Assembly: GCA_052168235.1 (NCBI GenBank)
Contig: JBQLZK010000009.1
Coordinates: 1-64,000 of the forward strand
DNA from: Thainema sp.
Lineage (GTDB): Bacteria > Cyanobacteriota > Cyanobacteriia > Phormidesmidales > Phormidesmidaceae
Direction of reading: 5' to 3'
Length of the DNA: 64,000 bases
Both the position numbers and the translations under genes were made by a program. Below, piece after piece: positions 1-64,000 of the stretch. Numbering within the stretch: position 1 is the stretch's first letter; each line of letters begins with the position of its first letter. A model generated the notes under the pieces. That model did no database searches, had not been told where the DNA came from, and saw only the letters and a program-made list of their open reading frames with translations.

Positions 1-52
1 CTTCACCTTAAGCACTCATCTCCCGAACAACATCGGTTTTCGGATAGGTTCT

Positions 53-624
53 AAGGCCCGCAAATCCTCAAAGAAGGTCTTGCGGGTCGGCAGGTGCGCT
101 CGTAACAGTTGGTATTTCGGGTCGAGCAAGTCCAGCACGGTATGAAAGAGTAAGGACAAGATGTTGAGGGTGGCGAGCAATGAGGCCAGATGCTGCTTGC
201 CATGACCGAAATTGTATTCTAGGTTGTAGCCCTTGGTCTTGAGGGTGTTGTTATTTTCGTTTTCGATCTTCTACCAGGTTCGCCCGGCTTGAACAATCTC
301 AGCCACGGTGTCATCGGTAATGGTGTAGCGGGTGACAAAGGCATTGTGGTACGTCACCTGAGCGTCCGGACGGCTCACGGTGACCTCATACCAGTTCACC
401 AACAGCGCATCATCCCCATCTCTGAGAGGCATGCCGTTGAGATAGCGGTAAGTCCAGGTTTCTTCGACCTTGCCCGTCCACCGTTTAACGATGAGCATCG
501 GCAGGTCAATCCCCTGCAAGTGGTCATAGAAAGTGGGGTGCGAGTCCGGGCGACAGACCAAGATAAAGTCCAAGTGATGGTCTAAAAACTGCTGGCACAG
601 GGGTTGGTGGCAATAGAGGTCATC
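53..624 (-). pseudogene. ISNCY/ISAs1-like DDE transposase remnant (3' half, nonsense mutation)
   Basis: Reads DDLYCHQP...DFILVCRPDSH...QAGRTW*KIENENNNTLKTKGYNLEYNFGHGKQHL. TAG at 271-273 replaces the W of the usual RWKIENE motif. The 5' part is cut off at the Tn3-like end at 625. Confidence 0.8.
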
Positions 625-1318
625 GGCCTATGTATAGAAAGCGAACCAAAACGGACGCTAAGCTGTCCAGTTTTGTGGACAAAATCGGTAGAGCCCAGAT
701 ATAGTCTGGACTATGAAATCTAGAGAGCAGCTCAAAGCAGAAGTAGCAAAGGAAAAACGGATACAGTCCCGTTTATCGTTGGCACGCACTCGTCTAGAAG
801 ATGCTCAACGAGAGCAAATCTAGGCGATCGTAGTCGCCCATTCTGATGGCTTGTCGATTCGCAAAATTGCCGCTGTCATGGGATTGAGTTCGAGTCGAGT
901 TCACCAGCTGCTGCAGTCGGATGAAGCTCATCACATTCCGGCATGGCTCAACTCACCTGACCCATTAGATGATATCAATGCTGACGATCAGTTAGACGAG
1001 CATCCCCCAGCAGAAACAGTGCTGCGGCAACAGTTGGCGGGTGAAGTGGGACTGTTGCGTCAGTGTATTGAGTGGCTAGAGCAATTTGCTCGGGGCGAAC
1101 GGGTAGTTAGCAATCTGCGGGCCGACTGTGACTCCCAAACAGCCTATATCAGAAGGACTTTTAGAAGCTGTAATCCCTGTCGTTTCGTTGATTAATTGCT
1201 GACGCGGGCAGCTAGTCACCTGTTTCAAAAACCTTTATTACACGAGGCGTTACGCTGCCTCTGTCTATAAAACTGGACAGCTTAGCGTCCGTTTTGGTTC
1301 GCTTTCTATACAAAGGCC
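625..1318. mobile_element. Non-autonomous mini-Tn3-family element (694 bp)
   Basis: 38-bp terminal inverted repeats GGCCT(A/T)TGTATAGAAAGCGAACCAAAACGGACGCTAAG at 625-662 and 1281-1318 (1 mismatch, similarity extends to ~55 bp). A 38-bp IR ending in ACGCTAAG is typical of Tn3-family ends. No tnpA inside. Confidence 0.8.
713..1195 (+). pseudogene. HTH-containing passenger gene of the mini-Tn3, interrupted by a stop
   Basis: ATG at 713 gives MKSREQLKAE...EQI*AIVVAHSDGLSIRKIAAVMGLSSSRVHQLL. In-frame TAG at 821-823 precedes an HTH-like motif. Confidence 0.6.
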
Positions 1319-1476
1319 TAATAGCGGTTTAGCACAAAACAGTTGTGTAGGGCGCTGCGTGAGCCACACAACTGTACTTAACCATATTGCTGGCCAGGAA
1401 TCTAGAAAAGTTGCTTGTTGAGTTATACTTCGCTCAGTCGGTTGGGTGAGCGACCATTCAGATGTCGATGTCACCA

Positions 1477-3270
1477 TTACATTTGAGATCGCAGGGTGGC
1501 TGTTGCCGACTCATCCAGAGTCATGGTCGCTGGATCAATCACCACTCCATAGTCCCGCTTTGCCGATGCCACACTGACAAACCCATCCAGCACATCCTCC
1601 AGCACCAGAACCGGATCACGCTCTAGAGGATTGCCATAGCCACCGCCGCAGGGACTAACGGTTCGCAGGGTATCGCCAACCTTCGTCTTGCGGCAGGGAA
1701 ATTTTGATGGTAAATCCTCCGCCCTATTTTCGTAGGGATTGAGCACCTGCACTGCACCAGGAGTGCCATCTTTGCCGCCAAAGATACCCCAGGGAGCATA
1801 CTTGTTACCCTCCCCTTCCAGGGACATCTGCCCCGACGAGAGAAACTGAATGTCACGAATCGATCCCAGACCGCCCCGATACTTACCAGCACCACTCGCA
1901 TCCTCAATCAGTTCGTATCGAGTGACGCGCAGCGGTAGGTGAGCCTCAATGTCTTCGATGGGGTTGTTGCGGGTATTGGCATAGAGAGTATCAACCCCGT
2001 CCATGCCATCTTTGCCGTAGCGTCCGCCATAGCTGCCCTCAGTAATATCCATATAGACCCAGTAGTCTTCGTCTAGGGCACCGCTATAGGAAGTAACTTT
2101 GATATTGCCAATGCCACCGCTGACGTTGTGGGGAGCGACCTGGGCTAGAGCCTTCATCAGGGTGTCGGCGACGATGTTGCCAGGACAACAGCGGGCAATC
2201 ACCGGAGCGGGATAAATGGGATTAGCCAGACAGCCCTTGGGCGCAACAATCTGAACCGGGCGGGTCAGACCAGAATTCTGTGGTACATATTCCATCAGGG
2301 AGGTATCCAACAGCACCGATCGCAGCGTGACGAAAATGGCGATGTCTACCGTACCGATAAAGGGCATGTTGATGGGGCGATCATCCACCTGGGGCGCGGT
2401 GCCCGTCAGATCAATGACCATGTTGCTGCCGTTGATCGTGACAGTGACGGCAATTTTCAGGTCTTTTTTGCTGGGGTCAGGGTCATCCAGAAAACCGTCA
2501 ATAAAGCCTTCAGCGTAATACTGACCGTCGGGTAGGCGCTCAATGGCTTGGCGCATCATCCGCTCAGAGTAGTGCATCAGTTCCTCACTAGCAGCCAATA
2601 CAGTATCGAGTCCGTACTGCTCCACTAACTCTAGGAAGCGTTGTTCGCCGACCCGACAGGCAGCCACTTGGGCTTCGATATCCCCCACAACCACTGTGGC
2701 ACTGCGAATGTTTTGTCGCAGCATGCGCCAGACCTGACGGTTTTTAACGCCCTTTTCGTAGAGCTTCACCGCCTTGAACTGTAGTCCTTCGGCAAAGGCA
2801 TCAACCGCATCGACGATACCGCAGCTTCCCGGAGAGGAAGAGCCAATATCCAAATGGTGCGCAGTTGTGAAAGAATAACCGATCAGCTCTTCACCCTTGA
2901 AAATCGGAATGCCGATGCCAATATCAGGGCCGTGGGAGGCACCGTAATAGGGATGATTGTGAAGAATCACATCGCCAGGGTAGAACTCTTCGCCATCCTC
3001 TGCCATCGCTTTGAGGACACCACGCATATAGCCAGGAATCGGGCCAAGCTGCAGCGGCGTACTGTAGGCACATTCGGCCAACTGCTGACAGTCGGCATCC
3101 AAAATTGCTGCCCCAAAGTCTTCCGACTCACGAATGATACTGGAGTAGGACATGCGAGCCAGCTTGTGACCCATTTCCAGGGCAATCCCGTTCAGGGCAC
3201 CCGCTACGACCTGAGCAGTCACAGGGTCGATTTTGGGCAGTTGGTGAGGCTTAGGCAGAGAAACCGTCAT
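1477..3270 (-). CDS. Hydantoinase B/oxoprolinase family protein (HyuB-like)
   Basis: 597 aa with motifs YSSIIRESEDF, NHPYYGASHGPD, HHLDIG, AEGL and GAGKYRGGLG. Confidence 0.92.
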   Translation of the reverse strand: MTVSLPKPHQLPKIDPVTAQVVAGALNGIALEMGHKLARMSYSSIIRESEDFGAAILDADCQQLAECAYSTPLQLGPIPGYMRGVLKAMAEDGEEFYPGDVILHNHPYYGASHGPDIGIGIPIFKGEELIGYSFTTAHHLDIGSSSPGSCGIVDAVDAFAEGLQFKAVKLYEKGVKNRQVWRMLRQNIRSATVVVGDIEAQVAACRVGEQRFLELVEQYGLDTVLAASEELMHYSERMMRQAIERLPDGQYYAEGFIDGFLDDPDPSKKDLKIAVTVTINGSNMVIDLTGTAPQVDDRPINMPFIGTVDIAIFVTLRSVLLDTSLMEYVPQNSGLTRPVQIVAPKGCLANPIYPAPVIARCCPGNIVADTLMKALAQVAPHNVSGGIGNIKVTSYSGALDEDYWVYMDITEGSYGGRYGKDGMDGVDTLYANTRNNPIEDIEAHLPLRVTRYELIEDASGAGKYRGGLGSIRDIQFLSSGQMSLEGEGNKYAPWGIFGGKDGTPGAVQVLNPYENRAEDLPSKFPCRKTKVGDTLRTVSPCGGGYGNPLERDPVLVLEDVLDGFVSVASAKRDYGVVIDPATMTLDESATATLRSQM

Positions 3271-3439
3271 GACAATTCTGGTTTAAGGCACATTCTCTCT
3301 TTATAAAAGGATGCGGTCTCTGAAGTCGTAACCTGCACTACGAGAACGGGGAAGTTTTAGAGATCGTGGAAAGTCATCTGGCTCTATTGTAGAAAGGACC
3401 TACCGATCGCCCTCCTGACTTCAACGAGTGTTTCCTATT

Positions 3440-4066
3440 ATGAATGATTACTCAAAATTTGTGGCCATTTCCCCCACGAGCTATGCCGATGCAGGCTTAG
3501 GGCGTGAGCAATTTATGGATATGGGCATTCGGGAAATGTGGCCGCGCATTCCGCGTATTGCGGGGCCAGCTTACACGGTGAGTTGTCCGCCGGGGGATAA
3601 CCTGATGCTGCACGCAGCAATTTATCGGGCTGAGCCGGGGTCGGTCATTGTCATACAAGCGGGTGATGTAGACTATGCCATGTCGGGTGGCAACGTGTGT
3701 GCAACAGCTCAGCAGCGAGGCATTGCCGGATTCGTGATTGATGGCGTCATTCGTGATGTAGCGGAAGTGCGGGAGGCCGGATTTGCCGTGTTTGCACGGG
3801 GATTATCCCCGGTTCCCGGCAAAAAGAAAGCATTGGGCACAATGAACCAATCGATTGTTTGCGGTGGTGTGCAGGTTAGCCCCGGCGATATGGTTGTAGC
3901 AGATGAAGAAGGTATTGTGGTTATTCCGGCTGAGCAGCAGGATACCGTCTGGGAACTTGCTAAGCAACACACTGACAAGGATGAAGCCCAATCGTTAGCG
4001 GAATGGCAGGCGAATCATCATGCCAAGATCGAGGGAATACTAAAAAGTTTGGGCTTTGAAGCGTAG
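3440..4066 (+). CDS. RraA family / HMG-CHA aldolase-like protein
   Basis: Motifs GPAYTV..PGDNL, G.VIDG.IRD and V.PGDMVVADEEGIVVIP. ATG at 3440 preferred over GTG at 3428. Confidence 0.88.
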   Translation: MNDYSKFVAISPTSYADAGLGREQFMDMGIREMWPRIPRIAGPAYTVSCPPGDNLMLHAAIYRAEPGSVIVIQAGDVDYAMSGGNVCATAQQRGIAGFVIDGVIRDVAEVREAGFAVFARGLSPVPGKKKALGTMNQSIVCGGVQVSPGDMVVADEEGIVVIPAEQQDTVWELAKQHTDKDEAQSLAEWQANHHAKIEGILKSLGFEA

Positions 4067-4176
4067 GCAAGTAGCGTTTCAAAGTGGGGAGAATCCTATG
4101 ATTTACGCCTCCGGCGGTAGTGATCATCGGAAACCGCCGGAGAGTAAACCAGTTGCAATTATCAGCCAGAGGCTGG

Positions 4177-6288
4177 CTAAACCGCTGCTTCCATCTCCAC
4201 CCGCGGATCGGTCGAGGACTCTGCCACCAGGCGAATCAACAGATTGCCGTTGGCTTCGACGGTGCTGTGGCTGTAGGGCGGCAGCAGAATGGTGGAGTCT
4301 TTTTGGAAAATCACCGCTGGTCCTTCAATTTCGCCACCGCTGGGCAGGCGATCGCGCTCAAAGAAGTTCGTCGAATACTTCTCCAACCGACCGTTGACGC
4401 GGAAGTAGGTAACAGCGGTTTTCAGCCAGGCATCCTGCACATCTCCCTCCGCTGGCACAGACAGACCCGAGAGCTTCGGCATCGGCCCCGTCCCGGTGAC
4501 TCGCAGCGTCACTAGCTCCACCGGATTTTCGGGGAAGGCATGGCCGTATTCAGCCGTGTGCAAATCGTGGAACTGCTGCCACACGCTCTGCAATGCTGCT
4601 TCGTCGAGTTCTCCATTGGGCACGATCGCCCGTAACTCGTAGCCCTGCCCCACATAGCGACAGTCGGCGAACCGTTGCAAGGTCATCTGGTCTTCGCTGA
4701 AACCGTCTGCCCGAAGCTGTTCGATAACTTGATCTTCGAGGGCTTTGAGATCCGCATTGAGCTTGTCCAGATCCGGGTCGGTGCTGAGGGCGAATTCGTT
4801 TTGAATCAGGTCGTGCTTCAGATCGGTGGTGAGTAAGCCCATCGCTGAGGTGATGCCGGGATAGCGCGGCACAATCACTTCGGGAATGCCCAGCGATCGC
4901 GCCACTTCTGCCGCGTGCAATGGCCCCGCCCCGCCTTGTGCCACCAAGGCAAACTGACGCGGATCCTGCCCTTTTTGAATGGTGCGGGAGCGGATGGCAT
5001 TAGCCATGTTGTTGTTGACGATGGTGAGAATGCCTGCCGCCGTTTCGTAAAGGTCGAGGCCAACGCGATCGGCCAGAGCTTGGACGGCGGCAAAGGCTTT
5101 GTCGGGATAGATGACCATTTCACCTCCGAGGAAATGCTCTGGATCGAGGCGATTGAGTACCACGTTGGCATCGGTAACGGTCACTTCAATGCCGCCTTTG
5201 TCGTAGCAAACAGGGCCGGGTTCTGCCCCAGCACTGCGCGGCCCGACACGAAACGCACCGCCCTTATCCACATAGGCGATACTGCCACCGCCTGCACCGA
5301 TGGTGTGCACGTCAATCATCGGTACCATGACGGGGTAGCCCGCAATCCAGGTGTCGCGGGCGGTGGCTTCGGCAAAGCCCCGTTCGGTAACGATGCCGAT
5401 GTCGGTGCTGGTGCCACCCATATCAAAGGTAATCAGGCGATCGCGTTCCGATCTTTCTCCCGCTGCTGCACCTCCCAGTACGCCCGCCGCCAGTCCCGAC
5501 AGTAGTAAGGTTACGGGTTGTTCGCCAGCGACTTCTGCCGTAGCAACGCCTCCGTTAGAACGCATAATGTGTAACTCACCCCGCACGGACTGTTCTTTCA
5601 AACTGCGGCTGAGGTTTTGGATGTAACGTCTGACCTTGGGGCCAACGAAAGCATTGATGCAGGTAGTGGTGAATCGCTCAAACTCGCGGAACTGGGGAAA
5701 GATGCTGGCACTGGTGGTGATGAAAGCTGTCGGGAAAAGCTCCTGGACGAGTTCTGCGACGCGATCTTCGTGGCGCGAGTCGAAGTATGAATTAAGAAAG
5801 CAAATAGCAACAGATTCCACTCCAGCTTCCTTCAGTTCCAGAATTGCAGAGCGGGCGGTATCTTCGTCCAGTGGGGTCAGTACTTCGCCGCGCGGGTCGA
5901 GTCGTTCGGGAACGACTTTGCGATCGCGCCGCTTTACCAGAGGGCGTGCCTGCCAAGGAATATCCTGCATGATCGAGTAGTGCTGGGGACGCTGGTGCCG
6001 TCCGATGTGGACAATATCGCGATAGCCCTCGGTAGTAATCATACCCGTGTGGGCACCATCGTGAGTGAGCAGGGTATTGGTGGCAATCGTCGTGCCGTGG
6101 AGGACATGCTCAATGTCGCTGTAATCAGCCTGGGCCATGTCGCAGAGAGTCTGGATGCCCTGAATCATGCCAATGGAGGGATCTTCAACTGTAGTTGGGA
6201 CTTTGTGAATCCAGGTTTGCTGCCGGGTCACGTCTGCCAGAATCAGGTCGGTGAAGGTACCACCAATATCCACGCCAATCAGTTTCAT
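4177..6288 (-). CDS. Hydantoinase A/oxoprolinase family ATP-binding subunit (HyuA-like)
   Basis: Motifs GVDIGGTFTD, HGTTIATN, DMGGTSTD, IGAGGGSIA and GPRSAGAEPGP. ATG at 6288 follows the RBS-like GGGGAG. Confidence 0.93.
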   Translation of the reverse strand: MKLIGVDIGGTFTDLILADVTRQQTWIHKVPTTVEDPSIGMIQGIQTLCDMAQADYSDIEHVLHGTTIATNTLLTHDGAHTGMITTEGYRDIVHIGRHQRPQHYSIMQDIPWQARPLVKRRDRKVVPERLDPRGEVLTPLDEDTARSAILELKEAGVESVAICFLNSYFDSRHEDRVAELVQELFPTAFITTSASIFPQFREFERFTTTCINAFVGPKVRRYIQNLSRSLKEQSVRGELHIMRSNGGVATAEVAGEQPVTLLLSGLAAGVLGGAAAGERSERDRLITFDMGGTSTDIGIVTERGFAEATARDTWIAGYPVMVPMIDVHTIGAGGGSIAYVDKGGAFRVGPRSAGAEPGPVCYDKGGIEVTVTDANVVLNRLDPEHFLGGEMVIYPDKAFAAVQALADRVGLDLYETAAGILTIVNNNMANAIRSRTIQKGQDPRQFALVAQGGAGPLHAAEVARSLGIPEVIVPRYPGITSAMGLLTTDLKHDLIQNEFALSTDPDLDKLNADLKALEDQVIEQLRADGFSEDQMTLQRFADCRYVGQGYELRAIVPNGELDEAALQSVWQQFHDLHTAEYGHAFPENPVELVTLRVTGTGPMPKLSGLSVPAEGDVQDAWLKTAVTYFRVNGRLEKYSTNFFERDRLPSGGEIEGPAVIFQKDSTILLPPYSHSTVEANGNLLIRLVAESSTDPRVEMEAAV

Positions 6289-6310
6289 TGATTCTCCCCT
6301 GCGTTTTCCG

Positions 6311-6373
6311 ACATCTTGCACTTTGCATATCGAGAACCCGAAGAGATAATGTTGGGTTTTGGTGCAAGCTGTG
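6311..6373. repeat. Degenerate copy of a ~65-bp ATCTTGCAC...GTGCAAG miniature inverted-repeat element
   Basis: ACATCTTGCACTTTGCATATCGAGAACCC...GGTGCAAGCTGT aligns by eye with the reverse complement of 30819-30880. Confidence 0.55.
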
Positions 6374-6519
6374 GTTTTTTATACTGGGTAAAATCTTAGG
6401 CAGACAGGTTCTCACGAAATGTTCAATACGCACTGTTTCGTAGGTGTTCCTCCACACCATACGAGTAACGTATTAAGACATCTTAGTGGCTGCCATTGCT
6501 TTTCTCATACCTGCATCCA

Positions 6520-7728
6520 ATGCCTGATCTCTTTGCAAACTTTAATATCGGCTGCCTTGCTAATCCCCAAGCCCAGCAAGAGTTGGCTTATGGAAGTGAA
6601 CAACGGCAATGGCTTTGCCTACAGGGAACTCAAGCTGCTTGGGCAGAATTGCAAAACTGGCCCTCTTATAACCCTACGCCCCTGCGATCTTTAAGTGCGA
6701 TCGCATCTAATCTTTACCTACAACAGCTCTACTACAAAGATGAAGCCACTCGTTTTGAGTTGGGCAGCTTCAAAGCCCTAGGTGGTGCCTATGCAGTGTT
6801 TCGTCAACTGGTGCAGTACCTTAAAACCACCACCGGAACTCCGCAGATTAGTGCCGCTGATGTGCTGGCGGGACAGTACCGTTCTCTAACCCAAGCCGTG
6901 ACTGTGACCGCCGCCACTGACGGCAATCATGGCCGATCAGTCGCTTGGGGTACTCAGCAGTTTGGTTGTCGCTGTGTCATCTACCTCCATGCTGGGGTGA
7001 GTGCCGGACGAGAGGCCGCCATTGCTGCCTACGGTGCAGACATTATTCGAGTCGCCGGAAACTATGACGATTCGGTTGAACAAGCCGCCCATGATGCAGC
7101 GACCAACGGTTGGATTTTGGTGTCCGACACCTCCCATCCCGGCTACACTCAGATTCCTAGCGATGTGATGCAGGGATACACCGTCATGGTGGCAGAAGTG
7201 CTCGATCAACTGCAGCCAGATCAGTACCCGACCCATGTGTTTGTGCAGGCCGGAGTGGGAGGTTTGGCCGCCGCCGTGTTTGCCTATCTGTGGGAACGGT
7301 TTGGGTCAGACCGCCCGACCTGCATCGTGGTGGAACCCGAACGCGCCGCCTGCGTTTATGCCACGGCTCAACAGAGGAAACTCGTTACTCTGGATGGTGA
7401 TTTGGATACGGTAATGGCCTGTTTATCGTCGGGACACACCTCCCTAGTAGCCTGGGAAATTCTGCGTCACAGTGCCGACTTCTTTATCACGATCCCGGAC
7501 ACGGCAGCCGTTTTGACCATGCAACAGTTGGCAAACTACGACCCGCCTATTGTCGCGGGAGAATCTGGCGCTGCCGGACTAGCTGGGTTACTGGCTGTTT
7601 GTCAGCAGCCCCCACTGCGCCAGCAGCTCGGGCTCAACGAAACATCGCGAGTTTTGACCTTTGGCACCGAAGGAGCAACCGATCCTGAAATTTATCAGCG
7701 GCTAATCAATAGACTTTATTGGAAATAA
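6520..7728 (+). CDS. dpaL: Diaminopropionate ammonia-lyase (PLP, fold type II)
   Basis: Motifs YKDEATRFELGSFKALGG (PLP Lys), ATDGNHGRSVAW, VSDTS, VMQGY, QAGVGG and GESGAAG. Start uncertain (6496 or 6520). Confidence 0.92.
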   Translation: MPDLFANFNIGCLANPQAQQELAYGSEQRQWLCLQGTQAAWAELQNWPSYNPTPLRSLSAIASNLYLQQLYYKDEATRFELGSFKALGGAYAVFRQLVQYLKTTTGTPQISAADVLAGQYRSLTQAVTVTAATDGNHGRSVAWGTQQFGCRCVIYLHAGVSAGREAAIAAYGADIIRVAGNYDDSVEQAAHDAATNGWILVSDTSHPGYTQIPSDVMQGYTVMVAEVLDQLQPDQYPTHVFVQAGVGGLAAAVFAYLWERFGSDRPTCIVVEPERAACVYATAQQRKLVTLDGDLDTVMACLSSGHTSLVAWEILRHSADFFITIPDTAAVLTMQQLANYDPPIVAGESGAAGLAGLLAVCQQPPLRQQLGLNETSRVLTFGTEGATDPEIYQRLINRLYWK

Positions 7729-7741
7729 AGTTTTTGGGGTT

Positions 7742-7868
7742 GGAAATTGTTTTGTAGCGCGGCGGAGCCGCGCTACAAAACAATTTCCGATAAAGTCTAA
7801 TGGCTAGGTAGTGTTCTAGACATGTTTTTTTGAGCAGCAGGCTGCGCCTGCTGTTCTCAAAAAAACAT
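7742..7868. repeat. Two tandem long palindromic hairpins
   Basis: 22-bp perfect stem with a GGA loop at 7742-7788; ~21-bp stem with a TGC loop at 7822-7868. Confidence 0.85.
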
Positions 7869-7973
7869 TTGAAACATCATCAATAATTAGGGGCGGCAAT
7901 TCGTATCAACGGCTAATGTCCTGTGCCGAAATCAGTCCTAATATTGAACCTGTTGTTCTACCTCTCCTCATCG

Positions 7974-9251
7974 ATGCCCTCGTCTTTAAGCTCTACCCCC
8001 GATCTGCAAACACTCTCAAAACTGCGCATTAACTGGGATCGCATGTTGCAGCGACTGGATCAACTGGCCCAAATCGGAGCCATTGACGGGGGCGGTGTGT
8101 GTCGTCTCGCCCTGTCCGATGAAGACAGAGCTGGACGGGATTTGGTGGTGAGCTGGATGAAAGAGCTGGGCCTCACCATTACCGTTGACCAAATTGGTAA
8201 CGTGGTCGGTATCCGTCCTGGCCTAGAGTCTGGCCCTCCAGTGATGACGGGATCTCACATTGATACCGTTGCCACTGGGGGACGCTACGACGGCAATCTA
8301 GGTGTGCTGGCGGGGTTAGAAGTCATCGAAACGCTGAATGAGCAGAATATCCAGACCCGCCATCCTGTGGCAGTCGCCTTTTTTACCAATGAGGAGGGAG
8401 CACGGTTCCATCCCGATATGATGGGCAGTTGGGTGTTCAGCGGTGGTTTGCCTGTGGATGATGCCCTGGCCGAAGTTGGCATCGACGGCACCACGGTCGC
8501 CGAAAACCTGGAGCGGATTGGCTACGCGGGAATGGTGCTCTGCGGCAGCCAGCCAGTCAAGGCGTTTGTAGAACTGCATGTCGAGCAGGGGCCATTGCTA
8601 GAGCAGGAAGGGATTCAGATCGGTGCTGTCACTGGTGTCCAGGGTATGTCCTGGCAGGAATTCACGGTGAAAGGCGTCTCTAACCACGCAGGCACCACTC
8701 CAATGGCCCTGCGCCACGATGCTGGATATGGTGCCAGTGCGATCGCAGTTGCAGCCCGCCAGCTAGCTCTCACGATGGGCGGCCATCAGGTGGCAACGGT
8801 CGGTTCCATCCAGCTTGAGCCTGGACTGGTCAACGTAATTGCTAAAGAAGCCCGGCTGACGGTAGACCTACGCAATACGGATTCTGCTTTGCTCAGACAG
8901 GCCGAAGCGCAGTTGAACGAAAAGATTCAAGCCATCGCTACAGCAGAAGGATTGGAAATCACCAGTCGTTCCTTGGCTCGGTTTGAGCCCGTCACCTTCG
9001 ATAACGTCATGGTGGATTTGGTAGCGCAAACGGCTGAGACGTTGGGCTGCACCGTCAAACGGATGCCCAGTGGAGCCGGTCATGATGCCGGAATGATTGC
9101 TGAGATCGCACCCACCGCAATGATTTTTGTTCCCAGTGTCAACGGCATCAGTCACAACGTTAAGGAATACACCGCTCCTCACGACCTGGAAAATGGAGCC
9201 AACGTCCTTTTACAGGTACTCCTGAACCTAGCTCAATCGTCAGCAAACTAG
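7974..9251 (+). CDS. Zn-dependent M20 amidohydrolase (N-carbamoyl-L-amino-acid/allantoate amidohydrolase family)
   Basis: Motifs GSHIDTV..GGRYDGNLGV, NEEGARF, ELHVEQGP, NHAGTTPM, SGAGHDA and GISHN. Confidence 0.92.
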   Translation: MPSSLSSTPDLQTLSKLRINWDRMLQRLDQLAQIGAIDGGGVCRLALSDEDRAGRDLVVSWMKELGLTITVDQIGNVVGIRPGLESGPPVMTGSHIDTVATGGRYDGNLGVLAGLEVIETLNEQNIQTRHPVAVAFFTNEEGARFHPDMMGSWVFSGGLPVDDALAEVGIDGTTVAENLERIGYAGMVLCGSQPVKAFVELHVEQGPLLEQEGIQIGAVTGVQGMSWQEFTVKGVSNHAGTTPMALRHDAGYGASAIAVAARQLALTMGGHQVATVGSIQLEPGLVNVIAKEARLTVDLRNTDSALLRQAEAQLNEKIQAIATAEGLEITSRSLARFEPVTFDNVMVDLVAQTAETLGCTVKRMPSGAGHDAGMIAEIAPTAMIFVPSVNGISHNVKEYTAPHDLENGANVLLQVLLNLAQSSAN

Positions 9252-9292
9252 TTGGCCCAAAAACTTGCAACCTCCAACTCCTTGCTTATGAC

Positions 9293-10067
9293 AGCGTTGC
9301 TGAATGGACAGATGATTTTCTAAGGTGACTATAGAAGACGCTTTGAAGACTCCCCCATACCGTGTCCCCAATGTCACTCCTCTAATCTCCGTAAAAATGG
9401 TCATCAGTCCGGTAAACAACGCGACCAATGAAAAGACTGTCGTCGCCAGTTTGTCGACTGTTATTCGCCCCAAGGATATAGCGATGAGGTTAAGCGTCAG
9501 TGCCTTGATGCCTACGTCAACAAGATGGGATTTCGAGCCATTGAACGGCATCATGGGGTGAATCACACCACAGTGATTCGCTGGGTGAAGCAAGTCGGTC
9601 AATAACTCCCCCAAGCCCCCCCTATAGAGACTCCACCAGACGTGGCTCAACTCGATGAGTTGCAAACCTTCGTGGGGTCAAAAAAACAGAATTTGGCTGT
9701 GGACGGTAACGGACAAAGCCAGAGCGGGCATTTGGGCTTGGACATTAGGCGATCGCTCGGCCCAACCCTTTCGGGTACTGTGGGCACAGGTCAAGTTTTG
9801 GCAGTGCTTCTGGTCTATCACTGACGGTTGGTCTGTCTATACTAAGTTCATTGAGGCCGCCGACCACGTGATCAGTAAGCCGCATATGACCAGAGTCGAA
9901 GGCGAAAACAGTCGCTTGCGGCATTATCTGGCCCGACTGAATCGGCGTACGTTTTGTTACTCCAAGTCGATTAAGATGCTGGGCTATTCAATCTGGTTAT
10001 TGCTCCATTACCTGCATTATCGAACGGTTCCTGTGCCCACCTGATCATTCTTCGATTCAGCAACGCC
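9293..10067 (+). mobile_element. Decayed IS1-family insertion sequence
   Basis: Inverted ends (A/G)GCGTTGCTGAAT. The InsA-like frame CPQCHSSNLRKNGH...GFRAIER..GVNHTTVIRWV has internal stops; an A7 frameshift run lies at ~9680; the InsB-like frame reads TDGWSVY...TRVEGENSRLRHYLARL. Confidence 0.88.
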
Positions 10068-10488
10068 AGCATTTTCAAAACAGTCGGCATAAATTGCATT
10101 ATGCCGACTGTTCTGCGTGTATGCCTTTGTATAGCGCTGAGTTAAACTCAGCGGCTATACAAAGGCGGTGGTGGCGATGTGCAATGGAAATTGAATTGCG
10201 ATCGCAAATCTATCCCTCTTTTGTCACTTCCGTAATAAAAAATATGAGATGTCCAAATTCCGTCGCTGACATAATGGATTCATCAGCCATACAGGACGAG
10301 CAAATGCAGGGTTCGCCTTTTCTTCAGGCAAAGTGATAAAAGAGGGATAGAAACCACATGAATTTGATGATGCTCTGGGTTAGATGCTGGGCTTTTTTAT
10401 TATTCGTGTCGTTTCTGGCATGGTGATGTCTAGGTGACGAAAATACCCTTTCATCAGGTACAACTGGGACTGATTTTCGCTGATAAAG

Positions 10489-11913
10489 CTACATTACTGG
10501 TGATTGTGTATAAGGTAAGTGAATTATGAAGATGCTGCCCTGACCGACGGTGCTCTGGACGGTGATGTGGCCTTGGTGTCGGTGTGAGATCGCTTGGGCA
10601 ATGGCCAGTCCTAATCCGGTGCCGCCTGTTTTGCGAGAGCGATCGCTATCGACACGGTAAAAGCGGTCAAAGATGCGGGGCTGTTCGGCTGGGGGAATGC
10701 CAATCCCCGTATCTTTAATCGTGATGGTCGCCGTGCGCGGTCGGTGAGGTTTGGGATAGGTTGTGAAGCCCTCATGCGCCGCTAACGTGATTTGAACTGA
10801 GCCGCCTGCTGGGGTGTAGTGGATGGCATTGGCAATTAAGTTCGAGACGAGGCGATAGAGCTGCGATTCATGACCAAGAACGTACAGTTCGGTGTTTGGA
10901 ATCTGGCTAGTCAGATGGATGTCTGAAATGGTTGCTAGCTCCAGCAGTTCCTCAGTCAGGTCGGCAATTAAATCATTGAGGCAGCAGGGTTGAGCGGACT
11001 TGAGCGACGGATCTTGCTCCAGGCTGGTCAGGAAGAGCAGATCGGTGACTAGCTGGCTCAAGCGGCGACCCTGGCGCTCGACGGTGTGCAGCATGGGCGG
11101 GATGTCCTGCTGGAGGTGAGTGGGCAATCGGAGGATGGCTTCGACGGTTGCCAGCAGACTGGCCAGCGGAGAGCGCAGTTCATGAGCGGCATTGGCGGTG
11201 AACTGCTGCTGCTGCTGATAGGACTGATAGATGGGCTGCATGGCAATGCCGGAGAGCCACCAGCCGGAAGCGGCAACAAGCGCTAAGGCCAGCGGCAAGC
11301 CCAGTGACAAGATCCACTGCAACCGCCGGGTTTCGGCATCCAGGGGAGCGAGGGTGCGCCCAATTTGCAGATACCCCCAGGAGGGATGACTGTGGCCATC
11401 GCTGGCTGGAGGATGAGTATCGGCGCTGTGCAGAATGGTGGTGAACTGGTGATAGCGGGTGCCCTCCGTAGACTGAAAAGTTTGCCACTCGGCGGGATTG
11501 AGCGTATTCGCTAGCGGCAATGGCTGATCGGGGGAAAAGGCCAGCAGATTGCCGTGATGGTCAAAGAGGCGGATGTAATAGATGGTGCGATCGCTAATTC
11601 CGGTGGTGTGACGTTGAATCAGAGTTGGCGTTGGATCGCAGGGCTGATCGGCTACGCAGAGGTCGGGAAACACCTGTTGCAGGACAGCGGTTGGATCGCC
11701 GGATGCAGGCAGCATGGGTTCTAGGCTATCGTGCAGGGTTCCGGCAATGGATTCCACTTCTCGCTCTAGGGCGACCCAGTTGGCTTGCACAAAGGCGCGA
11801 TACATGGCGAACCCAGACAGGCTGAGGATTCCGCCCATTGCCAGCGTAAACCAGCAGGCCAATCGAATTCGGCTGCGGTGAAATAGTTTCTGGCTGCTGA
11901 GCGGGTTGATCAT
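10489..11913 (-). CDS. rppB: Sensor histidine kinase, RppB/NrsS-like
   Basis: Two TM segments, H-box FTANAAHELRSPL, NLIANAIHYT, DTGIGI and GGTGLGL. Confidence 0.85.
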   Translation of the reverse strand: MINPLSSQKLFHRSRIRLACWFTLAMGGILSLSGFAMYRAFVQANWVALEREVESIAGTLHDSLEPMLPASGDPTAVLQQVFPDLCVADQPCDPTPTLIQRHTTGISDRTIYYIRLFDHHGNLLAFSPDQPLPLANTLNPAEWQTFQSTEGTRYHQFTTILHSADTHPPASDGHSHPSWGYLQIGRTLAPLDAETRRLQWILSLGLPLALALVAASGWWLSGIAMQPIYQSYQQQQQFTANAAHELRSPLASLLATVEAILRLPTHLQQDIPPMLHTVERQGRRLSQLVTDLLFLTSLEQDPSLKSAQPCCLNDLIADLTEELLELATISDIHLTSQIPNTELYVLGHESQLYRLVSNLIANAIHYTPAGGSVQITLAAHEGFTTYPKPHRPRTATITIKDTGIGIPPAEQPRIFDRFYRVDSDRSRKTGGTGLGLAIAQAISHRHQGHITVQSTVGQGSIFIIHLPYTQSPVM

Positions 11914-11942
11914 GGTGGTTGATCAGGGTTAATCAGGGGCAA

Positions 11943-12635
11943 TTACAGTGACGGAAATCGATAGCCCTGCCCCGGCACCGTTTCGATGGGGCAGTTGCAG
12001 TTATAGCGGGCAAACTTGCGGCGCAGGAGGCGAATTTGAGCGGCGACAACGTTGCTAACGGGTTCTTCGTCGATGTCCCAAAGCTGAGACCGTAGCTTAC
12101 TGCCGGGGATAATGCGATCGCAATTTTGCATCAGATAGGCCAAAACCTGAAATTCCTTGAGCGTCAGCGGAATGGACTGCTGAGGCTGGTCGGGCTGCTG
12201 AACGTACAGCGTTGTGTTGGCATCATCCAGGGCAAACGGCCCCACGGTAATTATTTCAGGTCGCAACTGGGGTGAGCGGCGCTGGAGGGCCCGCAAACGC
12301 GCCAGCAGTTCTTCCATGATGAAGGGTTTCACTAAATAGTCATCGGCTCCGGCATCTAGACCCGCGACGCGATTTTCAGCTTGACCCAGCGCGGTCAGCA
12401 TTAGAACGGGGAGGGCATTATGTTGCGATCGCAATCGCTGGCACAGCTCTAGGCCAGAGAGTTCCGGCAGCAGCCAATCAAAGATGGCAACGGTGTAGTC
12501 GGCCCACTGGTTTTCCAGGCAGTACCAGGCTTGAGCGCCGTCCGTTACCCAGTCCACGACGTACTTTTCACTCACCAGAACTTGCTTGATTGCCAGTCCC
12601 AGGGCTTCTTCATCTTCGACTAAGAGCACTCGCAT
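11943..12635 (-). CDS. rppA: OmpR-family response regulator, RppA/NrsR-like
   Basis: Motifs MRVLLVEDE, FDWLLP, GLDAGADDYLVKPF and SNVVAAQIRLLRRK. Confidence 0.87.
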   Translation of the reverse strand: MRVLLVEDEEALGLAIKQVLVSEKYVVDWVTDGAQAWYCLENQWADYTVAIFDWLLPELSGLELCQRLRSQHNALPVLMLTALGQAENRVAGLDAGADDYLVKPFIMEELLARLRALQRRSPQLRPEIITVGPFALDDANTTLYVQQPDQPQQSIPLTLKEFQVLAYLMQNCDRIIPGSKLRSQLWDIDEEPVSNVVAAQIRLLRRKFARYNCNCPIETVPGQGYRFPSL

Positions 12636-12684
12636 CCCACTTGCGCGATCAACCACGAGGTTGATTCTACCGAAGTCGCTGCCG

Positions 12685-12701
12685 TTTCATCTGAATTTCA
12701 T
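12685..12701 (+). promoter_or_regulatory. TTTCAT-N5-TTTCAT direct repeat (CopR/NrsR-type box)
   Basis: TTTCATctgaaTTTCAT between the divergent regulator and efflux operons. Confidence 0.75.
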
Positions 12702-12765
12702 CTGTCCTGTGGCACCCTGTTGGGGATTTTGATGTGAAATCTATTGCGAATGTGAGGAGGATGAG

Positions 12766-13500
12766 ATGAAACCCCTACCGTTAATCAGTTCACTGCTCGC
12801 GCTCAGTTTGTCCATCGGCACGCCTGCGACCTTGGCCCACGTCGGTCACGGAGACGAGTTTCAGGCCACTGGCGGGGTAAACCGGGTCGAAGTCAACATG
12901 GAAACCGATTCCCTCCTGGGTATTCAAGTCTCACCCATTGAGTTTGCCGTTGATGGCAGCAACGCCGTTTTGATTCCAGTGACAGCGCTGGTTGATGACA
13001 ATGGCCGTCAGCTCGTGTTTGTGCAGTACGAGGGCTACTACGAACCAGTCGATGTCGTCACAGGCGCAACGCAAGGCGATCTCATTGAAGTGGTTGAAGG
13101 ACTATCGGTTGGCGAAAATCTCGTTACCCAGGGCAGTTTGTCCCTCTATGCCGAGTCGCGGAAAACTCAAACCGCTGAAGCCGCTCCGGACGCAGCAGAG
13201 AATGCAGAAAGCGCCGAGAGTGCAGCCGCGCCGATCACCGATGAAGCCCATGCTCAAGCAGATGCAGAAGGCATTCCCCACAGTCACGATGCTGAGGGCA
13301 ATTTTGTCCAGACTGAAGACACCGCCAACTCAGATCTGGCTCAGCAGCCAACCGAAACGGCTGAGTCATCCGCTGCTGGTTTCCCGATGGGCAAAGTTGC
13401 GATCGCAGGTGGTGGCATCCTGGCAATCTTTGCCGTTCTGGTGATGATGACGGGTCGGAAGAAGCACAGCACCTTCTCCAACAAGCGGGGGGGACTCTAA
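12766..13500 (+). CDS. Short RND adaptor-related protein (NrsB-like, His-rich)
   Basis: Signal peptide, HVGHGDEF, then only the C-terminal adaptor segment (IPVTALVD...YEPVDV.TG...EGL..GE.LVTQG), HSHD and a C-terminal TM. Confidence 0.7.
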   Translation: MKPLPLISSLLALSLSIGTPATLAHVGHGDEFQATGGVNRVEVNMETDSLLGIQVSPIEFAVDGSNAVLIPVTALVDDNGRQLVFVQYEGYYEPVDVVTGATQGDLIEVVEGLSVGENLVTQGSLSLYAESRKTQTAEAAPDAAENAESAESAAAPITDEAHAQADAEGIPHSHDAEGNFVQTEDTANSDLAQQPTETAESSAAGFPMGKVAIAGGGILAIFAVLVMMTGRKKHSTFSNKRGGL

Positions 13501-13506
13501 TCAGCG

Positions 13507-16500
13507 ATGCTGAACTCACTGCTCAATCAGATTCTCAAAACGTCCATTGCCCAGCGGTGGTTTATCGTGGCTGCCGCCGTTGTCGTCACGATTTGGGGTG
13601 TTTTCAGCGTTACCCAAATGCCGCTGGATGTGTTTCCGCCCTTCGCACCGCCCCAGGTGGATATCCAAACCGAAGCCGTTGGCCTCGCGCCGGAAGAAGT
13701 CGAAACTCAAATCACCGTGCCGATTGAGAGTGCGGTAAATGGTTTACCCGGTGTCACCACCGTGCGCTCATCCTCCAAGGTGGGGCTGTCGATGGTGCAG
13801 GTGGTGTTTGACCAGAACGCGGATATCTATCAGGCGCGGCAGTCCGTAACCGAACGGCTGCAACAGGTCACCAGTCAGCTACCGGAAAGCGCTCATCCCC
13901 CGGAAATCTCGCCGCTGGTGTCTCCCTTGGGCACCATTTTGCAATATGCCTTTACGGTTGATGGCCAGGGGCAAACCTCCCTAATGGATTTGCGTCGCTT
14001 AGTCGAAGCCACGCTCAAAAATCAGCTCCTCTCCGTGCAGGGAGTCTCACAAGTCACCATCTACGGTGGAGACGAACGCCAGGAGAAGGTGCTGGTTGAC
14101 CCCGAAAAACTGCGATCGCAGGGTGTGTCGATCAACGAAGTGGTAGAGGCCGCTAGGGGAGCGAACTCCAGTGCGCCAGGTGGCTTTCTGATCGGTGGCG
14201 GCCAGGAGTTGCTGATCCGGGGCATGGGGCAGGTGGACTCGATCGATGATTTGCGGCAGTCGGTGGTGAAAGCGGAATTCGGAGAGACAATTCTGCTAGA
14301 GGATGTGGCCGAGGTGCAAACTGGCTCGGCTTTGAAGCGCGGTGATGCTAGCCTGAACGGTCAGCCAGCGGTGGTGCTGATGATCAACAAGCAGCCGGAG
14401 GTGGATACGCCCACCGTCACCCAAGCAGTCGAAGACGTGATGGCCTCCTTGCAGCCAACCTTCCCGGCAGATGTGCAGGTGACGCGCACTTTCCGCCAGT
14501 CCAACTTCATTGACTCCGCCATTCGCAACGTCAGCGGCTCCCTGATTCAGGGCATCATCATCGTGTCGGTGATCATGCTGCTGTTTTTGATGAACTGGCG
14601 CACGGCAGTGATTACGCTCAGCGCCATTCCCCTGTCACTGCTGGTAGGGCTGATGCTGATGAAAGCCTTTGGTCTGGGCATCAACACCATGACGCTGGGC
14701 GGTCTCGTGGTGGCAATTGGTTCGGTGGTCGATGATGCGATCGTCGATATGGAAAACTGCTATCGCGGCCTCCGCACCAACCAGGCGCAGGGCAGTCCTA
14801 AGCATCCGTTCCAAGTGGTGTATGACACCTCAATACAGGTGCGACTAGCCGTGATTTTCTCGACGGTGATTATTGTCGTTGTGTTTGCCCCCATTTTCAG
14901 TTTGACGGGGGTAGAAGGACGCATTTTTGCGCCGATGGGACTGGCCTACCTATTCTCGATTGTGGCTTCAACACTGGTGGCGATGACGCTTTCGCCTGCC
15001 CTCTGCGCCATTTTGCTAGCCAATCAAACGCTACCCCAGGAAGGGACATTCATCTCGCGACTGGCGGAACGGCTGTATCGCCCACTGCTCAATCTGTCGC
15101 TGCGTGCGCCCCAGGTTATCTTGGCGCTGGCGCTGGCGATCTTAGTGGCAGCGGTAGCCGTGGTGCCATCTCTGGGGCGGGTCTTTTTGCCAGAGTTCCA
15201 AGAAAAATCTCTGGTCAATTCGATGGTGCTGTTCCCCGGTGTGTCGCTGGATATTACCAATGGGGCAGGCAGGGCGCTGTCGAATTCGCTCCAAGATAAT
15301 CCCCTTTATGAGTGGGTGCAGGTGCGAGCCGGACGCGCCCCCGGTGATGCCGATGGCGCTGGGGTCAACATGGCTCACGTTGATATTGAACTTAGCGACT
15401 TGGCGCTTAAAGATCGGGAAGCCAGTATTCAAGAGCTGCGGGAAGCCTTTCTGCAACTGCCCGGTGTCGCGCCCAATATTGGCGGCTTCATCTCTCACCG
15501 CATGGATGAAGTGCTGTCTGGGGTGCGAAGTGCGATCGCAATTAAAATCTTTGGCCCCGACCTAGCGGAACTGCGGCGTATCGGCGAACAGGTGCGCGAT
15601 GTAATTGAACCCATTGCAGGCGTTGTAGACCTACAGCTTGAGCCACAGTTGCCCATTCGCCAGGTGCAGATTCAGTATAATCGGGCTGCCGCTGCCGAAT
15701 ACGGGCTAACGATGGCGCAACTCTCAGACGTGGTGGAAACCGCGCTCAATGGTCAAGTCGTCTCTCAGATTGCGGAAGATCAGCAGCTGATCGACATTTT
15801 TGTCAGCTTACCGGAATCGGAGCGGAGTAACTTGGATGCCATCCGCGCGATTCCCATCTCGCTGCCATCAGGAGCCATGATTACCCTCGATACCGTCGCT
15901 GATATCGACTACGGCATGGGCGCAAACGTGGTCAACCGAGAAGATGTGTCGCGTCTAATCGTCGTTTCTGCCAACGTTGCCGAGCGCGATTTAGGTAGCG
16001 TCGTCGGCGATATTCAAGCCCAGATCCGCGATAACGTGCAGTTGCCCAGTGGCTATTTCATTCAGTACGGGGGCCAATTTGAATCGGAGCAACGGGCCAC
16101 CAACAGCCTACTTGTCTTCAGCATCCTGGCGGCCATCGTCATCGCTGTGCTGATGTTCTTCTCCGTCAAGTCGCTGCCTGCCACCATTGCCATCATGCTC
16201 AACCTGCCCTTAGCACTGGTGGGCGGTATTGTCTCCATTGTGCTGACCGGAGGCGTGATGTCAGTGGCCTCGCTAATTGGCTTTATTACCCTATTCGGCG
16301 TAGCCGTTCGCAACGGTTTGCTGCTGGTGGACAACTACAACAACAAGTTTGCTCAGGGAATGCCACTGAAGGAGGTAATCGTCACAGGTTCACTGGAACG
16401 AGTCAACGCCATCCTGATGACGGCGCTTACATCGGCGTTGGGCATGTTACCTCTAGCCATTGCCAGCGGAGCCGGAAATGAAATCCTGCAACCCCTCGCC

Positions 16501-16677
16501 ATTGTGGTGCTAGGCGGTCTGTTTACCTCAACCGCGCTAACCCTGCTGGTGATTCCAGCTCTCTATGCCAAGTTTGGCCGCTGGTTTATGCCCAAACCTA
16601 AACCTGTCGATCTAGAGGCTGCGTTTTTGAGCAATGGTGCTTCGAGTAGCCCGTCTGAAACCTCGGTTAGCCCATAG
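13507..16677 (+). CDS. CusA/CzcA-family heavy-metal RND efflux permease (NrsA-like)
   Basis: 1056 aa with motifs DVFPPFAPPQV, GSVVDDAIVDMEN, FLPEFQE and ILMTALT. Confidence 0.93.
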   Translation: MLNSLLNQILKTSIAQRWFIVAAAVVVTIWGVFSVTQMPLDVFPPFAPPQVDIQTEAVGLAPEEVETQITVPIESAVNGLPGVTTVRSSSKVGLSMVQVVFDQNADIYQARQSVTERLQQVTSQLPESAHPPEISPLVSPLGTILQYAFTVDGQGQTSLMDLRRLVEATLKNQLLSVQGVSQVTIYGGDERQEKVLVDPEKLRSQGVSINEVVEAARGANSSAPGGFLIGGGQELLIRGMGQVDSIDDLRQSVVKAEFGETILLEDVAEVQTGSALKRGDASLNGQPAVVLMINKQPEVDTPTVTQAVEDVMASLQPTFPADVQVTRTFRQSNFIDSAIRNVSGSLIQGIIIVSVIMLLFLMNWRTAVITLSAIPLSLLVGLMLMKAFGLGINTMTLGGLVVAIGSVVDDAIVDMENCYRGLRTNQAQGSPKHPFQVVYDTSIQVRLAVIFSTVIIVVVFAPIFSLTGVEGRIFAPMGLAYLFSIVASTLVAMTLSPALCAILLANQTLPQEGTFISRLAERLYRPLLNLSLRAPQVILALALAILVAAVAVVPSLGRVFLPEFQEKSLVNSMVLFPGVSLDITNGAGRALSNSLQDNPLYEWVQVRAGRAPGDADGAGVNMAHVDIELSDLALKDREASIQELREAFLQLPGVAPNIGGFISHRMDEVLSGVRSAIAIKIFGPDLAELRRIGEQVRDVIEPIAGVVDLQLEPQLPIRQVQIQYNRAAAAEYGLTMAQLSDVVETALNGQVVSQIAEDQQLIDIFVSLPESERSNLDAIRAIPISLPSGAMITLDTVADIDYGMGANVVNREDVSRLIVVSANVAERDLGSVVGDIQAQIRDNVQLPSGYFIQYGGQFESEQRATNSLLVFSILAAIVIAVLMFFSVKSLPATIAIMLNLPLALVGGIVSIVLTGGVMSVASLIGFITLFGVAVRNGLLLVDNYNNKFAQGMPLKEVIVTGSLERVNAILMTALTSALGMLPLAIASGAGNEILQPLAIVVLGGLFTSTALTLLVIPALYAKFGRWFMPKPKPVDLEAAFLSNGASSSPSETSVSP

Positions 16678-16715
16678 CGACCCAGGGGCTGCTTCTTCAA
16701 GAGCTGATAGAGTTG

Positions 16716-16755
16716 AATCCTGATAGAAACAGATGCATCTGTTTCTATCAGGATT
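16716..16755. repeat. 40-bp perfect palindrome
   Basis: AATCCTGATAGAAACAGATG|CATCTGTTTCTATCAGGATT, with no spacer. Confidence 0.9.
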
Positions 16756-16784
16756 TTTGGGATCACATAGGCTAGCTGAAAAGC

Positions 16785-17120
16785 ATGAAACTATCTCGCA
16801 ATGCAGTGATTACGGAAGCTAAGCTCACAAAGTATCTGCTGGTCTGGCGAGATGCAGATGATAAGTCTAAGTTTCTTGAGCAAGCAGGATACACTTTAGG
16901 AAACTGGCAGCAACTGGAAGCTGATTTGAGGAGTCAAATCTTACCGCTGGAAGCAGTGCCGTCTGATGAGCCAAATCGATTCGGAGATGTTTACGAGATT
17001 CGGGGCATATTGCATGGGGTAAATGGCCGTGACTTAGCCGTGATCACGATTTGGATGATTGAATACGAAACGAAGGTGACGAAGTTTGTCACCCTATATC
17101 CAGACAAGGAGGCCAGGTAG
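16785..17120 (+). CDS. DUF6883-like small protein (putative toxin domain)
   Basis: Pattern AVI.EAKLTKYLL.....DKSKFL..AGY...G.NG....V.TIW....FVTLYP recognised by eye. Confidence 0.65.
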   Translation: MKLSRNAVITEAKLTKYLLVWRDADDKSKFLEQAGYTLGNWQQLEADLRSQILPLEAVPSDEPNRFGDVYEIRGILHGVNGRDLAVITIWMIEYETKVTKFVTLYPDKEAR

Positions 17121-17365
17121 TGGTGTTTGAGCTGTTTACAAGGGTAGCCTTACGAGAAGATTTTCCGAAACATCAGTTACATCAAGGTGATGTGGCGACC
17201 ATTGTGGAGCATCATCCGGTAACTGAGGGCGAAGATGGATATAGTCTGGAAGTGTTTAACGCAATTGGGGAAACGATTGCAGTGTTGGTGGTTTCTGAAT
17301 CACAGATTGAACCACTTATGAGCAATGAAGTATTACACATCCGCGTGTTGGATCAGGCAGTTTAG
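17120..17365 (+). CDS. DUF4926 family protein
   Basis: V.L.ED.P...L..GDVATIVE....GYSLEVFNA.GETIAV; 1-nt overlap with the upstream stop. Confidence 0.75.
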   Translation: MVFELFTRVALREDFPKHQLHQGDVATIVEHHPVTEGEDGYSLEVFNAIGETIAVLVVSESQIEPLMSNEVLHIRVLDQAV

Positions 17366-17500
17366 AAAAGTTTGCCTGAAATATGGCTAAAGATGCGATC
17401 GCAGTTTCTTAAAGAAGTGCGATCGCTTTTTTATACAAAATTTTTGTGTGCTGACTTCACCCACTTAAACACTTCCTTTTAATTGAGTAGCAGGTGGAAA

Positions 17501-18457
17501 CTAGTTGTGTAGCAATTCCATACAGGGTTCTCCATGACAAGAATTGACCTCAACTAGTACGTGGGAAAGGGAAGGAATATGGCTGAGTAGATTCTTGTAA
17601 TACTCTGGTGCTTGTGGGTAGTGGGTCACCAGGGAAACGGTTGCAGACAAGTGGTTTTGGCTCACATGCCAGACATGCAAATCGACTACACGATTATCAG
17701 CATCGTTTTCAATCGCGTTCACAATATCCAGCTTGATGTGCTTACTAATGCCGCCATCGAGCAAGATTGAACTGGTGTCACTCACCAAGTCATAAGCCCA
17801 TTTAGTAATCACTCCGGCACCGACTAACCCCATCGCGGCATCCAGCCAGATCCAACCTAGAAACTTCCCAGCAAACAAGGCAATGATAGCCAAAACCGAG
17901 GTCAGCGCATCCGCTAAAACGTGAACATATGCAGCTCGAAGATTGTGATCTGAATGATGATGGTGACCATGTTCCCCATGATGATGATCATGGCCGTGGT
18001 TATGATCGTCTTGGAGTAGCCAAGCGCTCACTAAATTTATAGCTAATCCAAGAATCGCAACTCCAATCGCTTCATTAAACTGAATGGCTTGGGGTTGGAA
18101 AAACCGCTCTACCGATTCAAACGCCATCACAAATGCAATGACTGCTAGAGCAACGGCGCTGGCGAACCCGCCAAGCACACTCACTTTGCCAGTGCCAAAG
18201 GTATACCTTGGATCAGCCGCATGTCGGCGGGCATAGCGATAAGCAAACACTGTGATACCAAATGCCGCGACGTGAGTTGCCATGTGCCAACCGTCTGCCA
18301 ACAGCGCCATCGAACCAAAAATGGTGCCTGCGACAATTTCGGCAACCATTGTGACTGCGGTTATGAGCATCACGACCTTGGTATTTCGCTCTGCTTGATT
18401 CTGATGAACTGAGAAGTCATGAGAATGGTGCCACTGATCAATCGTGTGAATATGCAT
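17501..18457 (-). CDS. dmeF: CDF-family Co(II)/Ni(II) efflux transporter DmeF
   Basis: Motifs SMALLADGWHMATH, FGTGK, a His-rich loop and HNLRAAYVHVLADALTS. Confidence 0.9.
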   Translation of the reverse strand: MHIHTIDQWHHSHDFSVHQNQAERNTKVVMLITAVTMVAEIVAGTIFGSMALLADGWHMATHVAAFGITVFAYRYARRHAADPRYTFGTGKVSVLGGFASAVALAVIAFVMAFESVERFFQPQAIQFNEAIGVAILGLAINLVSAWLLQDDHNHGHDHHHGEHGHHHHSDHNLRAAYVHVLADALTSVLAIIALFAGKFLGWIWLDAAMGLVGAGVITKWAYDLVSDTSSILLDGGISKHIKLDIVNAIENDADNRVVDLHVWHVSQNHLSATVSLVTHYPQAPEYYKNLLSHIPSLSHVLVEVNSCHGEPCMELLHN

Positions 18458-18522
18458 AAAGTTTTAAATCACTCAGTTGGACGCTTTACCAGTAAGTATT
18501 TCTAAATTGTATAGTCTTTCAG

Positions 18523-18542
18523 ATGCCCCCCCAGGGGGACAT
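18523..18542. promoter_or_regulatory. CsoR/RcnR (InrS)-type operator
   Basis: ATGCCCCCCCAGGGGGACAT, a C-tract/G-tract dyad between the divergent dmeF and nrsD-like genes. Confidence 0.65.
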
Positions 18543-18597
18543 ACAGTGAAGCTATATCAAACGTTTCAGCTATGTTCAAACATTCATATTTCAATGC

Positions 18598-19038
18598 ATG
18601 TTTTCAACACCATGACTCTTTCAGTGCTTTAGAAATCCCACCTTTGCCCGTCTTTACTCCACCCAAACCATCAATTTAGTTGATGATGCCCTCACGCACG
18701 TCACAGCCTACGTCATCCTGTCGCCTCTTGCTGGCACGACCTCAGATCGGATCGACCGCAAACAGATCATGGTTATCAGCCACTTGGCGCGCATGATCAT
18801 TGTCTGTTTTCTGCCGTTTGTCACACAGCCCTGGCAGATCTATGGAATTGTGCTGGCGCTGAATGTGTTTTCAGCCTTTTTCACTCCCACCTACACCGCC
18901 ACCATTCCCCTGGTCACTTCCGCAGCCGACTATCCAACTGCGATCGCAAACACCGCACAGAATCTAATGAGCCGTCCCGCGCGACATCTTGCCCAGCCCA
19001 TGCCGACTCGGAATTCAATTGCAGTACAAGTTCGTTAA
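18598..19038 (+). pseudogene. nrsD: NrsD/NreB-like MFS nickel exporter remnant
   Basis: Fragments NPTFARLYSTQTINLVDDALT, VTAYVILSPLAG..DRIDRKQIMV and FFTPTYTATIPLVT, with stops, frameshifts and deletions. Confidence 0.7.
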
Positions 19039-19048
19039 ACACTTCGCA

Positions 19049-19065
19049 TTTCATCCATATTTCAC
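19049..19065 (+). promoter_or_regulatory. TTTCAT-N5-TTTCAC box
   Basis: Upstream of the CopM-like DUF305 gene. Confidence 0.7.
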
Positions 19066-19171
19066 TTTTGGGCTGCACAGTAAAATTAGCGGTTATTTGA
19101 TTCAGTTAATGCTTAAACGATTACTGAAGGAATATCTGCCACCTTTTTTCTAATAAAGGATATTGTGCAAT

Positions 19172-19837
19172 ATGCGCCTGAGACGAACCTGGGTTTCGTG
19201 GGTGTTGGTGGGGAGTATGCTGTCTGCCACTGTAGGGCTGGCAGGATGTAGCACCTCACCTGAGATTTCTGAGCGTTCCGATTCTCAAACGACGCTGGCG
19301 GGGGATACCTCAACGGCAGATCACGTGATGATGATGATGGACTTGGGGCCTAAAGATGCTGAGTTTGATTTACGCTTCATTGACGGAATGATTTTGCACC
19401 ATCAAGGAGCAGTTGTCATGGCTGAAGCCGTCCTCGAACAGTCTCAACGGGAAGATATAAAGCAGTTAGCCCAAGCTGTGATTACGGCTCAGCAGGGCGA
19501 AATTGACCAGATGAAGCAGTGGCGACAAGCATGGTATCCCGATGCGAGTGCGGAACCTGTGATGTATCACGCCGAAATGGGCCACTCAATGGCGATGACG
19601 CCTGAAATGCAGGCTGCCATGATGATGGACGGTAACTTAGGCACAGCCGATGCTGAGTTTGATCTGCGGTTTATTAATGCCATGATTCCTCACCATGAGG
19701 GCGCGTTAGCGATGGCGGAGCAAGTTTTGGAAAAGAGCGATCGCACTGAACTTCGAGAGCTAGCCCAAAACATTCTGGCCACGCAGCAAACGGAAATTAA
19801 GCAGATGGAAGAGTGGCGACAAGACTGGTACGGTTAG
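19172..19837 (+). CDS. DUF305 copper-binding lipoprotein (CopM-like)
   Basis: Lipobox LAGC, two FDLRFI..MI.HH.GA repeats, Met-rich. Confidence 0.88.
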   Translation: MRLRRTWVSWVLVGSMLSATVGLAGCSTSPEISERSDSQTTLAGDTSTADHVMMMMDLGPKDAEFDLRFIDGMILHHQGAVVMAEAVLEQSQREDIKQLAQAVITAQQGEIDQMKQWRQAWYPDASAEPVMYHAEMGHSMAMTPEMQAAMMMDGNLGTADAEFDLRFINAMIPHHEGALAMAEQVLEKSDRTELRELAQNILATQQTEIKQMEEWRQDWYG

Positions 19838-19852
19838 TGATGTCAGTAGGAT

Positions 19853-19988
19853 CAGCAAAATGTGCGATCGCATATTCCAAGTGCGATCGCACATTTTGCT
19901 ATAGTCACGTCTTGTATCTTCAAACTCAAACCCGAAAAGAACTACTTGGTCGCCGCTTAGCGGCGACCAAGTAGTTCTTTTCGGGTTT
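19853..19988. repeat. Two hairpins between convergent genes (possible bidirectional terminators)
   Basis: HIP1-containing inverted repeat at ~19853-19900, and a 29-bp perfect stem with a TTA loop at 19928-19988. Confidence 0.8.
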
Positions 19989-20006
19989 TAATCGGACTCC
20001 GTATCA

Positions 20007-20516
20007 CTATGAATGGTCAGCAAAAGCAGCGGTTTCACCGGATTCAGTGAACGAGAAAACCGTATAAGGTTCAACATAATCACCAGATTCCATACCGGGT
20101 GAACCGATAGGCATACCGGGGACTGCAATACCAGCCACTTCAGGTTTTTCGACCAATAAGCGTTGTACATCTTCGGCTGGAACATGGCCTTCCACAACGT
20201 AGCCATCAACTACAGTGGTGTGGCAGGAGGCGAGATTGGCCGGAACTCCATACTGTTCCTTAATAGCCGTCATATCTTCTGTTACATTATCCTTGACAAT
20301 AAAACCAGCCGCTTGCATGTGCTCAATCCACTGACCACAGCAGCCGCAGGTGGGACTACGGAAAACAGTAATCTCAGTATCCATTGCAACTTGCTCCGCC
20401 GTATCCGCTACCGCTTCCACATTGGGAGTTTGGGCAATGGAGCAGCCGGTTAGGGCAACGGTGGTTGAAACCAATCCTACAGCGACTAATCTGGATGTAA
20501 ATAGACGACGATTCAT
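20007..20516 (-). CDS. DUF411 (CopG-like) metal-binding protein
   Basis: Motifs SPTCGCCGQW, SCHT, EGHVPA and VPGMPIGSPGME. Confidence 0.9.
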   Translation of the reverse strand: MNRRLFTSRLVAVGLVSTTVALTGCSIAQTPNVEAVADTAEQVAMDTEITVFRSPTCGCCGQWIEHMQAAGFIVKDNVTEDMTAIKEQYGVPANLASCHTTVVDGYVVEGHVPAEDVQRLLVEKPEVAGIAVPGMPIGSPGMESGDYVEPYTVFSFTESGETAAFADHS

Positions 20517-20590
20517 AGAGACCTCTGCATGGCAATGTCAAGCTAGCGTCTTACTCAAGCATAGTTTGCCCACTAGCCTGACGCACAATC

Positions 20591-20607
20591 ATGAAATCGA
20601 AATGAAA
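20591..20607 (-). promoter_or_regulatory. TTTCAT-N5-TTTCAT box
   Basis: ATGAAAtcgaaATGAAA on the + strand, upstream of the DUF411 gene. Confidence 0.72.
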
Positions 20608-20638
20608 TGGTCATGCCTAAACGTTAGTGACCTAAGCA

Positions 20639-21460
20639 CTATTCAGCAGACTGAAGTTGCGCGATCGCAGTTGCCTGAGACAATTGCCTAACCTGCGGCT
20701 CTATCTCACGGGTGCCGACCGTCGAAAAGATGAGAGTTGCCCCCATCAGCGCCATAATCGCGTTTTCTGCAAAGCTGACCACTCCCAGCGGAGCCTTGGA
20801 ATTGCCGCCAATACAAGCACAGTTGAGCGCTATTTTGTCGATATAGACAGCTTTGAAGACCGATACCGCCCCGCTTACGCCCACAACTAATGAACCAATC
20901 CCCGTTGCTAGAGGTGCGATGCCGGAGAGAAAGCCCAGACCAATGGCAAGCTCTGCAAAGGGATAGATTTTGCCATAGGGCTTAAATCGTTGAGTGACCA
21001 GATCGTATTTGGCAAAGCTTTCGGAAAAGGCGTTGATATCCATTAGCTTCAGAGAGGCCAGCATCGATAAGGAAATACCCATGAAGCCAGGGACGCCAAG
21101 GGAGGTCGCTAAAGCCATTAAGCCAGCAGTGGAAAATAAAGCCGCAACTGGAGTATAGGAGTAATCAGCCTTTTCAGCCTCGACATCAAAATAGGCTGCC
21201 AGATCGGTATAGCCACCAATGCGGCGATCGCCAAAGAAGATCTGGGGTGTTGTGGCAACGTTGTGCTGGGTCTTGAAGGCAGCAACGTCCTCTGGGGAGG
21301 TCAGTTTAATATCGTCAAAGGCAATGCCTTTTTCGTTGAGCAAATTCACTGCCCGCACCCCCCAAGGACACTCATGTTCAGAAGTAGACATGCGGTAGAG
21401 CTTGACTGAGTCTTGAGCATCTGGTTGAGCTTTATTGGAATTGGAAAGTATAGCGGTCAT
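20639..21460 (-). CDS. Glutaredoxin-MauE/DoxX fusion redox membrane protein
   Basis: N-terminal CPWG...TTPQIF...IGGYTDL; C-terminal YPFAEL and LNCACIGG...EN. Confidence 0.85.
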   Translation of the reverse strand: MTAILSNSNKAQPDAQDSVKLYRMSTSEHECPWGVRAVNLLNEKGIAFDDIKLTSPEDVAAFKTQHNVATTPQIFFGDRRIGGYTDLAAYFDVEAEKADYSYTPVAALFSTAGLMALATSLGVPGFMGISLSMLASLKLMDINAFSESFAKYDLVTQRFKPYGKIYPFAELAIGLGFLSGIAPLATGIGSLVVGVSGAVSVFKAVYIDKIALNCACIGGNSKAPLGVVSFAENAIMALMGATLIFSTVGTREIEPQVRQLSQATAIAQLQSAE

Positions 21461-21507
21461 CGATTCACCTCGCGGATGCCAAACGGCATCAAACTGTTGA
21501 TGAATCC

Positions 21508-21539
21508 ACCCTAAAGCCTACAGTGAACTTTAGAGTCAA
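21508..21539 (-). promoter_or_regulatory. MerR-type promoter/operator (20-bp spacer)
   Basis: On the minus strand, TTGACT-ctaaagttcactgtaggctt-TAGGGT, with a dyad in the spacer. Confidence 0.65.
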
Positions 21540-21591
21540 GAGGTGGGCTGAAGATTTTTTGACGCTCTCCATCCTGTATGAATTAAGCACT

Positions 21592-21643
21592 CAAAAAGGG
21601 ATGATTTTGCTGCCGTAAGCCGCAGCAAAATCATCCCTTTTTG
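21592..21643. terminator. 22-bp stem hairpin downstream of the second RND operon
   Basis: CAAAAAGGGATGATTTTGCTGC-N8-GCAGCAAAATCATCCCTTTTTG. Confidence 0.65.
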
Positions 21644-21667
21644 GTTTACTACAAGCGGTAAGACAAT

Positions 21668-22165
21668 CTACTTGGAGAAGCTAAAGCGGGCATTGACCCT
21701 TTCGCCTTGGATATCAGTTTGGATGACGGTTTTATATTCTCCGGTTGCCTGACTGGGGATGAAGGCAAAGAAGTGTTCTCCCGCCGCGTCATACTCCATC
21801 GGAATTTCCTGCTGCGAGCCATCGGGAAGCTGGATTTGGGCAACAGCAGTGGCATCGGCAACGGCTTCGTGGGTGTCGCCCGTTTGCAGGTACAAATCTA
21901 GATGAATGCCATCTGCTTCGGACACGGGTACTAGTTCCATGTGGTAGGCTCCGGTTTCGACGACCTGGCCGCCTTTTGTCGCAGCACTGTGATCGTCTGA
22001 TGCAGCCGTTTCGGTTGCGGCATCGTCGGCTGGGGTGGTGGTTGGGCTTTCTGCAACAGAAGTGTCAGCCGTTGATTCAGGCGTCGTTGCCGTTTCGGAG
22101 TTACCGCAAGCAACTAAGGTGAGTAGACTTGTGAGCAGTAGGGCTTGAGCAATTTGAGAACGCAT
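21668..22165 (-). CDS. Lipoprotein associated with heavy-metal RND operons
   Basis: Lipobox LVAC and GGQVVETGAYHMELVP...HLDLYLQ; follows the RND permease. Confidence 0.7.
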   Translation of the reverse strand: MRSQIAQALLLTSLLTLVACGNSETATTPESTADTSVAESPTTTPADDAATETAASDDHSAATKGGQVVETGAYHMELVPVSEADGIHLDLYLQTGDTHEAVADATAVAQIQLPDGSQQEIPMEYDAAGEHFFAFIPSQATGEYKTVIQTDIQGERVNARFSFSK

Positions 22166-22275
22166 GGGATGAACCTTCTATTTTTTGAGTGGAGCTATGG
22201 TTTGGGTATTGGGGCAAGGGGGCGGGGGAGTAAGGGAGCAGGGGGGCAGGTTGGGGAATTGGGATTAAGCAGGAA

Positions 22276-25200
22276 TTAAACGGGGCTCATGGGTTGGTCT
22301 GAAACAGCCGCTTTCGATTCAGTGGCCTGGATGTCAGAGGTAATGAATGCAGGTACGAGATAGCGGCCAAATTGAGTGTAGAGGGCGGGCAAAACAATTA
22401 GCGTGAGGGCGGTGGAGGTAAACAGTCCGCCAAGTACAACCACCGCTAGCGGCTGCAAAATTTCTTGACCGGGGTCAGAGCTGATCACCAGCGGCAGCAT
22501 CCCCAGAGCGGAGGTAAAAGCCGTCATCAGAATCGCATTGAGCCGCTCCATTGAACCCGTGAAAATGACCTGTGGCAGAGGCATTCCTGCCGCTAGCTTG
22601 CTGTTGTAGTTGTCTACTAGCAGTAAGCCATTGCGGACGGCAACGCCAAACAGAGTGATGAAGCCCACGAGGGACGCTACCGAGAGAACGCCACCTGCGA
22701 TCGCAACTGAGACAATGCCGCCCATAACGGCTAAGGGCAGGTTCAGCATGATCATGATCGTCGCGGGTAAGGATTTCACGGTGAAATACATGAGGATGGC
22801 AATCACCACAAGTGCTAGAGCGCCGAATACCAGGAGGTTCTGGGTGGCTCGCTGCTCAGATTCAAACTGGCCACCGTACTGGATGAAGTAGCCGGGAGGA
22901 AATGTAACCTGCGATCGCACTTTGTCCCGAATTTCGGCAATGACGGAACCCAAATCGCGATCGGCCACGTTTGAGGACACAATGATCAGGCGCGACACAT
23001 TTTCTCGACTAATGGAATTGGGGCCAGTGCCATAATCGACCTGGGCAAGCTGCTCCAGCGGAATGCGATGTCCATCCGGCGTATCAATCAGCATGGCGCG
23101 CAGGGTACTGGGATCACTGCGGGCGGCAGACTCAAACCACACCACCAGGTCAAATAACTGCTGATTTTCCAACACTTGGGAGACGACGCGACCATTGAGG
23201 GCGGTTTCAATAGTTTCGGCCAACGCCTGCATACTCAGGCCATAGCGAGCGGCAGCGGCACGGTCGAAGCGGATCTGAACCTGACGCACGGGTAACTGAG
23301 GAGCCAGTTGCAAATCGACCACGCCCTCTACAGTGCCCATCACCTGTGTCACTTCGGTGCCCAGCCGTCGGAGTTCAGCCAGATCGGGGCCAAAGATTTT
23401 AACTGCGATCGCACTTCGGACACCCGACAACACCTCATCCATCCGGTGCGAGATAAAGCCACCCACACTGGCTGGAGCACCTGGAATTTTCTCGAATTCA
23501 GCCCGCAGATCGGCCAGCGTTGCTTCGCGGTCTTTCATGCCGACATCACTCAGTTCAATATCGAGTTCCGCAAAGTTGGAGCCGACCACATGCGGATCGC
23601 CCGGTGCGCGGCCCGATCGCATTTGCAGACTGGCAAACCGAGGATCTTCTTGAAAGGCAGCTTGCACAGCTAATCCCGCCCGATTGGTAGCCGCCAAGGA
23701 GCTACCGGGAAACAGGTTCATGGACGCCACCAGCGATCGCTCCTGAAACTCCGGTAAAAAGACCCGTCCTAAAACGGGTAACAGGGTCAGCGAAGCGACC
23801 AGTGCCCCTACAGCCACCAGCAGAATCAGCCGAGGGCGCTCCAGAGCCAGCCGCAAACCTGGTCGATACAGGCGTTGGCTGCAGCGAGATACCCAAGTCT
23901 CTTCTTCAGGCAACGGCGCGTAGGCCAACAGAAATGCACATAGGGCAGGAGAGAGGGTGAGTGCCACCAGGGTCGAGGCAAAAATGGCTACTAGGTAAGC
24001 AATGCCCATTGGCGCAAAGATGCGGCCTTCTACCCCCGTCAGCGAGAAAATTGGGGCAAAGATGACGGCAATAATCACGGTGGAGAAGAGAACGCTGGTA
24101 CGAACCTCCACCGAAGTGTCGTAGACGACCTGAAAGGGATGCTTGGGATTGCCCAACTGCCGATTCTGGCGGAGTCCCCGATAGCAGTTTTCCATATCCA
24201 CAATCGAGTCATCCACCACCGAACCAATGGCAACGGCTAATCCGCCCAACGTCATGGTGTTGACGCTGAGGCCAATCCAATCCAGCAGAATCAAACAGAT
24301 TAGGAGTGACATCGGAATGGCGCTGAGTGTAATCGCCGCCGTGCGCCAATTCATCAAAAACAACAGCAGGATGACCGACACAATGATGATGCCGCCCCGC
24401 AGGGAATCCCGCACATTATGAATCGAGGCTTCGATGAAGTCAGCCTGACGGAAAGTGCGATGGATCGTGACATCCGCTGGCAAACTTGGCCCTACTTCCT
24501 CCAGCGCCGCCTCTACCTGCTCGGTCACCGTTAACGTATCGGCCAAGGGCTGCTTATTGATCAGCATCACCAAAGCTGGTTGGCCGTTAAGGCTCGCATC
24601 GCCCCGCTTTAGGGCTGGGCCGACTGTCACCTCTGCCACATCTTGCAAAAGCACAGGTTTTCCATCTCGTGCCGTAATCACCGCCTGCTGCAAATCCTGA
24701 ATCGACTCAATGCGACCAATCCCTCGGATCAGCAGTTCCTGATCGGCATCAATTAGGTAGCCACCTGCCCCGTTCTGGTTCGCTGCCGCCGCCGCTTGGC
24801 TGACCTCCTCTAGCGTCACCCCAAAGGCGTTGAGTTTAGCAGGATCGACCAGCACTTGGTACTGCCGCTCCTCGCCACCAAAAACGGTAATTTGAGTAAC
24901 GCCAGGTACCGCGAGCAGCCGATTGGTTACCTGTCGGTCGATCAGCTGTCGTACGTCCATCAGCGGTGTGGATTCAGCCGTAAAGGCATATTCCAGCACA
25001 ATGCCCAGCGGCGAGTTGAGCGGAGCCAGTTGAGGCGCTTCCACCCCTTCCGGCAAGCGAGATTGGGCCTGCTGAATTCGTTCCGTGATCAGCTGCCGCG
25101 CCTGATAGATATCGGTATCCCAGCCAAATACCACCCGTACGGCAGAAGCACCCGCCACCGAGGTCGATCGCACCGCTGTAACGCCTGGTGTGCCGTTGAC

Positions 25201-25416
25201 GGCGCTTTCAATCGGCAGCGTGACTAAGGATTCCACCTCCTCTGGAGCAAGACCGGGCGCTTCGACTTGAATTTCCACTTGGGGCGGCGCAAAGCTGGGA
25301 AACACGTCCAAGGACATGTGGTTGAGGACACGCAGTCCGTAGAGGGTGACGAGGACGGCTCCGATGACGACGATCCAGCGTTGGGCGATTGACCATTTGA
25401 GGATTGAGTTGAGCAT
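22276..25416 (-). CDS. CusA/CzcA-family heavy-metal RND efflux permease (second paralogue)
   Basis: 1046 aa, collinear with 13507-16677 (DVFPSFAPPQV, GSVVDDSIVDMEN). Confidence 0.93.
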   Translation of the reverse strand: MLNSILKWSIAQRWIVVIGAVLVTLYGLRVLNHMSLDVFPSFAPPQVEIQVEAPGLAPEEVESLVTLPIESAVNGTPGVTAVRSTSVAGASAVRVVFGWDTDIYQARQLITERIQQAQSRLPEGVEAPQLAPLNSPLGIVLEYAFTAESTPLMDVRQLIDRQVTNRLLAVPGVTQITVFGGEERQYQVLVDPAKLNAFGVTLEEVSQAAAAANQNGAGGYLIDADQELLIRGIGRIESIQDLQQAVITARDGKPVLLQDVAEVTVGPALKRGDASLNGQPALVMLINKQPLADTLTVTEQVEAALEEVGPSLPADVTIHRTFRQADFIEASIHNVRDSLRGGIIIVSVILLLFLMNWRTAAITLSAIPMSLLICLILLDWIGLSVNTMTLGGLAVAIGSVVDDSIVDMENCYRGLRQNRQLGNPKHPFQVVYDTSVEVRTSVLFSTVIIAVIFAPIFSLTGVEGRIFAPMGIAYLVAIFASTLVALTLSPALCAFLLAYAPLPEEETWVSRCSQRLYRPGLRLALERPRLILLVAVGALVASLTLLPVLGRVFLPEFQERSLVASMNLFPGSSLAATNRAGLAVQAAFQEDPRFASLQMRSGRAPGDPHVVGSNFAELDIELSDVGMKDREATLADLRAEFEKIPGAPASVGGFISHRMDEVLSGVRSAIAVKIFGPDLAELRRLGTEVTQVMGTVEGVVDLQLAPQLPVRQVQIRFDRAAAARYGLSMQALAETIETALNGRVVSQVLENQQLFDLVVWFESAARSDPSTLRAMLIDTPDGHRIPLEQLAQVDYGTGPNSISRENVSRLIIVSSNVADRDLGSVIAEIRDKVRSQVTFPPGYFIQYGGQFESEQRATQNLLVFGALALVVIAILMYFTVKSLPATIMIMLNLPLAVMGGIVSVAIAGGVLSVASLVGFITLFGVAVRNGLLLVDNYNSKLAAGMPLPQVIFTGSMERLNAILMTAFTSALGMLPLVISSDPGQEILQPLAVVVLGGLFTSTALTLIVLPALYTQFGRYLVPAFITSDIQATESKAAVSDQPMSPV

Positions 25417-25419
25417 GGG

Positions 25420-25515
25420 AAAGTGAGGAGTGAGGAGTGAGAAAGGGGTGGATGGGTGGATGAGGGGGGTAAGTAAGGGAGCAGGGGGGCAAGGGAGCAG
25501 GGGAGAGAGGGGGGA
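25420..25515. repeat. G-rich short tandem repeats (GAGTGAG, GGGTGGAT and AGGGAGCAG units); related tract at ~22210-22265
   Basis: Directly visible low-complexity repeats resembling cyanobacterial STRR-type sequences. Confidence 0.7.
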
Positions 25516-27111
25516 TTACTTTTTGTCTAGGGTGGTGGTTTCTGGGGAGGTGGTGGTGAGGGCGTAGGGAGGGGTGGGTTCGGTAGGGTGTGGATTGAAG
25601 GGGGCGAGGGGTGTGGGGCGGGTGCGGCGTCCGATGAGATAGGCGGTGCTGGTGGTAGTTGCGATCGCACCTATGCCTCCGACAATGAATAACCATTGGG
25701 GAACGGCGCGACCGGAAGGTGCGGCTTCCATCTCGGCTTTGGCTGTAGCGCTGTCGCCTCGCAGGGATTGGGCATAAAGCTGCAATGTGCCTTGGGCAAC
25801 CACCTGATCGCCTTCAAACAGTCCTGATTGCACCTCTACCTGATCGCCAGCCGTGCGCCCGATGGTCACTTCAACGGGTTCAAAGGCATCACCATTTTGC
25901 ACAAATACGAGGGACTGGCCCTCGGCGTCTACCACGGCACTGGCGGGAATGGTCAAGACGGCTGTGGGGGTGCGATCGGTCAAGATCTCCAATTCGGCGA
26001 ACATGCCAGGTTTGAGCGCGGCTCCAGCATTCTCTAGGGCGGCTGTCACGGGCACAATGCGAGTCGTGCCGTCTACCACCGCGCCAACCCGAATTACGCG
26101 CCCTTGGAAGAACTGGTCAGGCAAACTAGCAATCGTCACGCGCACTGACTGGCCTTCGGCCACCTGATCTAAATCTTTTTCATAGACGTTGGCCGTCACC
26201 TGGAGCGCATCGCCATTGACAATCCGCATCAGCGGCGTCACGGCTTCTTCGACCGCTTCACCCAGGGTGACGGGACGGTCTGCGACCTTGCCGGCAATTG
26301 GGGCTTTTACTGTGACGACGCCCCGCTCCGTTGCCGAGCTGTTCAACTGCTGGAGGCGCGTTTCATAGGCTGTCGTACTAAGTTGGACATGGGAACGAGC
26401 TGCATCTAGTTCCGCCTGCGCCCGCTCTAGCTCCGCCTGGGCTTCCAAAACTGCTTGTCGGCTTTCAGCACGAGCCATTTCACTCTGGGCGGCGGCCAGC
26501 TCAGACTGAGTTTCTAAAAACTGTTGGCGGGCGATCGCACCGGCTTTGAGCAGCAATTGGTCTTGCTCAAACCGTTCCTGGGCAAGGGCGAGATGCTGCT
26601 GAGCTGCTTTTATTTCGGTGTCTGCGATCGCAACTTGACGCTCATAATTACGTTGAGCTAGCGTCAGATTGGCCTCTGCCGATCGCAAGTCGGCCTCTGC
26701 CCCAACTCGATCTTCCTGGGAGGCAACCCGTAGCTCAATCAAATCGGGGGCAATCACCTTGGCCAAAGGCTGTCCGGCTGCAACCGTTGCGCCCGGTTCC
26801 ACCAATAGTTCGATCACCGTGCCATTAATCGGCGCATTCACCATCACCGCTTGATCGGGCTGCGCCACCAGTTCTCCAGTCGTTTCAATGCCAATGCTCA
26901 AAAACTGGGACTGGACGGGGGCCAGCTTAATCCCCAACCGCTCCGCCGTGGTCGGATCAACTCGAATGCCGCTCACAGGTTGGCTCGTGCCGGATTGAAA
27001 CTCTGCACCGTGATCATGTCCCGTATGGGCCACCACCGCAACTGGTAAAGTGATTAACGCAACCCCAAATACTGATCCGACCCAAGCCGCTAGCCGATAG
27101 TGAACATGCAT
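25516..27111 (-). CDS. RND efflux periplasmic adaptor (full-length MFP)
   Basis: HTGHDHG, lipoyl-type APINGTV and APIAGKV motifs, a long alpha-hairpin and LKPGMFA. Confidence 0.9.
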   Translation of the reverse strand: MHVHYRLAAWVGSVFGVALITLPVAVVAHTGHDHGAEFQSGTSQPVSGIRVDPTTAERLGIKLAPVQSQFLSIGIETTGELVAQPDQAVMVNAPINGTVIELLVEPGATVAAGQPLAKVIAPDLIELRVASQEDRVGAEADLRSAEANLTLAQRNYERQVAIADTEIKAAQQHLALAQERFEQDQLLLKAGAIARQQFLETQSELAAAQSEMARAESRQAVLEAQAELERAQAELDAARSHVQLSTTAYETRLQQLNSSATERGVVTVKAPIAGKVADRPVTLGEAVEEAVTPLMRIVNGDALQVTANVYEKDLDQVAEGQSVRVTIASLPDQFFQGRVIRVGAVVDGTTRIVPVTAALENAGAALKPGMFAELEILTDRTPTAVLTIPASAVVDAEGQSLVFVQNGDAFEPVEVTIGRTAGDQVEVQSGLFEGDQVVAQGTLQLYAQSLRGDSATAKAEMEAAPSGRAVPQWLFIVGGIGAIATTTSTAYLIGRRTRPTPLAPFNPHPTEPTPPYALTTTSPETTTLDKK

Positions 27112-27183
27112 ACCGATTCTTCCAGAAAGCGAACAGGACAAACGAACGCGAATGTTGGCTGGACGGCATAGTATCAGCTAAAT

Positions 27184-27200
27184 ATGAAATCACGATGAAT
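27184..27200 (-). promoter_or_regulatory. ATTCAT-N5-TTTCAT box
   Basis: ATGAAAtcacgATGAAT on the + strand, between the divergent adaptor and regulator genes. Confidence 0.7.
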
Positions 27201-27204
27201 TTTT

Positions 27205-27897
27205 ATGCGTATCCTCTTAGTGGAAGATGAGCCGGATTTAGGCAAAGCGATTAAGCGTACCCTGATCCAGGAAGCCTATGTGGTGGACTGGGTGCAGTCG
27301 GGAGATGAGGCGCTGGCCTATCTGGAAAACGATTTGCCGCTTTACACAATTGGGGTGTTTGACTGGATGCTACCGGGACGGTCGGGAATCGAGCTGTGTC
27401 AGTGGCTGCGATCGCACCATCATGCCCTGCCCGTTTTGATTTTGACCGCCAAGGATCAAATTGAGGATCGAATTACGGGATTGGATGCCGGAGCTGATGA
27501 TTATTTAGTCAAACCCTTCAGCATGGCTGAATTACTGGCGCGTCTCAGAGCACTGCGGCGACGGTCGCCTGAGATTAAGCCGAGTCAAATTCAGGTGGGG
27601 CCGCTGATGCTGGATTGCGATCGCAGAATGGCCTTTCTCAATGCTGGTGAACTCACCGAGCAGCCCATCGAGCTAACCCAGAAAGAGTTTCAGTTGCTTC
27701 AGTATCTAATGGAGCATCCGAACCGGATTCTGACCCGCGATCAGGTGCTCAACCAGCTCTGGGAAATTGGCGCTGAACCCAACAGTAATGTTGTTGCGGC
27801 TCAAATGCGGCTCCTGCGGCGGAAGCTGGCCAAGTATTACTGTGATGATCTAATTGAAACCGTCTATGGCATGGGATACCGCTTCAACGCCGAATAA
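27205..27897 (+). CDS. rppA: OmpR-family response regulator, RppA-like (second copy)
   Basis: Motifs MRILLVEDE, FDWMLP and SNVVAAQMRLLRRKL. Confidence 0.87.
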   Translation: MRILLVEDEPDLGKAIKRTLIQEAYVVDWVQSGDEALAYLENDLPLYTIGVFDWMLPGRSGIELCQWLRSHHHALPVLILTAKDQIEDRITGLDAGADDYLVKPFSMAELLARLRALRRRSPEIKPSQIQVGPLMLDCDRRMAFLNAGELTEQPIELTQKEFQLLQYLMEHPNRILTRDQVLNQLWEIGAEPNSNVVAAQMRLLRRKLAKYYCDDLIETVYGMGYRFNAE

Positions 27898-29257
27898 GCT
27901 ATTTCGTCGCAGCCGTTGGCAGCTCACTGTTTGGTATACCGGAGTGATGACGGTGGTACTGGGGCTGAGCGGCTTTGGCGTGTATGAAGCGATTGCCCAT
28001 GCCCATCGGGTCACGGCTGACCGCGAACTGAAGTCTGTGGCCGAAACGGTTCATGATGCCCTGGAAACTACGCTCACGGCTAACGGTCAAATTGATGGCC
28101 TGTCGCAAAATTTGTTGCCCAATCTGTGCGTGGCCGGAGAACCCTGTCAGGTGCCATTTGAGGCATCGCGGGGGCATCATGGCGGAGCGCCCTATCGCGG
28201 CAGCTACTATTTTCGCGTGCTGTCGCCGGATCAAACGCTACTGGCAACGGCAGGCATCCTGCCCGAAGGCTTGCCAATGACAGATACCGAAGCCGCTTGG
28301 CACACGCTGCGAGATGACGCGAACAACCAGTATCGCCAGATTGCGCTACCGCTCTACAACCTCAACGATCAAAGCCGTCTGGGCACGCTGCTGGTCGGGC
28401 GATCCTTCAGTGATTTTGCCGCTTACCTCGACATGATTCGCTGGATTATCATCCTCAGCTTACCGCTCACGGTAGGACTAATTGCGATCGCAAGTTGGTG
28501 GCTTGCAGGAGTGGCACTCAAGCCCGTCCGCGTTTCGTACCGCAATATTCAGCAGTTTACGGCTGATGCCGCTCACGAGTTGCGTACACCCCTCACCGCG
28601 ACACAGGCCACAGCGGAATCAGTATTGCGACTGCCCCACATTTCAGATGCAGAGGCGCGGGAAACGCTCCAGGTAATCACCCGCCAGAACCAGCGGTTGA
28701 CAACGCTAATCAGTGACCTGCTGCTGCTGTCTCGATTAGACATTCAACGTTCAACCGCCCAAACACCCTGCTGTTTACAGGATGTGCTGAGCGATATTGA
28801 AGAAGAACTGGCCGCACTTGCGATCGCATCTGACATTCAACTGGTGCTTGAGCAACCCGCCGAACCGCCGATCATCGTCCTGGGTAATGAAGCACATCTC
28901 TATCGGCTGGTGCTGAATGTGGTTAGTAATGCCATTCAGCATACGTTAGCGGGTGGCAAGGTCATCATCCAGCTACAGCAAAGTACCCGCAACACATTCC
29001 CGGAAGGCGAAAAGCGACAGGCGATAATTACCGTAGAAGACACAGGCATTGGTATTGCTCCAGCCGATCAGCAGCGGATTTTTGAGCGGTTCTATCGAGT
29101 CGATAAAGCCCGTTCTCGATACAGCGGCGGTTCGGGATTAGGATTGTCAATTGCCCTTGCGATCGCGCAGGCTCACGGCGGCGAAATTCAGGTTCAGAGC
29201 GAGCTAGAACGGGGCAGCACCTTCACCATTCTGTTGCCCATCATCCGCACTGCGTAA
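27866..29257 (+). CDS. rppB: Sensor histidine kinase, RppB-like (second copy)
   Basis: Motifs FTADAAHELRTPL, NVVSNAIQHT, DTGIGI and GGSGLGL; overlaps the end of the regulator gene. Confidence 0.85.
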   Translation: MAWDTASTPNKLFRRSRWQLTVWYTGVMTVVLGLSGFGVYEAIAHAHRVTADRELKSVAETVHDALETTLTANGQIDGLSQNLLPNLCVAGEPCQVPFEASRGHHGGAPYRGSYYFRVLSPDQTLLATAGILPEGLPMTDTEAAWHTLRDDANNQYRQIALPLYNLNDQSRLGTLLVGRSFSDFAAYLDMIRWIIILSLPLTVGLIAIASWWLAGVALKPVRVSYRNIQQFTADAAHELRTPLTATQATAESVLRLPHISDAEARETLQVITRQNQRLTTLISDLLLLSRLDIQRSTAQTPCCLQDVLSDIEEELAALAIASDIQLVLEQPAEPPIIVLGNEAHLYRLVLNVVSNAIQHTLAGGKVIIQLQQSTRNTFPEGEKRQAIITVEDTGIGIAPADQQRIFERFYRVDKARSRYSGGSGLGLSIALAIAQAHGGEIQVQSELERGSTFTILLPIIRTA

Positions 29258-29278
29258 TATCGCATGGCAAAACCCCCA

Positions 29279-29776
29279 TCAGTTGATTGATGCGGCAATG
29301 ACCAGGGCAATCAGGCTGACCAGGGCGAATCCTGCCCGCGCTACGTGAGAATATTCCCAGCGATTGCGCAAGTTTGTCCAGGCCCACGAACGGGGATCGT
29401 CCGGCTTCACTCCAAAGGCGAAAAAGCCAGTACTCACGTTGCTTAAGTCCTCATTTTGCAGCCAGAACTGGTTCACGGGATGGGTAATCAGCCAGTACAC
29501 GCCTTGCATACCGATGATGCCTAGTAAGGCTATACCGATTAGCCAGAATTCTATGCTGCCTAGTCGCACAAGGAACAGCAGAATCAGCATCAGGATCAGA
29601 CTCATGGGTTCACTGATGCCGCCAATCGTGAAACCAGGATAATAAATGGGCTGCACGGCGTAGTAGGTCTCTTTTGAAAGCCGCAGTTTTCCTGGTAGCT
29701 CCAGAGCATGAGCCAGCGCAAGGGCCATTGCGATCGCAACCACCACCACAGTCAAAACGTGTAAAACAGTTAACAT
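29279..29776 (-). CDS. DUF1772/anthrone-oxygenase-like membrane protein
   Basis: Motifs AHALELPGK, HPVN and RWEYSH.AR; GGAGG RBS before ATG 29776. Confidence 0.72.
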   Translation of the reverse strand: MLTVLHVLTVVVVAIAMALALAHALELPGKLRLSKETYYAVQPIYYPGFTIGGISEPMSLILMLILLFLVRLGSIEFWLIGIALLGIIGMQGVYWLITHPVNQFWLQNEDLSNVSTGFFAFGVKPDDPRSWAWTNLRNRWEYSHVARAGFALVSLIALVIAASIN

Positions 29777-29796
29777 GACGAATACCTCCTGGTGAG

Positions 29797-30306
29797 TCAA
29801 AGCACAGAGGCCGAAGGAACAGGATGCCGGGAGCGATGAGCTGGAATTTTAACCAGGACAGACATCAGACTAGTGCTAAACCCAAGCAAATACAGCCCAA
29901 ATCGAGCCGCATGAGCATATTCCCAGCGAGCGCGATAGGTCATCCAGTTGGCGGGCAAATTATCGATAGTCCAAGTCTCCACGTATATATTTACTGGGCC
30001 ATTGTGCAGTTGCCAAACTATCAAGGCCAGACTAATGCAGATAGATGCCAGCAGGCTCCAGCGAAAGGAATGCCGCTGTTTTCGGAGCAGGACGGTAACT
30101 GCGATCGCGCTGAGAAACGCAATGACTTCAATCGGGCCTAACACTTGACCAAATCCCTCATAAAGGCGTTGTTGCACCCAGAGATAGTTCTCAGCAGAGA
30201 GTGACATTTTGTTGGGCAACTCCAGTAGATGAGCGAAGGCCACTCCAGCCGATAATCCCGTTGAAACAATGGCTGTAAAGGCCAATATCTTTGAGAGCTG
30301 GTTCAT
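29797..30306 (-). CDS. DUF1772-like membrane protein (tandem paralogue)
   Basis: Motifs AHLLELPNK, PVN and P.NW...R.RWEYAH.AR. Confidence 0.72.
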   Translation of the reverse strand: MNQLSKILAFTAIVSTGLSAGVAFAHLLELPNKMSLSAENYLWVQQRLYEGFGQVLGPIEVIAFLSAIAVTVLLRKQRHSFRWSLLASICISLALIVWQLHNGPVNIYVETWTIDNLPANWMTYRARWEYAHAARFGLYLLGFSTSLMSVLVKIPAHRSRHPVPSASVL

Positions 30307-30411
30307 GGTTTATGTCTCCGTTCCTCCTTGGATGAGATTACGGTTCACACGATAGGCTATGAGTGTTTCAAGATTCTTTCAATCTGGTAACAGCTAGTAA
30401 CAGAGGATTGG

Positions 30412-30819
30412 ATGATGCGACCAAAAATCAGCCATCAATCACCTAAGGGATTTGGCTCAATTGAGCATCGACAAAATGCTACTCTTTTGCTGCGGCGTAA
30501 GACTCAAGCTGATACCCAGGGCTATCCGATCGTAACGATTGCTTACTATGGCCCTGACGAGGACACTGCGACCAAAGTCGCCGTTGGGATTGTCGATCAG
30601 TCCCAAGAAGTCATCGATTTAAAGCGTTGGCTTGCAGATGGGATCGAAATCCGGATGGATGACACAGTGAATCGCCAAATTCTCGATTTCATCAAGCGCA
30701 AAAGGGCCAAGCAGGTGATTATGACTGACGGAATTATCGGCTGTCCCCATGAAGAAGGTATTGACTATCCTGAGGGAGGAAACTGCCCTGAATGTCCGTA
30801 CTGGGCCGACAAACGTTGA
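30412..30819 (+). CDS. Hypothetical protein with Cys/His-rich C-terminus
   Basis: 135-aa ORF with GYP..TIAYYGPD and GCPHEEGIDYP.G..CPECPYW. Confidence 0.7.
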   Translation: MMRPKISHQSPKGFGSIEHRQNATLLLRRKTQADTQGYPIVTIAYYGPDEDTATKVAVGIVDQSQEVIDLKRWLADGIEIRMDDTVNRQILDFIKRKRAKQVIMTDGIIGCPHEEGIDYPEGGNCPECPYWADKR

Positions 30820-30880
30820 CTCAGATCTTGCACCCAAATAACCCTTATGAGTTCTCGGTTTGCAAGGTCAAGATCTGAGT
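30819..30880. repeat. ~62-bp miniature inverted-repeat element
   Basis: ACTCAGATCTTG...CAAGATCTGAGT, with GTTGAC directly repeated at both junctions. Confidence 0.7.
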
Positions 30881-30952
30881 TGACATACAACTGCAATCAA
30901 CTGTTGCTGAGATGAAACAAAGTTGATTAAGCGCTCAATCTAGAATTGCGGT

Positions 30953-31672
30953 ATGACTGAGCCTCCCCTGATTTTGATTGTGGATGACGACCGCGAGATT
31001 CGCGATTTGCTGTCGCGGTTTCTGAATCGGCATGGCTATCGAGTCAAGACGGCGGCTGATGGGGCGGGCATGTGGCGCTCACTCGATATCCATCCCATCG
31101 ATTTGATTGTGCTGGATTTGATGCTGCCGGGAGATGATGGTTTGGCTCTGTGCCAAAAATTACGGTCTACTTCTACGCTGCCTATTGTGATGTTGACTGC
31201 CATTGGTGACGATGCGGATCGAATTGTGGGGCTGGAATTGGGGGCCGACGACTACGTGACCAAGCCGTTTAATCCGAGGGAGCTGCTGGCACGGATCAAA
31301 GCTGTCTTACGCCGAATTGAGTATGTCACGGTCGAAGTCCAGCAGAAACCACCAAAAGGATTTGGGTTTGATGGTTGGCAATTGGATCTGGCCAAACGAG
31401 AACTCTGTTCTCCCGATGGAGTGCTGATTCCCTTAACGGCCAATGAGTTCGACCTCTTAGCTGCATTCGCAGAGCATCCCCAGCAGGTGCTGAGCCGTGA
31501 TCAACTCCTGGAGCTGACGAAGGGATATGAAGCCGCTCCCTTTGATCGCAGTGTGGATGTGCAACTGAGCCGTCTGCGCCGCAAAATTGAAGCGAATCCC
31601 AAAGTACCAACCCTGATCAAAACAGTGCGAGGTGGTGGCTATCTTTTTACACCAGTGGTGGAGAAACGATGA
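30953..31672 (+). CDS. OmpR-family response regulator
   Basis: Motifs ILIVDDD, LDLMLPG, GADDYVTKPFNPREL and DRSVDVQLSRLRRK. Confidence 0.92.
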   Translation: MTEPPLILIVDDDREIRDLLSRFLNRHGYRVKTAADGAGMWRSLDIHPIDLIVLDLMLPGDDGLALCQKLRSTSTLPIVMLTAIGDDADRIVGLELGADDYVTKPFNPRELLARIKAVLRRIEYVTVEVQQKPPKGFGFDGWQLDLAKRELCSPDGVLIPLTANEFDLLAAFAEHPQQVLSRDQLLELTKGYEAAPFDRSVDVQLSRLRRKIEANPKVPTLIKTVRGGGYLFTPVVEKR

Positions 31673-33048
31673 AGCGGATCAAGCGATTATTACCCAGCAG
31701 TCTGGCAGGGCGAATTACGCTGATTTTGACGATGGGATTCTTCTCAGCCCAGTCGATTGCTGTATGGCTACTGGTTCACGATCGCACTGTCACCGCAATG
31801 AAAATATTTGGTTTATCTGTTGCGGATCGAGTTGTCACTATTATCGACGTGATGGAAACGCTGCCACCGGATGAACAGGTCAAGCTATTGCAGGCACTCC
31901 ACAGCCCCCGGTTTCAGGTCAGTGTTTTAGACCAGCCGCCGTCCCAGCCCCAGCGGGAAGCGTGGCACGCCGACGAGATTCGCCAGGACGTGCGATCTCA
32001 CCTCATACCCCAGCTTAGCCAACCCATTCAGATCCAAGTGCTTGACCGCTGGTCGAACAGTTCGCTCCTAGATCAGTCAGATGGTTCTGCTCTTGTGCCG
32101 CTGCTATCTAGCCGTCAAACGATGGTGATTGCCGTTCAACAAACTCGCGATCGCTGGTTAGTCTTTGTCACCCCCTCAGACATCATTTCTCTGCGCAGCA
32201 GCAGTCACCGCTGGTTTGTGTTTCTGTTTATCGGACTTGCCATTTGGCTGCTGTCGCTCTGGGCAGCTCGACGAGTCACCCAGCCGATTACCCAATTTGC
32301 CACTGCCGCTGAGCAGTTCGGTCGGGATATTAATGCACCGCCGCTCCCCGAAGCGGGTTCGCGTGAACTCCGTCAATCCATTCAAGCTTTCAATCAAATG
32401 CAGGAACGGCTGCGGCATCTGGTAAATGAGCGCACGTTTATGCTGGCCGCCATTGCCCATGACTTGCGAACGATCCTCACCCGACTGAAACTGCGGGCTG
32501 AGTTTATTGATGATGGGGAGCAGGCTCAGAAGGCGATTGCTGACATTGACCAGATGCAGACCATGCTCACGGAAACCTTGACCTTTGCCCGCGCAGAATC
32601 CACCACCGAAGCTTTCGTTAAGCTGGATTTGGCGAGCCTACTCCAAAGCCTGTGTGATGATGTTGTTGATACAGGGAAAAAGGCAATCTATCAGGGACCA
32701 GTCCATGTGACCTATGTTGGTCAACCTACTGCTCTACATCGAGCGTTCATGAACCTGATTCACAATGCAGTGACCTACGGGAACGAGGCGGAGGTGATGC
32801 TGCGCTCGAAGCAGGAGAGGCTTGAGGTAGTAATTTGCGATCGCGGTTTCGGCATTCCTCCTGAATTCCAGGGCAAAATCTTTGAACCGTTCTTTCGTCT
32901 AGAACAATCCCGCAACCGAGAAACCGGAGGAACCGGGCTGGGATTAGCCGTCGCTCAAACCATCATCCAACGTCATAGCGGTACCATCCAGGTACAAAGC
33001 CAGTTAAACAGTGGGAGCACATTCACGATCACGCTACCCACCGTCTAA
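31669..33048 (+). CDS. EnvZ-like HAMP sensor histidine kinase
   Basis: Motifs AIAHDLRT, NLIHNAVTYG and TGGTGLGL; ATGA overlap with the regulator. Confidence 0.9.
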   Translation: MKRIKRLLPSSLAGRITLILTMGFFSAQSIAVWLLVHDRTVTAMKIFGLSVADRVVTIIDVMETLPPDEQVKLLQALHSPRFQVSVLDQPPSQPQREAWHADEIRQDVRSHLIPQLSQPIQIQVLDRWSNSSLLDQSDGSALVPLLSSRQTMVIAVQQTRDRWLVFVTPSDIISLRSSSHRWFVFLFIGLAIWLLSLWAARRVTQPITQFATAAEQFGRDINAPPLPEAGSRELRQSIQAFNQMQERLRHLVNERTFMLAAIAHDLRTILTRLKLRAEFIDDGEQAQKAIADIDQMQTMLTETLTFARAESTTEAFVKLDLASLLQSLCDDVVDTGKKAIYQGPVHVTYVGQPTALHRAFMNLIHNAVTYGNEAEVMLRSKQERLEVVICDRGFGIPPEFQGKIFEPFFRLEQSRNRETGGTGLGLAVAQTIIQRHSGTIQVQSQLNSGSTFTITLPTV

Positions 33049-33058
33049 ACGGATTAGG

Positions 33059-33748
33059 CTATCGCTGTCCTCGATGCATCCAGCCAGGCATACCGCCAAC
33101 CTCGTACCAGTCTTGCAGCCAAGACTGCATCTGCCAGATTTCCTGCCGCTGGGTATTGGCGATATTCTGGGCAAAGGGTTGTACGTCCTGATGCTCAACC
33201 AGACCGTGATTTACCAATCGCTGCGACATCATCACGGCTCCCATATGGTGCATGACCATATCTTCTAGAAACGCCTGATCCAGCGCATCCCCTTCAAGCT
33301 GGCTGAGGTCGCGCATCATAGGAGTGTAGGTCAGATCCGTTTCTTGGCCGGGATACCATTCGTCCAGCCACGCCTGCATCTGCTCAATTTCGGCGGTTTG
33401 CACATCGATAATATCCTGCGCAAATGTGCGCATCTCAGGCCGATCGCTGTACTCCAGCACGCGCTGAGCGGTGGCAATAGCTTCCTGATGGTGAGGAATC
33501 ATCAGGCTCAAGAACTCAAACTCGCTATTGGCCTGCATCATGTGCATCATCTGACCGTGCTGCCCTTGCCACTGGCCTTGGTGCATGGGCATTTGATCCC
33601 AGTTCATCGGCATTTGCCAGCCCGCTGGATCAGATGACTGTAATGGGTCAGCATTGGAGGGTGAAGAAAGATAAGAAAAGGTAGCGACACCTGCGATCGC
33701 AACACCAACACCTGCGATCGCGGCGATAGATTTGGTGAGAAGTTGCAT
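33059..33748 (-). CDS. DUF305 exported metal-binding protein
   Basis: MIPHHQEAI and MVMHHMGAV repeats; Met/His-rich. Confidence 0.87.
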   Translation of the reverse strand: MQLLTKSIAAIAGVGVAIAGVATFSYLSSPSNADPLQSSDPAGWQMPMNWDQMPMHQGQWQGQHGQMMHMMQANSEFEFLSLMIPHHQEAIATAQRVLEYSDRPEMRTFAQDIIDVQTAEIEQMQAWLDEWYPGQETDLTYTPMMRDLSQLEGDALDQAFLEDMVMHHMGAVMMSQRLVNHGLVEHQDVQPFAQNIANTQRQEIWQMQSWLQDWYEVGGMPGWMHRGQR

Positions 33749-33779
33749 AGGGTGAATCCCCTTGAAGCGTTATACCTCT

Positions 33780-33811
33780 AGTTTAAACCCTCTACTTAGC
33801 TAGAGAGTTAA
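33780..33811 (-). promoter_or_regulatory. MerR-type promoter/operator (20-bp spacer)
   Basis: On the minus strand, TTAACT-ctctagctaagtagagggtt-TAAACT, containing the dyad ACTCTCTA-N6-TAGAGGGT. Confidence 0.68.
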
Positions 33812-33929
33812 GGGATGACCGTATCGCAGAAACCATAATTTACACTTCTTGATACATCTCAATTCAGCATTCGATGTTCGATCATTGAGAACAAAGCACG
33901 ATTTCTGCCAAACTCCTACCGGGTTGGAC

Positions 33930-36041
33930 TTAGGCTAGTTTGGCTCGGCGTAGCATCACCGCATTAATTGCCACGATCACGGTCGAAAGGCTCATCAATA
34001 AAGCACCTATCGCCGGAGAAAGCACGATACCCCAAGCCGACAGTACGCCTGCTGCCAGGGGAATGGCGATCACGTTGTACCCGGTGGCCCAGAATAGATT
34101 TTGAATCATCTTGCTGTAGGTCTTCTTCGCTAGCACCAGCGCCTTTACTGCATCTAGGGGATCGTCTTCCACTAGTACCAAGTCAGCGGACTCAATCGCC
34201 ACGTTGGTACCCGCCCCAATCGCTAAGCCCATATTGGCTTCCAGCAAAGCGGCTGCATCGTTGATGCCGTCACCCACAAAGGCAGTAGGAGCCTCTTGTT
34301 TCAGCTCTCTGATGCGATTCACTTTGTCTTCAGGCAGCACGCGGGCGTAGTAGCGATCGATGCCCAGATCTTCAGCAACAGCACGCGCAACGGCTTCGGC
34401 ATCCCCGGTAATCATCACCGCCTGGATGTCCATCTCATGCAGGCGATCGATGGTGGTGCGGGCACGTTCTCGGATCTGGTCAGCCATTGAGATAACTGCG
34501 ATCGCACGTTCAGTAGTCATCAGCACAACAGCACTTTCACCCCGCTCATCGGCTCGGCTTAATGCCTGTTGCAGTGGAGCAGAAAACGATAGATGTTGCT
34601 CCTGCACCCATTCCGGTCGTCCAACGCGATAGGTTTGTCCATTGATCAGGCCCTCTACGCCCCGTCCAGTAACGGTTTGGAAGTCACGCGTTTGGGGTAG
34701 AGTTAGCTGCCGCCGATGAGCTGAATCGACGATTGCTTTCGCAAGAGGATGCTCGGAGGGATTTTCTAGGGCAGCGGCAATGGCTAACGCTTCATCCTCA
34801 TCCATCCCATCTACAGCGACGTTTTGGACGCCAAACTTGCCTTGGGTCAGCGTTCCAGTTTTGTCGAAAGCGACGATTTTGATATCCTTAGCTCGTTCAA
34901 GAGAATCACGGTTGCGGACTAGAATGCCGTTGCGGGCTGCTAGTCCAGTGGAGTTGGCAATCACCAGCGGAATCGCTAGTCCCAGGGCATGAGGACAGGT
35001 AATCACCAGCACCGTCACCGCCCGGTTGATGGAGAAGATTAGATCGCTGAGGGTAAGCCAGATGATAAAGGTAAGGGTGCCAACCGAAATGGCAATAAGC
35101 GTCAGCCAATAGGCCACTTTATCTGCGAGTACCTGATAGCGACTGCGGGACGACTGCGCCTCTTCCACCAGCCGCATAATCTGGCTAATAGCGGTGTCTT
35201 CGCCAACTCGGGTAACTCTGACTTGAACAGAACCTTCTGTATTCACCGACCCCGCGACCACTTCATCCCCGACTTCCTTGTGAACAGGCTTCGATTCACC
35301 CGTCAGGAACGATTCGTTGATGCTGGTGCGGCCCTCAATCACTTCGCCATCATTGGGAATTTGTTCGCCAGGACGAATTAGGATGACATCGTTGACTTGG
35401 ATCTCATCAACCGAAACATCTTCAATGTGACCATTCCGCATCCGATGCGCTGCGTTAGGCACCAGGGTCGAGAGTTCTTCTAGCGCTTTGCTCGCTCCCT
35501 GCACCGAGGCCATCTCAACCCAGTGGCCCAGCAGCATGATGTCGATCAGCGTCGCTAGTTCCCAATAGAAGGGCATTCCCTCCAGGCCCAGGGACACAGC
35601 AATACTGTATACAAACGCCACCGTAATTGCCAGCGCAATCAGTGTCATCATGCCGATCTTGCCCTGAAACTCGTGCCACGCGCCCTTGAGAAATGGCCAG
35701 CCGCCATAGAAATAGAGGGCAATGCCGAGAATGGGATTAATCCAACCAGAGCTAGGAAATGCGATCGCTTCATACCCCAACCACCCCTGAAGCTGTGGTG
35801 AAAAGTAGAGAATCGGCAGCGTCAAAATCAGCGATACGAAAAATCGCTGCTTGAACATGGCCGGACTGTGATGCCCATGACCGCTGTGACCGCCATGCCC
35901 CCGGTGTCCGCCACGGGCGCTATGAGCGTGGTCGCCATGATATGCACCAGCAGCCTCTACGGGATGACCAGTGTGGTTATTATGGGCATCATCAACGCTA
36001 GAGTTTTCAGCTTGGGGGGTGGAGTGACGAGGATGATTCAT
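33930..36041 (-). CDS. Copper-translocating P1B-3-type ATPase (CopB-like)
   Basis: His-rich N-terminus, TGES, CPHALGL, DKTGTLT, SEHPLA, GDGIND, YN and MSLST. Confidence 0.93.
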   Translation of the reverse strand: MNHPRHSTPQAENSSVDDAHNNHTGHPVEAAGAYHGDHAHSARGGHRGHGGHSGHGHHSPAMFKQRFFVSLILTLPILYFSPQLQGWLGYEAIAFPSSGWINPILGIALYFYGGWPFLKGAWHEFQGKIGMMTLIALAITVAFVYSIAVSLGLEGMPFYWELATLIDIMLLGHWVEMASVQGASKALEELSTLVPNAAHRMRNGHIEDVSVDEIQVNDVILIRPGEQIPNDGEVIEGRTSINESFLTGESKPVHKEVGDEVVAGSVNTEGSVQVRVTRVGEDTAISQIMRLVEEAQSSRSRYQVLADKVAYWLTLIAISVGTLTFIIWLTLSDLIFSINRAVTVLVITCPHALGLAIPLVIANSTGLAARNGILVRNRDSLERAKDIKIVAFDKTGTLTQGKFGVQNVAVDGMDEDEALAIAAALENPSEHPLAKAIVDSAHRRQLTLPQTRDFQTVTGRGVEGLINGQTYRVGRPEWVQEQHLSFSAPLQQALSRADERGESAVVLMTTERAIAVISMADQIRERARTTIDRLHEMDIQAVMITGDAEAVARAVAEDLGIDRYYARVLPEDKVNRIRELKQEAPTAFVGDGINDAAALLEANMGLAIGAGTNVAIESADLVLVEDDPLDAVKALVLAKKTYSKMIQNLFWATGYNVIAIPLAAGVLSAWGIVLSPAIGALLMSLSTVIVAINAVMLRRAKLA

Positions 36042-36083
36042 AGAACTTAGGTGAGTAACAGCTCGATATCGTGGGTATGTTTA

Positions 36084-36115
36084 ACCCTAAAGCCTCAAGT
36101 AGACTATAAGTTCTA
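36084..36115 (-). promoter_or_regulatory. MerR-type promoter/operator (20-bp spacer)
   Basis: On the minus strand, TAGAAC-ttatagtctacttgaggctt-TAGGGT; shares AGGCTTTAGGGT with 21508-21539. Confidence 0.55.
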
Positions 36116-36160
36116 GCGTTTGCAACAAAACTTAAATTGATGATAAAAAGCCCTATCAAA

Positions 36161-36799
36161 CTACTCATGAGAGTGGCTATCACTGTGACTCGGTTCCAAG
36201 TTTCCTGGAGAGGGTTGACCGGATTCAGATCCCGTTTGACCCTTGGGAGACTGAGATGGATATTGAGAGCGACTGCTTCCCTCTGAATGGCTATGACCTG
36301 AGCCGCTCCCTTCATGGGCAAAAGATTCAGCATTAAGCAGGATGGCCGAGAGTTCGCCACGCACTTCTGTATGACGGATCGTGCCGCCATGCAGTCCTGC
36401 CCAAGATAGAAGTCCTGTAGCGGCCAAAGCGATGATCAAAAAGATCACGTTAAACCAGCCTGGAGCCAGCCTCGCTCGGCGAGCACCCAGAATCCCCATG
36501 AGGCTGAGCGCACCAATGATTGCCAGCCCGATAAACGACCATTCCGCCACTTCTCGATGGCGATGAATGATGGCTTCGCTGACATTGGCTAATGATTCAA
36601 CAGTGGTATAAGCCTGAGTGCCTGAATAGTAGACAACAATAGACAGCAACGCCATCAGGAAGAACATCCAGTAGCTGGTCTGCTTGATCGGTCGGCTATG
36701 ACGTATCCAGCCAACAACGAAAATGACCAAAGCTGCGATCGCACCAATGATCGGAAAATGATTCAGCAAGAGGTGTACATGAGTCCAACTTAAAGTCAT
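36161..36799 (-). CDS. His-containing 4-TM membrane protein (DUF2231-like)
   Basis: Motifs HVHLLLNHFPI, SG..A, H.H and GGTIRHTE.R. Confidence 0.7.
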   Translation of the reverse strand: MTLSWTHVHLLLNHFPIIGAIAALVIFVVGWIRHSRPIKQTSYWMFFLMALLSIVVYYSGTQAYTTVESLANVSEAIIHRHREVAEWSFIGLAIIGALSLMGILGARRARLAPGWFNVIFLIIALAATGLLSWAGLHGGTIRHTEVRGELSAILLNAESFAHEGSGSGHSHSEGSSRSQYPSQSPKGQTGSESGQPSPGNLEPSHSDSHSHE

Positions 36800-36859
36800 A
36801 GAACGTATTGCGGAGAGTGTGGAACTAGATCGGTTTAGGTAAATCTTTGCTGTTCAGCC

Positions 36860-37444
36860 CTATTCCGGAATGGGAGTAGAGACAAAGTCTGGAATCTCTC
36901 TTCCTTCCAACTCAGCTTCTGATGTGACCAAGCCGTTTTCTCGGATATCAGAAATCAGCCACTCCATTTCATTGATTTCTCGACGCTGAGCTTCAATAAT
37001 TTCATCGGCCAGTTCACGCACCCGAACATCCTGAATCTGGGCACGTTCACTCGTTAAAATTGCGATCGAGTGGTGCGGAATCATGCCTTCCATGTAGTCT
37101 ACATCGCTTACGGTAAGCTGACTGCGCACCAACCACAGGGAAGCGCCAAACAGAACGATGGCAGCGACATAGATGGCAATGTTCATGCTGCGACTCTTAT
37201 ACATGTGCAGCATGTATGACAGCATAATGACCATCATGGCGGCACCCATAATCAGCGCCATATAAACCCGTGTTTCACTAAACCAGGCATGATCCAAAAT
37301 CTGATACGAATGTAGGTACATCAAGAAGAACATCACCACAATTGAAGTACCAATCATGGCAAAGTATCGGACGTAGCTACTGCCCATACCACCATCATGG
37401 CCCGCATCAGCATGGTTTTTCATTGCATTTTCTTGAGTAGTCAT
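36860..37444 (-). CDS. Membrane-anchored DUF305 protein
   Basis: Three TM segments followed by YMEGMIPHHSIAILTSERA...IIEAQRREI. Confidence 0.85.
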   Translation of the reverse strand: MTTQENAMKNHADAGHDGGMGSSYVRYFAMIGTSIVVMFFLMYLHSYQILDHAWFSETRVYMALIMGAAMMVIMLSYMLHMYKSRSMNIAIYVAAIVLFGASLWLVRSQLTVSDVDYMEGMIPHHSIAILTSERAQIQDVRVRELADEIIEAQRREINEMEWLISDIRENGLVTSEAELEGREIPDFVSTPIPE

Positions 37445-37714
37445 CGGTGTTCCTTGCAATCAATACTTTGGAAATGATTTTTAGAGTAAAAAATATTTGG
37501 AGCAACTCGTAAATTGCCTCATCGCTAAAGAAGAAAGAATTTGCCGCTATGCCAGTAGAAATGCTCCAAAGTTGAAATAATATAAAGCCTGTTTATAAGA
37601 ATCAAATTCATTAATCTCTTCTGATGAGTGATGGCTTAGAGATATCGAGAAATGCTGCCTCTTATCACCTATCAATGGCGTGAAATCTAACTTCAGCCAT
37701 AAGTCATAGAGCCA

Positions 37715-37801
37715 TTTCATTTTGATTTCATCGGTAGATGTTAATCCGTTGTAAGTACCTGAAATTGAGCCACCATGTCCTACATTTCATCGCCATTTCA
37801 T
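37715..37801 (+). promoter_or_regulatory. Two TTTCAT-N5-TTTCAT boxes upstream of the multicopper oxidase
   Basis: Perfect copies at 37715-37731 and 37785-37801. Confidence 0.72.
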
Positions 37802-37930
37802 GGTTCATCGATAGAATAGCGATCACTAGATTGAATTTTTGATCACTGTCTTTATCCTCTGGCTAACTAGAGATTCTACGATTGCCCTATCCCCCATCAA
37901 GCTTCAATCGTTTTTTGTAGAACCACGTTT

Positions 37931-39400
37931 ATGACCATTAGGAAAACTATCAAGCGACGAATTTTTTTGAGGCTAAGCTTGGGAACTACAGCGGCAGTGC
38001 TCTTAGCCCAATGCTCTAAGGACTCGTCACCGTCCTTAGAGCCGAATTCAATCTTGGCTCAAGACCCGGTGCAGAGCAGCGAAGGCGGGTTACTCAGCTT
38101 TGACTTAGTGGCTGAGGCGCAACAGGTGAAACTGGGCAATCGCAATGCCAATCTGCTCACCTATAACGGCCAAGTTCCTGGGCCTCGCATAGAAGCCAAG
38201 CCTGGTGATACCATCCAAATTCGCTTTACGAATCGATTAAATCAGCCCACCAATTTGCACTATCACGGGCTACACATTCCACCGACGGGGACAGGAGACA
38301 ATGCTTTTCTAGAAATTCCGCCGGGGGCAAGCCATACCTACGAATTTCAGATTCCCCAAAACCATCCAGCAGGTACGTTTTGGTATCACCCTCATTATCA
38401 TGGGCTGGTTGCTGAACAGCTCTTTGGCGGCCTTGCGGGACTCTTTGTGGTACGGGGAGAGTTGGATGAAATTCCCGAAATTCAAGCCGCTCAGGAAGAA
38501 TTTTTAGTTCTCAAAGATTTTGCTCTAGATGACAGCGGCAATATCCCTGATCCGGGCCATATGGCGCAGATGACGGGGCGTATTGGGGATTTGCTGACCG
38601 CTAATGGACAATTCAATCCGGCTTTGACCGTCCCCCAAGGTGGCCTGCTGCGGCTCCGGTTGCTGAATGCTTCGTCGTCCCGGTTTTTCTGGCTGTCGCT
38701 AGAAGATCACCCATTTTATCTAATTGCAACTGATGGAGGTGCGATCGCATCTCCCATCGAACTCAATGACTTGATGCTAGCTCCTGGCGAACGAGCTGAG
38801 GTGTTGGTCAAGTGCGATCGCAATCCCGGACAGTATCGCCTACTCAATCAGCCCTTTAATCCCGCTCAAGGGATGATGGGTGGTGGCATGATGGGCGGCG
38901 GTATGATGGGGCGTCCTTCCAACCCAACTCGAACGGAAACCGTTGCTACCCTTACCTATCGCGGCACAGTTAATCCGGTTCCGCTGCCAACCCAACTCAT
39001 TCCGGTTGAATCCTTGCTAGAACCCCAGACTGTACGCCAGTTCACACTCAACCACGGTATGGGAATGGGGATGGTGTTTCTAATCAACGGCCAAGCGTTT
39101 GATCATCATCGGATTGATACACAAGTAGCACTCAATACGGTTGAAGACTGGGAAATAAGCAACACGGGCACGATGGCCCATCCTTTTCATGTCCATGTCA
39201 ACAAATTTCAGGTGATTAGCCGTAATGGTCAACCTGCGCCCTATGCTGCCTGGAAAGATGTTGTGTCGTTAAGTCCGGGTGAAACTGTGCGGATTCGCAT
39301 CCCCTTTCGCGACTACATCGGCAAAACGGTTTATCACTGCCATATTCTAGACCATGAAGATCGAGGAATGATGGGAGTTTTAGACATTAAGCAAGCTTAG
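37931..39400 (+). CDS. Tat-exported multicopper oxidase (CueO-like)
   Basis: RRIFL Tat motif, LHYHG, WYHPH, HPFHVH and YHCHILDHEDRGMM; Met-rich insert. Confidence 0.93.
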   Translation: MTIRKTIKRRIFLRLSLGTTAAVLLAQCSKDSSPSLEPNSILAQDPVQSSEGGLLSFDLVAEAQQVKLGNRNANLLTYNGQVPGPRIEAKPGDTIQIRFTNRLNQPTNLHYHGLHIPPTGTGDNAFLEIPPGASHTYEFQIPQNHPAGTFWYHPHYHGLVAEQLFGGLAGLFVVRGELDEIPEIQAAQEEFLVLKDFALDDSGNIPDPGHMAQMTGRIGDLLTANGQFNPALTVPQGGLLRLRLLNASSSRFFWLSLEDHPFYLIATDGGAIASPIELNDLMLAPGERAEVLVKCDRNPGQYRLLNQPFNPAQGMMGGGMMGGGMMGRPSNPTRTETVATLTYRGTVNPVPLPTQLIPVESLLEPQTVRQFTLNHGMGMGMVFLINGQAFDHHRIDTQVALNTVEDWEISNTGTMAHPFHVHVNKFQVISRNGQPAPYAAWKDVVSLSPGETVRIRIPFRDYIGKTVYHCHILDHEDRGMMGVLDIKQA

Positions 39401-39788
39401 CTCCAGTACCTCAGCAAGCATCAATAATTAGTTCCAATATTTAAGGGCAAATGCAGAGCAAACCACAATAACCGAATTGGTAGAATCCCTTCTTAACCCT
39501 CAGTCAGCTCTAGACTATATTCATTAAATAATCTCAAAGCAAGACTCGCATGCCTCATAGCAAGAGCTTTTTTTAGACTCACCCCTCTCACCCCAAACAC
39601 TCGGCATAACAGGGAATATGCGTGCAAGATTTTGACGGCTTTACAGGTGGAGGCAAAGGTGAGATCGCAGGTTTCACTTTGGCTCAAAATCATGAATTGC
39701 ACGACTCAATGTGCTCCTGCTGAGAGTTGTGTTTGCACAGCATTGGCAAGAAGCAGCCTATATTAATTGGCAGCTAATTCGTAACGAA

Positions 39789-42700
39789 CTATGTGCCCAC
39801 TTCAGTCCGGCTACAGGTTGCAAGAGGCAGCTCTCGCCGGAGTATCGGGCATGACTCAATTGGGTGCTTGTCATGCCGGAAGGCTTCGTCAACGCACTCT
39901 CTCCGAAATATCTGACCAAACTGCACCCGGTCACCTATCTGCCAGCTCCGAGAATCGGGTGTAAAACAAGAATATAGAGCCTCAGGACTCTCCGTGTCCA
40001 TGATCTCTTGATTAGAAATTGGATCTCTAATAGAAATTGTGGACACCGATGCGGATAGCTTTTTTCTAACGGCCTGCAACAGCTTGAGGCGAAGAGGATT
40101 CTCCAAATCAGGAAGAGCATAACGGCGAGCCCGTTTTTGATCGCGACGGCCAGGACGACTAATCGCAACCACCTTTAGTCCTAAGCGCTTCACCAGTTTG
40201 TTGGCAATTTGGCAGGGTGTCTGCTCGGGGTTGATCGTGAGATTTAACCAATAACGCACTTCATGGATGAATCGAAGGGCCACCTGCTTGATGGCAATTG
40301 CTCGTTTGTCGTGATTTGTCCACGGCTTACCATCGAGCAGGTTGAGTACGCCCAATTTGGCAATGATGGCAGCTTTGACATAGCGTCTGGGCAGCTGGTG
40401 TGGAGCCCGAATCGAGCTAGCGAGAATGGTCTCCATGATTCCGCGATCGCAGTTCTTGACCGCCTCTAGATTCTCAGCCTGAGCCTGGAGCAAAACACCC
40501 CGACGCAGTGCCCCATAGTCGTTACACAACACCTCGTAGCATTCATCTACATCATTGAAGTCGATACCCGGAAATTCCGAACGGCACAGCACTTTATACG
40601 CAATCAGGCGAATCTCCCGGCTACTCTCCATGCCGTTTAGAGTGCGGTGCGCCCAGTCTGGAGTATGCCCCGCTTGCGGCTCAGCCTCAGCAATCTCAAG
40701 CGCCTCCTCGAACCAAATTTGCTTCTGTGTAGCATGCCACAGTTGGGCAGTCGCCTTGTGAGCCGAGACGGTCGCGGTCGTTACGCCATGGCCCGCACCG
40801 TCTAGACGATCGATTAAGGCAGCCTGAGCGATCGCTTTTTGGCTTCCACTCACGGTACGGGCCACCGTTAGATAATCAACGATAGCCGACTCCACTCCAG
40901 CGAGTGGATGATCGCGAGTTCCAATATCAAAGAGTCGCGCCAGCGTGATCAGGTTTTGGCTCAGGCGCTGTTTGATCGCGCGGGGACTGCCTAGTGCTTC
41001 CTCACCCGTGCCCGTGATGAAGGGCGGAATAAAAATCTGGCGCGGTACCGCCGGTCGATACCGACCCAGTAGTTGGAGATGGGTATCGGTGCTCAGGGCA
41101 GGGAAATAGGCCCACACTGCATCAAAATAAGCATCCTCAACCGCCACTTGCCCTTCAATGCTGACCCCTGATTTGGCACTCGGCGAGAGAATCAACACCT
41201 CCGGCTGATTGACCTGAAGCCACCGATCTGGGTCTTTGAAAAACAGATTGAAGGTCTCTCCTTCGTTCGTTTCTGAATCGATGCGAGTGGTACGGATGCC
41301 TTGACCCTGCAAAATGCGGTCGAGCCGCTTCGCTTCCCGTTGGGAGCTGGTCACCACCAACAAGCGACTTCCCTGCTCAATCCGATGGAGCAGACGCTGC
41401 CGAAAGCCAGAGGCTTGGCCAGAAAAGACGTGACAGTCCCATGAGATGCCGTGTTTACGGTGTTGGAAACAGCGCACAGCTAGGGATTCACTAATTGTCT
41501 GCCAGAACTGCACAGCCCGATTGGGGAGACCATCTTCGCTGAGAACAATCGCACCTCCCGAGGCGATCGCGTGCTTGGCAACACGGACAATCTGTTCCAG
41601 GATGGCTCCATAGCGGCTGTTGAAGGTATCTCCCTGGCAGATATGCTCGGTCACCTGGTTACCCTCATCGACGATCAAGACAACGGGCTTTGACCAGAAC
41701 CACTCTGGCAGCTTGCCAATGGAGTCAGGACACAACACGAGGCCAGGGCGCTGGCGGGCGGCGTTCCAAAAATCGCGCTGACGTTGACCAGTGGCTCCCT
41801 GATCATGGATATGGAGAATGCCCCAGTCTTGGGCGGTTTGCTGCCCCAGTGCATTCAGTGGTGAGAGCACTAGGACGTGTTTGTCTTCCGTCAGGGCAGT
41901 GTGTACCCAATCGCGCCCGATGCGGTAGGTTTTCCCAGTATTCATGGTGGCATCTACGACATGAATAACGCCTGGTGTCAGTTCGGGCAATGGTGGCAGA
42001 TAGGGGCCTTCAGTGCGTCGTTCAATTGGAAACGTGAGCGCATTGTGTCGGTGGATGGCATTGAGCGCAGCCGCGATCTGTCCGCTGCGTTTGTACTGTT
42101 TGAGCGTGGGAGCTGCGTTCAAAAGTTCATGGAGTCGCTCTGCCCCGGTCAACTGGCGGGCACGGTCTGGAATAGGATAGTCGCTCGGATCTTGATAGTG
42201 TTGATGCGATCGCACTAAGGGGCTAAATCCTTTGGTTACCTCAGAAGGCTGCTCTGACGTTTCAAGATTGAAGGTGTCCAAACTCCCTACGGCTTTCGCT
42301 GCGTTGGTATAGCGGTAGAGAACATCATCAATTCCTTTGCCCTCTTGCGGTTGCCAGATTGGACAGCGAACTTGGCAGCCGTGACGGTCTAGAACCTGAC
42401 CCAGTTGCTTGACCTGCCGGTGTACATTGGCAATCGTTCTGGGCTTGGTGTCTTGATCGAACAGAATGAACAGCCGTCTGCCCTTCGTCGCAAAGCGTTC
42501 AATGGCAGCGTGCAGTTGTAGGCTTCCTTTGACATGCCATTGAGTGATGCCGCGCACCGCGATCGCAGGAATGCCATGAGCAATTAGTGCAAGAGCTTTC
42601 TTGAGTCCTTCTGCGATCGCAACTGGCAGATTATTCTGTTCGACCACAGCCCAAAAATCCTGACCGGGTAAGGGAGTCACATCGTAGCGCTCGTAAATGG

Positions 42701-43118
42701 TGGCTGCCGTGATGTCATCAACACGAGGCACAATCGGCTCAGCTACAGCTCCCGGTGGCGTCTCATACTTGATGGTTTTACCGAGCTTGTGAGGATCGGA
42801 TCGCGGATGGAACGGTTTGGCATACGGGACGCCTTCGCGTGTACACCACATGCCATCCCGCAGTGGTTCATAAATCTTGAGCAGGCGCTGAACTCCGACC
42901 GTGATGTAGCTGGTGACCGTTTGGGACTGAGCGATTTTATCTTCTAGGATCGCTTGAATAGCATCGTCACCGGAGAGGATTTGGACATTAGCGGTTGTCA
43001 GTCGATCTGGAATAGCAGACTGTCGAAAATCTGCTAGCATCCAGTCCTCCAGTGACAGCAATGCTCGATCCGAGTTAGAGCAATAGCAGGCATTGCTCGG
43101 TGTCAATCTCTCGTTCAT
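39789..43118 (-). CDS. DUF3854/CyRepA1-type plasmid replication protein (TOPRIM-like primase plus helicase-like domain)
   Basis: N-terminal IKYETP, IAEGLKKA..L..G, LFDQD and KGIDD; Walker A-like TMNTGKT; VLIVDE. Confidence 0.85.
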   Translation of the reverse strand: MNERLTPSNACYCSNSDRALLSLEDWMLADFRQSAIPDRLTTANVQILSGDDAIQAILEDKIAQSQTVTSYITVGVQRLLKIYEPLRDGMWCTREGVPYAKPFHPRSDPHKLGKTIKYETPPGAVAEPIVPRVDDITAATIYERYDVTPLPGQDFWAVVEQNNLPVAIAEGLKKALALIAHGIPAIAVRGITQWHVKGSLQLHAAIERFATKGRRLFILFDQDTKPRTIANVHRQVKQLGQVLDRHGCQVRCPIWQPQEGKGIDDVLYRYTNAAKAVGSLDTFNLETSEQPSEVTKGFSPLVRSHQHYQDPSDYPIPDRARQLTGAERLHELLNAAPTLKQYKRSGQIAAALNAIHRHNALTFPIERRTEGPYLPPLPELTPGVIHVVDATMNTGKTYRIGRDWVHTALTEDKHVLVLSPLNALGQQTAQDWGILHIHDQGATGQRQRDFWNAARQRPGLVLCPDSIGKLPEWFWSKPVVLIVDEGNQVTEHICQGDTFNSRYGAILEQIVRVAKHAIASGGAIVLSEDGLPNRAVQFWQTISESLAVRCFQHRKHGISWDCHVFSGQASGFRQRLLHRIEQGSRLLVVTSSQREAKRLDRILQGQGIRTTRIDSETNEGETFNLFFKDPDRWLQVNQPEVLILSPSAKSGVSIEGQVAVEDAYFDAVWAYFPALSTDTHLQLLGRYRPAVPRQIFIPPFITGTGEEALGSPRAIKQRLSQNLITLARLFDIGTRDHPLAGVESAIVDYLTVARTVSGSQKAIAQAALIDRLDGAGHGVTTATVSAHKATAQLWHATQKQIWFEEALEIAEAEPQAGHTPDWAHRTLNGMESSREIRLIAYKVLCRSEFPGIDFNDVDECYEVLCNDYGALRRGVLLQAQAENLEAVKNCDRGIMETILASSIRAPHQLPRRYVKAAIIAKLGVLNLLDGKPWTNHDKRAIAIKQVALRFIHEVRYWLNLTINPEQTPCQIANKLVKRLGLKVVAISRPGRRDQKRARRYALPDLENPLRLKLLQAVRKKLSASVSTISIRDPISNQEIMDTESPEALYSCFTPDSRSWQIGDRVQFGQIFRRECVDEAFRHDKHPIESCPILRRELPLATCSRTEVGT

Positions 43119-43680
43119 GCTGTTCTATTCCTCTTATGGCACAGCAGGAATAGACCATTTCAGAGCACCATCAACGTTCACCTTTCGAGGCGGGTTGCCA
43201 TTTCTGAAAGGCGTGATAACATAGGCGCAATAGTTCTGTGAGCCATTCAAGATTCTGTTGATCCTGGCCTTGAATGTCCCTTACTGGTCTATTCCGAATA
43301 ATCTGATCCGCTCTAGCGGGCGTTTGGAACTCTGGTTGCTGGCCGCAATCAGAGTTTTTAGCGTTTAAATTGCGTCTCCACCTCTAAGTTGACAATGGCT
43401 CAGGTTTTCGCCCTGATCATACTTCACTTATCGATAAAGATAAAATTTATAGCGAGTATTAAGCTAATGACGATTTTTTATCGTTTATTTATTTAATCTC
43501 GTGTATTCGTTAAAGCTTTGCGCTGTGATCTCGATCAATTGGGACGAATAAGGGACTATAGAAAACACAGGGGTGCATGATGAGGCGTAAGGGCTCTTTG
43601 AGGGTTTGCTTGTGCATCAGCCTGCCATCTCGAATGACGTCGAGACCCCCTTTAGCCCAATGATTGTTAATCGTTTTGCC

Positions 43681-44271
43681 ATGACCAACCCGACTGAGTC
43701 GGATCCAATCCCAGACCCCACATCCGCAGAGGAAACCCGTGTCACCGAACGGCTTCGGATCAAAGATGCGTTTTTTGCCGCTATTGATGAGGCCGACGGC
43801 TATAAGGCCACTCAATTGGCAGAAGCCGCTGGTGTCACGGATGCGACCCTTTCTTTCATGAGGAATCAGGGACGAGATGTCCGGATATCGACCTTTCAAC
43901 GTCTCCTAGATGCCATGCCGACTGATGTCTACCTCCGGTTCTATCGAAATCTGGGGGCGGGTCTTGCTGATAATGCGTTGACAGACCCGGACACACCGCC
44001 CGACCGGATTATTTCAGCGCTCTTACATCTGTGCACGGATCAGCAGTTGATGGCTCTGGTTCAAGAATTAGGCGCACTGTCTAAAGAACGACAAAGCCAA
44101 GGCAGCAAAGTGATATCAATCCTGGTGTTGCTCATGGAACTGATGCAGTATTGCGAACTCGAAGACATCCCTGAACTGATTGGTAAAGTTGGAAAATACA
44201 CGTCCACTGCGATTCATCGCGCGTCGGACACTCGCTCTGAATCGGACACTCGCTCTGAAGCGCAGCCCTGA
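43681..44271 (+). CDS. XRE-type HTH protein divergent from rep
   Basis: YKATQLAEAAGVTDATLSFMRNQGRDVRISTFQRLLDAM. Confidence 0.65.
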   Translation: MTNPTESDPIPDPTSAEETRVTERLRIKDAFFAAIDEADGYKATQLAEAAGVTDATLSFMRNQGRDVRISTFQRLLDAMPTDVYLRFYRNLGAGLADNALTDPDTPPDRIISALLHLCTDQQLMALVQELGALSKERQSQGSKVISILVLLMELMQYCELEDIPELIGKVGKYTSTAIHRASDTRSESDTRSEAQP

Positions 44272-44492
44272 GCCGTTTTATACTGCAACTTGGCGCACTG
44301 AATCTCAATCTATGAGCAACTATCCAGTTGAATGGGGAACATTACTGGGAAAAAACGCTTCTGAATACCTTTGTGTTGTTTGTTGATACGCTCTTATCCA
44401 GAGTAAGAACCGTCTTGTGGCTCTATTGGGTATGACTCGGTGCAAGAGTGATGGTCACTTGCACATCATGCGGAAGGCGAATATCGCAGCCT

Positions 44493-44678
44493 ATGCAATT
44501 CGACGAATCAACATCTGCTGAAGCCGTCAATGATTTACTGCGACGGTTTGATGAGCTAACAGAAGACGAACAAACTGCATTCATTGAAGCGTTGATTCGA
44601 AAAGAAACAATTCAACGCATCATGAATCTTGTCTCAAGGTGCGCAAAAGCCAAAATTGATGAAATTCAGGATTCATGA
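44493..44678 (+). CDS. Small hypothetical protein
   Basis: Acidic, helical-looking ORF downstream of the HTH gene; start uncertain. Confidence 0.4.
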   Translation: MQFDESTSAEAVNDLLRRFDELTEDEQTAFIEALIRKETIQRIMNLVSRCAKAKIDEIQDS

Positions 44679-44938
44679 GGTTGGCTTCAATTCTTGCGAT
44701 CGCAGCACGATACTCATTAGAATCCTCATCTTTGGAACGGTACTTAATTCTTTTGGCTCATGTTCAGACAGTGTGAAATGCAAGTCTAAAGCCACCTAAA
44801 TAAGGTCAAGTTAAAGTCATTTGCACTTTCTTTGAACATGAGCCTCCAGAGTTATGAGGATGTGTGTGGAGTTGAGATCGCGCTTTTCTAGTGAAGGTGT
44901 CGCAACTTGCAAAAGGCGTTAATCCAGGTTGTTGTGCT

Positions 44939-45415
44939 CTATTCACTTAACTGCGTTTCATCCGATTCCTTAAACACAGGATGCTTAATCAGGAATCGTG
45001 GCTCGAAGTAGAGGTAACATTCTGTCCAGCCTTGGCCGGGAATCAGGATTTGAGTCTTGTGTCCACTGCTAACTAAGTTTTTCAGTGAGGCTTGCCCAAA
45101 GCTGTAGGCACTGATGAACTGGTTGAGAGTTTGCTCAAACCAGTCCTTCAGCATGTCGATTTGCACCTTTTTGGGCTGTCCCCGATAAGGCACTTCAATT
45201 ACAGTCCCTTTGGCTAGGAACTCTTCGTCAATCACATCAACTTGCCAGCGTTGGTTACTGGGCAGTCTCGGCACTTCAGTTGCTTCAGTGGATTGTGATT
45301 CCGCTCTGGCCAGCTCGCCTTCGATTGCCCTGCGGCAAATCTCTGACCAGTTCAGATTTGCCTTATTCATCCGTGCCTTCAGTTCTTCGCTGACGTAGAT
45401 ATTGACGCTTGCCAT
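44939..45415 (-). CDS. Ribbon-helix-helix N-terminus fused to a KGK-like C-terminal domain
   Basis: MASVNIYVSEELKARM....NWSEICRRAI (RHH-like); C-terminal QILIPGQGW. Confidence 0.55.
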   Translation of the reverse strand: MASVNIYVSEELKARMNKANLNWSEICRRAIEGELARAESQSTEATEVPRLPSNQRWQVDVIDEEFLAKGTVIEVPYRGQPKKVQIDMLKDWFEQTLNQFISAYSFGQASLKNLVSSGHKTQILIPGQGWTECYLYFEPRFLIKHPVFKESDETQLSE

Positions 45416-46301
45416 TGATGATCTCTTAACTAATGTGCCTACATTTATCAGCATGTGGTTCAAATGCTATATGCGCATACTTGCAAGCATAGGCAGGATC
45501 AAAGCTGCATCGCCATATCTAGGCATCAAGACTTGGTGAAGCTAAGTCTGATTTGTGACCTGATTGTGCGATCGCAAAGTTGCAGCTCGATTTTGCTTAT
45601 TCCTCAAACTTTTCGATAATGTTTTTTGTACAGAGTAGAGAAAAATAATCTAGATCTGGAATGCCCTTGTTGCAAAGCCTCTAGAAATAGCTCATTTTTC
45701 TCTGCCCTATACCAAATATCATTACCTACTTTTCTTTATCAGTTCTTTATATAAAAAACAGATCTGTTTACGCCCACCTTACGTAGTGACGCATAACTTA
45801 AGGTTACAATCGGCACGTTTCCTACTTAGATGGTTGTGTTCAGAATGATCGTCCCTAATAGTTCTGAACGCTTCATAGCATAAACCGCCAGAGATTACAG
45901 GTACAACAAGCTTTTTGATTGTTATGAATATTACTACTGCGCTGCCTAGCGCTGCTTTGGGTGCTCTTGTTTTGGCTACTCCTACAAAGGCGGCTTGTTT
46001 TAAATTTTCATCTATCTTCCAAGCTCAAACAATTTTGACTGGGTTAATTGACGATGAATTAGACCCAGATGGAAACTATTTTTCCGCTGCCTCAATTCCC
46101 TTGACCGCGATCGCAAAGCAACAAGCTGCGAAACGCGACATCGCCTAATTAAATCAGCTGTATTTCATTCAGTCTTTGCATAGCTGTTGATCTGGGTAGG
46201 CCATCCATCAGCGGTCTATCCCGTCGTTGACGGTCGCTTTGCTATGCCCAATTTTGCTCCATTTGTCAGTCCTATTAATTGCGAAGGAAGTTAAGAGCAG
46301 C

Positions 46302-49300
46302 ATGAGTTTTGCACCTACCGACACCTCTGTTTTCACTGTCAACGGATTTCCTCAGCCTGATGCATCACCCTTGAATCCAGCGCTGATGCCATCTGATTTA
46401 TTGAGTCACTCTAGCTCATCCCCTGCTGCTAGTAGCTTAGTTGTCATCGATCCGACTGTTGAAGACGCTGCGTTCCTTGCTAACAGTGTTTCAGGGACTG
46501 ATGTTGTTGTGCTGGATGCTAACCAAGATGGCATTGAGCAAATCACCGCTCTCCTAGCAAACTACGAGCAGCTGTCTAGTCTCCACATTGTGTCGCATGG
46601 TGCTGTGGGACAGCTTCAGCTTGGCTCAACAGTCTTGGGTCTAGATACACTTCCACACTATGCTGAACAGCTCACTCAGTGGCAGGACAAGCTGAGCGAA
46701 GAGGCTGATATTTTGCTCTACGGCTGCGATGTCGCAGATGGCATCGTCGGGCGATCGTTTGTAGGGCAGCTTGGTCAACTGACTGGGGCGGATATCGCCG
46801 CCTCTAACGATCTTACGGGTAATGCCGCTTTGGGTGGTGACTGGGATCTAGAGTGGACAACGGGCGACATCGAAACCAACCTAGCCTTTGATGCAAATAT
46901 TCAGAACACGTATCAAAGCGTCTACAGCACGAGTGGAGGACTGGATGCACTATTGCTCATTGGCACCTCTAGTACAGAGCTAGAGGACTATACTGAGATT
47001 CGATATCGATTAGAGAGCCTGGGTTTTAGCGTTGTACAAAAGCTAGCATCAAGCCTCCAGCTTAGTGACACAACAGGGATGGAGCTAGTTGTTTCCGCTG
47101 CTTTTGGTGGAATTAGCATCTTGGACAATTTAGACCTGCCATTGATCGTGTTTAACGACAGTGTTGCTAAGCAGCTTGACATGGGTATTTGGAGCACTTC
47201 CGCACTTGGAGTCGGAGGCCGTACTCTCACAATTGAATCGACTGAGCCACTATTAACAGCTGGATTGTCGGGAGTGGTTAATATCTATGATCCTTCTGGA
47301 GGCTTGACCTATTTAGAACCCACTAGCAGTGCAATACGAGTCGGAACATTAGCTGAAAGGCCGTATACCACACCTGCGAATGCAACTCCAATCTTTGCTT
47401 ATGAGGAAGGTGCGGCTCTTTATAATGGTGAGTTCGCTCTAGCTCGGCAAGTCTCATTTTTGGGCTATACGCGATGGGTAAGTGATCTATCTAATCAAGG
47501 GTGGCAGCTCTTTGATGCAGCGGTTCAGTGGGCAATTGGGGAGCCAAGTGCTCCGGTTGAGATATCGCTTGCACTGAGCAATGATACAGGGGTCAGCGAT
47601 AGTGATGGTCTTACGGCTGACCCGACCCTTGCTGGACAATTAAGCACAGCCAACAACATCACTTCTTTGCAAGCGCGGATCGGCAATGGGCAGTTTGTTA
47701 GCGTCTTAGATGCTCTACAGTCTGATGGTACGTTCACCCTTGATTTAGAGCAGCTCAGTCACCTCAATGGCGGCGGTTTGGCCTACGGAAATTACACGGT
47801 TGAAGTTCAAGCACAGACTGCGGGTGGGTCAACTGACACCGAACTGATAGACTTCAGCTACGAGTTTCAGCAATCTGTACTTCCCTATAGCAATGGGGCA
47901 TTTGTGCCGCTGGAGCTTGCCGCTGGGCAAACCACATTTCAGTTTGGATTGCCGAACGATATTGCGAATGGGGATCAACTGCTGGTGTATCTCTTAAATG
48001 AGAACGATCCAACCGATACCCTCTTGGCCAATGGAGCTGAAGGTAATCCCCTGTTATCGGGCACTAACACCTACCTGTCCTACGATCCCAGCATTGTTAG
48101 TGTTAATACCGAAACGGTTACGGTTGATGTCTCTTCCCTGACGTCCGCCGAACTTGATTCGGCGATGGTCTACTTTGTAGTGTTCTCAGAATTTGACTCT
48201 CCCTCTGATGATCCGGACTACTACTCCTACGACGGTTATGGATGGGGCAGTGGTTTTGGATGGGGTGGCGGCGGTGGTGGCGGTGGTATCACCGACATTC
48301 AGTTTTCATCTCCGGGTTGGGCCACTACGGGTGATGGCAGTTCTGACCCTGATGATCCCGGCTCTGGCGGCAGTGGTTCAGCTCCAGATCCAGAGCCTCC
48401 AACCCGGCAGTTTTTGACGCAGCTGGGGGGAGATGGCTATTTCATCTCGTATGATTTGCTCGATGAAGACGATACGTTTACTAAACCGACTGAAATCAAG
48501 TTTGGCAACAACGTGCTCACGTTGAACTACTCAGATACGGGCGCATTTATCGGTAGCAGCAATGATGAACTCCTGGATGTGGTGCTCGCTTCGGTTGGAC
48601 TCACGAGTTTAGATATACTGGCGGCTGGAGAGATCCAATCTTCCGAAGCCAAGTCCTTCTTACCTTCGGCACAGACTCTTCAACTTTGGGATGTTTGGTC
48701 ACGTATTGGTGAAATTGCAATTAAACCCAACAAGGATTTTGATGTTTTTGCACAGGAAGAGCAAACAAAGCTTTTCGATTTTCAGGAAGACCTTCTGAAG
48801 AAAGCAAAAGTAATAGACAAATTTCAAGGCTATAAGGAGAATCAAGAGCAACTTCAAGCAATAGTTAAGTTAGGTAATGTTTACGCTGCACTTGATCCTC
48901 AAATCTTTGATACGGTAAATGATAAGCAACTTCAGGATGAGCTTGTTGCTGGCATCTTCCTCCGTACAGATGTTACTCCTGAAGAGGCTAGGGAAGAACT
49001 TTTAAGTTTTTTGAATACAGTCGATAGGAATGACTTTTTTACATCATTTTCTGGCGAGATACTAAGGTATGCTTTAGAGCAAGGTGTAAACCAAGACAAC
49101 CTTATAGCCGTTCATCCTCGGCGACCAACTGGACTACCGACTAGGAATGCACCAACCTTAGTATTTACCTCAGATTCAGAGTTGTCTCAGGCAGTTTTGG
49201 ATAGCGATCAATTTCAAAATGAAATTAAGACTCGGATTGGGTCGGTTTTGGAAGAGTATTCTCAGATATTATCTGACGGAGAAAGCGTAGTCGTTCCAAT

Positions 49301-49652
49301 ATCAGGTGAAGACGTTCCTCTAAATTATAGAGATGGCAGAGAAAAACTACAAACTCCAAGATTATCCGTTTCTTTGGGATTTGCTAATTATGACTTTACA
49401 GCTGACATAATGATAGAAAGGAGAGGACAGACTCTTGTTTTTGAGGCTAGATTTATTGGTTTAGGAGATGACTTTTATGACTTTAATGATCCAGGAACTG
49501 ATAATTTGTTAGATCCGTTTAACAGACTTGCTCGTGTTGCATACATTGCTCAGGAAGGACATACTCTGGCTGTTTTTGAGATTAATTTTGTTTTACAAAC
49601 AACCATAACTGGAGGTTATCCAATACCTTTCTCTCCTCCTGGAGACTTATAA
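46302..49652 (+). CDS. Large DUF4347 / Ig-like protein with a divergent C-terminal (colicin-M-like) domain
   Basis: DUF4347 motifs LHIVSHG, LLYGCDVA and IAASNDLTG...GGDWDLE; Ig-like LSNDTGVSDSDGLT.DPTL; Gly/Asp linker; C-terminal DDFYDFN. Confidence 0.8.
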   Translation: MSFAPTDTSVFTVNGFPQPDASPLNPALMPSDLLSHSSSSPAASSLVVIDPTVEDAAFLANSVSGTDVVVLDANQDGIEQITALLANYEQLSSLHIVSHGAVGQLQLGSTVLGLDTLPHYAEQLTQWQDKLSEEADILLYGCDVADGIVGRSFVGQLGQLTGADIAASNDLTGNAALGGDWDLEWTTGDIETNLAFDANIQNTYQSVYSTSGGLDALLLIGTSSTELEDYTEIRYRLESLGFSVVQKLASSLQLSDTTGMELVVSAAFGGISILDNLDLPLIVFNDSVAKQLDMGIWSTSALGVGGRTLTIESTEPLLTAGLSGVVNIYDPSGGLTYLEPTSSAIRVGTLAERPYTTPANATPIFAYEEGAALYNGEFALARQVSFLGYTRWVSDLSNQGWQLFDAAVQWAIGEPSAPVEISLALSNDTGVSDSDGLTADPTLAGQLSTANNITSLQARIGNGQFVSVLDALQSDGTFTLDLEQLSHLNGGGLAYGNYTVEVQAQTAGGSTDTELIDFSYEFQQSVLPYSNGAFVPLELAAGQTTFQFGLPNDIANGDQLLVYLLNENDPTDTLLANGAEGNPLLSGTNTYLSYDPSIVSVNTETVTVDVSSLTSAELDSAMVYFVVFSEFDSPSDDPDYYSYDGYGWGSGFGWGGGGGGGGITDIQFSSPGWATTGDGSSDPDDPGSGGSGSAPDPEPPTRQFLTQLGGDGYFISYDLLDEDDTFTKPTEIKFGNNVLTLNYSDTGAFIGSSNDELLDVVLASVGLTSLDILAAGEIQSSEAKSFLPSAQTLQLWDVWSRIGEIAIKPNKDFDVFAQEEQTKLFDFQEDLLKKAKVIDKFQGYKENQEQLQAIVKLGNVYAALDPQIFDTVNDKQLQDELVAGIFLRTDVTPEEAREELLSFLNTVDRNDFFTSFSGEILRYALEQGVNQDNLIAVHPRRPTGLPTRNAPTLVFTSDSELSQAVLDSDQFQNEIKTRIGSVLEEYSQILSDGESVVVPISGEDVPLNYRDGREKLQTPRLSVSLGFANYDFTADIMIERRGQTLVFEARFIGLGDDFYDFNDPGTDNLLDPFNRLARVAYIAQEGHTLAVFEINFVLQTTITGGYPIPFSPPGDL

Positions 49653-49685
49653 AGCAACAACAGTTTATCTATTCCTTTTTTATCT

Positions 49686-49808
49686 CAACAGTCCGGATAA
49701 ATTTTCTGCTCAAACGCTGACCTCTTAATTCTTTGTTGAATTAATCGCCATAATATGAGCCAAAACCTGCGTTCTTTTTTCAGTCATTAAAAACTATCCG
49801 GACTGTTG
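49686..49808. mobile_element. 123-bp MITE-like element
   Basis: 14-bp perfect terminal inverted repeats CAACAGTCCGGATA / TATCCGGACTGTTG; no ORF. Confidence 0.6.
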
Positions 49809-49838
49809 TTATATTTGAAAAATATCTGAGTATTCATC

Positions 49839-50384
49839 GTGAGAAAAAACATCGTTTTTTTAGTTAAACTTCTTGGATTAGGATGTACTTCGCTCATGGC
49901 ACTTTCGCTCCTTGTGATTTTAGGATTAATCGCGTCTTTTCGCCTTGGAGATAACTCAGAATATTCTCTGAATGGAGTCCGATGCCTTGAGATAGATGAC
50001 GAGATTGACTATTTTCAGGAATCATCAGAATTTGATTTGCCTAATGATGCTGAAATTATTCTAAGCTGTGACGACCATAGCGGTTTTCATTGGGACGGAG
50101 AATATTATTTTGTTTTTGATACAACTCCTCAGCAGGCAATGTCTTATGTAGACTCTACACCGTGGAATTCAAATTGGCAGCAAGGACCAGTTCCAGAAGA
50201 TATCTATGATAATCTTGGCTTAGGAAGATGGGCGAGTGAGCAGTTTGAGTCTTCTACCATTTGGTATCTTGCTGAAAATAATTCTCCTCCAAATACTTCT
50301 GTCTATGAAAAGTGGTGGAATGGAAGGGTCATGGTAGTAGATCCAGCAACTGGGCGCGTTTTTTACAGTAAATGGGATTTTTGA
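49839..50384 (+). CDS. Membrane-anchored acidic periplasmic protein, candidate immunity protein
   Basis: N-terminal TM then a ~150-aa acidic/aromatic domain; low GC like the 3' end of the upstream gene. Confidence 0.65.
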   Translation: MRKNIVFLVKLLGLGCTSLMALSLLVILGLIASFRLGDNSEYSLNGVRCLEIDDEIDYFQESSEFDLPNDAEIILSCDDHSGFHWDGEYYFVFDTTPQQAMSYVDSTPWNSNWQQGPVPEDIYDNLGLGRWASEQFESSTIWYLAENNSPPNTSVYEKWWNGRVMVVDPATGRVFYSKWDF

Positions 50385-50657
50385 TTGGTATGCTTCATGT
50401 TATTTTAATGAGTCAAAAGGATGGAAAATGTAGTGTTACTGGTTGTTCGTATAGATAGTTTCTTGAGCCAAAATTTTTTAAATCTTTATAAAGCTGAGAA
50501 CTGATGACTTGCTCTTCCTCTAAGTAGTATGAACAGGCTTTGCGATATTTCAATATAACAATACTGATGCGACTTGCTTTTGAGGATTATGCATGAGCAA
50601 ATGCTACTACAGCCTTTTCTGGGGGCATCCTAGAACCATTCTCTCTACCCACACCTC

Positions 50658-51653
50658 ATGCCATCTACCCTACGTGACCTAGCCGATCGCTGCCACTTCA
50701 CTCTCGGAGCCGCCGTCACTAGCGAACGCTACTTTTTAGCCAATCCGACCTACCGTCAAGTTCATACCCAAAACTTCAACCTGCTCGTTCCCGCTAGCGC
50801 GATGAAGTGTCATAACGTCTGCAAAGAGCCTCAGCAATACGACTTCAGTCTCTCTGATGCCCTTGTCGATGTTGCAACCCAACATCACCAAAAAGTGCGT
50901 GGCCATACCCTCTGTTGGCATGAAAGCTACGCCCCCTGGATGACCTCCCTCACCAGTCTAGAACTCGAAAAAGTCCTGCACGACTATATCACTACCCTAG
51001 TAGAGCGCTATCGAGGGCGTATCTATGCTTACGATGTCGTCAACGAAGCTCTCAAAGACGATGGCTACCCCCGTAACTCCATCTGGCGCAGCATCGAAAA
51101 CTTTATCCCCAAATGCTTCCAGTGGGCGCACGCTGCCGACCCAAATGCACAACTGCTCTACCTCGACTATCGAGTTCACACGACTGCCCGCTGGAAAGCC
51201 ATCTCCAAAATGGTGCGGGAGCTTCAAGATGCTGGTATTCCCATCCATGCCGTAGGAATGCAGCTACACCATAACCTCTTCCGCTCCATGACCATTAGTG
51301 GTATCCGCCTAGCCGGAGCCATCCAAGATTTGAAGAAACTAGGCGTCGCCGTTCATATTTGTGAAGTCAGCATTGGCATCCCAAAATCCGCTCAGGGGCT
51401 TCCCCCTGCGGTTAAGTTCAACCTCCAGGCACAAGCCTATCGACAGGTTGTCAAAGTTGCTTTAGAAGCGGGGGCTGAAAGCTGTAACTTCTGGGGCTAC
51501 AACGACTTGCATCCGTTCCATGTGCCCCCAGAGAATGACCCTAACGATACACCCGCTATCTTTGATGAGCATCTGCAACCCAAAGCCGCCTATCATGCCA
51601 TCCATGATGAACTGGCTCGCCAGGTTAAACGTCTAGAAGGTACAGCCGCTTAG
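50658..51653 (+). CDS. GH10 endo-1,4-beta-xylanase-like glycoside hydrolase
   Basis: Motifs VRGHTLCWH, YDVVNE (acid/base), VGMQLH, HICE (nucleophile) and FWG; no signal peptide. Confidence 0.88.
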   Translation: MPSTLRDLADRCHFTLGAAVTSERYFLANPTYRQVHTQNFNLLVPASAMKCHNVCKEPQQYDFSLSDALVDVATQHHQKVRGHTLCWHESYAPWMTSLTSLELEKVLHDYITTLVERYRGRIYAYDVVNEALKDDGYPRNSIWRSIENFIPKCFQWAHAADPNAQLLYLDYRVHTTARWKAISKMVRELQDAGIPIHAVGMQLHHNLFRSMTISGIRLAGAIQDLKKLGVAVHICEVSIGIPKSAQGLPPAVKFNLQAQAYRQVVKVALEAGAESCNFWGYNDLHPFHVPPENDPNDTPAIFDEHLQPKAAYHAIHDELARQVKRLEGTAA

Positions 51654-52144
51654 ATTGATCCGATATCAGCAGCGGTGGCTCGTGTCCAATTTCCCCGGCC
51701 ATTGGGCAGCAAATAGTGGCTTAGCTCGTTGGTTTTGGTATGCACCGGCACCGCAATAGCCAACTGGTACAGTTCTGAAGGATCGTTTTTCAGGGTCAGA
51801 GTGATGGTTGATGTGGTGGCTTCCAAAGAGGCAGCTTGATAATCCTCAAGACCTGATAGATAAATGGTCAAACTGTCCAGCACTTTGGTGGAATTGACAT
51901 AACCATCTTCATCGATAAACAAAGCAATCGGAGACTGTAGGTCGCTGACTCGTAGCCATTCTACGCCGTTAAAAATAGGAGAAGGAGCGGCTTCACTCCC
52001 TCTACCATCCAGCAGCAATATTAGATAATTTGCCTGTCCTGGTTGCAGGTAGGTATCCCACAGTTTAGGAAAGCCGCTGTAGCATTGGCTCAACAGTTTC
52101 AACTCCTGGAATAGATCATCGTAGCGCGATCGCAATTCATTCAT
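51650..52144 (-). CDS. Hypothetical protein
   Basis: 164-aa ATG-initiated ORF convergent with GH10; no recognised motif. Confidence 0.6.
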   Translation of the reverse strand: MNELRSRYDDLFQELKLLSQCYSGFPKLWDTYLQPGQANYLILLLDGRGSEAAPSPIFNGVEWLRVSDLQSPIALFIDEDGYVNSTKVLDSLTIYLSGLEDYQAASLEATTSTITLTLKNDPSELYQLAIAVPVHTKTNELSHYLLPNGRGNWTRATAADIGSI

Positions 52145-52449
52145 AGCTTAGTTAGACAGTCGGAGATAGGTCTTCGTTTTGCTTAACGTAGTCTGCCCAA
52201 GAAGAAGCCAGTGATGGCTATCGCTCCCTCTCTTTGGAGCGGATTCAAAGTTGACTTAGTAAAAGAACAGCGACAGCTACTTTTTTTCTAGTGGTTGATT
52301 GCCCTGGTGTTGTAACTTTTGACTTGCTATCTCAAAGTGCGATCGCGCTTTTCTGGTGAAAATGCTGTGACTTGCAGAAACATCTTTTGTAGTGGGCACA
52401 ATACCCTTATGCAAACTTCCGATCGCCCCGTAAGCTGTACTGATACTCT

Positions 52450-54369
52450 ATGGCTCAGATGATTCCTGACTCTATTCCCTCGAACGCGAGCCAGGGAGAG
52501 AAAACGCTGTATCACCTGCTGAGCGATCGTCTACCGGATGACTTCATTGTTTGGTATGAGCCACGGGTGAAGAACCTCTATCCAGATTTTGTGGTGCTGG
52601 GGCCAGGCTTCGGCCTGCTGATTCTAGAGGTGAAAGGCTGGTTTGCCCACCACATTGAACGCGCCAATCACAACTTCTTTGACGTTCGCTATCGGCGTGA
52701 CAATACCATCAAGGTTGAAACCTATTCATCACCGCTGAAGCAGGGCCACAACTACTTTGCGTCCGTTTCCGATAAGCTGCTGGGCTATCCGCTCCTGTGC
52801 CGTCCAGACGGCAACTATCAAGGTCGCCTTGCTTTCCCGGTCGGTGTTGGCGCGGTCATGTCGAACATAACCGAGGCTCAAGCACGGGATGAAAACCTGT
52901 ATGTGCTGCTGGAGAAACCCCAGGTTGCCTATCGGGATGAGCTGCTGGCCTGGGAGAACATTAGCTCTCTCAATTTGATTGCCCGACTGAAGGCCATGTT
53001 TACGGTGGATTTTCCATTTCCACCGCTAACCCCTGACCAGATCAGCACGATTAAAGGAGTGCTGCATCCTGAAACCGTAATTAAGCAGGTGCCAGCGAGC
53101 CAGATGAGTTTACCGCTGGAGATTGAACAGCCACTGCCATCGAACAGTATGAAGTTGGTCAGCCTTGCCATTGAGCAAGAACGGCTTGCTCGCAAGCTCA
53201 AAGGTGGTCATCGACTTTTCTCTGGCGTTGCGGGTTCCGGTAAGACGCTGATTCTGCTGGCTCGTGCTAAAGCGCTGGCCAATCGGCTCTCACGGCCACG
53301 GGTACTGATTCTCTGCTTTAACATTACGCTGGCTGCTCACCTGAGATCGCAGCTGCACTCAGATGCCCAAAATCCTCAGTATCGAGCACAAATACAGGCT
53401 CAGCATTTTCATGACTGGGCGCGATCACTGCTCGGACGGCTGCCCGTGCCTAGAGAATTCAATAGCAGTGAAGAATATGAGACGTTTCTTGGCCAGCAGG
53501 TCTTGCTGCGGTTGCAGCAGCGATCGTCGGATCAAAAGTGGGATGCAGTCTTGGTGGATGAAGCGCATACGTTCTCCCCTGACTGGTTCCTCTGCTGTGT
53601 TGCTGCTTTGAAAGATCCTCTAGAGGGCGATCTGATGATTGTTTCAGATGGTAGTCAGAGTCTCTATCAGCGGCGCAAGTTTACCTGGAAATCAGTTGGC
53701 ATACAGGCACAGGGCCGCAGTCAGCGACTGGCTCAGAACTACCGGAATACGCATGAAATTCTCTCAGCCGCGTGGCAGGTTGTACAGCCCGCTCCAGCCG
53801 TACCTGATGAAGATGCGACATTTCCCATTGTTGAACCGAGGGCAGCGCTCCGGCATGGGCCAAAGCCTGTTCTGCATCTGACTTCATCTAGAGCAGATGC
53901 AGTCGAAGCCGTTTTAGATGAGGTGCGATCGCAGTGTGAATCGGGCTATGCTCCGGCTGAGATTGCGATTCTCTACCGCTACAAGTCCAAAAAAGATGAG
54001 CCGCTGTTTCAGTCGATGCTGAAGCGGTTAGACGATATGGGTGTGCAGTCCTACTGGATAACTGAGAGTACGACAACCAAACTCAACTACAGCGTTCGCA
54101 AGCCAGGCGTGCGCGTCCTCACGACGCTGTCCTCACTGGGCTTGGAATTCAAGGTTGTTCTGCTGATCTGGGTGGAGCAATTCAACGACTGCTGCGATCG
54201 CAACTCTGATGCAGTAGCCTTAGCGCGGCGGCAGCTCTATGTGGCGATGACTCGTGCTCAGGATGAACTACATCTGTTTGGCCATGTGCGATCGCCCGTT
54301 ATTCGAGAACTGAGAGAAAGCAATGCATTTAGCGCGATCACTGTTCGAACCAGCCAGGTGATGACATAG
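52450..54369 (+). CDS. NERD nuclease-domain / UvrD-like SF1 helicase fusion
   Basis: Motifs PDFVVL....GLLILEVKGW, GVAGSGKT, VDEAH, L.QNYRN, SLGLEF and LYVAMTRA. Confidence 0.88.
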   Translation: MAQMIPDSIPSNASQGEKTLYHLLSDRLPDDFIVWYEPRVKNLYPDFVVLGPGFGLLILEVKGWFAHHIERANHNFFDVRYRRDNTIKVETYSSPLKQGHNYFASVSDKLLGYPLLCRPDGNYQGRLAFPVGVGAVMSNITEAQARDENLYVLLEKPQVAYRDELLAWENISSLNLIARLKAMFTVDFPFPPLTPDQISTIKGVLHPETVIKQVPASQMSLPLEIEQPLPSNSMKLVSLAIEQERLARKLKGGHRLFSGVAGSGKTLILLARAKALANRLSRPRVLILCFNITLAAHLRSQLHSDAQNPQYRAQIQAQHFHDWARSLLGRLPVPREFNSSEEYETFLGQQVLLRLQQRSSDQKWDAVLVDEAHTFSPDWFLCCVAALKDPLEGDLMIVSDGSQSLYQRRKFTWKSVGIQAQGRSQRLAQNYRNTHEILSAAWQVVQPAPAVPDEDATFPIVEPRAALRHGPKPVLHLTSSRADAVEAVLDEVRSQCESGYAPAEIAILYRYKSKKDEPLFQSMLKRLDDMGVQSYWITESTTTKLNYSVRKPGVRVLTTLSSLGLEFKVVLLIWVEQFNDCCDRNSDAVALARRQLYVAMTRAQDELHLFGHVRSPVIRELRESNAFSAITVRTSQVMT

Positions 54370-54495
54370 ACAAAAGCGCCTCCAATGCTTCATAAAGAAG
54401 AGACCCGGCACTGGAGTATGGCAAACGCAAAAACAGAGTCAGGGCTTTAGCTACGTAGATTCTCACATGGCTTTTTACAGGTTGGGTGATTGAAC

Positions 54496-55071
54496 TCAGT
54501 GGGAGATCTGCGATCGCAAAAAGTCTTGGATGGCAATCTCACACTCCGGAAACGCTAGCGGTGTAACAGTATCCTGTTCCGATAGCGTTCGCTGTACCCT
54601 ATAGCCTGTTTGCTCTGGCTCTTGAAAGACATACAAACACCGTTCTTGCACATCCAAGATCCAGTACTCCTGAATGCCAGAGTGTCCGTATATGGGAACT
54701 TTTAGATCGCGATCGCGCCGTAGTGTACTGTCCGCTACCTCAATGAGTAAAAATATTTCTGTTGGTATTGGGTGGTGATCTTCATAATCAAGCGGATCAA
54801 TTTGCACCACTGCTACATCAGGTTCGGGTTCTGAGAAGCCGCTCAACTGTACTGGGTCTTGAAACCGCAGCAATGCCTTTCCTGCCAACAGACGAGACAA
54901 TATTCGACCGATGCGCGTTACTGCTGCGCTATGCGCTGTCCCTTTTGCGGGCATCCTGTAGAGCTGTCCTTCAATCAATTCCACTCGTTCATCAGCTGCC
55001 AAAATTCCCGCTTCTACCATGCGGTGATAGTCCTGCACACTGAGTGCTCTGAGTTCTGCGGCAATACTCAT
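54496..55071 (-). CDS. Uma2 (DUF820) family endonuclease
   Basis: Motifs VELIEG, SEPEPD, LLIEVADS, DRDLK..Y and IQEYWILD. Confidence 0.9.
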   Translation of the reverse strand: MSIAAELRALSVQDYHRMVEAGILAADERVELIEGQLYRMPAKGTAHSAAVTRIGRILSRLLAGKALLRFQDPVQLSGFSEPEPDVAVVQIDPLDYEDHHPIPTEIFLLIEVADSTLRRDRDLKVPIYGHSGIQEYWILDVQERCLYVFQEPEQTGYRVQRTLSEQDTVTPLAFPECEIAIQDFLRSQISH

Positions 55072-55159
55072 CCTTTCAACCTCTCAGCAGCTGCAATCTC
55101 TATGTCTAGTTTGGCACTATCTTCAGCATTAGCCTAGTACAGCGTTAAAGCTTAAATTT

Positions 55160-55236
55160 GTAGGTTGGGTTAGCGCTAGCGTAACCCAACGGAACCATTG
55201 CCGCTGTTGGGTTTCACTTCGTTCAACCCAACCTAC
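55160..55236. repeat. Inverted pair of GTAG-type REP sequences (REPIN-like)
   Basis: GTAGGTTGGGTTAGCGCTAGCGTAACCCAAC facing GTTGGGTTTCACTTCGTTCAACCCAACCTAC. Confidence 0.8.
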
Positions 55237-55479
55237 AGTAACCCACTAAATCAAATCCAATTGATGGCTTATGTTGCTGAGCAGATAAGCAAAAACTCCT
55301 CACATTCTTTTTGCCAAAGTCCAATGTGAGGAGCTGAATCGATTTCTGATTTTTTCAAGTGAAGGACAGTAAACGCGGAGTGGGTAAGTTTGATTGTGGA
55401 ATTGGAGGATGGGCAAAAGACAGAAGACGCACAATTTCATTCATTAATTATCAATCGATATTTAATGGCTAGTACTGAA

Positions 55480-55628
55480 AGGCAGAAGTAAGAAGGCAGA
55501 AGGCAGAACGGAGATTCCCTATCTTGAAAGAGTTTCAGCTTTAGCAAAAGGGTGAGTTATTTCTGCCGTCGATTACTAGTTAGGTAACCTTTTCATCCTT
55601 CTGCCTTCTGCCTTCTGCCTTCTGCCTT
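55480..55628. repeat. Element bounded by inverted heptamer arrays (GGCAGAA)n ... (TTCTGCC)n
   Basis: Directly visible; abuts the trailer end of the CRISPR array. Confidence 0.75.
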
Positions 55629-55635
55629 GGTAGAC

Positions 55636-58552
55636 GTTTCCATTAATTCAACTTCCGAAGAAGTTTAGAGTGGCGAGCTTCGTTACGGTACTGGGTTAGA
55701 TTCTGAGGGTTTCCATTAATTCAACTTCCGAAGAAGTTTAGAGCTCCAATCAGGTCAAGGTGGCCCCGCATCCTATACCCAGAAGTTTCCATTAATTCAA
55801 CTTCCGAAGAAGTTTAGAGAATGCAACGTACAGGCAGTTGGAGGTTTCGTTCACGGTTTCCACTAATTCAACTTCCGAAGAAGTTTAGAGCAATCCTAGC
55901 GGATTGTCTCAAACCGACGTGCAATCGGTTTCCATTAATTCAACTTCCGAAGAAGTTTAGAGTAGGATCTGCTGACGGACGGACTGAAGTAAAAAGTTTC
56001 CATTAATTCAACTTCCGAAGAAGTTTAGAGCCCATGTTGTCAAAGTCACAAAAGGCAATAATTAGTTTCCATTAATTCAACTTCCGAAGAAGTTTAGAGC
56101 ATGGGCTACACAGCTCGTCGCTAGGTTCCAGCTTGCTGTTTCCATTAATTCAACTTCCGAAGAAGTTTAGAGCACAGCAAACGTGCCCCGATGGCACCGT
56201 CGTCAACAATGGTTTCCATTAATTCAACTTTCGAAGAAGTTTAGAGATGAGTCTGATGGGATGATTAACTCCCAACAGATCGCAACGTTTCCATTAATTC
56301 AACTTCCGAAGAAGTTTAGAGGGGTTGGACTCCTGAAATCTGAACTCCAGCAGTTCTTAGGTTTCCATTAATTCAACTTCCGAAGAAGTTTAGAGATGAA
56401 AACCTGCTAGTGATTGATTGCTTCCTTGAAGGTTTCCATTAATTCAACTTCCGAAGAAGTTTAGAGTTGGATTTGTAATCCAAACTCAATATCTAACCTT
56501 ATGTTTCCATTAATTCAACTTCCGAAGAAGTTTAGAGCATACTGAAGAAAAATATATAGTAATCGCTTCATCAAGTGTTTCCATTAATTCAACTTCCGAA
56601 GAAGTTTAGAGTTGAAGGGGTACTTCATGTCCCCGAAACCAATCACGTTTCCATTAATTCAACTTCCGAAGAAGTTTAGAGTATCATTTGGCACTGTAGT
56701 GGGCGGTCAGAGTCAGGTTTCCATTAATTCAACTTCCGAAGAAGTTTAGAGAGGCTCATACTTAAGCCACTACGGGCTCGAGTATGGACTGTTTCCATTA
56801 ATTCAACTTCCGAAGAAGTTTAGAGATCTAAAGCGACTACTACAACTGTTTTAATTCGCTAAAGTTTCCATTAATTCAACTTCCGAAGAAGTTTAGAGAA
56901 TTTTTTTCTGGACGCGGCAGCAATGCCACAGGTGGTTTCCATTAATTCAACTTCCGAAGAAGTTTAGAGTTAAGGCGGCTGTCGAGGCGACAGGTGGCCA
57001 CTCGTTTCCATTAATTCAACTTCCGAAGAAGTTTAGAGAAGCCTTCCGCAAGAGCAACGAAAGCTCTTTCGTCGTTTCCATTAATTCAACTTCCGAAGAA
57101 GTTTAGAGACTCAACTAGTTGAATTAGACATTAAGCTCGCTGTAGCTCAGGCTGTTTCCATTAATTCAACTTCCGAAGAAGTTTAGAGTTTTGGGTTCAA
57201 TCGTTACCAAAACAGTTCCAGCGTTTCCATTAATTCAACTTCCGAAGAAGTTTAGAGGTTCCCTATTGGCAAGCGCCCTACCAGCTTTTGCGGGAGTTTC
57301 CATTAATTCAACTTCCGAAGAAGTTTAGAGCCTATGAGCCAAATGCAGGCTTCATCTCATGCGAAGATTGTTTCCATTAATTCAACTTCCGAAGAAGTTT
57401 AGAGTTGCCTCATCAGTAGGGGCGCAGGAGGCGTCTGCGTTTCCATTAATTCAACTTCCGAAGAAGTTTAGAGCAGCCACCGCCCAAGTCATGGGTGGCG
57501 ACCAGGGAACGTTTCCATTAATTCAACTTCCGAAGAAGTTTAGAGAAGGGACCACACTCACCCCACCCTCATCTATAACGGTTTCCATTAATTCAACTTC
57601 CGAAGAAGTTTAGAGCAGCCTGAGCCTCAGCCCGATGTCACCAATAATTATGGTGGGTTTCCATTAATTCAACTTCCGAAGAAGTTTAGAGCGGATGTGG
57701 ATGAAACGGAAGGCGGGGCAGCCATCGTTTCCATTAATTCAACTTCCGAAGAAGTTTAGAGGATCGTCGATAACGGTGTGAAGCTTGCTCCGCAAGCTGC
57801 GTTTCCATTAATTCAACTTCCGAAGAAGTTTAGAGTAGAGATCCAGATCACCCAAGCTAACAAGCTGGCTGGGTTTCCATTAATTCAACTTCCGAAGAAG
57901 TTTAGAGTCTGGGAAATCCCAAGTTTGGGGAAGTGAACGAAAGTTTCCATTAATTCAACTTCCGAAGAAGTTTAGAGGTGCACTTCTCGTTGGAGGAGCA
58001 GTCATGACTCCCGTTTCCATTAATTCAACTTCCGAAGAAGTTTAGAGAGCAAAGTGAAGGGTCTGGGGGATTCGAAGGAAACGTTTCCATTAATTCAACT
58101 TCCGAAGAAGTTTAGAGAATCTACCCAACCACCTGCTGCTCAGCAACTTCCAGGTTTCCATTAATTCAACTTCCGAAGAAGTTTAGAGCTCCCTATAAAG
58201 ACCACATCCCTCCCAGGTATATGGATGTGGTTTCCATTAATTCAACTTCCGAAGAAGTTTAGAGGCGGTCGTGGCAGGTGGAGCAGCAATCACTGCTCTC
58301 ACGTTTCCATTAATTCAACTTCCGAAGAAGTTTAGAGAGATTGCGAGTACCTTTTTGCCACAGGTACTCAAAAACTGTTTCCATTAATTCAACTTCCGAA
58401 GAAGTTTAGAGTTCCTTGTCAGTCGTGCCAGATTCAACGAGGGGATGTTTCCATTAATTCAACTTCCGAAGAAGTTTAGAGGTGTTGATGCTCAAGAATA
58501 TGGAACAATCGTTGGAAGTTTCCATTAATTCAACTTCCGAAGAAGTTTAGAG
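55636..58552 (-). CRISPR. CRISPR array, 41 repeats / 40 spacers, type III-like
   Basis: 35-bp repeat GTTTCCATTAATTCAACTTCCGAAGAAGTTTAGAG on +. On the minus strand it ends ATGGAAAC (8-nt handle). Spacers are 33-45 bp. Single-base repeat variants at 55856 and 56212 lie toward the left (trailer) side. Confidence 0.98.
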
Positions 58553-58842
58553 GGTCGGGTTCTAGAACCCTTGCCTCGTCTACATTCTACACCCCCATTT
58601 TTCTCGGGGTCGCCCCAAACCCAAAATAAATGCAAAGATCTCTCAACAATGCCCTGTGGAAAACCTCTGAAACCCTTATCCCATAAGCCTCGCGCTGGGT
58701 TCGACGAAAGAATGCGGGTTTCAGCGATCCGTAGACCCCGAGAAGAAATCAAGCATAGAAGCGTAAACAAGAGCAAATCGCAAACCATAGACCATGAATC
58801 ACTCTGACGACCAAAAACAAGCAAAAATCAGAATTGGGATTC
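58553..58842 (-). promoter_or_regulatory. CRISPR leader
   Basis: Region between the cas operon and the first repeat with no credible gene; same strand as the cas genes. Confidence 0.7.
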
Positions 58843-59283
58843 TCATCTCTTTCGCGAAAACAACCGCTGTATCAGGCGTTTGGGGCTTTTCGTTAGGGGA
58901 TTGTACTCCTCATGGGAAATCACCTTCATTGGCGTTACCTGATCGCCGTCATCATGACACAGCAACCGATAGCGATCCGTTACCGGAATTCTAATCACAT
59001 CATGCGACATTTTCAGTCGTTTTCCTGAGAGTTGCCAATAGCTTGTTCCCTGGTTCAATGCTGATAAAACCTGCCGCGCTTTTTTGACAATTGCCTTTGG
59101 CAATTCACTCAAATCAATCACATCCGCACTGAACGTCGCCGCCCAATTCTGCCGTTTCGCCTGCCGTTTTTGCAAGGCTTGTTGCTTGTGCCTAGCCCGA
59201 TCTGCACAGCAGTGACAATAGCGACCAAATCCCCGATGCCCGCAGCGGAACCGTTTTTTATGTTTTCGACTGCGGCGGCTCAT
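58843..59283 (-). CDS. Zn-finger plus RelE/ParE-like small basic protein
   Basis: CGH.G.G.YCHCC N-terminus; C-terminal L.GKRL.....IRIPV..RYRLL.......ISHEEYN resembles RelE/ParE-fold toxins. Confidence 0.6.
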   Translation of the reverse strand: MSRRSRKHKKRFRCGHRGFGRYCHCCADRARHKQQALQKRQAKRQNWAATFSADVIDLSELPKAIVKKARQVLSALNQGTSYWQLSGKRLKMSHDVIRIPVTDRYRLLCHDDGDQVTPMKVISHEEYNPLTKSPKRLIQRLFSRKR

Positions 59284-59666
59284 GATGACACCACCCAAGC
59301 ATCCGCGTTCTCAATGAAGCGAGCTGCCGTTTTCAGCACAATCTCGTATTGATGAAACATTTCCTGACCCACTTCTGCATCCAGGTAGTTACACAAAATT
59401 GCAAACTCCAGCCAGGTTTGAGTCTCTGCTGCTTCGGCCTCCACTTCATTCAGCTTGGCCACAAACGCCTTGTGATAGCGTCGCTTTTGCCACGCCTCAG
59501 CTAAATTGGCACAGACCGATCGCGACGAACGAATCAACTGCTCCGTCAGCAAATAGCGCTCATTCTCTGGAAACGCCTGCGTCAGCTCAAAGATCCGCAT
59601 GGCCGCTTCAAAAGCAACCTGGTACATCAACAACTCTCGATGATCCGTAACAAAATCAGCAGACAT
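59280..59666 (-). CDS. Four-helix-bundle protein (23S rRNA IVP / Avd-like family)
   Basis: Motifs L..YQ.A, FP..ERY.L..QLIRSSRSVCANLAEA and E.AETQTWLEFA; ATGA overlap with the next gene. Confidence 0.88.
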   Translation of the reverse strand: MSADFVTDHRELLMYQVAFEAAMRIFELTQAFPENERYLLTEQLIRSSRSVCANLAEAWQKRRYHKAFVAKLNEVEAEAAETQTWLEFAILCNYLDAEVGQEMFHQYEIVLKTAARFIENADAWVVSS

Positions 59667-59710
59667 AATTTTTCTCCAAATCATTCAAATCTTGAATAAA
59701 CCTGTTCTTT

Positions 59711-59750
59711 CTCCCCTCTCCTGCTGGGAGAGGGGCTTGGGGGTGAGGGC
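59711..59750. repeat. Small dispersed hairpin repeat (CCCCTCTCC-N5-GGAGAGGGG...GGGGTGAGGG)
   Basis: Directly visible between cas2 and the four-helix-bundle gene. Confidence 0.7.
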
Positions 59751-59751
59751 A

Positions 59752-60030
59752 TCACACGATAAACGCCGGATCATCAACCTGGCGCTCCGGCTGCATCCCC
59801 AGAATCAGCACCTTGCGGCGGGTATGCGCCGTCATTGGGTAAAAGCGCACCTGGTCTTCTTCTGCTTTGATATAGCGAGTCAGCTTGCGTTGCAGTAGGC
59901 CAAGCTGATTGTCTTCTAGAACGCATTCAAACACCGACTTTTGAACCCGCAGACCATAGCCTTCCAGCAGATGAGCCACCTTGTTGCGCCGACTGGTTTT
60001 CACGATGTCGTAGCAAATCAGATAAAACAT
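59752..60030 (-). CDS. cas2: CRISPR-associated endonuclease Cas2
   Basis: Motifs YLICYDI, RR.KV...LEGYG.RVQKSVFEC and DQVRFY. Confidence 0.96.
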   Translation of the reverse strand: MFYLICYDIVKTSRRNKVAHLLEGYGLRVQKSVFECVLEDNQLGLLQRKLTRYIKAEEDQVRFYPMTAHTRRKVLILGMQPERQVDDPAFIV

Positions 60031-60036
60031 TGGTAA

Positions 60037-62013
60037 CTACTTACTCCATCGCATCGGGCGATAGACCTCGCGCTCTCCCATCAGGCAGGCCACGTACTCC
60101 CAAACCTGGAGTTCAAAACAGCGACGATAGTTGACCTTATGCCCCGTACTGGGATGAGTCACCTTCTTGTTGAGAAACTCTTCCCACTTCTGAAGAAACT
60201 TCTTCAGCGCATCCGGCTGGAGATACACCCCGCCACGGGCATCCGGAGGTGTAAAGTCTTCTTCGGTGAAAATATTGCTGTTAATCAAATAGGCGACACA
60301 GGCATCGACCACTGGAGCGCGGAATTCTTCAATCAGGTCGCAAACCAACGAGGGTCGATTTTTCTGGGGCTTATGCAAATTGCCAAAATGGGTGTGCAAC
60401 CCCACCGTTTCCACCATCGAGTGCAGATTCTGTGACAGCAGCGTATAGCCCAAACTGAGCAAGCTGTTCACCGGGTCAGTCGGTGGCCGACGCGTCCGCT
60501 TTTCAAACTCAAATCCACCTTTCAGCAGCGACGCATAGGCGCGAAAATAGAGGTTAGCTGCCTGCCCTTCAAAACCCAGCATGGTTTCAATCGACTCCGC
60601 CTGCTCAATCTGCTGCATCAGGTCGGGAATAGCTGCGATCGCATCTTCAGCCAATTCCGTTGGCCGCTTGCGCTGCATCCGCTTCAAGACCACTCGGCTG
60701 TTGTGTAGCTTCGCCAGAATAATGCTCTGAGCCTGTCGTTGGGTAAACTCCGGCTTTTGGGCCTGTTCCACCTGCTTGGTTAGATAGTCAATTTGAGCAT
60801 GACCTTCCGTATCCAATCTGCCAAAATAGCGACCGTTACTGGCCAAATACAGCACCGGAATCTTGCGCTGCAACGCTAAACTCACGGCTCCGTGCGATAA
60901 GTTGCAGCAACCAAACAGCACCACATGGCTAACCTGGTTGACGGGGACGCTAATTTTTAATTCCTGCTCATGAAACACCTGAAATTGCTTATGGCGAGCG
61001 CGCAGATATGCGCCTTGATCGGTTACATAGAGAGTTGTCATCGGTTCACTCCAATAGGTATCGGCATCGGCAGAACGCCGCCGCCGTTTGGTTTTGACAA
61101 TGCTGCACGCCTTAGGAGGGCCATAAGATTGGGGAGCCTTCGCCGCTTTGGGTTGAGCTGCCCGGATCGGATACTTGCGCTCAGGAGCAATTACCTGCCC
61201 ATTGCTAAACTGGTGGCCCAGAAATGTGAACGGCTCGTGGGGAGCCAAAATCTGCGTTTTCTCAGGATGCAGCGATAAATAGAGGTCATCCAGCAAATCG
61301 GTGATCAAATCCAGCGCTCGGTGGGCCTGCATCCAGCTGGGGCTGACGACGATACAGTCATCGCCATAGCGCACCAGCGGAATCCCATATTCCAAACAGG
61401 TATGGTCAAACTGGCTGAGATAGAGATTGGCCAGTGCGCCAGACAGGCTGCTGCCTTGAAGCACGCCTTTATTGAGAAACTGCCGCCGCCCGTTGACCGA
61501 AATACCTGCTTTGAGCTGCTGCTCCAGCAGTTGCACAGTCTCTGACCTCAAACCCAGTGCTTCTAGCTGTTCCAGCAAAATTGGCCAGGAAAGATTGTCA
61601 AAAAACTGCTGAATATCGGCTTTGACCACCCAGGCGGGCTGATGCTGGTAAAACTCCATCACCTTGGCCACAGCCTGATAGATCGATAGCCCCGGACGAT
61701 AGGCAAAACAGCTATCGGAAAAGGTTTCCTCCAGATAGGGATAGATGGTCTGGAGCAGAAACCGCTGCACAATCCGGTCTTCCACGGTGGGAATGCCAAT
61801 TAAGCGCCGCCCACCATTTTTCTTGGGCAGCCAAATGCCCCTGGCTGGACTGGCCGCATAGGACTGTCGCCGCAGTTGAGTCTGCATCTGGCGGATTTGG
61901 GCCTGGGCAATTCCGGCAAACAAGTCAACGGAGATGCCGTCGATACCTGCGGCTTGGCTGCCTCGCTGGACGAGATGCCAAGCGGCCACTAACTGTTCGG
62001 TCTGCACATTCAT
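60037..62013 (-). CDS. cas1: Reverse transcriptase-Cas1 fusion
   Basis: RT motifs AAGIDG, RLIGIPTVEDRIVQ, ADIQQFFD, GVLQGS.LS..LANLYL, RYGDD and FLG. Cas1 motifs TLYVTDQGA, GFEGQAA..YF, RRPPTDPVNSLLS.GY and DLIEEFR. Confidence 0.95.
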   Translation of the reverse strand: MNVQTEQLVAAWHLVQRGSQAAGIDGISVDLFAGIAQAQIRQMQTQLRRQSYAASPARGIWLPKKNGGRRLIGIPTVEDRIVQRFLLQTIYPYLEETFSDSCFAYRPGLSIYQAVAKVMEFYQHQPAWVVKADIQQFFDNLSWPILLEQLEALGLRSETVQLLEQQLKAGISVNGRRQFLNKGVLQGSSLSGALANLYLSQFDHTCLEYGIPLVRYGDDCIVVSPSWMQAHRALDLITDLLDDLYLSLHPEKTQILAPHEPFTFLGHQFSNGQVIAPERKYPIRAAQPKAAKAPQSYGPPKACSIVKTKRRRRSADADTYWSEPMTTLYVTDQGAYLRARHKQFQVFHEQELKISVPVNQVSHVVLFGCCNLSHGAVSLALQRKIPVLYLASNGRYFGRLDTEGHAQIDYLTKQVEQAQKPEFTQRQAQSIILAKLHNSRVVLKRMQRKRPTELAEDAIAAIPDLMQQIEQAESIETMLGFEGQAANLYFRAYASLLKGGFEFEKRTRRPPTDPVNSLLSLGYTLLSQNLHSMVETVGLHTHFGNLHKPQKNRPSLVCDLIEEFRAPVVDACVAYLINSNIFTEEDFTPPDARGGVYLQPDALKKFLQKWEEFLNKKVTHPSTGHKVNYRRCFELQVWEYVACLMGEREVYRPMRWSK

Positions 62014-62242
62014 GGGCTTGTCTCCCCCTGTCGCATCTAGGTTTGAGGCGTGCTTGAGGACCTCTGTACTTAGCTTGACAAGCCCGGATCGCAGTATGGG
62101 TATGCGTTATATGGGCAGCGTGTATGAGTTGTATATGACTTTTGAAAGTGCCCAGTAGTCTTTATTAGATTGGCGATTTTGGGTCTACATGGGCTACTTT
62201 GGGCTAAAGTCGTGCTGATTTGCGATGAAAGGACGCTAGCGC

Positions 62243-64000
62243 ATGGTGGGGCGATCGCTAAAGCTATCGGAACAGGGAGAACAACAGGCTCGCCAAGCCC
62301 TTGTTTATAAAAGCCTGACTCAAAAAGCGATCGCAGTTGAAGAAGGCATTGCCTCTTGGGCAACCGTCAACCGATTTTTTAACCGCAAACCTGTAGACCG
62401 CTTCATTTTTCAGGAGATCTGTCAGGTGCTGGATCTGGATTGGACAGACGTGGTAGAGCGGGAAGATACTCTGACTGATGAGTCAATTAGTGAACCTGAA
62501 ATTCAGGCAATCAGCACTCAAGATCAGCAGCTATCAGAAACAACTTTCGTTCCTGTTATGCAGAGCGATTTGCTGGAACAAGTGCGATCGCAATCGGCGG
62601 CGGCACGGGAAGCGCTGACCCCCCGGATTTTAGAGCGGATTTCGCGTCAGGTGGTGCGGGAGAAGTATTTGAGTGCGATTGATCGAGGGGTGACGCTGGA
62701 ACGTGAGCGGCTGATTCCGATTATTGGCCCGGCTGGTTATGGCAAAAGCACGATTCTGGGCGACATCTACGATCAGCTACTGGCAAAGGGGACAGTGTGG
62801 GTTGGTCTGGTGCTGTGCAGCAACCTTTCACTGTCAACCAGCTATTTGGGCGGTGTGTCGTATGGTCTAGTCTCTTCCACATTTGCGCCGAATGCGGGTC
62901 AAGCAACTGATCCGTTGAGTAACCAGCAGACGATGTTAGATCAAGCAATGGGACAAAGTCTCTGTGGTGATCTGCGATCGCTAATTGATGTGGCTCAGGA
63001 GTTGAATCAAACACTGGGGCGGGGTGTGCTGCTGATCGATACGCTCGATCTGGTGATCAACCGAGACTTTGTGCGGATCTTTGGCGCGTTAATGCGTCAG
63101 CTTTTAGCCCAGGGAACAACGGTGGTGTTTACCTGCCGCCACCATGAATATAACGACTATCTGGAACCCGTCCATCAGCGACTGCCGGGACTGGGCCAGT
63201 CAATCGATCGCTATGCAGTGCCCAACTTTTCGACGGAGGAGATCCAGGCGGCAGCGACGGCATTTTTTCGCCGCTTGGCACCAGACGATCCCGAACGGGG
63301 ACAGGCGTTTGCCGATAAGGTGCTGGCCCTCTCGGCGGATAATCGATCGCTGCGGGAGATTTTAGAAAATCCCCTGCTGCTAGCGTTGCTGTGCGATCTA
63401 TTCGGTGCAGAAGGGAATGTGCCGCCGGATTTGACCGTCAGCAAGCTGTATCAGCGCTACTGGCAAGAGAAAGTGACCTACAGCCGCATTGATCAAAGCC
63501 ACTATGCACCGCTTGCGATCGCAAAAGAGGATCTCTGTTTACGCACGGCAGAGCGGCTGTTTGACCTGTCAAAAACGCGGCTGTATGAGTCGTTTTATCG
63601 CGATGAGATGGGGCTGGAGTTTACGCCGGACGTGACGGCGGCCTACAGCGATTTGCTGAGCGAAGGGGTATTGACCCAGTTACCGTCTGGCAAGCTGCAT
63701 TTCTTTCACCAAACCCTGCTGGAATATGCGATCGCATATTGGCTGACGCGCCAGTCGGCTCAGGCACAGCGAGCGGAATTTTTTCGGCAATTGTCTGAAC
63801 CGGATACGGTTAGAGATTCTAGTTACTGGCTGCCTGTGCTGCGGCAGTTTTTGGCGATTGTGGATGAGGCGGAATTTGAGCTGTGGACAGGACGCTTGGA
63901 TTTGGAGCACATGGGCATTTTCGGGGCAGTGGCCTATGCGGCGGTTTCGCGAGATCGACCGGATGCGCTGCGGCAGTTGTTACCCGTGGCGCTGAAGCTG
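62243..64000 (+). CDS. HTH-NACHT (STAND NTPase) protein, 3' end beyond the window
   Basis: Absent from the ORF track because it has no stop in the window. MVGRSLKLS...LTQKAIA......SWATVNRFF.RKPVDR..F.EIC..L.LDW (XRE HTH), Walker A GPAGYGKST, Walker B LLIDTLD, FTCR, NPLLL and FFHQTLLEY. Confidence 0.88.
   Translation, partial: MVGRSLKLSEQGEQQARQALVYKSLTQKAIAVEEGIASWATVNRFFNRKPVDRFIFQEICQVLDLDWTDVVEREDTLTDESISEPEIQAISTQDQQLSETTFVPVMQSDLLEQVRSQSAAAREALTPRILERISRQVVREKYLSAIDRGVTLERERLIPIIGPAGYGKSTILGDIYDQLLAKGTVWVGLVLCSNLSLSTSYLGGVSYGLVSSTFAPNAGQATDPLSNQQTMLDQAMGQSLCGDLRSLIDVAQELNQTLGRGVLLIDTLDLVINRDFVRIFGALMRQLLAQGTTVVFTCRHHEYNDYLEPVHQRLPGLGQSIDRYAVPNFSTEEIQAAATAFFRRLAPDDPERGQAFADKVLALSADNRSLREILENPLLLALLCDLFGAEGNVPPDLTVSKLYQRYWQEKVTYSRIDQSHYAPLAIAKEDLCLRTAERLFDLSKTRLYESFYRDEMGLEFTPDVTAAYSDLLSEGVLTQLPSGKLHFFHQTLLEYAIAYWLTRQSAQAQRAEFFRQLSEPDTVRDSSYWLPVLRQFLAIVDEAEFELWTGRLDLEHMGIFGAVAYAAVSRDRPDALRQLLPVALKL

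Follow-up and report, generated by a model that had tools for sequence, protein, structure and literature searches.

A candidate antisense-RNA-controlled switch in the rep leader of a cyanobacterial CyRepA1-like replicon

Introduction

How is the synthesis of Rep set at a locus where the leader of the rep gene holds overlapping inverted repeats and a promoter-like site on the opposite strand? The question is raised by a 64,000-nt stretch of DNA from Thainema sp. (contig JBQLZK010000009.1, positions 1 to 64,000; hereafter the window), in which a sequence-only reading had seen, upstream of rep, a translational switch set by an antisense RNA. Control of a ribosome binding site (RBS) by a counter-transcript is a classic plasmid copy-number device, and such a leader switch had not been described in this plasmid family. 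Little is known of replication control in cyanobacterial plasmids; in the literature searched, antisense control of a CyRepA1 gene is treated only in the paper on pSYSA (PMC9978351). If they prove true, a defined antisense RNA with its leader switch would provide a handle on vector copy number and compatibility for this Rep clade, a new RNA family backed by comparative evidence, and a case in which structure-mediated translational control of the pSK41 type arose in an unrelated replicon type.

Results

The rep gene and the loci compared

The Rep protein (Table 1) carries a DUF3854 domain (PF12965, E 7e-33) and matches the CyRepA1 model NF042913 over positions 5-593 of 595 at 171.1 bits (E 4.7e-50), below the curated cut-off of 200 bits for membership. 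Homologues 45-49% identical carry the name CyRepA1 family. The label CyRepA1-like is used here because of the score below cut-off, the DUF3854 domain and the naming of these homologues. The start codon as first read is upheld, the rep frame extending just 6 nt upstream of the ATG in six close loci; tblastn matches to Rep start at residue 1 in five close loci, at residue 23 in the locus L005. A divergent gene encodes a protein with a weak HTH_3 match; in 5 of 6 relatives it keeps both its synteny and its divergent orientation.

A blastn search of PLSDB with positions 42600-44300 returned zero matches, and tblastn with Rep residues 1-500 returned 212 records, all below 60% identity. Since the best Rep identity is 34.1%, there is no close annotated plasmid for comparison. 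The nearest Rep homologues come from metagenomes only, such as P0001 (93%) and P0002 (78%).

The leader is common to the query and six related cyanobacterial loci, in which Rep is 65-90% identical, and is conserved more strongly than the first rep codons. The comparison is thus one of 7 sequences in about four lineages, and the counts of paired alignment cells given below overstate the number of independent events. Homologous leaders reside in the cultured strains Leptolyngbya sp. PCC 6406, Halomicronema sp. CCY15110 and Almyronema epifaneia S1, and make the proposed switch directly testable. An nhmmer profile of the leader finds nothing beyond the 7 loci but a weak match in L009 (E 0.0058). 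At the gathering score of Rfam 15 there are 0 matches in the 64-kb window; within 43050-43700 the sole Rfam match, to mir-214 (E 0.96), is attributed to chance.

Table 1. Position of the rep leader features in the window
Feature	Position	Strand	Remarks
rep	39789..43118	-	ORF; 1109-aa DUF3854/CyRepA1-like primase-helicase replication protein; ATG 43118-43116
Shine-Dalgarno (SD) GAGGA	43133-43129	-	10 nt ahead of the ATG at 43118-43116
Element C, AGGAATAGA	43132-43124	-	3' arm of RBS-closing hairpin; inverted repeat with B
Element B, TGGTCTATTCCT	43146..43157	-	partners: A (via 43157-43147) or C (via 43154-43146)
Element A, GGAATAGACCA	43295-43285	-	11-nt complement of B; inside the predicted antisense target; proposed to keep the RBS open
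Hmid	43165..43228	-	5-bp helix (43228-43224 with 43169-43165) closing the H3 domain; rep-strand-specific
H3 hairpin	43179..43213	-	rep-strand-specific; loop contains the -35 box of the antisense promoter
H2 / stem-loop I	43244..43276	both	8-bp stem, 17-nt loop; inverted repeat 43244-43251/43269-43276
Candidate antisense promoter, TTGCCA-N16-TGaTAACAT	43195..43222	+	promoter scan; predicted start ~43229 (A, 7 nt past the -10)
Predicted antisense RNA, ~140 nt	43229-~43368	+	fold z -3.49; covariance model R1
Terminator-like hairpin and U-tract	43321..43366 (stem 43321-43363)	+	complete on the + strand only; ~100 nt past the promoter
TATGAT, possible rep promoter -10	43416..43421	-	putative; read by eye in an AT-rich block

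Alternative pairings at the ribosome binding site

A 9-bp hairpin holding the rep SD, and an upstream 11-mer complementary to its 5' arm, had been claimed from the sequence; both proved exact. TCTATTCCT (43154-43146) is exactly complementary to AGGAATAGA (43132-43124), giving 9 bp and a 13-nt loop, with the AGGA of the SD within the stem and the first G (43133) outside. GGAATAGACCA (43295-43285) is exactly complementary to TGGTCTATTCC (43157-43147) over 11 bp (100%). Both pairs are returned by an inverted-repeat search, and the mutually exclusive A-B and B-C pairings are found in 7/7 loci. Read on the + strand, A gives the antisense RNA the sequence of B.

It is very improbable that an unremarkable intergenic region would show these repeats and the promoter-like site by chance. 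Short inverted repeats are common, and the promoter scan by itself stays at chance level (1 site vs. 1.5 ± 1.3 in shuffles). Yet when 43116-43421 was dinucleotide-shuffled 1000 times, a perfect inverted repeat of at least 11 nt arose 5 times, and no shuffle had an 8-mer A/B/C triple placed at the RBS (0/1000); the leader is moreover conserved in 7 loci, with covariation and strand asymmetry, and a Rep identity of 65-78% argues against conservation from recent common descent alone.

The three elements co-vary. In the A-B helix 2 of the 11 pairs are changed on both sides, and 97.4% of the cells are paired over the 7 loci; at position 11, two loci have A-U, four G-C and one A.C. All the B-C cells are paired (63/63), but 8 of its 9 pairs are invariant, only one is changed on both sides, in L005, and the score of the helix is reached by 73/500 shuffles. 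On its own, B-C lacks statistical support and shows next to no independent covariation. L005 has all three elements altered together, GGAATAGG being found twice, along with CCTATTCC. Of the covariation looked for across homologous leaders, that of A with B and the concerted change in L005 are therefore present, while B-C contributes almost nothing of its own.

All A-B and B-C pairs are Watson-Crick, so they carry no strand information, and repeats acting as DNA would look identical. GGAATAGA has 6 copies in the window vs. 1.6 expected, 3 of them within the leader. The three might accordingly act as DNA sites, operator or iterons, bound by Rep or by the divergent HTH protein, the RNA pairings being a by-product; the + strand promoter may then simply serve the HTH gene, giving it a long leader attenuated at the hairpin. 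The over-representation of GGAATAGA, pairings equally good on both strands, the syntenic HTH gene, and the joint change of all copies, expected for protein sites as well, fit such an arrangement, which nevertheless appears improbable on several counts. A and B have 11 nt in common, while C shares only 8-9 nt in a different register; A and C lie 163-164 nt apart in six loci and 176 nt apart in L005; and the domain closed by A-B has inner helices specific to the rep-strand RNA. GGAATAG shows no enrichment in front of the 19 distant rep genes and of slr7037 in pSYSA (20 loci; 2 copies in 10,600 nt vs. 16 in 202,966 nt elsewhere).

An exact 7-mer A/B/C triple was found convincingly in 0 of 15 further loci (14 distant rep loci and pSYSA), with one doubtful case in L028; the test recovered 4/4 positive controls, and L009, L014, L023, L024 and L025, in which the start codon is unclear, were excluded from it.

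Structure of the rep-strand leader

Both strands of the leader fold better than shuffled sequences (z -3.57, 0/100; z -3.49, 0/200). The open structure, in which A pairs with B, has 91.6% of 395 cells paired on alignment A3, vs. 32-42% in slid controls, and 13 pairs changed on both sides, vs. 4.2 ± 1.4 in shuffles (0/500). The RNAalifold consensus fold likewise adopts the A-B pairing. The inner helices favor the rep strand: H3 cells are paired in 68/70 cases in the sense and 52/70 in the antisense orientation, with two-sided changes in 4 of 10 pairs and the sense strand more stable in 7/7 loci; for Hmid the figures are 34/35 and 23/35.

An AT-rich stretch (GC 0.28) lies directly upstream. The AT-rich block around TATGAT is conserved in 6/7 loci (alignment A2); the promoter scan made no call at this site, nor any other for rep, the antisense promoter being its sole promoter-like site.

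On the rep strand the leader contains small frames of 19-38 codons only, devoid of a coding signature. One of them, of 21-22 codons, opens in 7/7 loci, L005 included, at an ATG in the 3' arm of H2, and ends 45 nt before the SD and 60 nt before the rep ATG. An SD-like AAGGA precedes this ATG in 4/7 loci only, and variable positions number 4, 9 and 8 at codon positions 1, 2 and 3 (hand count on the leader alignment). A leader peptide was rejected on these grounds: the frame is kept in 7/7 loci, but has neither a coding signature nor a third-position bias.

The conserved structure of the rep strand would also suit a leader that switches purely in cis, in response to temperature, a bound factor or the translation of the 21-22-codon frame; coupling to a leader peptide is known from IncFII and IncB/IncI plasmids. 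We give this explanation a low probability. The frame, though present in all loci, looks non-coding, stops 45 nt short of the SD and has an SD-like AAGGA ahead of it in 4/7 loci only, and a leader acting without antisense RNA does not account for an antisense promoter and an antisense-specific terminator kept in 7/7 loci.

The predicted antisense RNA

The promoter that had been proposed on the opposite strand was located by the scan, and its layout is kept in 7/7 loci: a -35 box TTGC(C/T)A, a 16-nt spacer, TGn and TAA(C/T)AT. From there the predicted antisense RNA runs through the 5' stem-loop I (43244-43276), a spacer with UGGUCUAUUCC, a CCGC/GCGG hairpin (43308-43319) and the terminator. In this structure 96% of 251 cells are paired, vs. 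29-47% in slid controls. Nowhere does the leader vary more than in the H2 loop, and in L005 an H2 stem of different sequence occupies the same place.

The terminator hairpin is complete in the antisense orientation only. Its cells are paired in 91/91 cases on the antisense strand (100%), where two-sided changes affect 2 pairs and one-sided changes 5, and in 73/91 on the sense strand (7 loci). Folding energies range from -19.0 to -22.3 kcal/mol in the antisense and from -11.5 to -14.2 kcal/mol in the sense orientation, an advantage of 5-8.5 kcal/mol for the antisense strand in 7/7 loci. Of the two opposite-strand hairpins in the sequence-only reading, both are present (43244-43251/43269-43276 and 43321-43363), but the "many" G-U pairs attributed to the second are overstated, there being just 3 G.U pairs on the + strand, which are A.C mismatches on the minus; the position of the G.U shifts between loci. 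A stricter terminator scan of 42900-43800 found 0 sites and so passed over this hairpin, which qualifies only under a looser rule, in which terminal A-U pairs count as tail.

Because some helices pair fully on the antisense strand only and others well on the rep strand only, both transcripts appear to be under selection. The conserved promoter and the strand-specific terminator predict a short structured RNA of about 140 nt from the strand opposite rep, close to the counter-transcript of ~135 nt first suggested; for the promoter it is conservation that speaks, the scan alone being at chance.

Model R1, built on this RNA, was searched over 33 sources (364,905 bases). It matches the seven loci at 70.6-163.7 bits. 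Weak matches in antisense orientation, which are suggestive only, also precede rep in three other loci: L010 (24 bits, E 0.0076), L009 (E 0.096) and L022 (E 0.18). Neither the model, up to E = 10, nor the 7-mer triple is matched in pSYSA (L032). Terminator-like hairpins within 600 nt upstream of rep occur in the antisense orientation in 15/26 loci and in the sense orientation in 5/26 (9/20 and 4/20 once the six close relatives are set aside; 7 antisense and 1 sense in a coding-region control). This strand survey is insensitive, and not decisive, because pSYSA, for which an antisense RNA is proven, scored none.

Simulated effect on the SD

Masking the antisense target in silico, in leaders whose 5' end was chosen arbitrarily, raises the probability that the SD is paired from 0.14-0.38 to 0.98-1.00 in 5/7 leaders. 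The free leaders of L003 and L005 are already predicted closed (0.80 and 0.97). The proposal that the antisense RNA forces an RBS-closed fold thus agrees with the simulation in five leaders, and not in the two which close on their own.

Discussion

The rep leader probably switches between two RNA states under the control of an antisense RNA encoded in cis. Observed directly are its sequence elements and how they are conserved, the strand-specific pairing, the covariation and the computed change in accessibility; from these we infer that both RNAs are made and pair in vivo, that translation is the controlled step, and that Rep is rate-limiting.

In the open state, a rep mRNA starting upstream of 43295 would pair A (43295-43285) with B (43157-43147) during transcription; this would close a domain comprising H2, Hmid and H3, leave the SD free and allow Rep to be translated. 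A constitutive extended -10 promoter (43195-43222, + strand) would yield the ~140-nt RNA (43229-~43368), ending at the hairpin and U-tract, complementary throughout to the stretch of leader holding A, and with the sequence of B in its own spacer. Pairing of this RNA with the leader would remove A and let B pair with C (43132-43124), so that the AGGA of the SD is locked in the 9-bp stem and Rep translation drops. As the dose of the antisense RNA would track that of the plasmid, negative feedback on copy number is proposed.

More tentatively, the locus could be the first representative of an uncatalogued family of RNAs controlling copy number, found in CyRepA1-like replicons of filamentous cyanobacteria, in which the antisense RNA is a mimic of the anti-SD element B. 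Should this hold true, the antisense spacer with the 11 nt of B would compete for A, the RNA could also pair 8 nt directly with the SD arm, and incompatibility specificity would reside in the hypervariable loop of stem-loop I; the weak R1 matches (L009, L010, L022) and the antisense hairpins of 9/20 distant loci would be diverged members.

Comparison with known copy-control systems

In IncFII (CopA/tap) and IncB/IncI-alpha (RNAI/repY) plasmids the antisense RNA targets a rep leader containing a short ORF, and long-range RNA pairing decides whether the rep RBS opens; these plasmids require translation of the leader ORF, whose end abuts or overlaps the rep start. The 22-codon frame found here, by contrast, ends 60 nt before the rep ATG and is without coding signature.

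As in pT181 and pIP501, a counter-transcript is here proposed to bind the rep leader and refold it near the rep start (see the account in PMC5703833). According to the same source, pIP501 has an HTH_XRE repressor gene upstream, to be set beside the divergent gene with a weak HTH_3 match. Attenuation, the mode of pT181 to which the leader had been likened, was rejected: the B-C hairpin has no U-tract and is followed by ACAGCAUG, and the rep strand yielded no terminator-like site over the 600 nt upstream, even under the looser rule. Because the induced hairpin lacks a U-tract and no rep-strand terminator was found, the predicted effect is on translation, not on transcript elongation.

pSYSA of Synechocystis 6803 has a Rep of the same or a neighboring family. 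As described in PMC9978351, an abundant asRNA of ~150 nt with three stem-loops (asRNA1) arises upstream of slr7037 (cyRepA1), from the opposite strand of a region transcribed both ways, and overlaps the coding sequence of a 64-aa gene (ssr7036); its authors propose a ColE1-like primer control, with priming in the spacer before slr7037 and RNase E cleavage. Inverted repeats with 71-90% complementarity surround the RBS of slr7037.

The antisense RNA predicted here could in the same way be real, yet control the processing or stability of a pre-primer or of an RNase E/RNase III substrate, the RBS hairpin being secondary. pSYSA is, by the account in PMC9978351, the only CyRepA1 replicon studied, and its asRNA overlaps the upstream transcript; the RNA predicted here is of similar size, likewise with three stem-loops, and the AT-rich stretch lies just upstream. 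We regard this as unlikely, if the least so among the rivals. The predicted RNA covers no small protein gene comparable to ssr7036, the small leader ORFs having no coding signature; pSYSA lacks matches to R1 and to the A/B/C triple; and primer control leaves unexplained both the complementarity of B to A and to the SD arm, and the joint change in L005.

The translational switch finds its closest counterpart in pSK41, as the sequence-only reading had suggested: the predicted target lies upstream of the RBS, and an RBS-closing fold is available. RNAI of pSK41 is described as an RNA of ~83 nt, with stem-loops joined by a single-stranded spacer, which binds the rep leader ~100 nt before the start of translation, leaving the RBS itself uncovered, and induces a stem-loop sequestering it (PMC5703833). 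Here the nearest end of the predicted target (43229), as placed from sequence, is 96 nt from the SD. The two systems differ in Rep family (DUF3854/CyRepA1-like vs. staphylococcal RepA_N) and belong to hosts of unrelated phyla; the predicted RNA is longer than RNAI, ~140 nt, and has no sequence relation to it. Antisense-induced sequestration of the RBS, of the pSK41 type rather than pT181 attenuation or the pSYSA arrangement, would be the best reading of the locus, with a peculiarity of its own: the element predicted to free the RBS is an explicit 11-nt complement, its sequence repeated in the antisense RNA.

The rep gene and the loci compared

Rep starts at the ATG at 43118, the first start codon past an in-frame stop located 9 nt upstream, a layout common to the six close loci. 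Its match to the NCBIfam CyRepA1 model covers almost the whole model but scores 171 bits, short of the cut-off of 200; on the basis of this match and of the names of its homologues, we call it CyRepA1-like. The homologues found were 227, those named being either DUF3854 or 'plasmid replication protein, CyRepA1 family' proteins from filamentous cyanobacteria. Among 31 loci from one scan of species-representative genomes, six have a recognisable leader (L001, L002, L003, L004, L007 and L005; Rep 90-65% identical), the carriers including Leptolyngbya sp. PCC 6406, Halomicronema sp. CCY15110 and Almyronema epifaneia. The seven leaders, window included, represent about four lineages, which limits all pairing and covariation counts reported here; in their alignment the first rep codons are less conserved than the leader.

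Features of the rep leader, its surroundings and distant rep loci
Feature	Position	Strand	Remarks
SD GAGGA	43133-43129	-	read from sequence
Element C, AGGAATAGA	43132-43124	-	exact complement of TCTATTCCT (43154-43146, in B)
Element A, GGAATAGACCA	43295-43285	-	exact complement of TGGTCTATTCC (43157-43147, in B)
Putative antisense promoter, TTGCCA-16-TAACAT, upstream TG	43195-43222	+	promoter scan
Predicted antisense RNA	~43229 to ~43368	+	~140 nt: 5' stem-loop, spacer, 4-bp hairpin, terminator
rep ORF	39789-43118	-	1109 aa, DUF3854 domain (E 7e-33)
Divergent gene	43660-44271	+	weak HTH_3 match, 19.6 bits, below cut-off
76-aa ORF	44448-44678	+	near divergent HTH gene
174-aa ORF	44939-45463	-	weak CcdA-antitoxin match, 19.5 bits, below cut-off; adjoins replication module
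1141-aa ORF	46227-49652	+	glycine run; adjoins replication module
Weak R1 match	L009 4603-4772	opposite rep	hairpin + U-run
Weak R1 match	L010 4471-4561	opposite rep	hairpin + U-run
Weak R1 match	L022 4635-4755	opposite rep	hairpin + U-run

The predicted antisense RNA gene

The sequence-only reading had placed a promoter and two hairpins on the strand opposite to rep. The hairpins are present (43244-43276 and 43321-43363), and so is the promoter motif, but a single such match is no more than shuffles yield (1.5 expected). The motif recurs in all seven loci as TTGC(C/T)A, a 16-nt spacer, TGn and TAA(C/T)AT, with an A seven nt beyond, and is followed in all, about 100 nt downstream, by a 13-bp hairpin that has a 3-bp outer stem and runs into U-runs. 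Standard pairs of each helix were counted on both strands in each locus. The downstream hairpin is complete on the plus strand only, as had been claimed (91/91 pairs, vs. 73/91 on the rep strand), because its G.U pairs, whose positions vary among loci, read A.C on the opposite strand; the stability is better on the antisense strand by 5-8.5 kcal/mol in 7/7 loci. In alignment A5 this helix is 100% paired, with changes on both sides in two pairs and on one side in five, and the whole antisense RNA has 96% of 251 cells (pair positions x sequences) paired, against 29-47% with slid partners. A strict terminator scan did not call the hairpin at 43321-43363, since the base of its stem pairs with the start of the U-tract; a looser rule of our own calls it.

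The 17-nt loop (43252-43268) of the leader hairpin H2, which is stem-loop I of the predicted antisense RNA, is the most variable part of the leader, its stem being invariant in six loci, as would be expected were the loop to determine specificity for the antisense target (incompatibility). A 22-codon frame (MAHRTIAPMLSRLSEMATRLER, 43178-43246, minus strand) has its ATG inside the 3' arm of H2. Frames of 21-22 codons start from this arm in 7/7 loci, L005 included despite its different stem sequence. Variable positions number 4, 9 and 8 at codon positions 1, 2 and 3 by our count in the seven leaders, with no third-position bias, an SD-like AAGGA precedes the ATG in 4/7 loci only, and the frame ends 60 nt short of the rep ATG; it is treated as incidental.

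Folding of the rep leader

Both complementarities put forward from sequence alone, the hairpin enclosing the SD arm (B-C, closed fold) and the upstream 11-mer able to free the SD (A-B, open fold), are exact. When 43116-43421 was dinucleotide-shuffled 1000 times, 5 shuffles held an inverted repeat of at least 11 nt and none held the A/B/C arrangement, as 8-mers, at the RBS. The RNAalifold consensus fold includes A-B. At position 11 of this helix four loci have G-C, two have A-U and L004 has A.C. A, B and C have changed in concert in L005, reading GGAATAGG twice and CCTATTCC, and A-B there retains 8 bp, then a mismatch, then two more. B-C is paired in 63/63 cells, and 73/500 shuffles reach its score; support for this predicted stem rests on conservation and the L005 change, not on statistics. 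Of the covariation anticipated across leaders, the changes in A-B and the strand-specific helices were found, but 8 of 9 B-C pairs never vary.

Helix H3 (43213-43179), whose invariant loop houses the antisense-promoter -35 box, is paired in 68/70 cells on the rep strand vs. 52/70 on the opposite one, with both sides changed in 4/10 pairs; for Hmid (43228-43224 with 43169-43165) the figures are 34/35 and 23/35. The whole open structure (alignment A3) has 91.6% of 395 cells paired, slid controls 32-42%, and shuffled partners 87.3 +/- 0.6%, the observed value being reached in 0/500; double-changed pairs are 13 vs. 4.2 +/- 1.4 in shuffles (0/500). Sequences that are related may outscore shuffles of this kind even if unstructured, so a stronger argument for a structured RNA on the rep strand as well is that neighbouring helices favour opposite strands. 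The triple repeat could also be a set of DNA sites. Four points weaken this reading: A-B and B-C are in different registers, the distance from A to C varies, RNA-specific helices are nested within A-B, and the motif is not enriched upstream of distant rep genes (2 in 10,600 nt vs. 16 in 202,966 nt elsewhere).

Each leader was folded free, then with the antisense target made unpairable, and the pairing probability of the SD bases AGGAA was read; the 5' end is arbitrary, and folding is at equilibrium, kinetics being ignored.

Predicted probability of SD pairing in the seven leaders
Leader	Free	Target masked
Window	0.14	1.00
L001	0.14	1.00
L002	0.22	1.00
L004	0.38	0.98
L007	0.34	0.99
L003	0.80	1.00
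L005	0.97	0.98

The free-state values indicate that L003 and L005 leaders are closed at equilibrium already. The antisense target contains A, while B, C, Hmid and H3 fall outside, which is the layout that the proposed switch needs. The antisense RNA includes UGGUCUAUUCC, identical to B; it would compete with B for A, and could also pair 8 nt directly with the SD arm. Comparative and folding evidence support, in its core, the reading of the leader as an antisense-controlled RBS switch, its likening to pT181 excepted. The RNA pair may also act in priming or RNA decay, a role compatible with the switch that could coexist with it.

Two further sequences were observed. An SD-like GGAGGTG (GAGGTG in the window; ~43379-43385, minus strand), just 5' of the antisense target, is kept in 6/7 leaders, with no start codon after it. 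On the rep strand, the 3' flank of H2 is connected with the distant 5' part of the leader by a perfect inverted repeat of 9 nt (TGAGCCATT / AATGGCTCA, 43239-43247 and 43394-43402); no copy of the upstream arm was seen in the relatives' aligned leaders, where a ~100-nt insertion lies.

Neighbourhood and distant loci

In L001, L002, L003, L004 and L007 the divergent HTH_3-like gene and the 76-aa ORF keep their synteny with rep; the former may encode a second regulator resembling CopR, or a partition factor. Since relatives align to it only from residue 18-19 of its listed ORF, the ATG at 43660 is probably its true start. The stretch 43400-43500, which separates the two divergent genes, is AT-rich (GC 0.28) and includes a perfect palindrome (TTATCGATAA, ~43428-43437) and a block ending in TATGAT conserved in 6/7 loci; a rep promoter or operator, or an origin unwinding element, may lie here.

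R1, a model of the predicted antisense RNA, weakly matched the antisense strand of L010, L009 and L022, 250-500 nt ahead of rep; the rep genes of these three loci are just 46-53% identical to that of the window. L009 has a promoter-like TTGCCA-N16-CATAAT ~110 nt upstream of its hairpin, at the right distance. Within 600 nt upstream of rep in distant loci, terminator-like hairpins are found on the antisense strand in 9/20 and on the rep strand in 4/20, a weak test, as it missed the proven asRNA of pSYSA and a coding-region control was also skewed (7 vs. 1). A wider spread of the antisense RNA is a lead, not a result.

Comparison with known systems

To our knowledge, pSYSA of Synechocystis 6803 is the only CyRepA1 replicon studied. 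According to the available text of PMC9978351, a 153-nt asRNA overlaps there the 64-aa gene ssr7036, and priming as in ColE1, with RNase E involved, has been put forward (repeated in the available text of PMC10899382). In contrast, no ssr7036-like gene was found in the window leader, and R1 has no match on pSYSA. The C-rich CCCTCCCTGC of pSYSA is 90% complementary to the G-rich RBS region of its CyRepA1 gene slr7037, and 71% complementary to the ssr7036 start region (485-501, 759-775, 831-846); the C-rich segment and its two complements may form a three-element layout in the model plasmid, a complementarity of which the available text of PMC9978351 makes no mention.

Attenuation of the pT181/pIP501 type was rejected, and with it the pT181 analogy: B-C is followed by ACAGCAUG rather than by U residues, and scanning of the leader, looser rule included, gave no terminator-like site on the rep strand. 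The pSK41 mode fits the predicted switch: there, an RNAI of ~83 nt binds ~100 nt before the translation start, and the stem-loop that it induces hides the RBS (PMC5703833, available text). No description of an RBS switch in the CyRepA/DUF3854 family was found in the literature searched; the predicted leader control would be plasmid copy control of a well-known kind, in a form undescribed in this replicon family.

Follow-up and report, generated by a model that had tools for sequence, protein, structure and literature searches.

Short hairpins are over-represented in the spacers of an RT-Cas1-associated CRISPR array of Thainema sp., and they probably reflect how the spacers were captured rather than prove a memory of RNA viruses. 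The excess in this array is beyond chance. It is equal on both strands, is shared by cyanobacterial arrays that have no reverse transcriptase (RT), and is nearly absent from bulk plasmid and phage DNA.

CRISPR Array and Adaptation Module

The DNA analysed was one 64-kb stretch (the window), in which the array and its neighbouring genes are arranged as follows.

55636..58552, minus strand: CRISPR array of 41 repeats (35 nt each), with 40 unique spacers
58553..58842, minus strand: putative leader, between the last repeat and the ParE-like ORF; probable from its position and the array polarity
58843..59298, minus strand: ORF with a ParE-like toxin domain and a zinc-binding DUF7682 (Pfam 1.2e-25 and 8.7e-9)
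59280..59684, minus strand: four-helix-bundle protein of the 23S rRNA intervening-sequence protein family (Pfam 2.8e-25; NCBIfam TIGR02436 1.4e-23)
59752..60030, minus strand: Cas2 (Pfam CRISPR_Cas2 1.3e-24; NCBIfam cas2 3.9e-19)
60037..62013, minus strand: RT-Cas1 fusion of 658 aa, with the reverse transcriptase domain at residues 63-269 and the Cas1 domain at 328-612

The locus consists of an ordinary CRISPR array and the RT-Cas1/Cas2 module that supplies it with spacers. The initial annotation had placed 40 spacers at 55671 to 58517, and these coordinates were correct. The spacers are 33–45 nt long. The repeat copies were identical in 39 of 41 cases, with one substitution each at 55856 and 56212. 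The repeat boundaries are exact, and the array has the regular, near-identical direct repeats and the unique spacers of similar length by which a CRISPR is recognized.

The array transcript probably comes from the minus strand. The reverse complement of the repeat terminates in ...ATTAATGGAAAC, as in the oriented repeats of related cyanobacterial arrays, and the cas genes lie on the minus strand as well. Both mutated repeats are at the low-coordinate end of the array, which would be its old end. Minus-strand transcription would make the + strand spacer sequence that of the target RNA, and the + strand is therefore the putative target strand. A simple promoter scan found no sigma-70-like site within 58553..58842; the nearest minus-strand matches were at 59038-59009 and 59016-58988.

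The Pfam domains RVT_1 (4.8e-35) and Cas_Cas1 (5.4e-92) were both found in the single RT-Cas1 ORF. The match to NCBIfam cas1 (3.4e-95) exceeded the model cutoff, and the match to the NCBIfam group II intron RT/maturase (3.7e-71, 240.1 bits) was under that model's 300-bit cutoff. The YGDD catalytic motif (YxDD) is intact in the translation, and no Cas6 domain was found in the fusion. The cas1 and cas2 genes adjoin the array, the end of cas2 being 1.2 kb away from it. The four-helix-bundle protein, encoded between cas2 and the array, also showed a weak match to the diversity-generating retroelement protein Avd (2.8e-4).

Judged by its sequence, the repeat belongs to a family that in other cyanobacteria adjoins the effector genes of type III-B systems. 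On two Nostoc plasmids, repeats that differ from it by 1 nt are found next to type III-B Cmr genes. Because of this repeat family the locus is provisionally assigned to type III, with no Cas10, Csm or Cmr effector gene found among the 38 ORFs scanned in the window. Relatives of RT-Cas1 with 54–60% identity are located on plasmids of Pseudanabaena, Allocoleopsis, Anabaena, Nostoc, and Gloeothece. An RT-Cas1 search of the genome contigs returned 7 contigs of 2.0–4.8 kb (58–82% identity), of which only one, L005, carried an array fragment (2 spacers). With 82% as the best identity, none of the 7 belongs to the genome studied here.

Hairpin Excess in the Spacers

Perfect Watson-Crick stems with a loop of 3–15 nt were counted and compared with 400 dinucleotide shuffles. 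Stems of at least 6 bp occurred in 10 of the 40 spacers, about four-fold more than the 2.1–2.3 expected (ratio 4.4). The shuffle mean was 2.1, and P(shuffle ≥ observed) was 0.0025, the minimum possible with 400 shuffles. Stems of at least 5 bp occurred in 15 spacers (8.6 in shuffles) and stems of at least 7 bp in 4 (0.5 in shuffles). Random fragments of the window predicted 2.1 stems of at least 6 bp per 40. Spacers with a stem include the following.

55891..55927, plus strand: perfect 6-bp stem, 4-nt loop, flush with one spacer end
56247..56286, plus strand: stem of 4 and 5 bp with one A-A mismatch between; −12.9 kcal/mol; z −3.35 and −3.14 in two runs
56467..56502, plus strand: 7-bp stem, 3-nt loop, flush with one spacer end
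56752..56790, plus strand: most structured spacer, stems CATACT/AGTATG and AGCC/GGCT; −15.2 kcal/mol; z −4.28 and −3.67 in two runs
56970..57003, plus strand: 6-bp stem, 3-nt loop; z −2.4 to −2.5
57039..57073, plus strand: 6-bp stem
57189..57222, plus strand: 6-bp stem, 12-nt loop, flush with one spacer end
57474..57510, plus strand: 6-bp stem; more stable fold on the minus strand (−18.2 vs −12.4 kcal/mol)
57762..57800, plus strand: 7-bp stem, 3-nt loop
58189..58229, plus strand: 7-bp stem, 13-nt loop, flush with one spacer end
58265..58302, plus strand: 6-bp stem, 6-nt loop
58338..58376, plus strand: 8-bp stem, 9-nt loop; z −2.8 to −3.6

All 11 stem-loops listed in the initial annotation are present in the sequence, the loop at 58189 being 13 nt rather than 14. 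Its description of the spacers as hairpin-rich agrees with the excess, but its "roughly half" was generous: about 10–15 stems are clear, and 8–9 stems of 5 bp are expected anyway. The annotation had also proposed folding both strands against dinucleotide-shuffled controls. Against 300 shuffles, the spacers folded better on both: the mean z was −0.67 for the + strand and −0.68 for the − strand (t-test p about 0.002). Taken singly, 5 of the 40 spacers on the + strand and 8 on the − strand folded at p<0.05. The mean z of 700 random window fragments was −0.09, and in a bootstrap a draw of 40 such fragments reached a mean as low as that of the spacers with a probability of 2e-4. Four of the strongest hairpin examples were reproduced by a separate folding run.

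Chance or an array-parsing artefact was tested and rejected as extremely improbable. The sample is only 40 spacers, and a 5-bp stem appears by shuffling in more than a fifth of them. Nevertheless, both the shuffle and the bootstrap probabilities are small, and the same excess was found in 725 independent spacers of other arrays. The exact repeat boundaries speak against an artefact, and since the stems were limited to loops of at most 15 nt, the ends of a spacer were unable to pair with each other.

Hairpin spacers range from the 4th to the 38th along the array, in old and new parts alike, which fits a standing property of acquisition better than it fits one infection. In a set of 111 hairpin spacers, the offset of the hairpin within the spacer did not depart from uniform (Kolmogorov-Smirnov p=0.085). 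In 27 of the 111 the hairpin directly abutted one end of the spacer, compared with 17–19% in control fragments, a difference that was not significant; in this array the figure was 4 of 10.

Intrinsic terminators were rejected as the identity of the hairpins, with 2 terminator-like sites detected in the region where shuffles gave 4.6. Palindromes created by snap-back synthesis of the RT were rejected by inspection of the stems, because these are short (6–8 bp), some are imperfect, the loops are 3–13 nt, and the flanks are unpaired. Rfam gave no match at gathering thresholds across the window, and in the array only two sub-threshold matches (E 0.86 and 1.8), which are not credible.

Strand Symmetry

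Over the 40 spacers the strands differed by 0.03 z units (paired p=0.875), and the hairpin excess is a DNA-level palindrome signal, equal on both strands. The strand asymmetry of real ssRNA phage fragments was also weak (p=0.105, n=250), so this test has little power. The initial annotation had held that G-U pairs in several stems work on the + strand, which did not survive folding. Of the four spacers cited, the one at 57474 is the spacer that folds better on the − strand, the one at 57978 folds no better than shuffles (z +0.37), and only the one at 58412 is + strand-specific, weakly (p=0.09).

Coding sense was higher on the + strand in 25 of the 40 spacers, a weak signal (Wilcoxon p=0.028, binomial p=0.15) from a classifier that was correct on 80.6% of host gene fragments.

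Comparison with RT-Linked and RT-Free Arrays

Stems of at least 6 bp were counted in comparison arrays from cyanobacterial plasmids. The other RT-linked arrays contained 46 stems against 18.2 expected (308 spacers, ratio 2.53), and the RT-free arrays 55 against 25.4 (466 spacers, ratio 2.16); the two ratios did not differ (binomial p=0.48). The other arrays together gave 101 against 42.4 in the 725 independent spacers (ratio 2.4). Among the RT-free arrays, those of type III had 36 stems where 14.4 were expected (n=225), and one array of Picosynechococcus PCC 7002 alone had 19 where 5.8 were expected. The excess was weaker in the RT-free type I-D arrays (19 against 11.0, n=241, ratio 1.73, P=0.018); type III and I-D compared at p=0.38 on counts made before L025 was taken with its 37-nt repeat. 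The type I-D excess is unpredicted by the published type III-specific preference and counts against an explanation by capture.

The ratio of 4.4 in the present array lies at the upper end of what the general rate would give (P(≥10)=0.05), and its comparison with the RT-free arrays gave p=0.065. The spread among arrays was wide: the RT-free L021 showed no excess, with 3 stems where 2.3 were expected and a z of 0.01, and some RT-linked arrays (L015, and L010 at 23353) had none either. At four of the RT-linked comparison loci a separate Cas1 is encoded as well, which makes the assignment of array to enzyme ambiguous there. The L005 array (2 spacers) was left out of the group counts, and the L025 array was counted with a 37-nt repeat, its parse with a 22-nt repeat being left out. 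Array a of L002 (24 spacers) has the same repeat and adjoins both an IS element and an unannotated Cas1 fragment; it was classed as neither RT-linked nor RT-free and is reported apart (4 stems against 2.1 expected).

The mean folding z was −0.66 in this array, −0.48 in arrays whose RT is fused (n=219), −0.38 where it is unfused (n=89), −0.28 in RT-free type III arrays (n=225), and −0.21 in RT-free type I-D arrays (n=241). The difference between the other RT-linked arrays and the RT-free arrays had p=0.015 by Welch test, p=0.054 by Mann-Whitney test, and p=0.11 on locus means (10 vs 9 loci). The seven most structured arrays, of at least 10 spacers each, were all RT-linked. This gradient, with the RT-linked arrays on top, suggests that the reverse transcriptase may add something.

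Bulk source DNA does not explain the hairpin excess. The real-to-shuffled stem ratio was 1.14 for plasmid DNA (5230 non-array fragments) and 1.25 for two dsDNA cyanophages (5000 fragments). For random 34–40 nt fragments of the ssRNA phages MS2, AP205, and phiCb5, the stem ratio was 2.55, and z was −0.80 on one strand and −0.68 on the other. RT-Cas1 arrays from outside the cyanobacteria (Azospirillum, Tistrella, and Rhodococcus) yielded 25 spacers, in which 1 stem was observed and 1.2 were expected; z was −0.17. This set is small, has two repeats probably cut short by the parser, and is uninformative on hairpin bias. No array was found at the Vibrio RT-Cas1 locus.

Source of the Spacers

A blastn search of the whole array (11-nt words, E≤1) against 50,697 phage records returned no match. 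The phage collection includes Leviviricetes, and the three genomes used for the fragment calibration were taken from it. The same search against 72,556 plasmid records returned 6 matches. Four were arrays with a related repeat, and two Lacticaseibacillus matches (36 nt, 88.9%, E=0.8) lay mostly on the repeat and were taken as chance. The 40 spacers were also aligned by blastn-short to the 64-kb window with the array masked and to loci L001–L032, which gave only chance matches of 12–17 nt. The initial annotation had named matches to DNA phages, plasmids, or host genes as evidence against its reading; no spacer matched among the records and the host window searched, so its RNA reading was not refuted there.

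None of the 780 spacer pairs shared more than 10 nt, which is the chance level. About 10 overlapping pairs are expected from a 4-kb source and about 40 from a 1-kb source, and finding none at all has a probability of 0.013 for a 10-kb source and of 0 for sources of 4 kb or 1 kb. A single small source (≤10 kb) is thus excluded, and a reading of the spacers as derived from RNA replicons would need many different replicons.

Explanations of the Hairpin Excess

We give an even chance to the explanation that the excess arises from hairpin-favouring capture at acquisition, RT or no RT. We infer a substrate preference as the cause: the adaptation machinery, possibly with host factors, would prefer fragments able to fold back into a hairpin. 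Candidate sites of capture are the origins of plasmids and phages, transfer origins, attenuators, and the strand displaced where DNA is transcribed. Such a bias would operate with or without a reverse transcriptase, and hairpin content would then say little on whether the source was RNA or DNA. The initial annotation had suggested, as its alternative, that RT-Cas1 prefers hairpin substrates. This comes close to hairpin-favouring capture, but the preference is apparently not specific to RT-Cas1, given the RT-free arrays and the type III-A Cas1-Cas2 of PMC8860593, which lacks an RT. Capture might instead be unbiased, with spacers against conserved structured elements of mobile DNA (origins, regulatory hairpins) staying useful for longer and accumulating. 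The excess in every system type examined, type I-D included, and the occurrence of hairpin spacers in older and newer parts of the array alike are in line with such retention. In Streptococcus thermophilus, however, the preference was seen in an interference-null strain, before any selection (PMC8860593), and we consider retention very unlikely.

An RT-specific capture of structured RNA from any transcript (host, DNA phage, or plasmid) could act on top of a general bias; stable stem-loops would be over-represented in RNA that survives RNases or that suits ligation or reverse transcription. The folding gradient, the Welch test, the RT-linked identity of the seven most structured arrays, the intact catalytic motif, and the coding sense of the inferred target strand by Wilcoxon test all point this way. 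Against it, stem counts fail to separate RT-linked from RT-free arrays, the locus-level and Mann-Whitney tests of folding and the binomial test of coding sense exceed 0.05, strand asymmetry is absent in a test of low power, and no spacer matched in the 64-kb host window. We hold this explanation to be rather unlikely. The initial annotation had proposed a memory of RNA viruses or viroid-like replicons, in which RNA genomes infecting this cyanobacterium are the source of many spacers and their dense structure accounts for the hairpins. The array does have the level of structure of the ssRNA phage fragments, no DNA phage or plasmid record matches its spacers, and RT-Cas1 is intact. This gives the proposal no specific support, because both strands are equal and RT-free arrays show the same hairpin excess; moreover, a single source of at most 10 kb is excluded, no match was found in a phage collection that includes Leviviricetes, and RT-linked spacers of Arthrospira had no RNA virome match (PMC5513706). 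We judge an RNA-replicon source unlikely. Low probability is also given to a weaker form, in which RT-linked cyanobacterial arrays, this one included, fold more since their repertoire was partly copied from structured RNA of diverse unsampled RNA phages or viroid-like replicons.

Relation to Known Systems and Significance

The type III-A Cas1-Cas2 of Streptococcus thermophilus, which works without a reverse transcriptase, is reported to prefer hairpin-forming DNA (PMC8860593), and the preference is restated in PMC9048733 and PMC13575424. According to PMC8860593, partial palindromes are enriched in the spacers as in the array studied here, RT is not needed, and there is no PAM. The protospacers described there include single-strand origins, a transfer origin, attenuators, and rRNA and tRNA genes. 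A bias without RT was likewise seen in our RT-free type III comparison arrays. That study measured fresh acquisition, whereas a natural array alone was read here. The type II-A system of the same host was without bias in PMC8860593, whereas cyanobacterial type I-D arrays showed a weaker excess.

The module resembles that of the Arthrospira platensis type III-B system (Silas et al. 2017, PMC5513706), in which an RT is fused to Cas1 beside Cas2 and an array, and the spacers have no identifiable source. Unlike in that system, type III effector genes are absent within this 64-kb window. For Arthrospira, PMC5513706 reports that RT-linked spacers had no match in RNA viromes, and the few matches among 2,054 RT-linked spacers were mostly to DNA phages or prophages; in that paper "hairpin" occurs 0 times and "secondary structure" once. 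The RT-Cas1 type III-B system of Roseiflexus sp. RS-1 has an adaptation module of the same kind, and its array includes spacers that target partiti-like RNA phages and viroid-like circular RNAs (bioRxiv 10.1101/2022.02.15.480533; 10.1101/2022.07.19.500677). Roseiflexus is a documented case of RNA-replicon memory through matches to RNA-only contigs, whereas the spacers of this array have no matches in phage or plasmid records. The string "cyanobacteri" has 0 occurrences in either Roseiflexus preprint.

Where cyanobacterial RT-Cas1 spacers come from has been a standing question since 2017 (PMC5513706). Hairpin content seemed to offer a clue to RNA origin from sequence only. It does not discriminate, because arrays unable to copy RNA have hairpins too, and a false lead is avoided. 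If the RNA-copied reading were true, this array would be a first handle on RNA parasites of cyanobacteria, of which none is documented in the literature searched. In about 800 natural cyanobacterial spacers, short hairpins are 2.2–2.7 times commoner than in shuffles, which is not so in bulk plasmid and phage DNA. The hairpin preference of the Streptococcus type III-A system therefore seems to reach another phylum, and possibly type I-D systems.

CRISPR Array and Adaptation Genes

The array and the adaptation genes next to it are as follows.

55636–58552, probably minus strand: CRISPR array, 41 copies of a 35-nt repeat
58843–59298, minus strand: ORF with a ParE-like toxin domain and a zinc-binding DUF7682
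59280–59684, minus strand: four-helix-bundle protein of the 23S rRNA intervening-sequence protein family, between cas2 and the array
59752–60030, minus strand: Cas2
60037–62013, minus strand: RT-Cas1 fusion of 658 aa (RVT_1, 4.8e-35; Cas1, 5.4e-92; YGDD motif intact)

Thirty-nine of the 41 repeats are identical, with single substitutions in the repeats at 55856 and 56212, and the 40 spacers (33–45 nt) are all unique. No second CRISPR array was found in the 64-kb window, and an Rfam scan of it returned no family at threshold. The reverse complement of the repeat has the 3′ end ...ATTAATGGAAAC, as in the oriented repeats of related cyanobacterial arrays, and both mutated repeats lie at the low-coordinate end. 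These two features suggest minus-strand transcription of the array and a leader near 58553–58842. If so, the + strand sequences of the spacers would be identical to the target RNA, which the initial annotation had assumed. Directly adjoining the old (trailer) end, at 55479–55628, lies a 30-nt inverted repeat made of two opposed blocks, in which the heptamer AAGGCAG or its complement recurs in tandem. Its arms are 93% complementary, with about 90 nt between them, and it ends 7 nt short of the first CRISPR repeat.

The gene order on the minus strand toward the array is RT-Cas1, Cas2, the four-helix-bundle protein and the ParE-like ORF. The ParE-like ORF is immediately upstream of the putative leader, and 19 nt of it overlap the end of the four-helix-bundle gene. 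The four-helix-bundle protein weakly matches the diversity-generating retroelement accessory protein Avd (E = 2.8e-4). Genes annotated as "four helix bundle protein" adjoin cas1, cas2 or cas4 in four comparison loci (L010 22400–22789, L012 25970–26317, L002 11155–11511 and L016 10865–11233), with and without a reverse transcriptase (RT).

The scan of the 64-kb window covered 38 ORFs and found no type III effector gene among them. On two Nostoc plasmids, a repeat with a 1-base difference adjoins Cmr genes of type III-B. The closest RT-Cas1 relatives in representative genomes, Nodosilinea sp. LEGE 07088 (82% identity) and an uncultured assembly (80%), lie on short contigs. In the plasmid locus L002, the unannotated stretch 17007–18077 (NZ_CP040299.1 33135–34205) is 60% identical to residues 299–656 of the window RT-Cas1, its Cas1 half. 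An array whose repeat is of the window array's family lies on one side of it and an IS4 transposase on the other; the stretch appears to be the remnant of an RT-Cas1.

A metal-resistance cluster at 13507–39400 encodes two RND pumps, a CusB/HlyD-like adaptor, a cation-efflux protein, a P-type ATPase, a multicopper oxidase, three DUF305 proteins and three two-component pairs (two inside, one at 10489–12656). A 1109-aa DUF3854-domain protein adjoins a helix-turn-helix protein at 39789–44271, followed by a NERD-UvrD helicase (52450–54369) and a Uma2 endonuclease (54496–55071). These genes and the CRISPR module may belong to one island, with a role in defence or mobility. A STAND/NACHT-like NTPase gene (62243–64000), divergent from RT-Cas1, runs past the window end; its Pfam matches are all below curated cut-offs.

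Hairpin Excess in the Spacers

Spacer folding energies, set against those of 300 dinucleotide shuffles, were lower than expected on both strands (mean z −0.67 on the + strand and −0.68 on the − strand; t-test p ~0.002). Individually, 5/40 (+) and 8/40 (−) reached p < 0.05. The mean z of 700 length-matched random window fragments was −0.09, and a bootstrap of 40 such fragments reached the spacer mean with P = 2e-4. The longest perfect Watson–Crick stem (loop 3–15 nt) was compared with 400 shuffles. Stems of at least 6 bp occurred in 10 of the 40 spacers against a shuffled mean of 2.1 (P = 0.0025, the lowest value that 400 shuffles allow), and random window fragments gave the same expectation of 2.1 per 40. 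With the minimum lowered to 5 bp, 15 spacers had a stem against 8.6 expected. A second folding run reproduced the strongest hairpins.

The hairpin observation of the initial annotation stands, and all 11 stem-loops that it quoted are present. The four-fold excess of clear hairpins is solid, but its "roughly half" of the spacers is generous. Its proposal that G-U pairs favour the + strand found no support: the paired strand difference was 0.03 z units (p = 0.875), and of the four spacers cited for it, one is more stably folded on the minus strand and another does not outdo its shuffles. All parsed arrays together hold 111 spacers with a stem of 6 bp or longer; the hairpin was flush with a spacer end in 27 of them (4/10 in the window) versus 17–19% of control fragments. 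This difference is not significant and could hint that stems help set prespacer ends.

Comparison of Arrays with and without Reverse Transcriptase

Comparison arrays were found on cyanobacterial plasmids by searching with the window array and with RT-Cas1, and their repeats and spacers were parsed with a custom script. "RT-linked" is a label by locus only; four RT-linked loci also encode a separate Cas1.

Table. Spacers with stems of at least 6 bp (spacers; observed; expected; ratio).
This window: 40; 10; 2.3; 4.4
Other loci with fused RT-Cas1: 219; 35; 12.5; 2.8
Loci with separate RT and Cas1: 89; 11; 5.7; 1.9
Type III arrays without RT: 225; 36; 14.4; 2.5
Type I-D arrays: 241; 19; 11.0; 1.7

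The other RT-linked arrays (46 versus 18.2 expected) did not differ from the non-RT arrays (55 versus 25.4) in stem counts (binomial p = 0.48), and the window compared with the non-RT arrays gave p = 0.065. The strongest single non-RT case, and the clearest sign that the hairpin bias needs no RT, is the type III-B array of Picosynechococcus PCC 7002 pAQ6 (L020 13447–20218), with such stems in 19/86 spacers versus 5.8 expected and a mean z of −0.45.

The mean z formed a gradient: −0.66 in the window, −0.48 with fused RT, −0.38 with unfused RT, −0.28 in non-RT type III and −0.21 in type I-D arrays. The other RT-linked arrays compared with the non-RT arrays gave Welch p = 0.015 and Mann–Whitney p = 0.054; locus means of ten RT-linked loci, window included, versus nine non-RT loci gave p = 0.11. 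Among arrays of 10 or more spacers, the seven with the strongest structure are all RT-linked. Hairpin richness is thus general in the compared arrays, and an extra contribution of the RT is suggestive at best. The most structured arrays of all are small and RT-linked (L001 3217–4265, mean z −1.30, n = 14; L010 6736–7673, −1.15, n = 13); sister arrays at the same loci are near zero (L001, same repeat, −0.15; L010, near-identical repeat, −0.10).

Source of the Spacers

Hairpin-rich source DNA was rejected as an explanation: the real-to-shuffled stem ratio was 1.14 in non-array fragments of the same plasmid loci (n = 5230) and 1.25 in the dsDNA cyanophages Pf-WMP4 and PaV-LD (z −0.08 and −0.28; n = 5000 and 250). 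The ssRNA phages MS2, AP205 and phiCb5 gave a ratio of 2.55 (z −0.80 and −0.68). The window spacers thus reach the structure level of RNA phage fragments, a level shared by spacers from arrays unable to copy RNA. The two ssRNA phage strands differed only weakly (p = 0.105, n = 250), so 40 spacers are too few for strand asymmetry to decide on an RNA origin.

The longest match between any two window spacers was at most 10 nt, which is chance level (8–11 nt in 30 shuffled sets). If all 40 came from one source, about 10 pairs overlapping by at least 12 nt would be expected at 4 kb and about 40 at 1 kb; zero overlaps has a probability of 0.013 for a single 10-kb source. The absence of overlaps therefore rules out a single levivirus-sized or viroid-sized replicon and calls for many distinct sources. 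The spacers had no match at E ≤ 1 in the phage collection (Leviviricetes records included), none in the plasmid collection beyond related arrays, and none in the window or loci L001–L032. The hairpins are not terminator-like, and nothing similar to a known RNA family was found among the spacers. The + strand scored as coding sense in 25/40 spacers, a weak tendency (binomial p = 0.15, Wilcoxon p = 0.028).

Origin of the Hairpin Bias

Hairpin-biased type III-A acquisition is described in PMC8860593 for Streptococcus thermophilus, at single-strand origins, a transfer origin, attenuators and rRNA/tRNA genes. A strain null for interference showed the bias, whereas the type II-A system of that host lacked it; PMC9048733 and PMC13575424 repeat the finding. 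For cyanobacterial RT-Cas1, Silas et al. (PMC5513706) report hyperdiverse Arthrospira spacers with no source found, RNA viromes included; the 2,054 RT-linked spacers had few matches, most of which were to DNA phages or prophages. Two preprints (bioRxiv 10.1101/2022.02.15.480533; 10.1101/2022.07.19.500677) document that spacers of a Roseiflexus RT type III-B array match RNA phages and viroid-like RNAs; neither of them contains "cyanobacteri". Among the main texts searched, we found none beyond these sources on hairpin or self-complementary content of natural spacers.

The initial annotation read the hairpins as a memory of RNA phages or viroid-like replicons. This reading is not specifically supported, since non-RT arrays are equally hairpin-rich, nor is it refuted, as no spacer matched phage, plasmid or window DNA. 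A true RNA replicon origin, from many sources, would fit the RNA phage-like folding of the spacers, but with no overlaps and no Leviviricetes match we consider it improbable. An added RT-specific preference for structured RNA is somewhat easier to accept, though still unlikely: the RT-linked arrays head the z gradient, whereas neither stem counts nor locus means separate them from the others. Retention of spacers against conserved structured elements seems very unlikely. The most economical account, to which we give about an even chance, is that spacer capture favours hairpin-forming nucleic acid independently of reverse transcriptase. The adaptation machinery would then take up such nucleic acid preferentially, with or without a reverse transcriptase.
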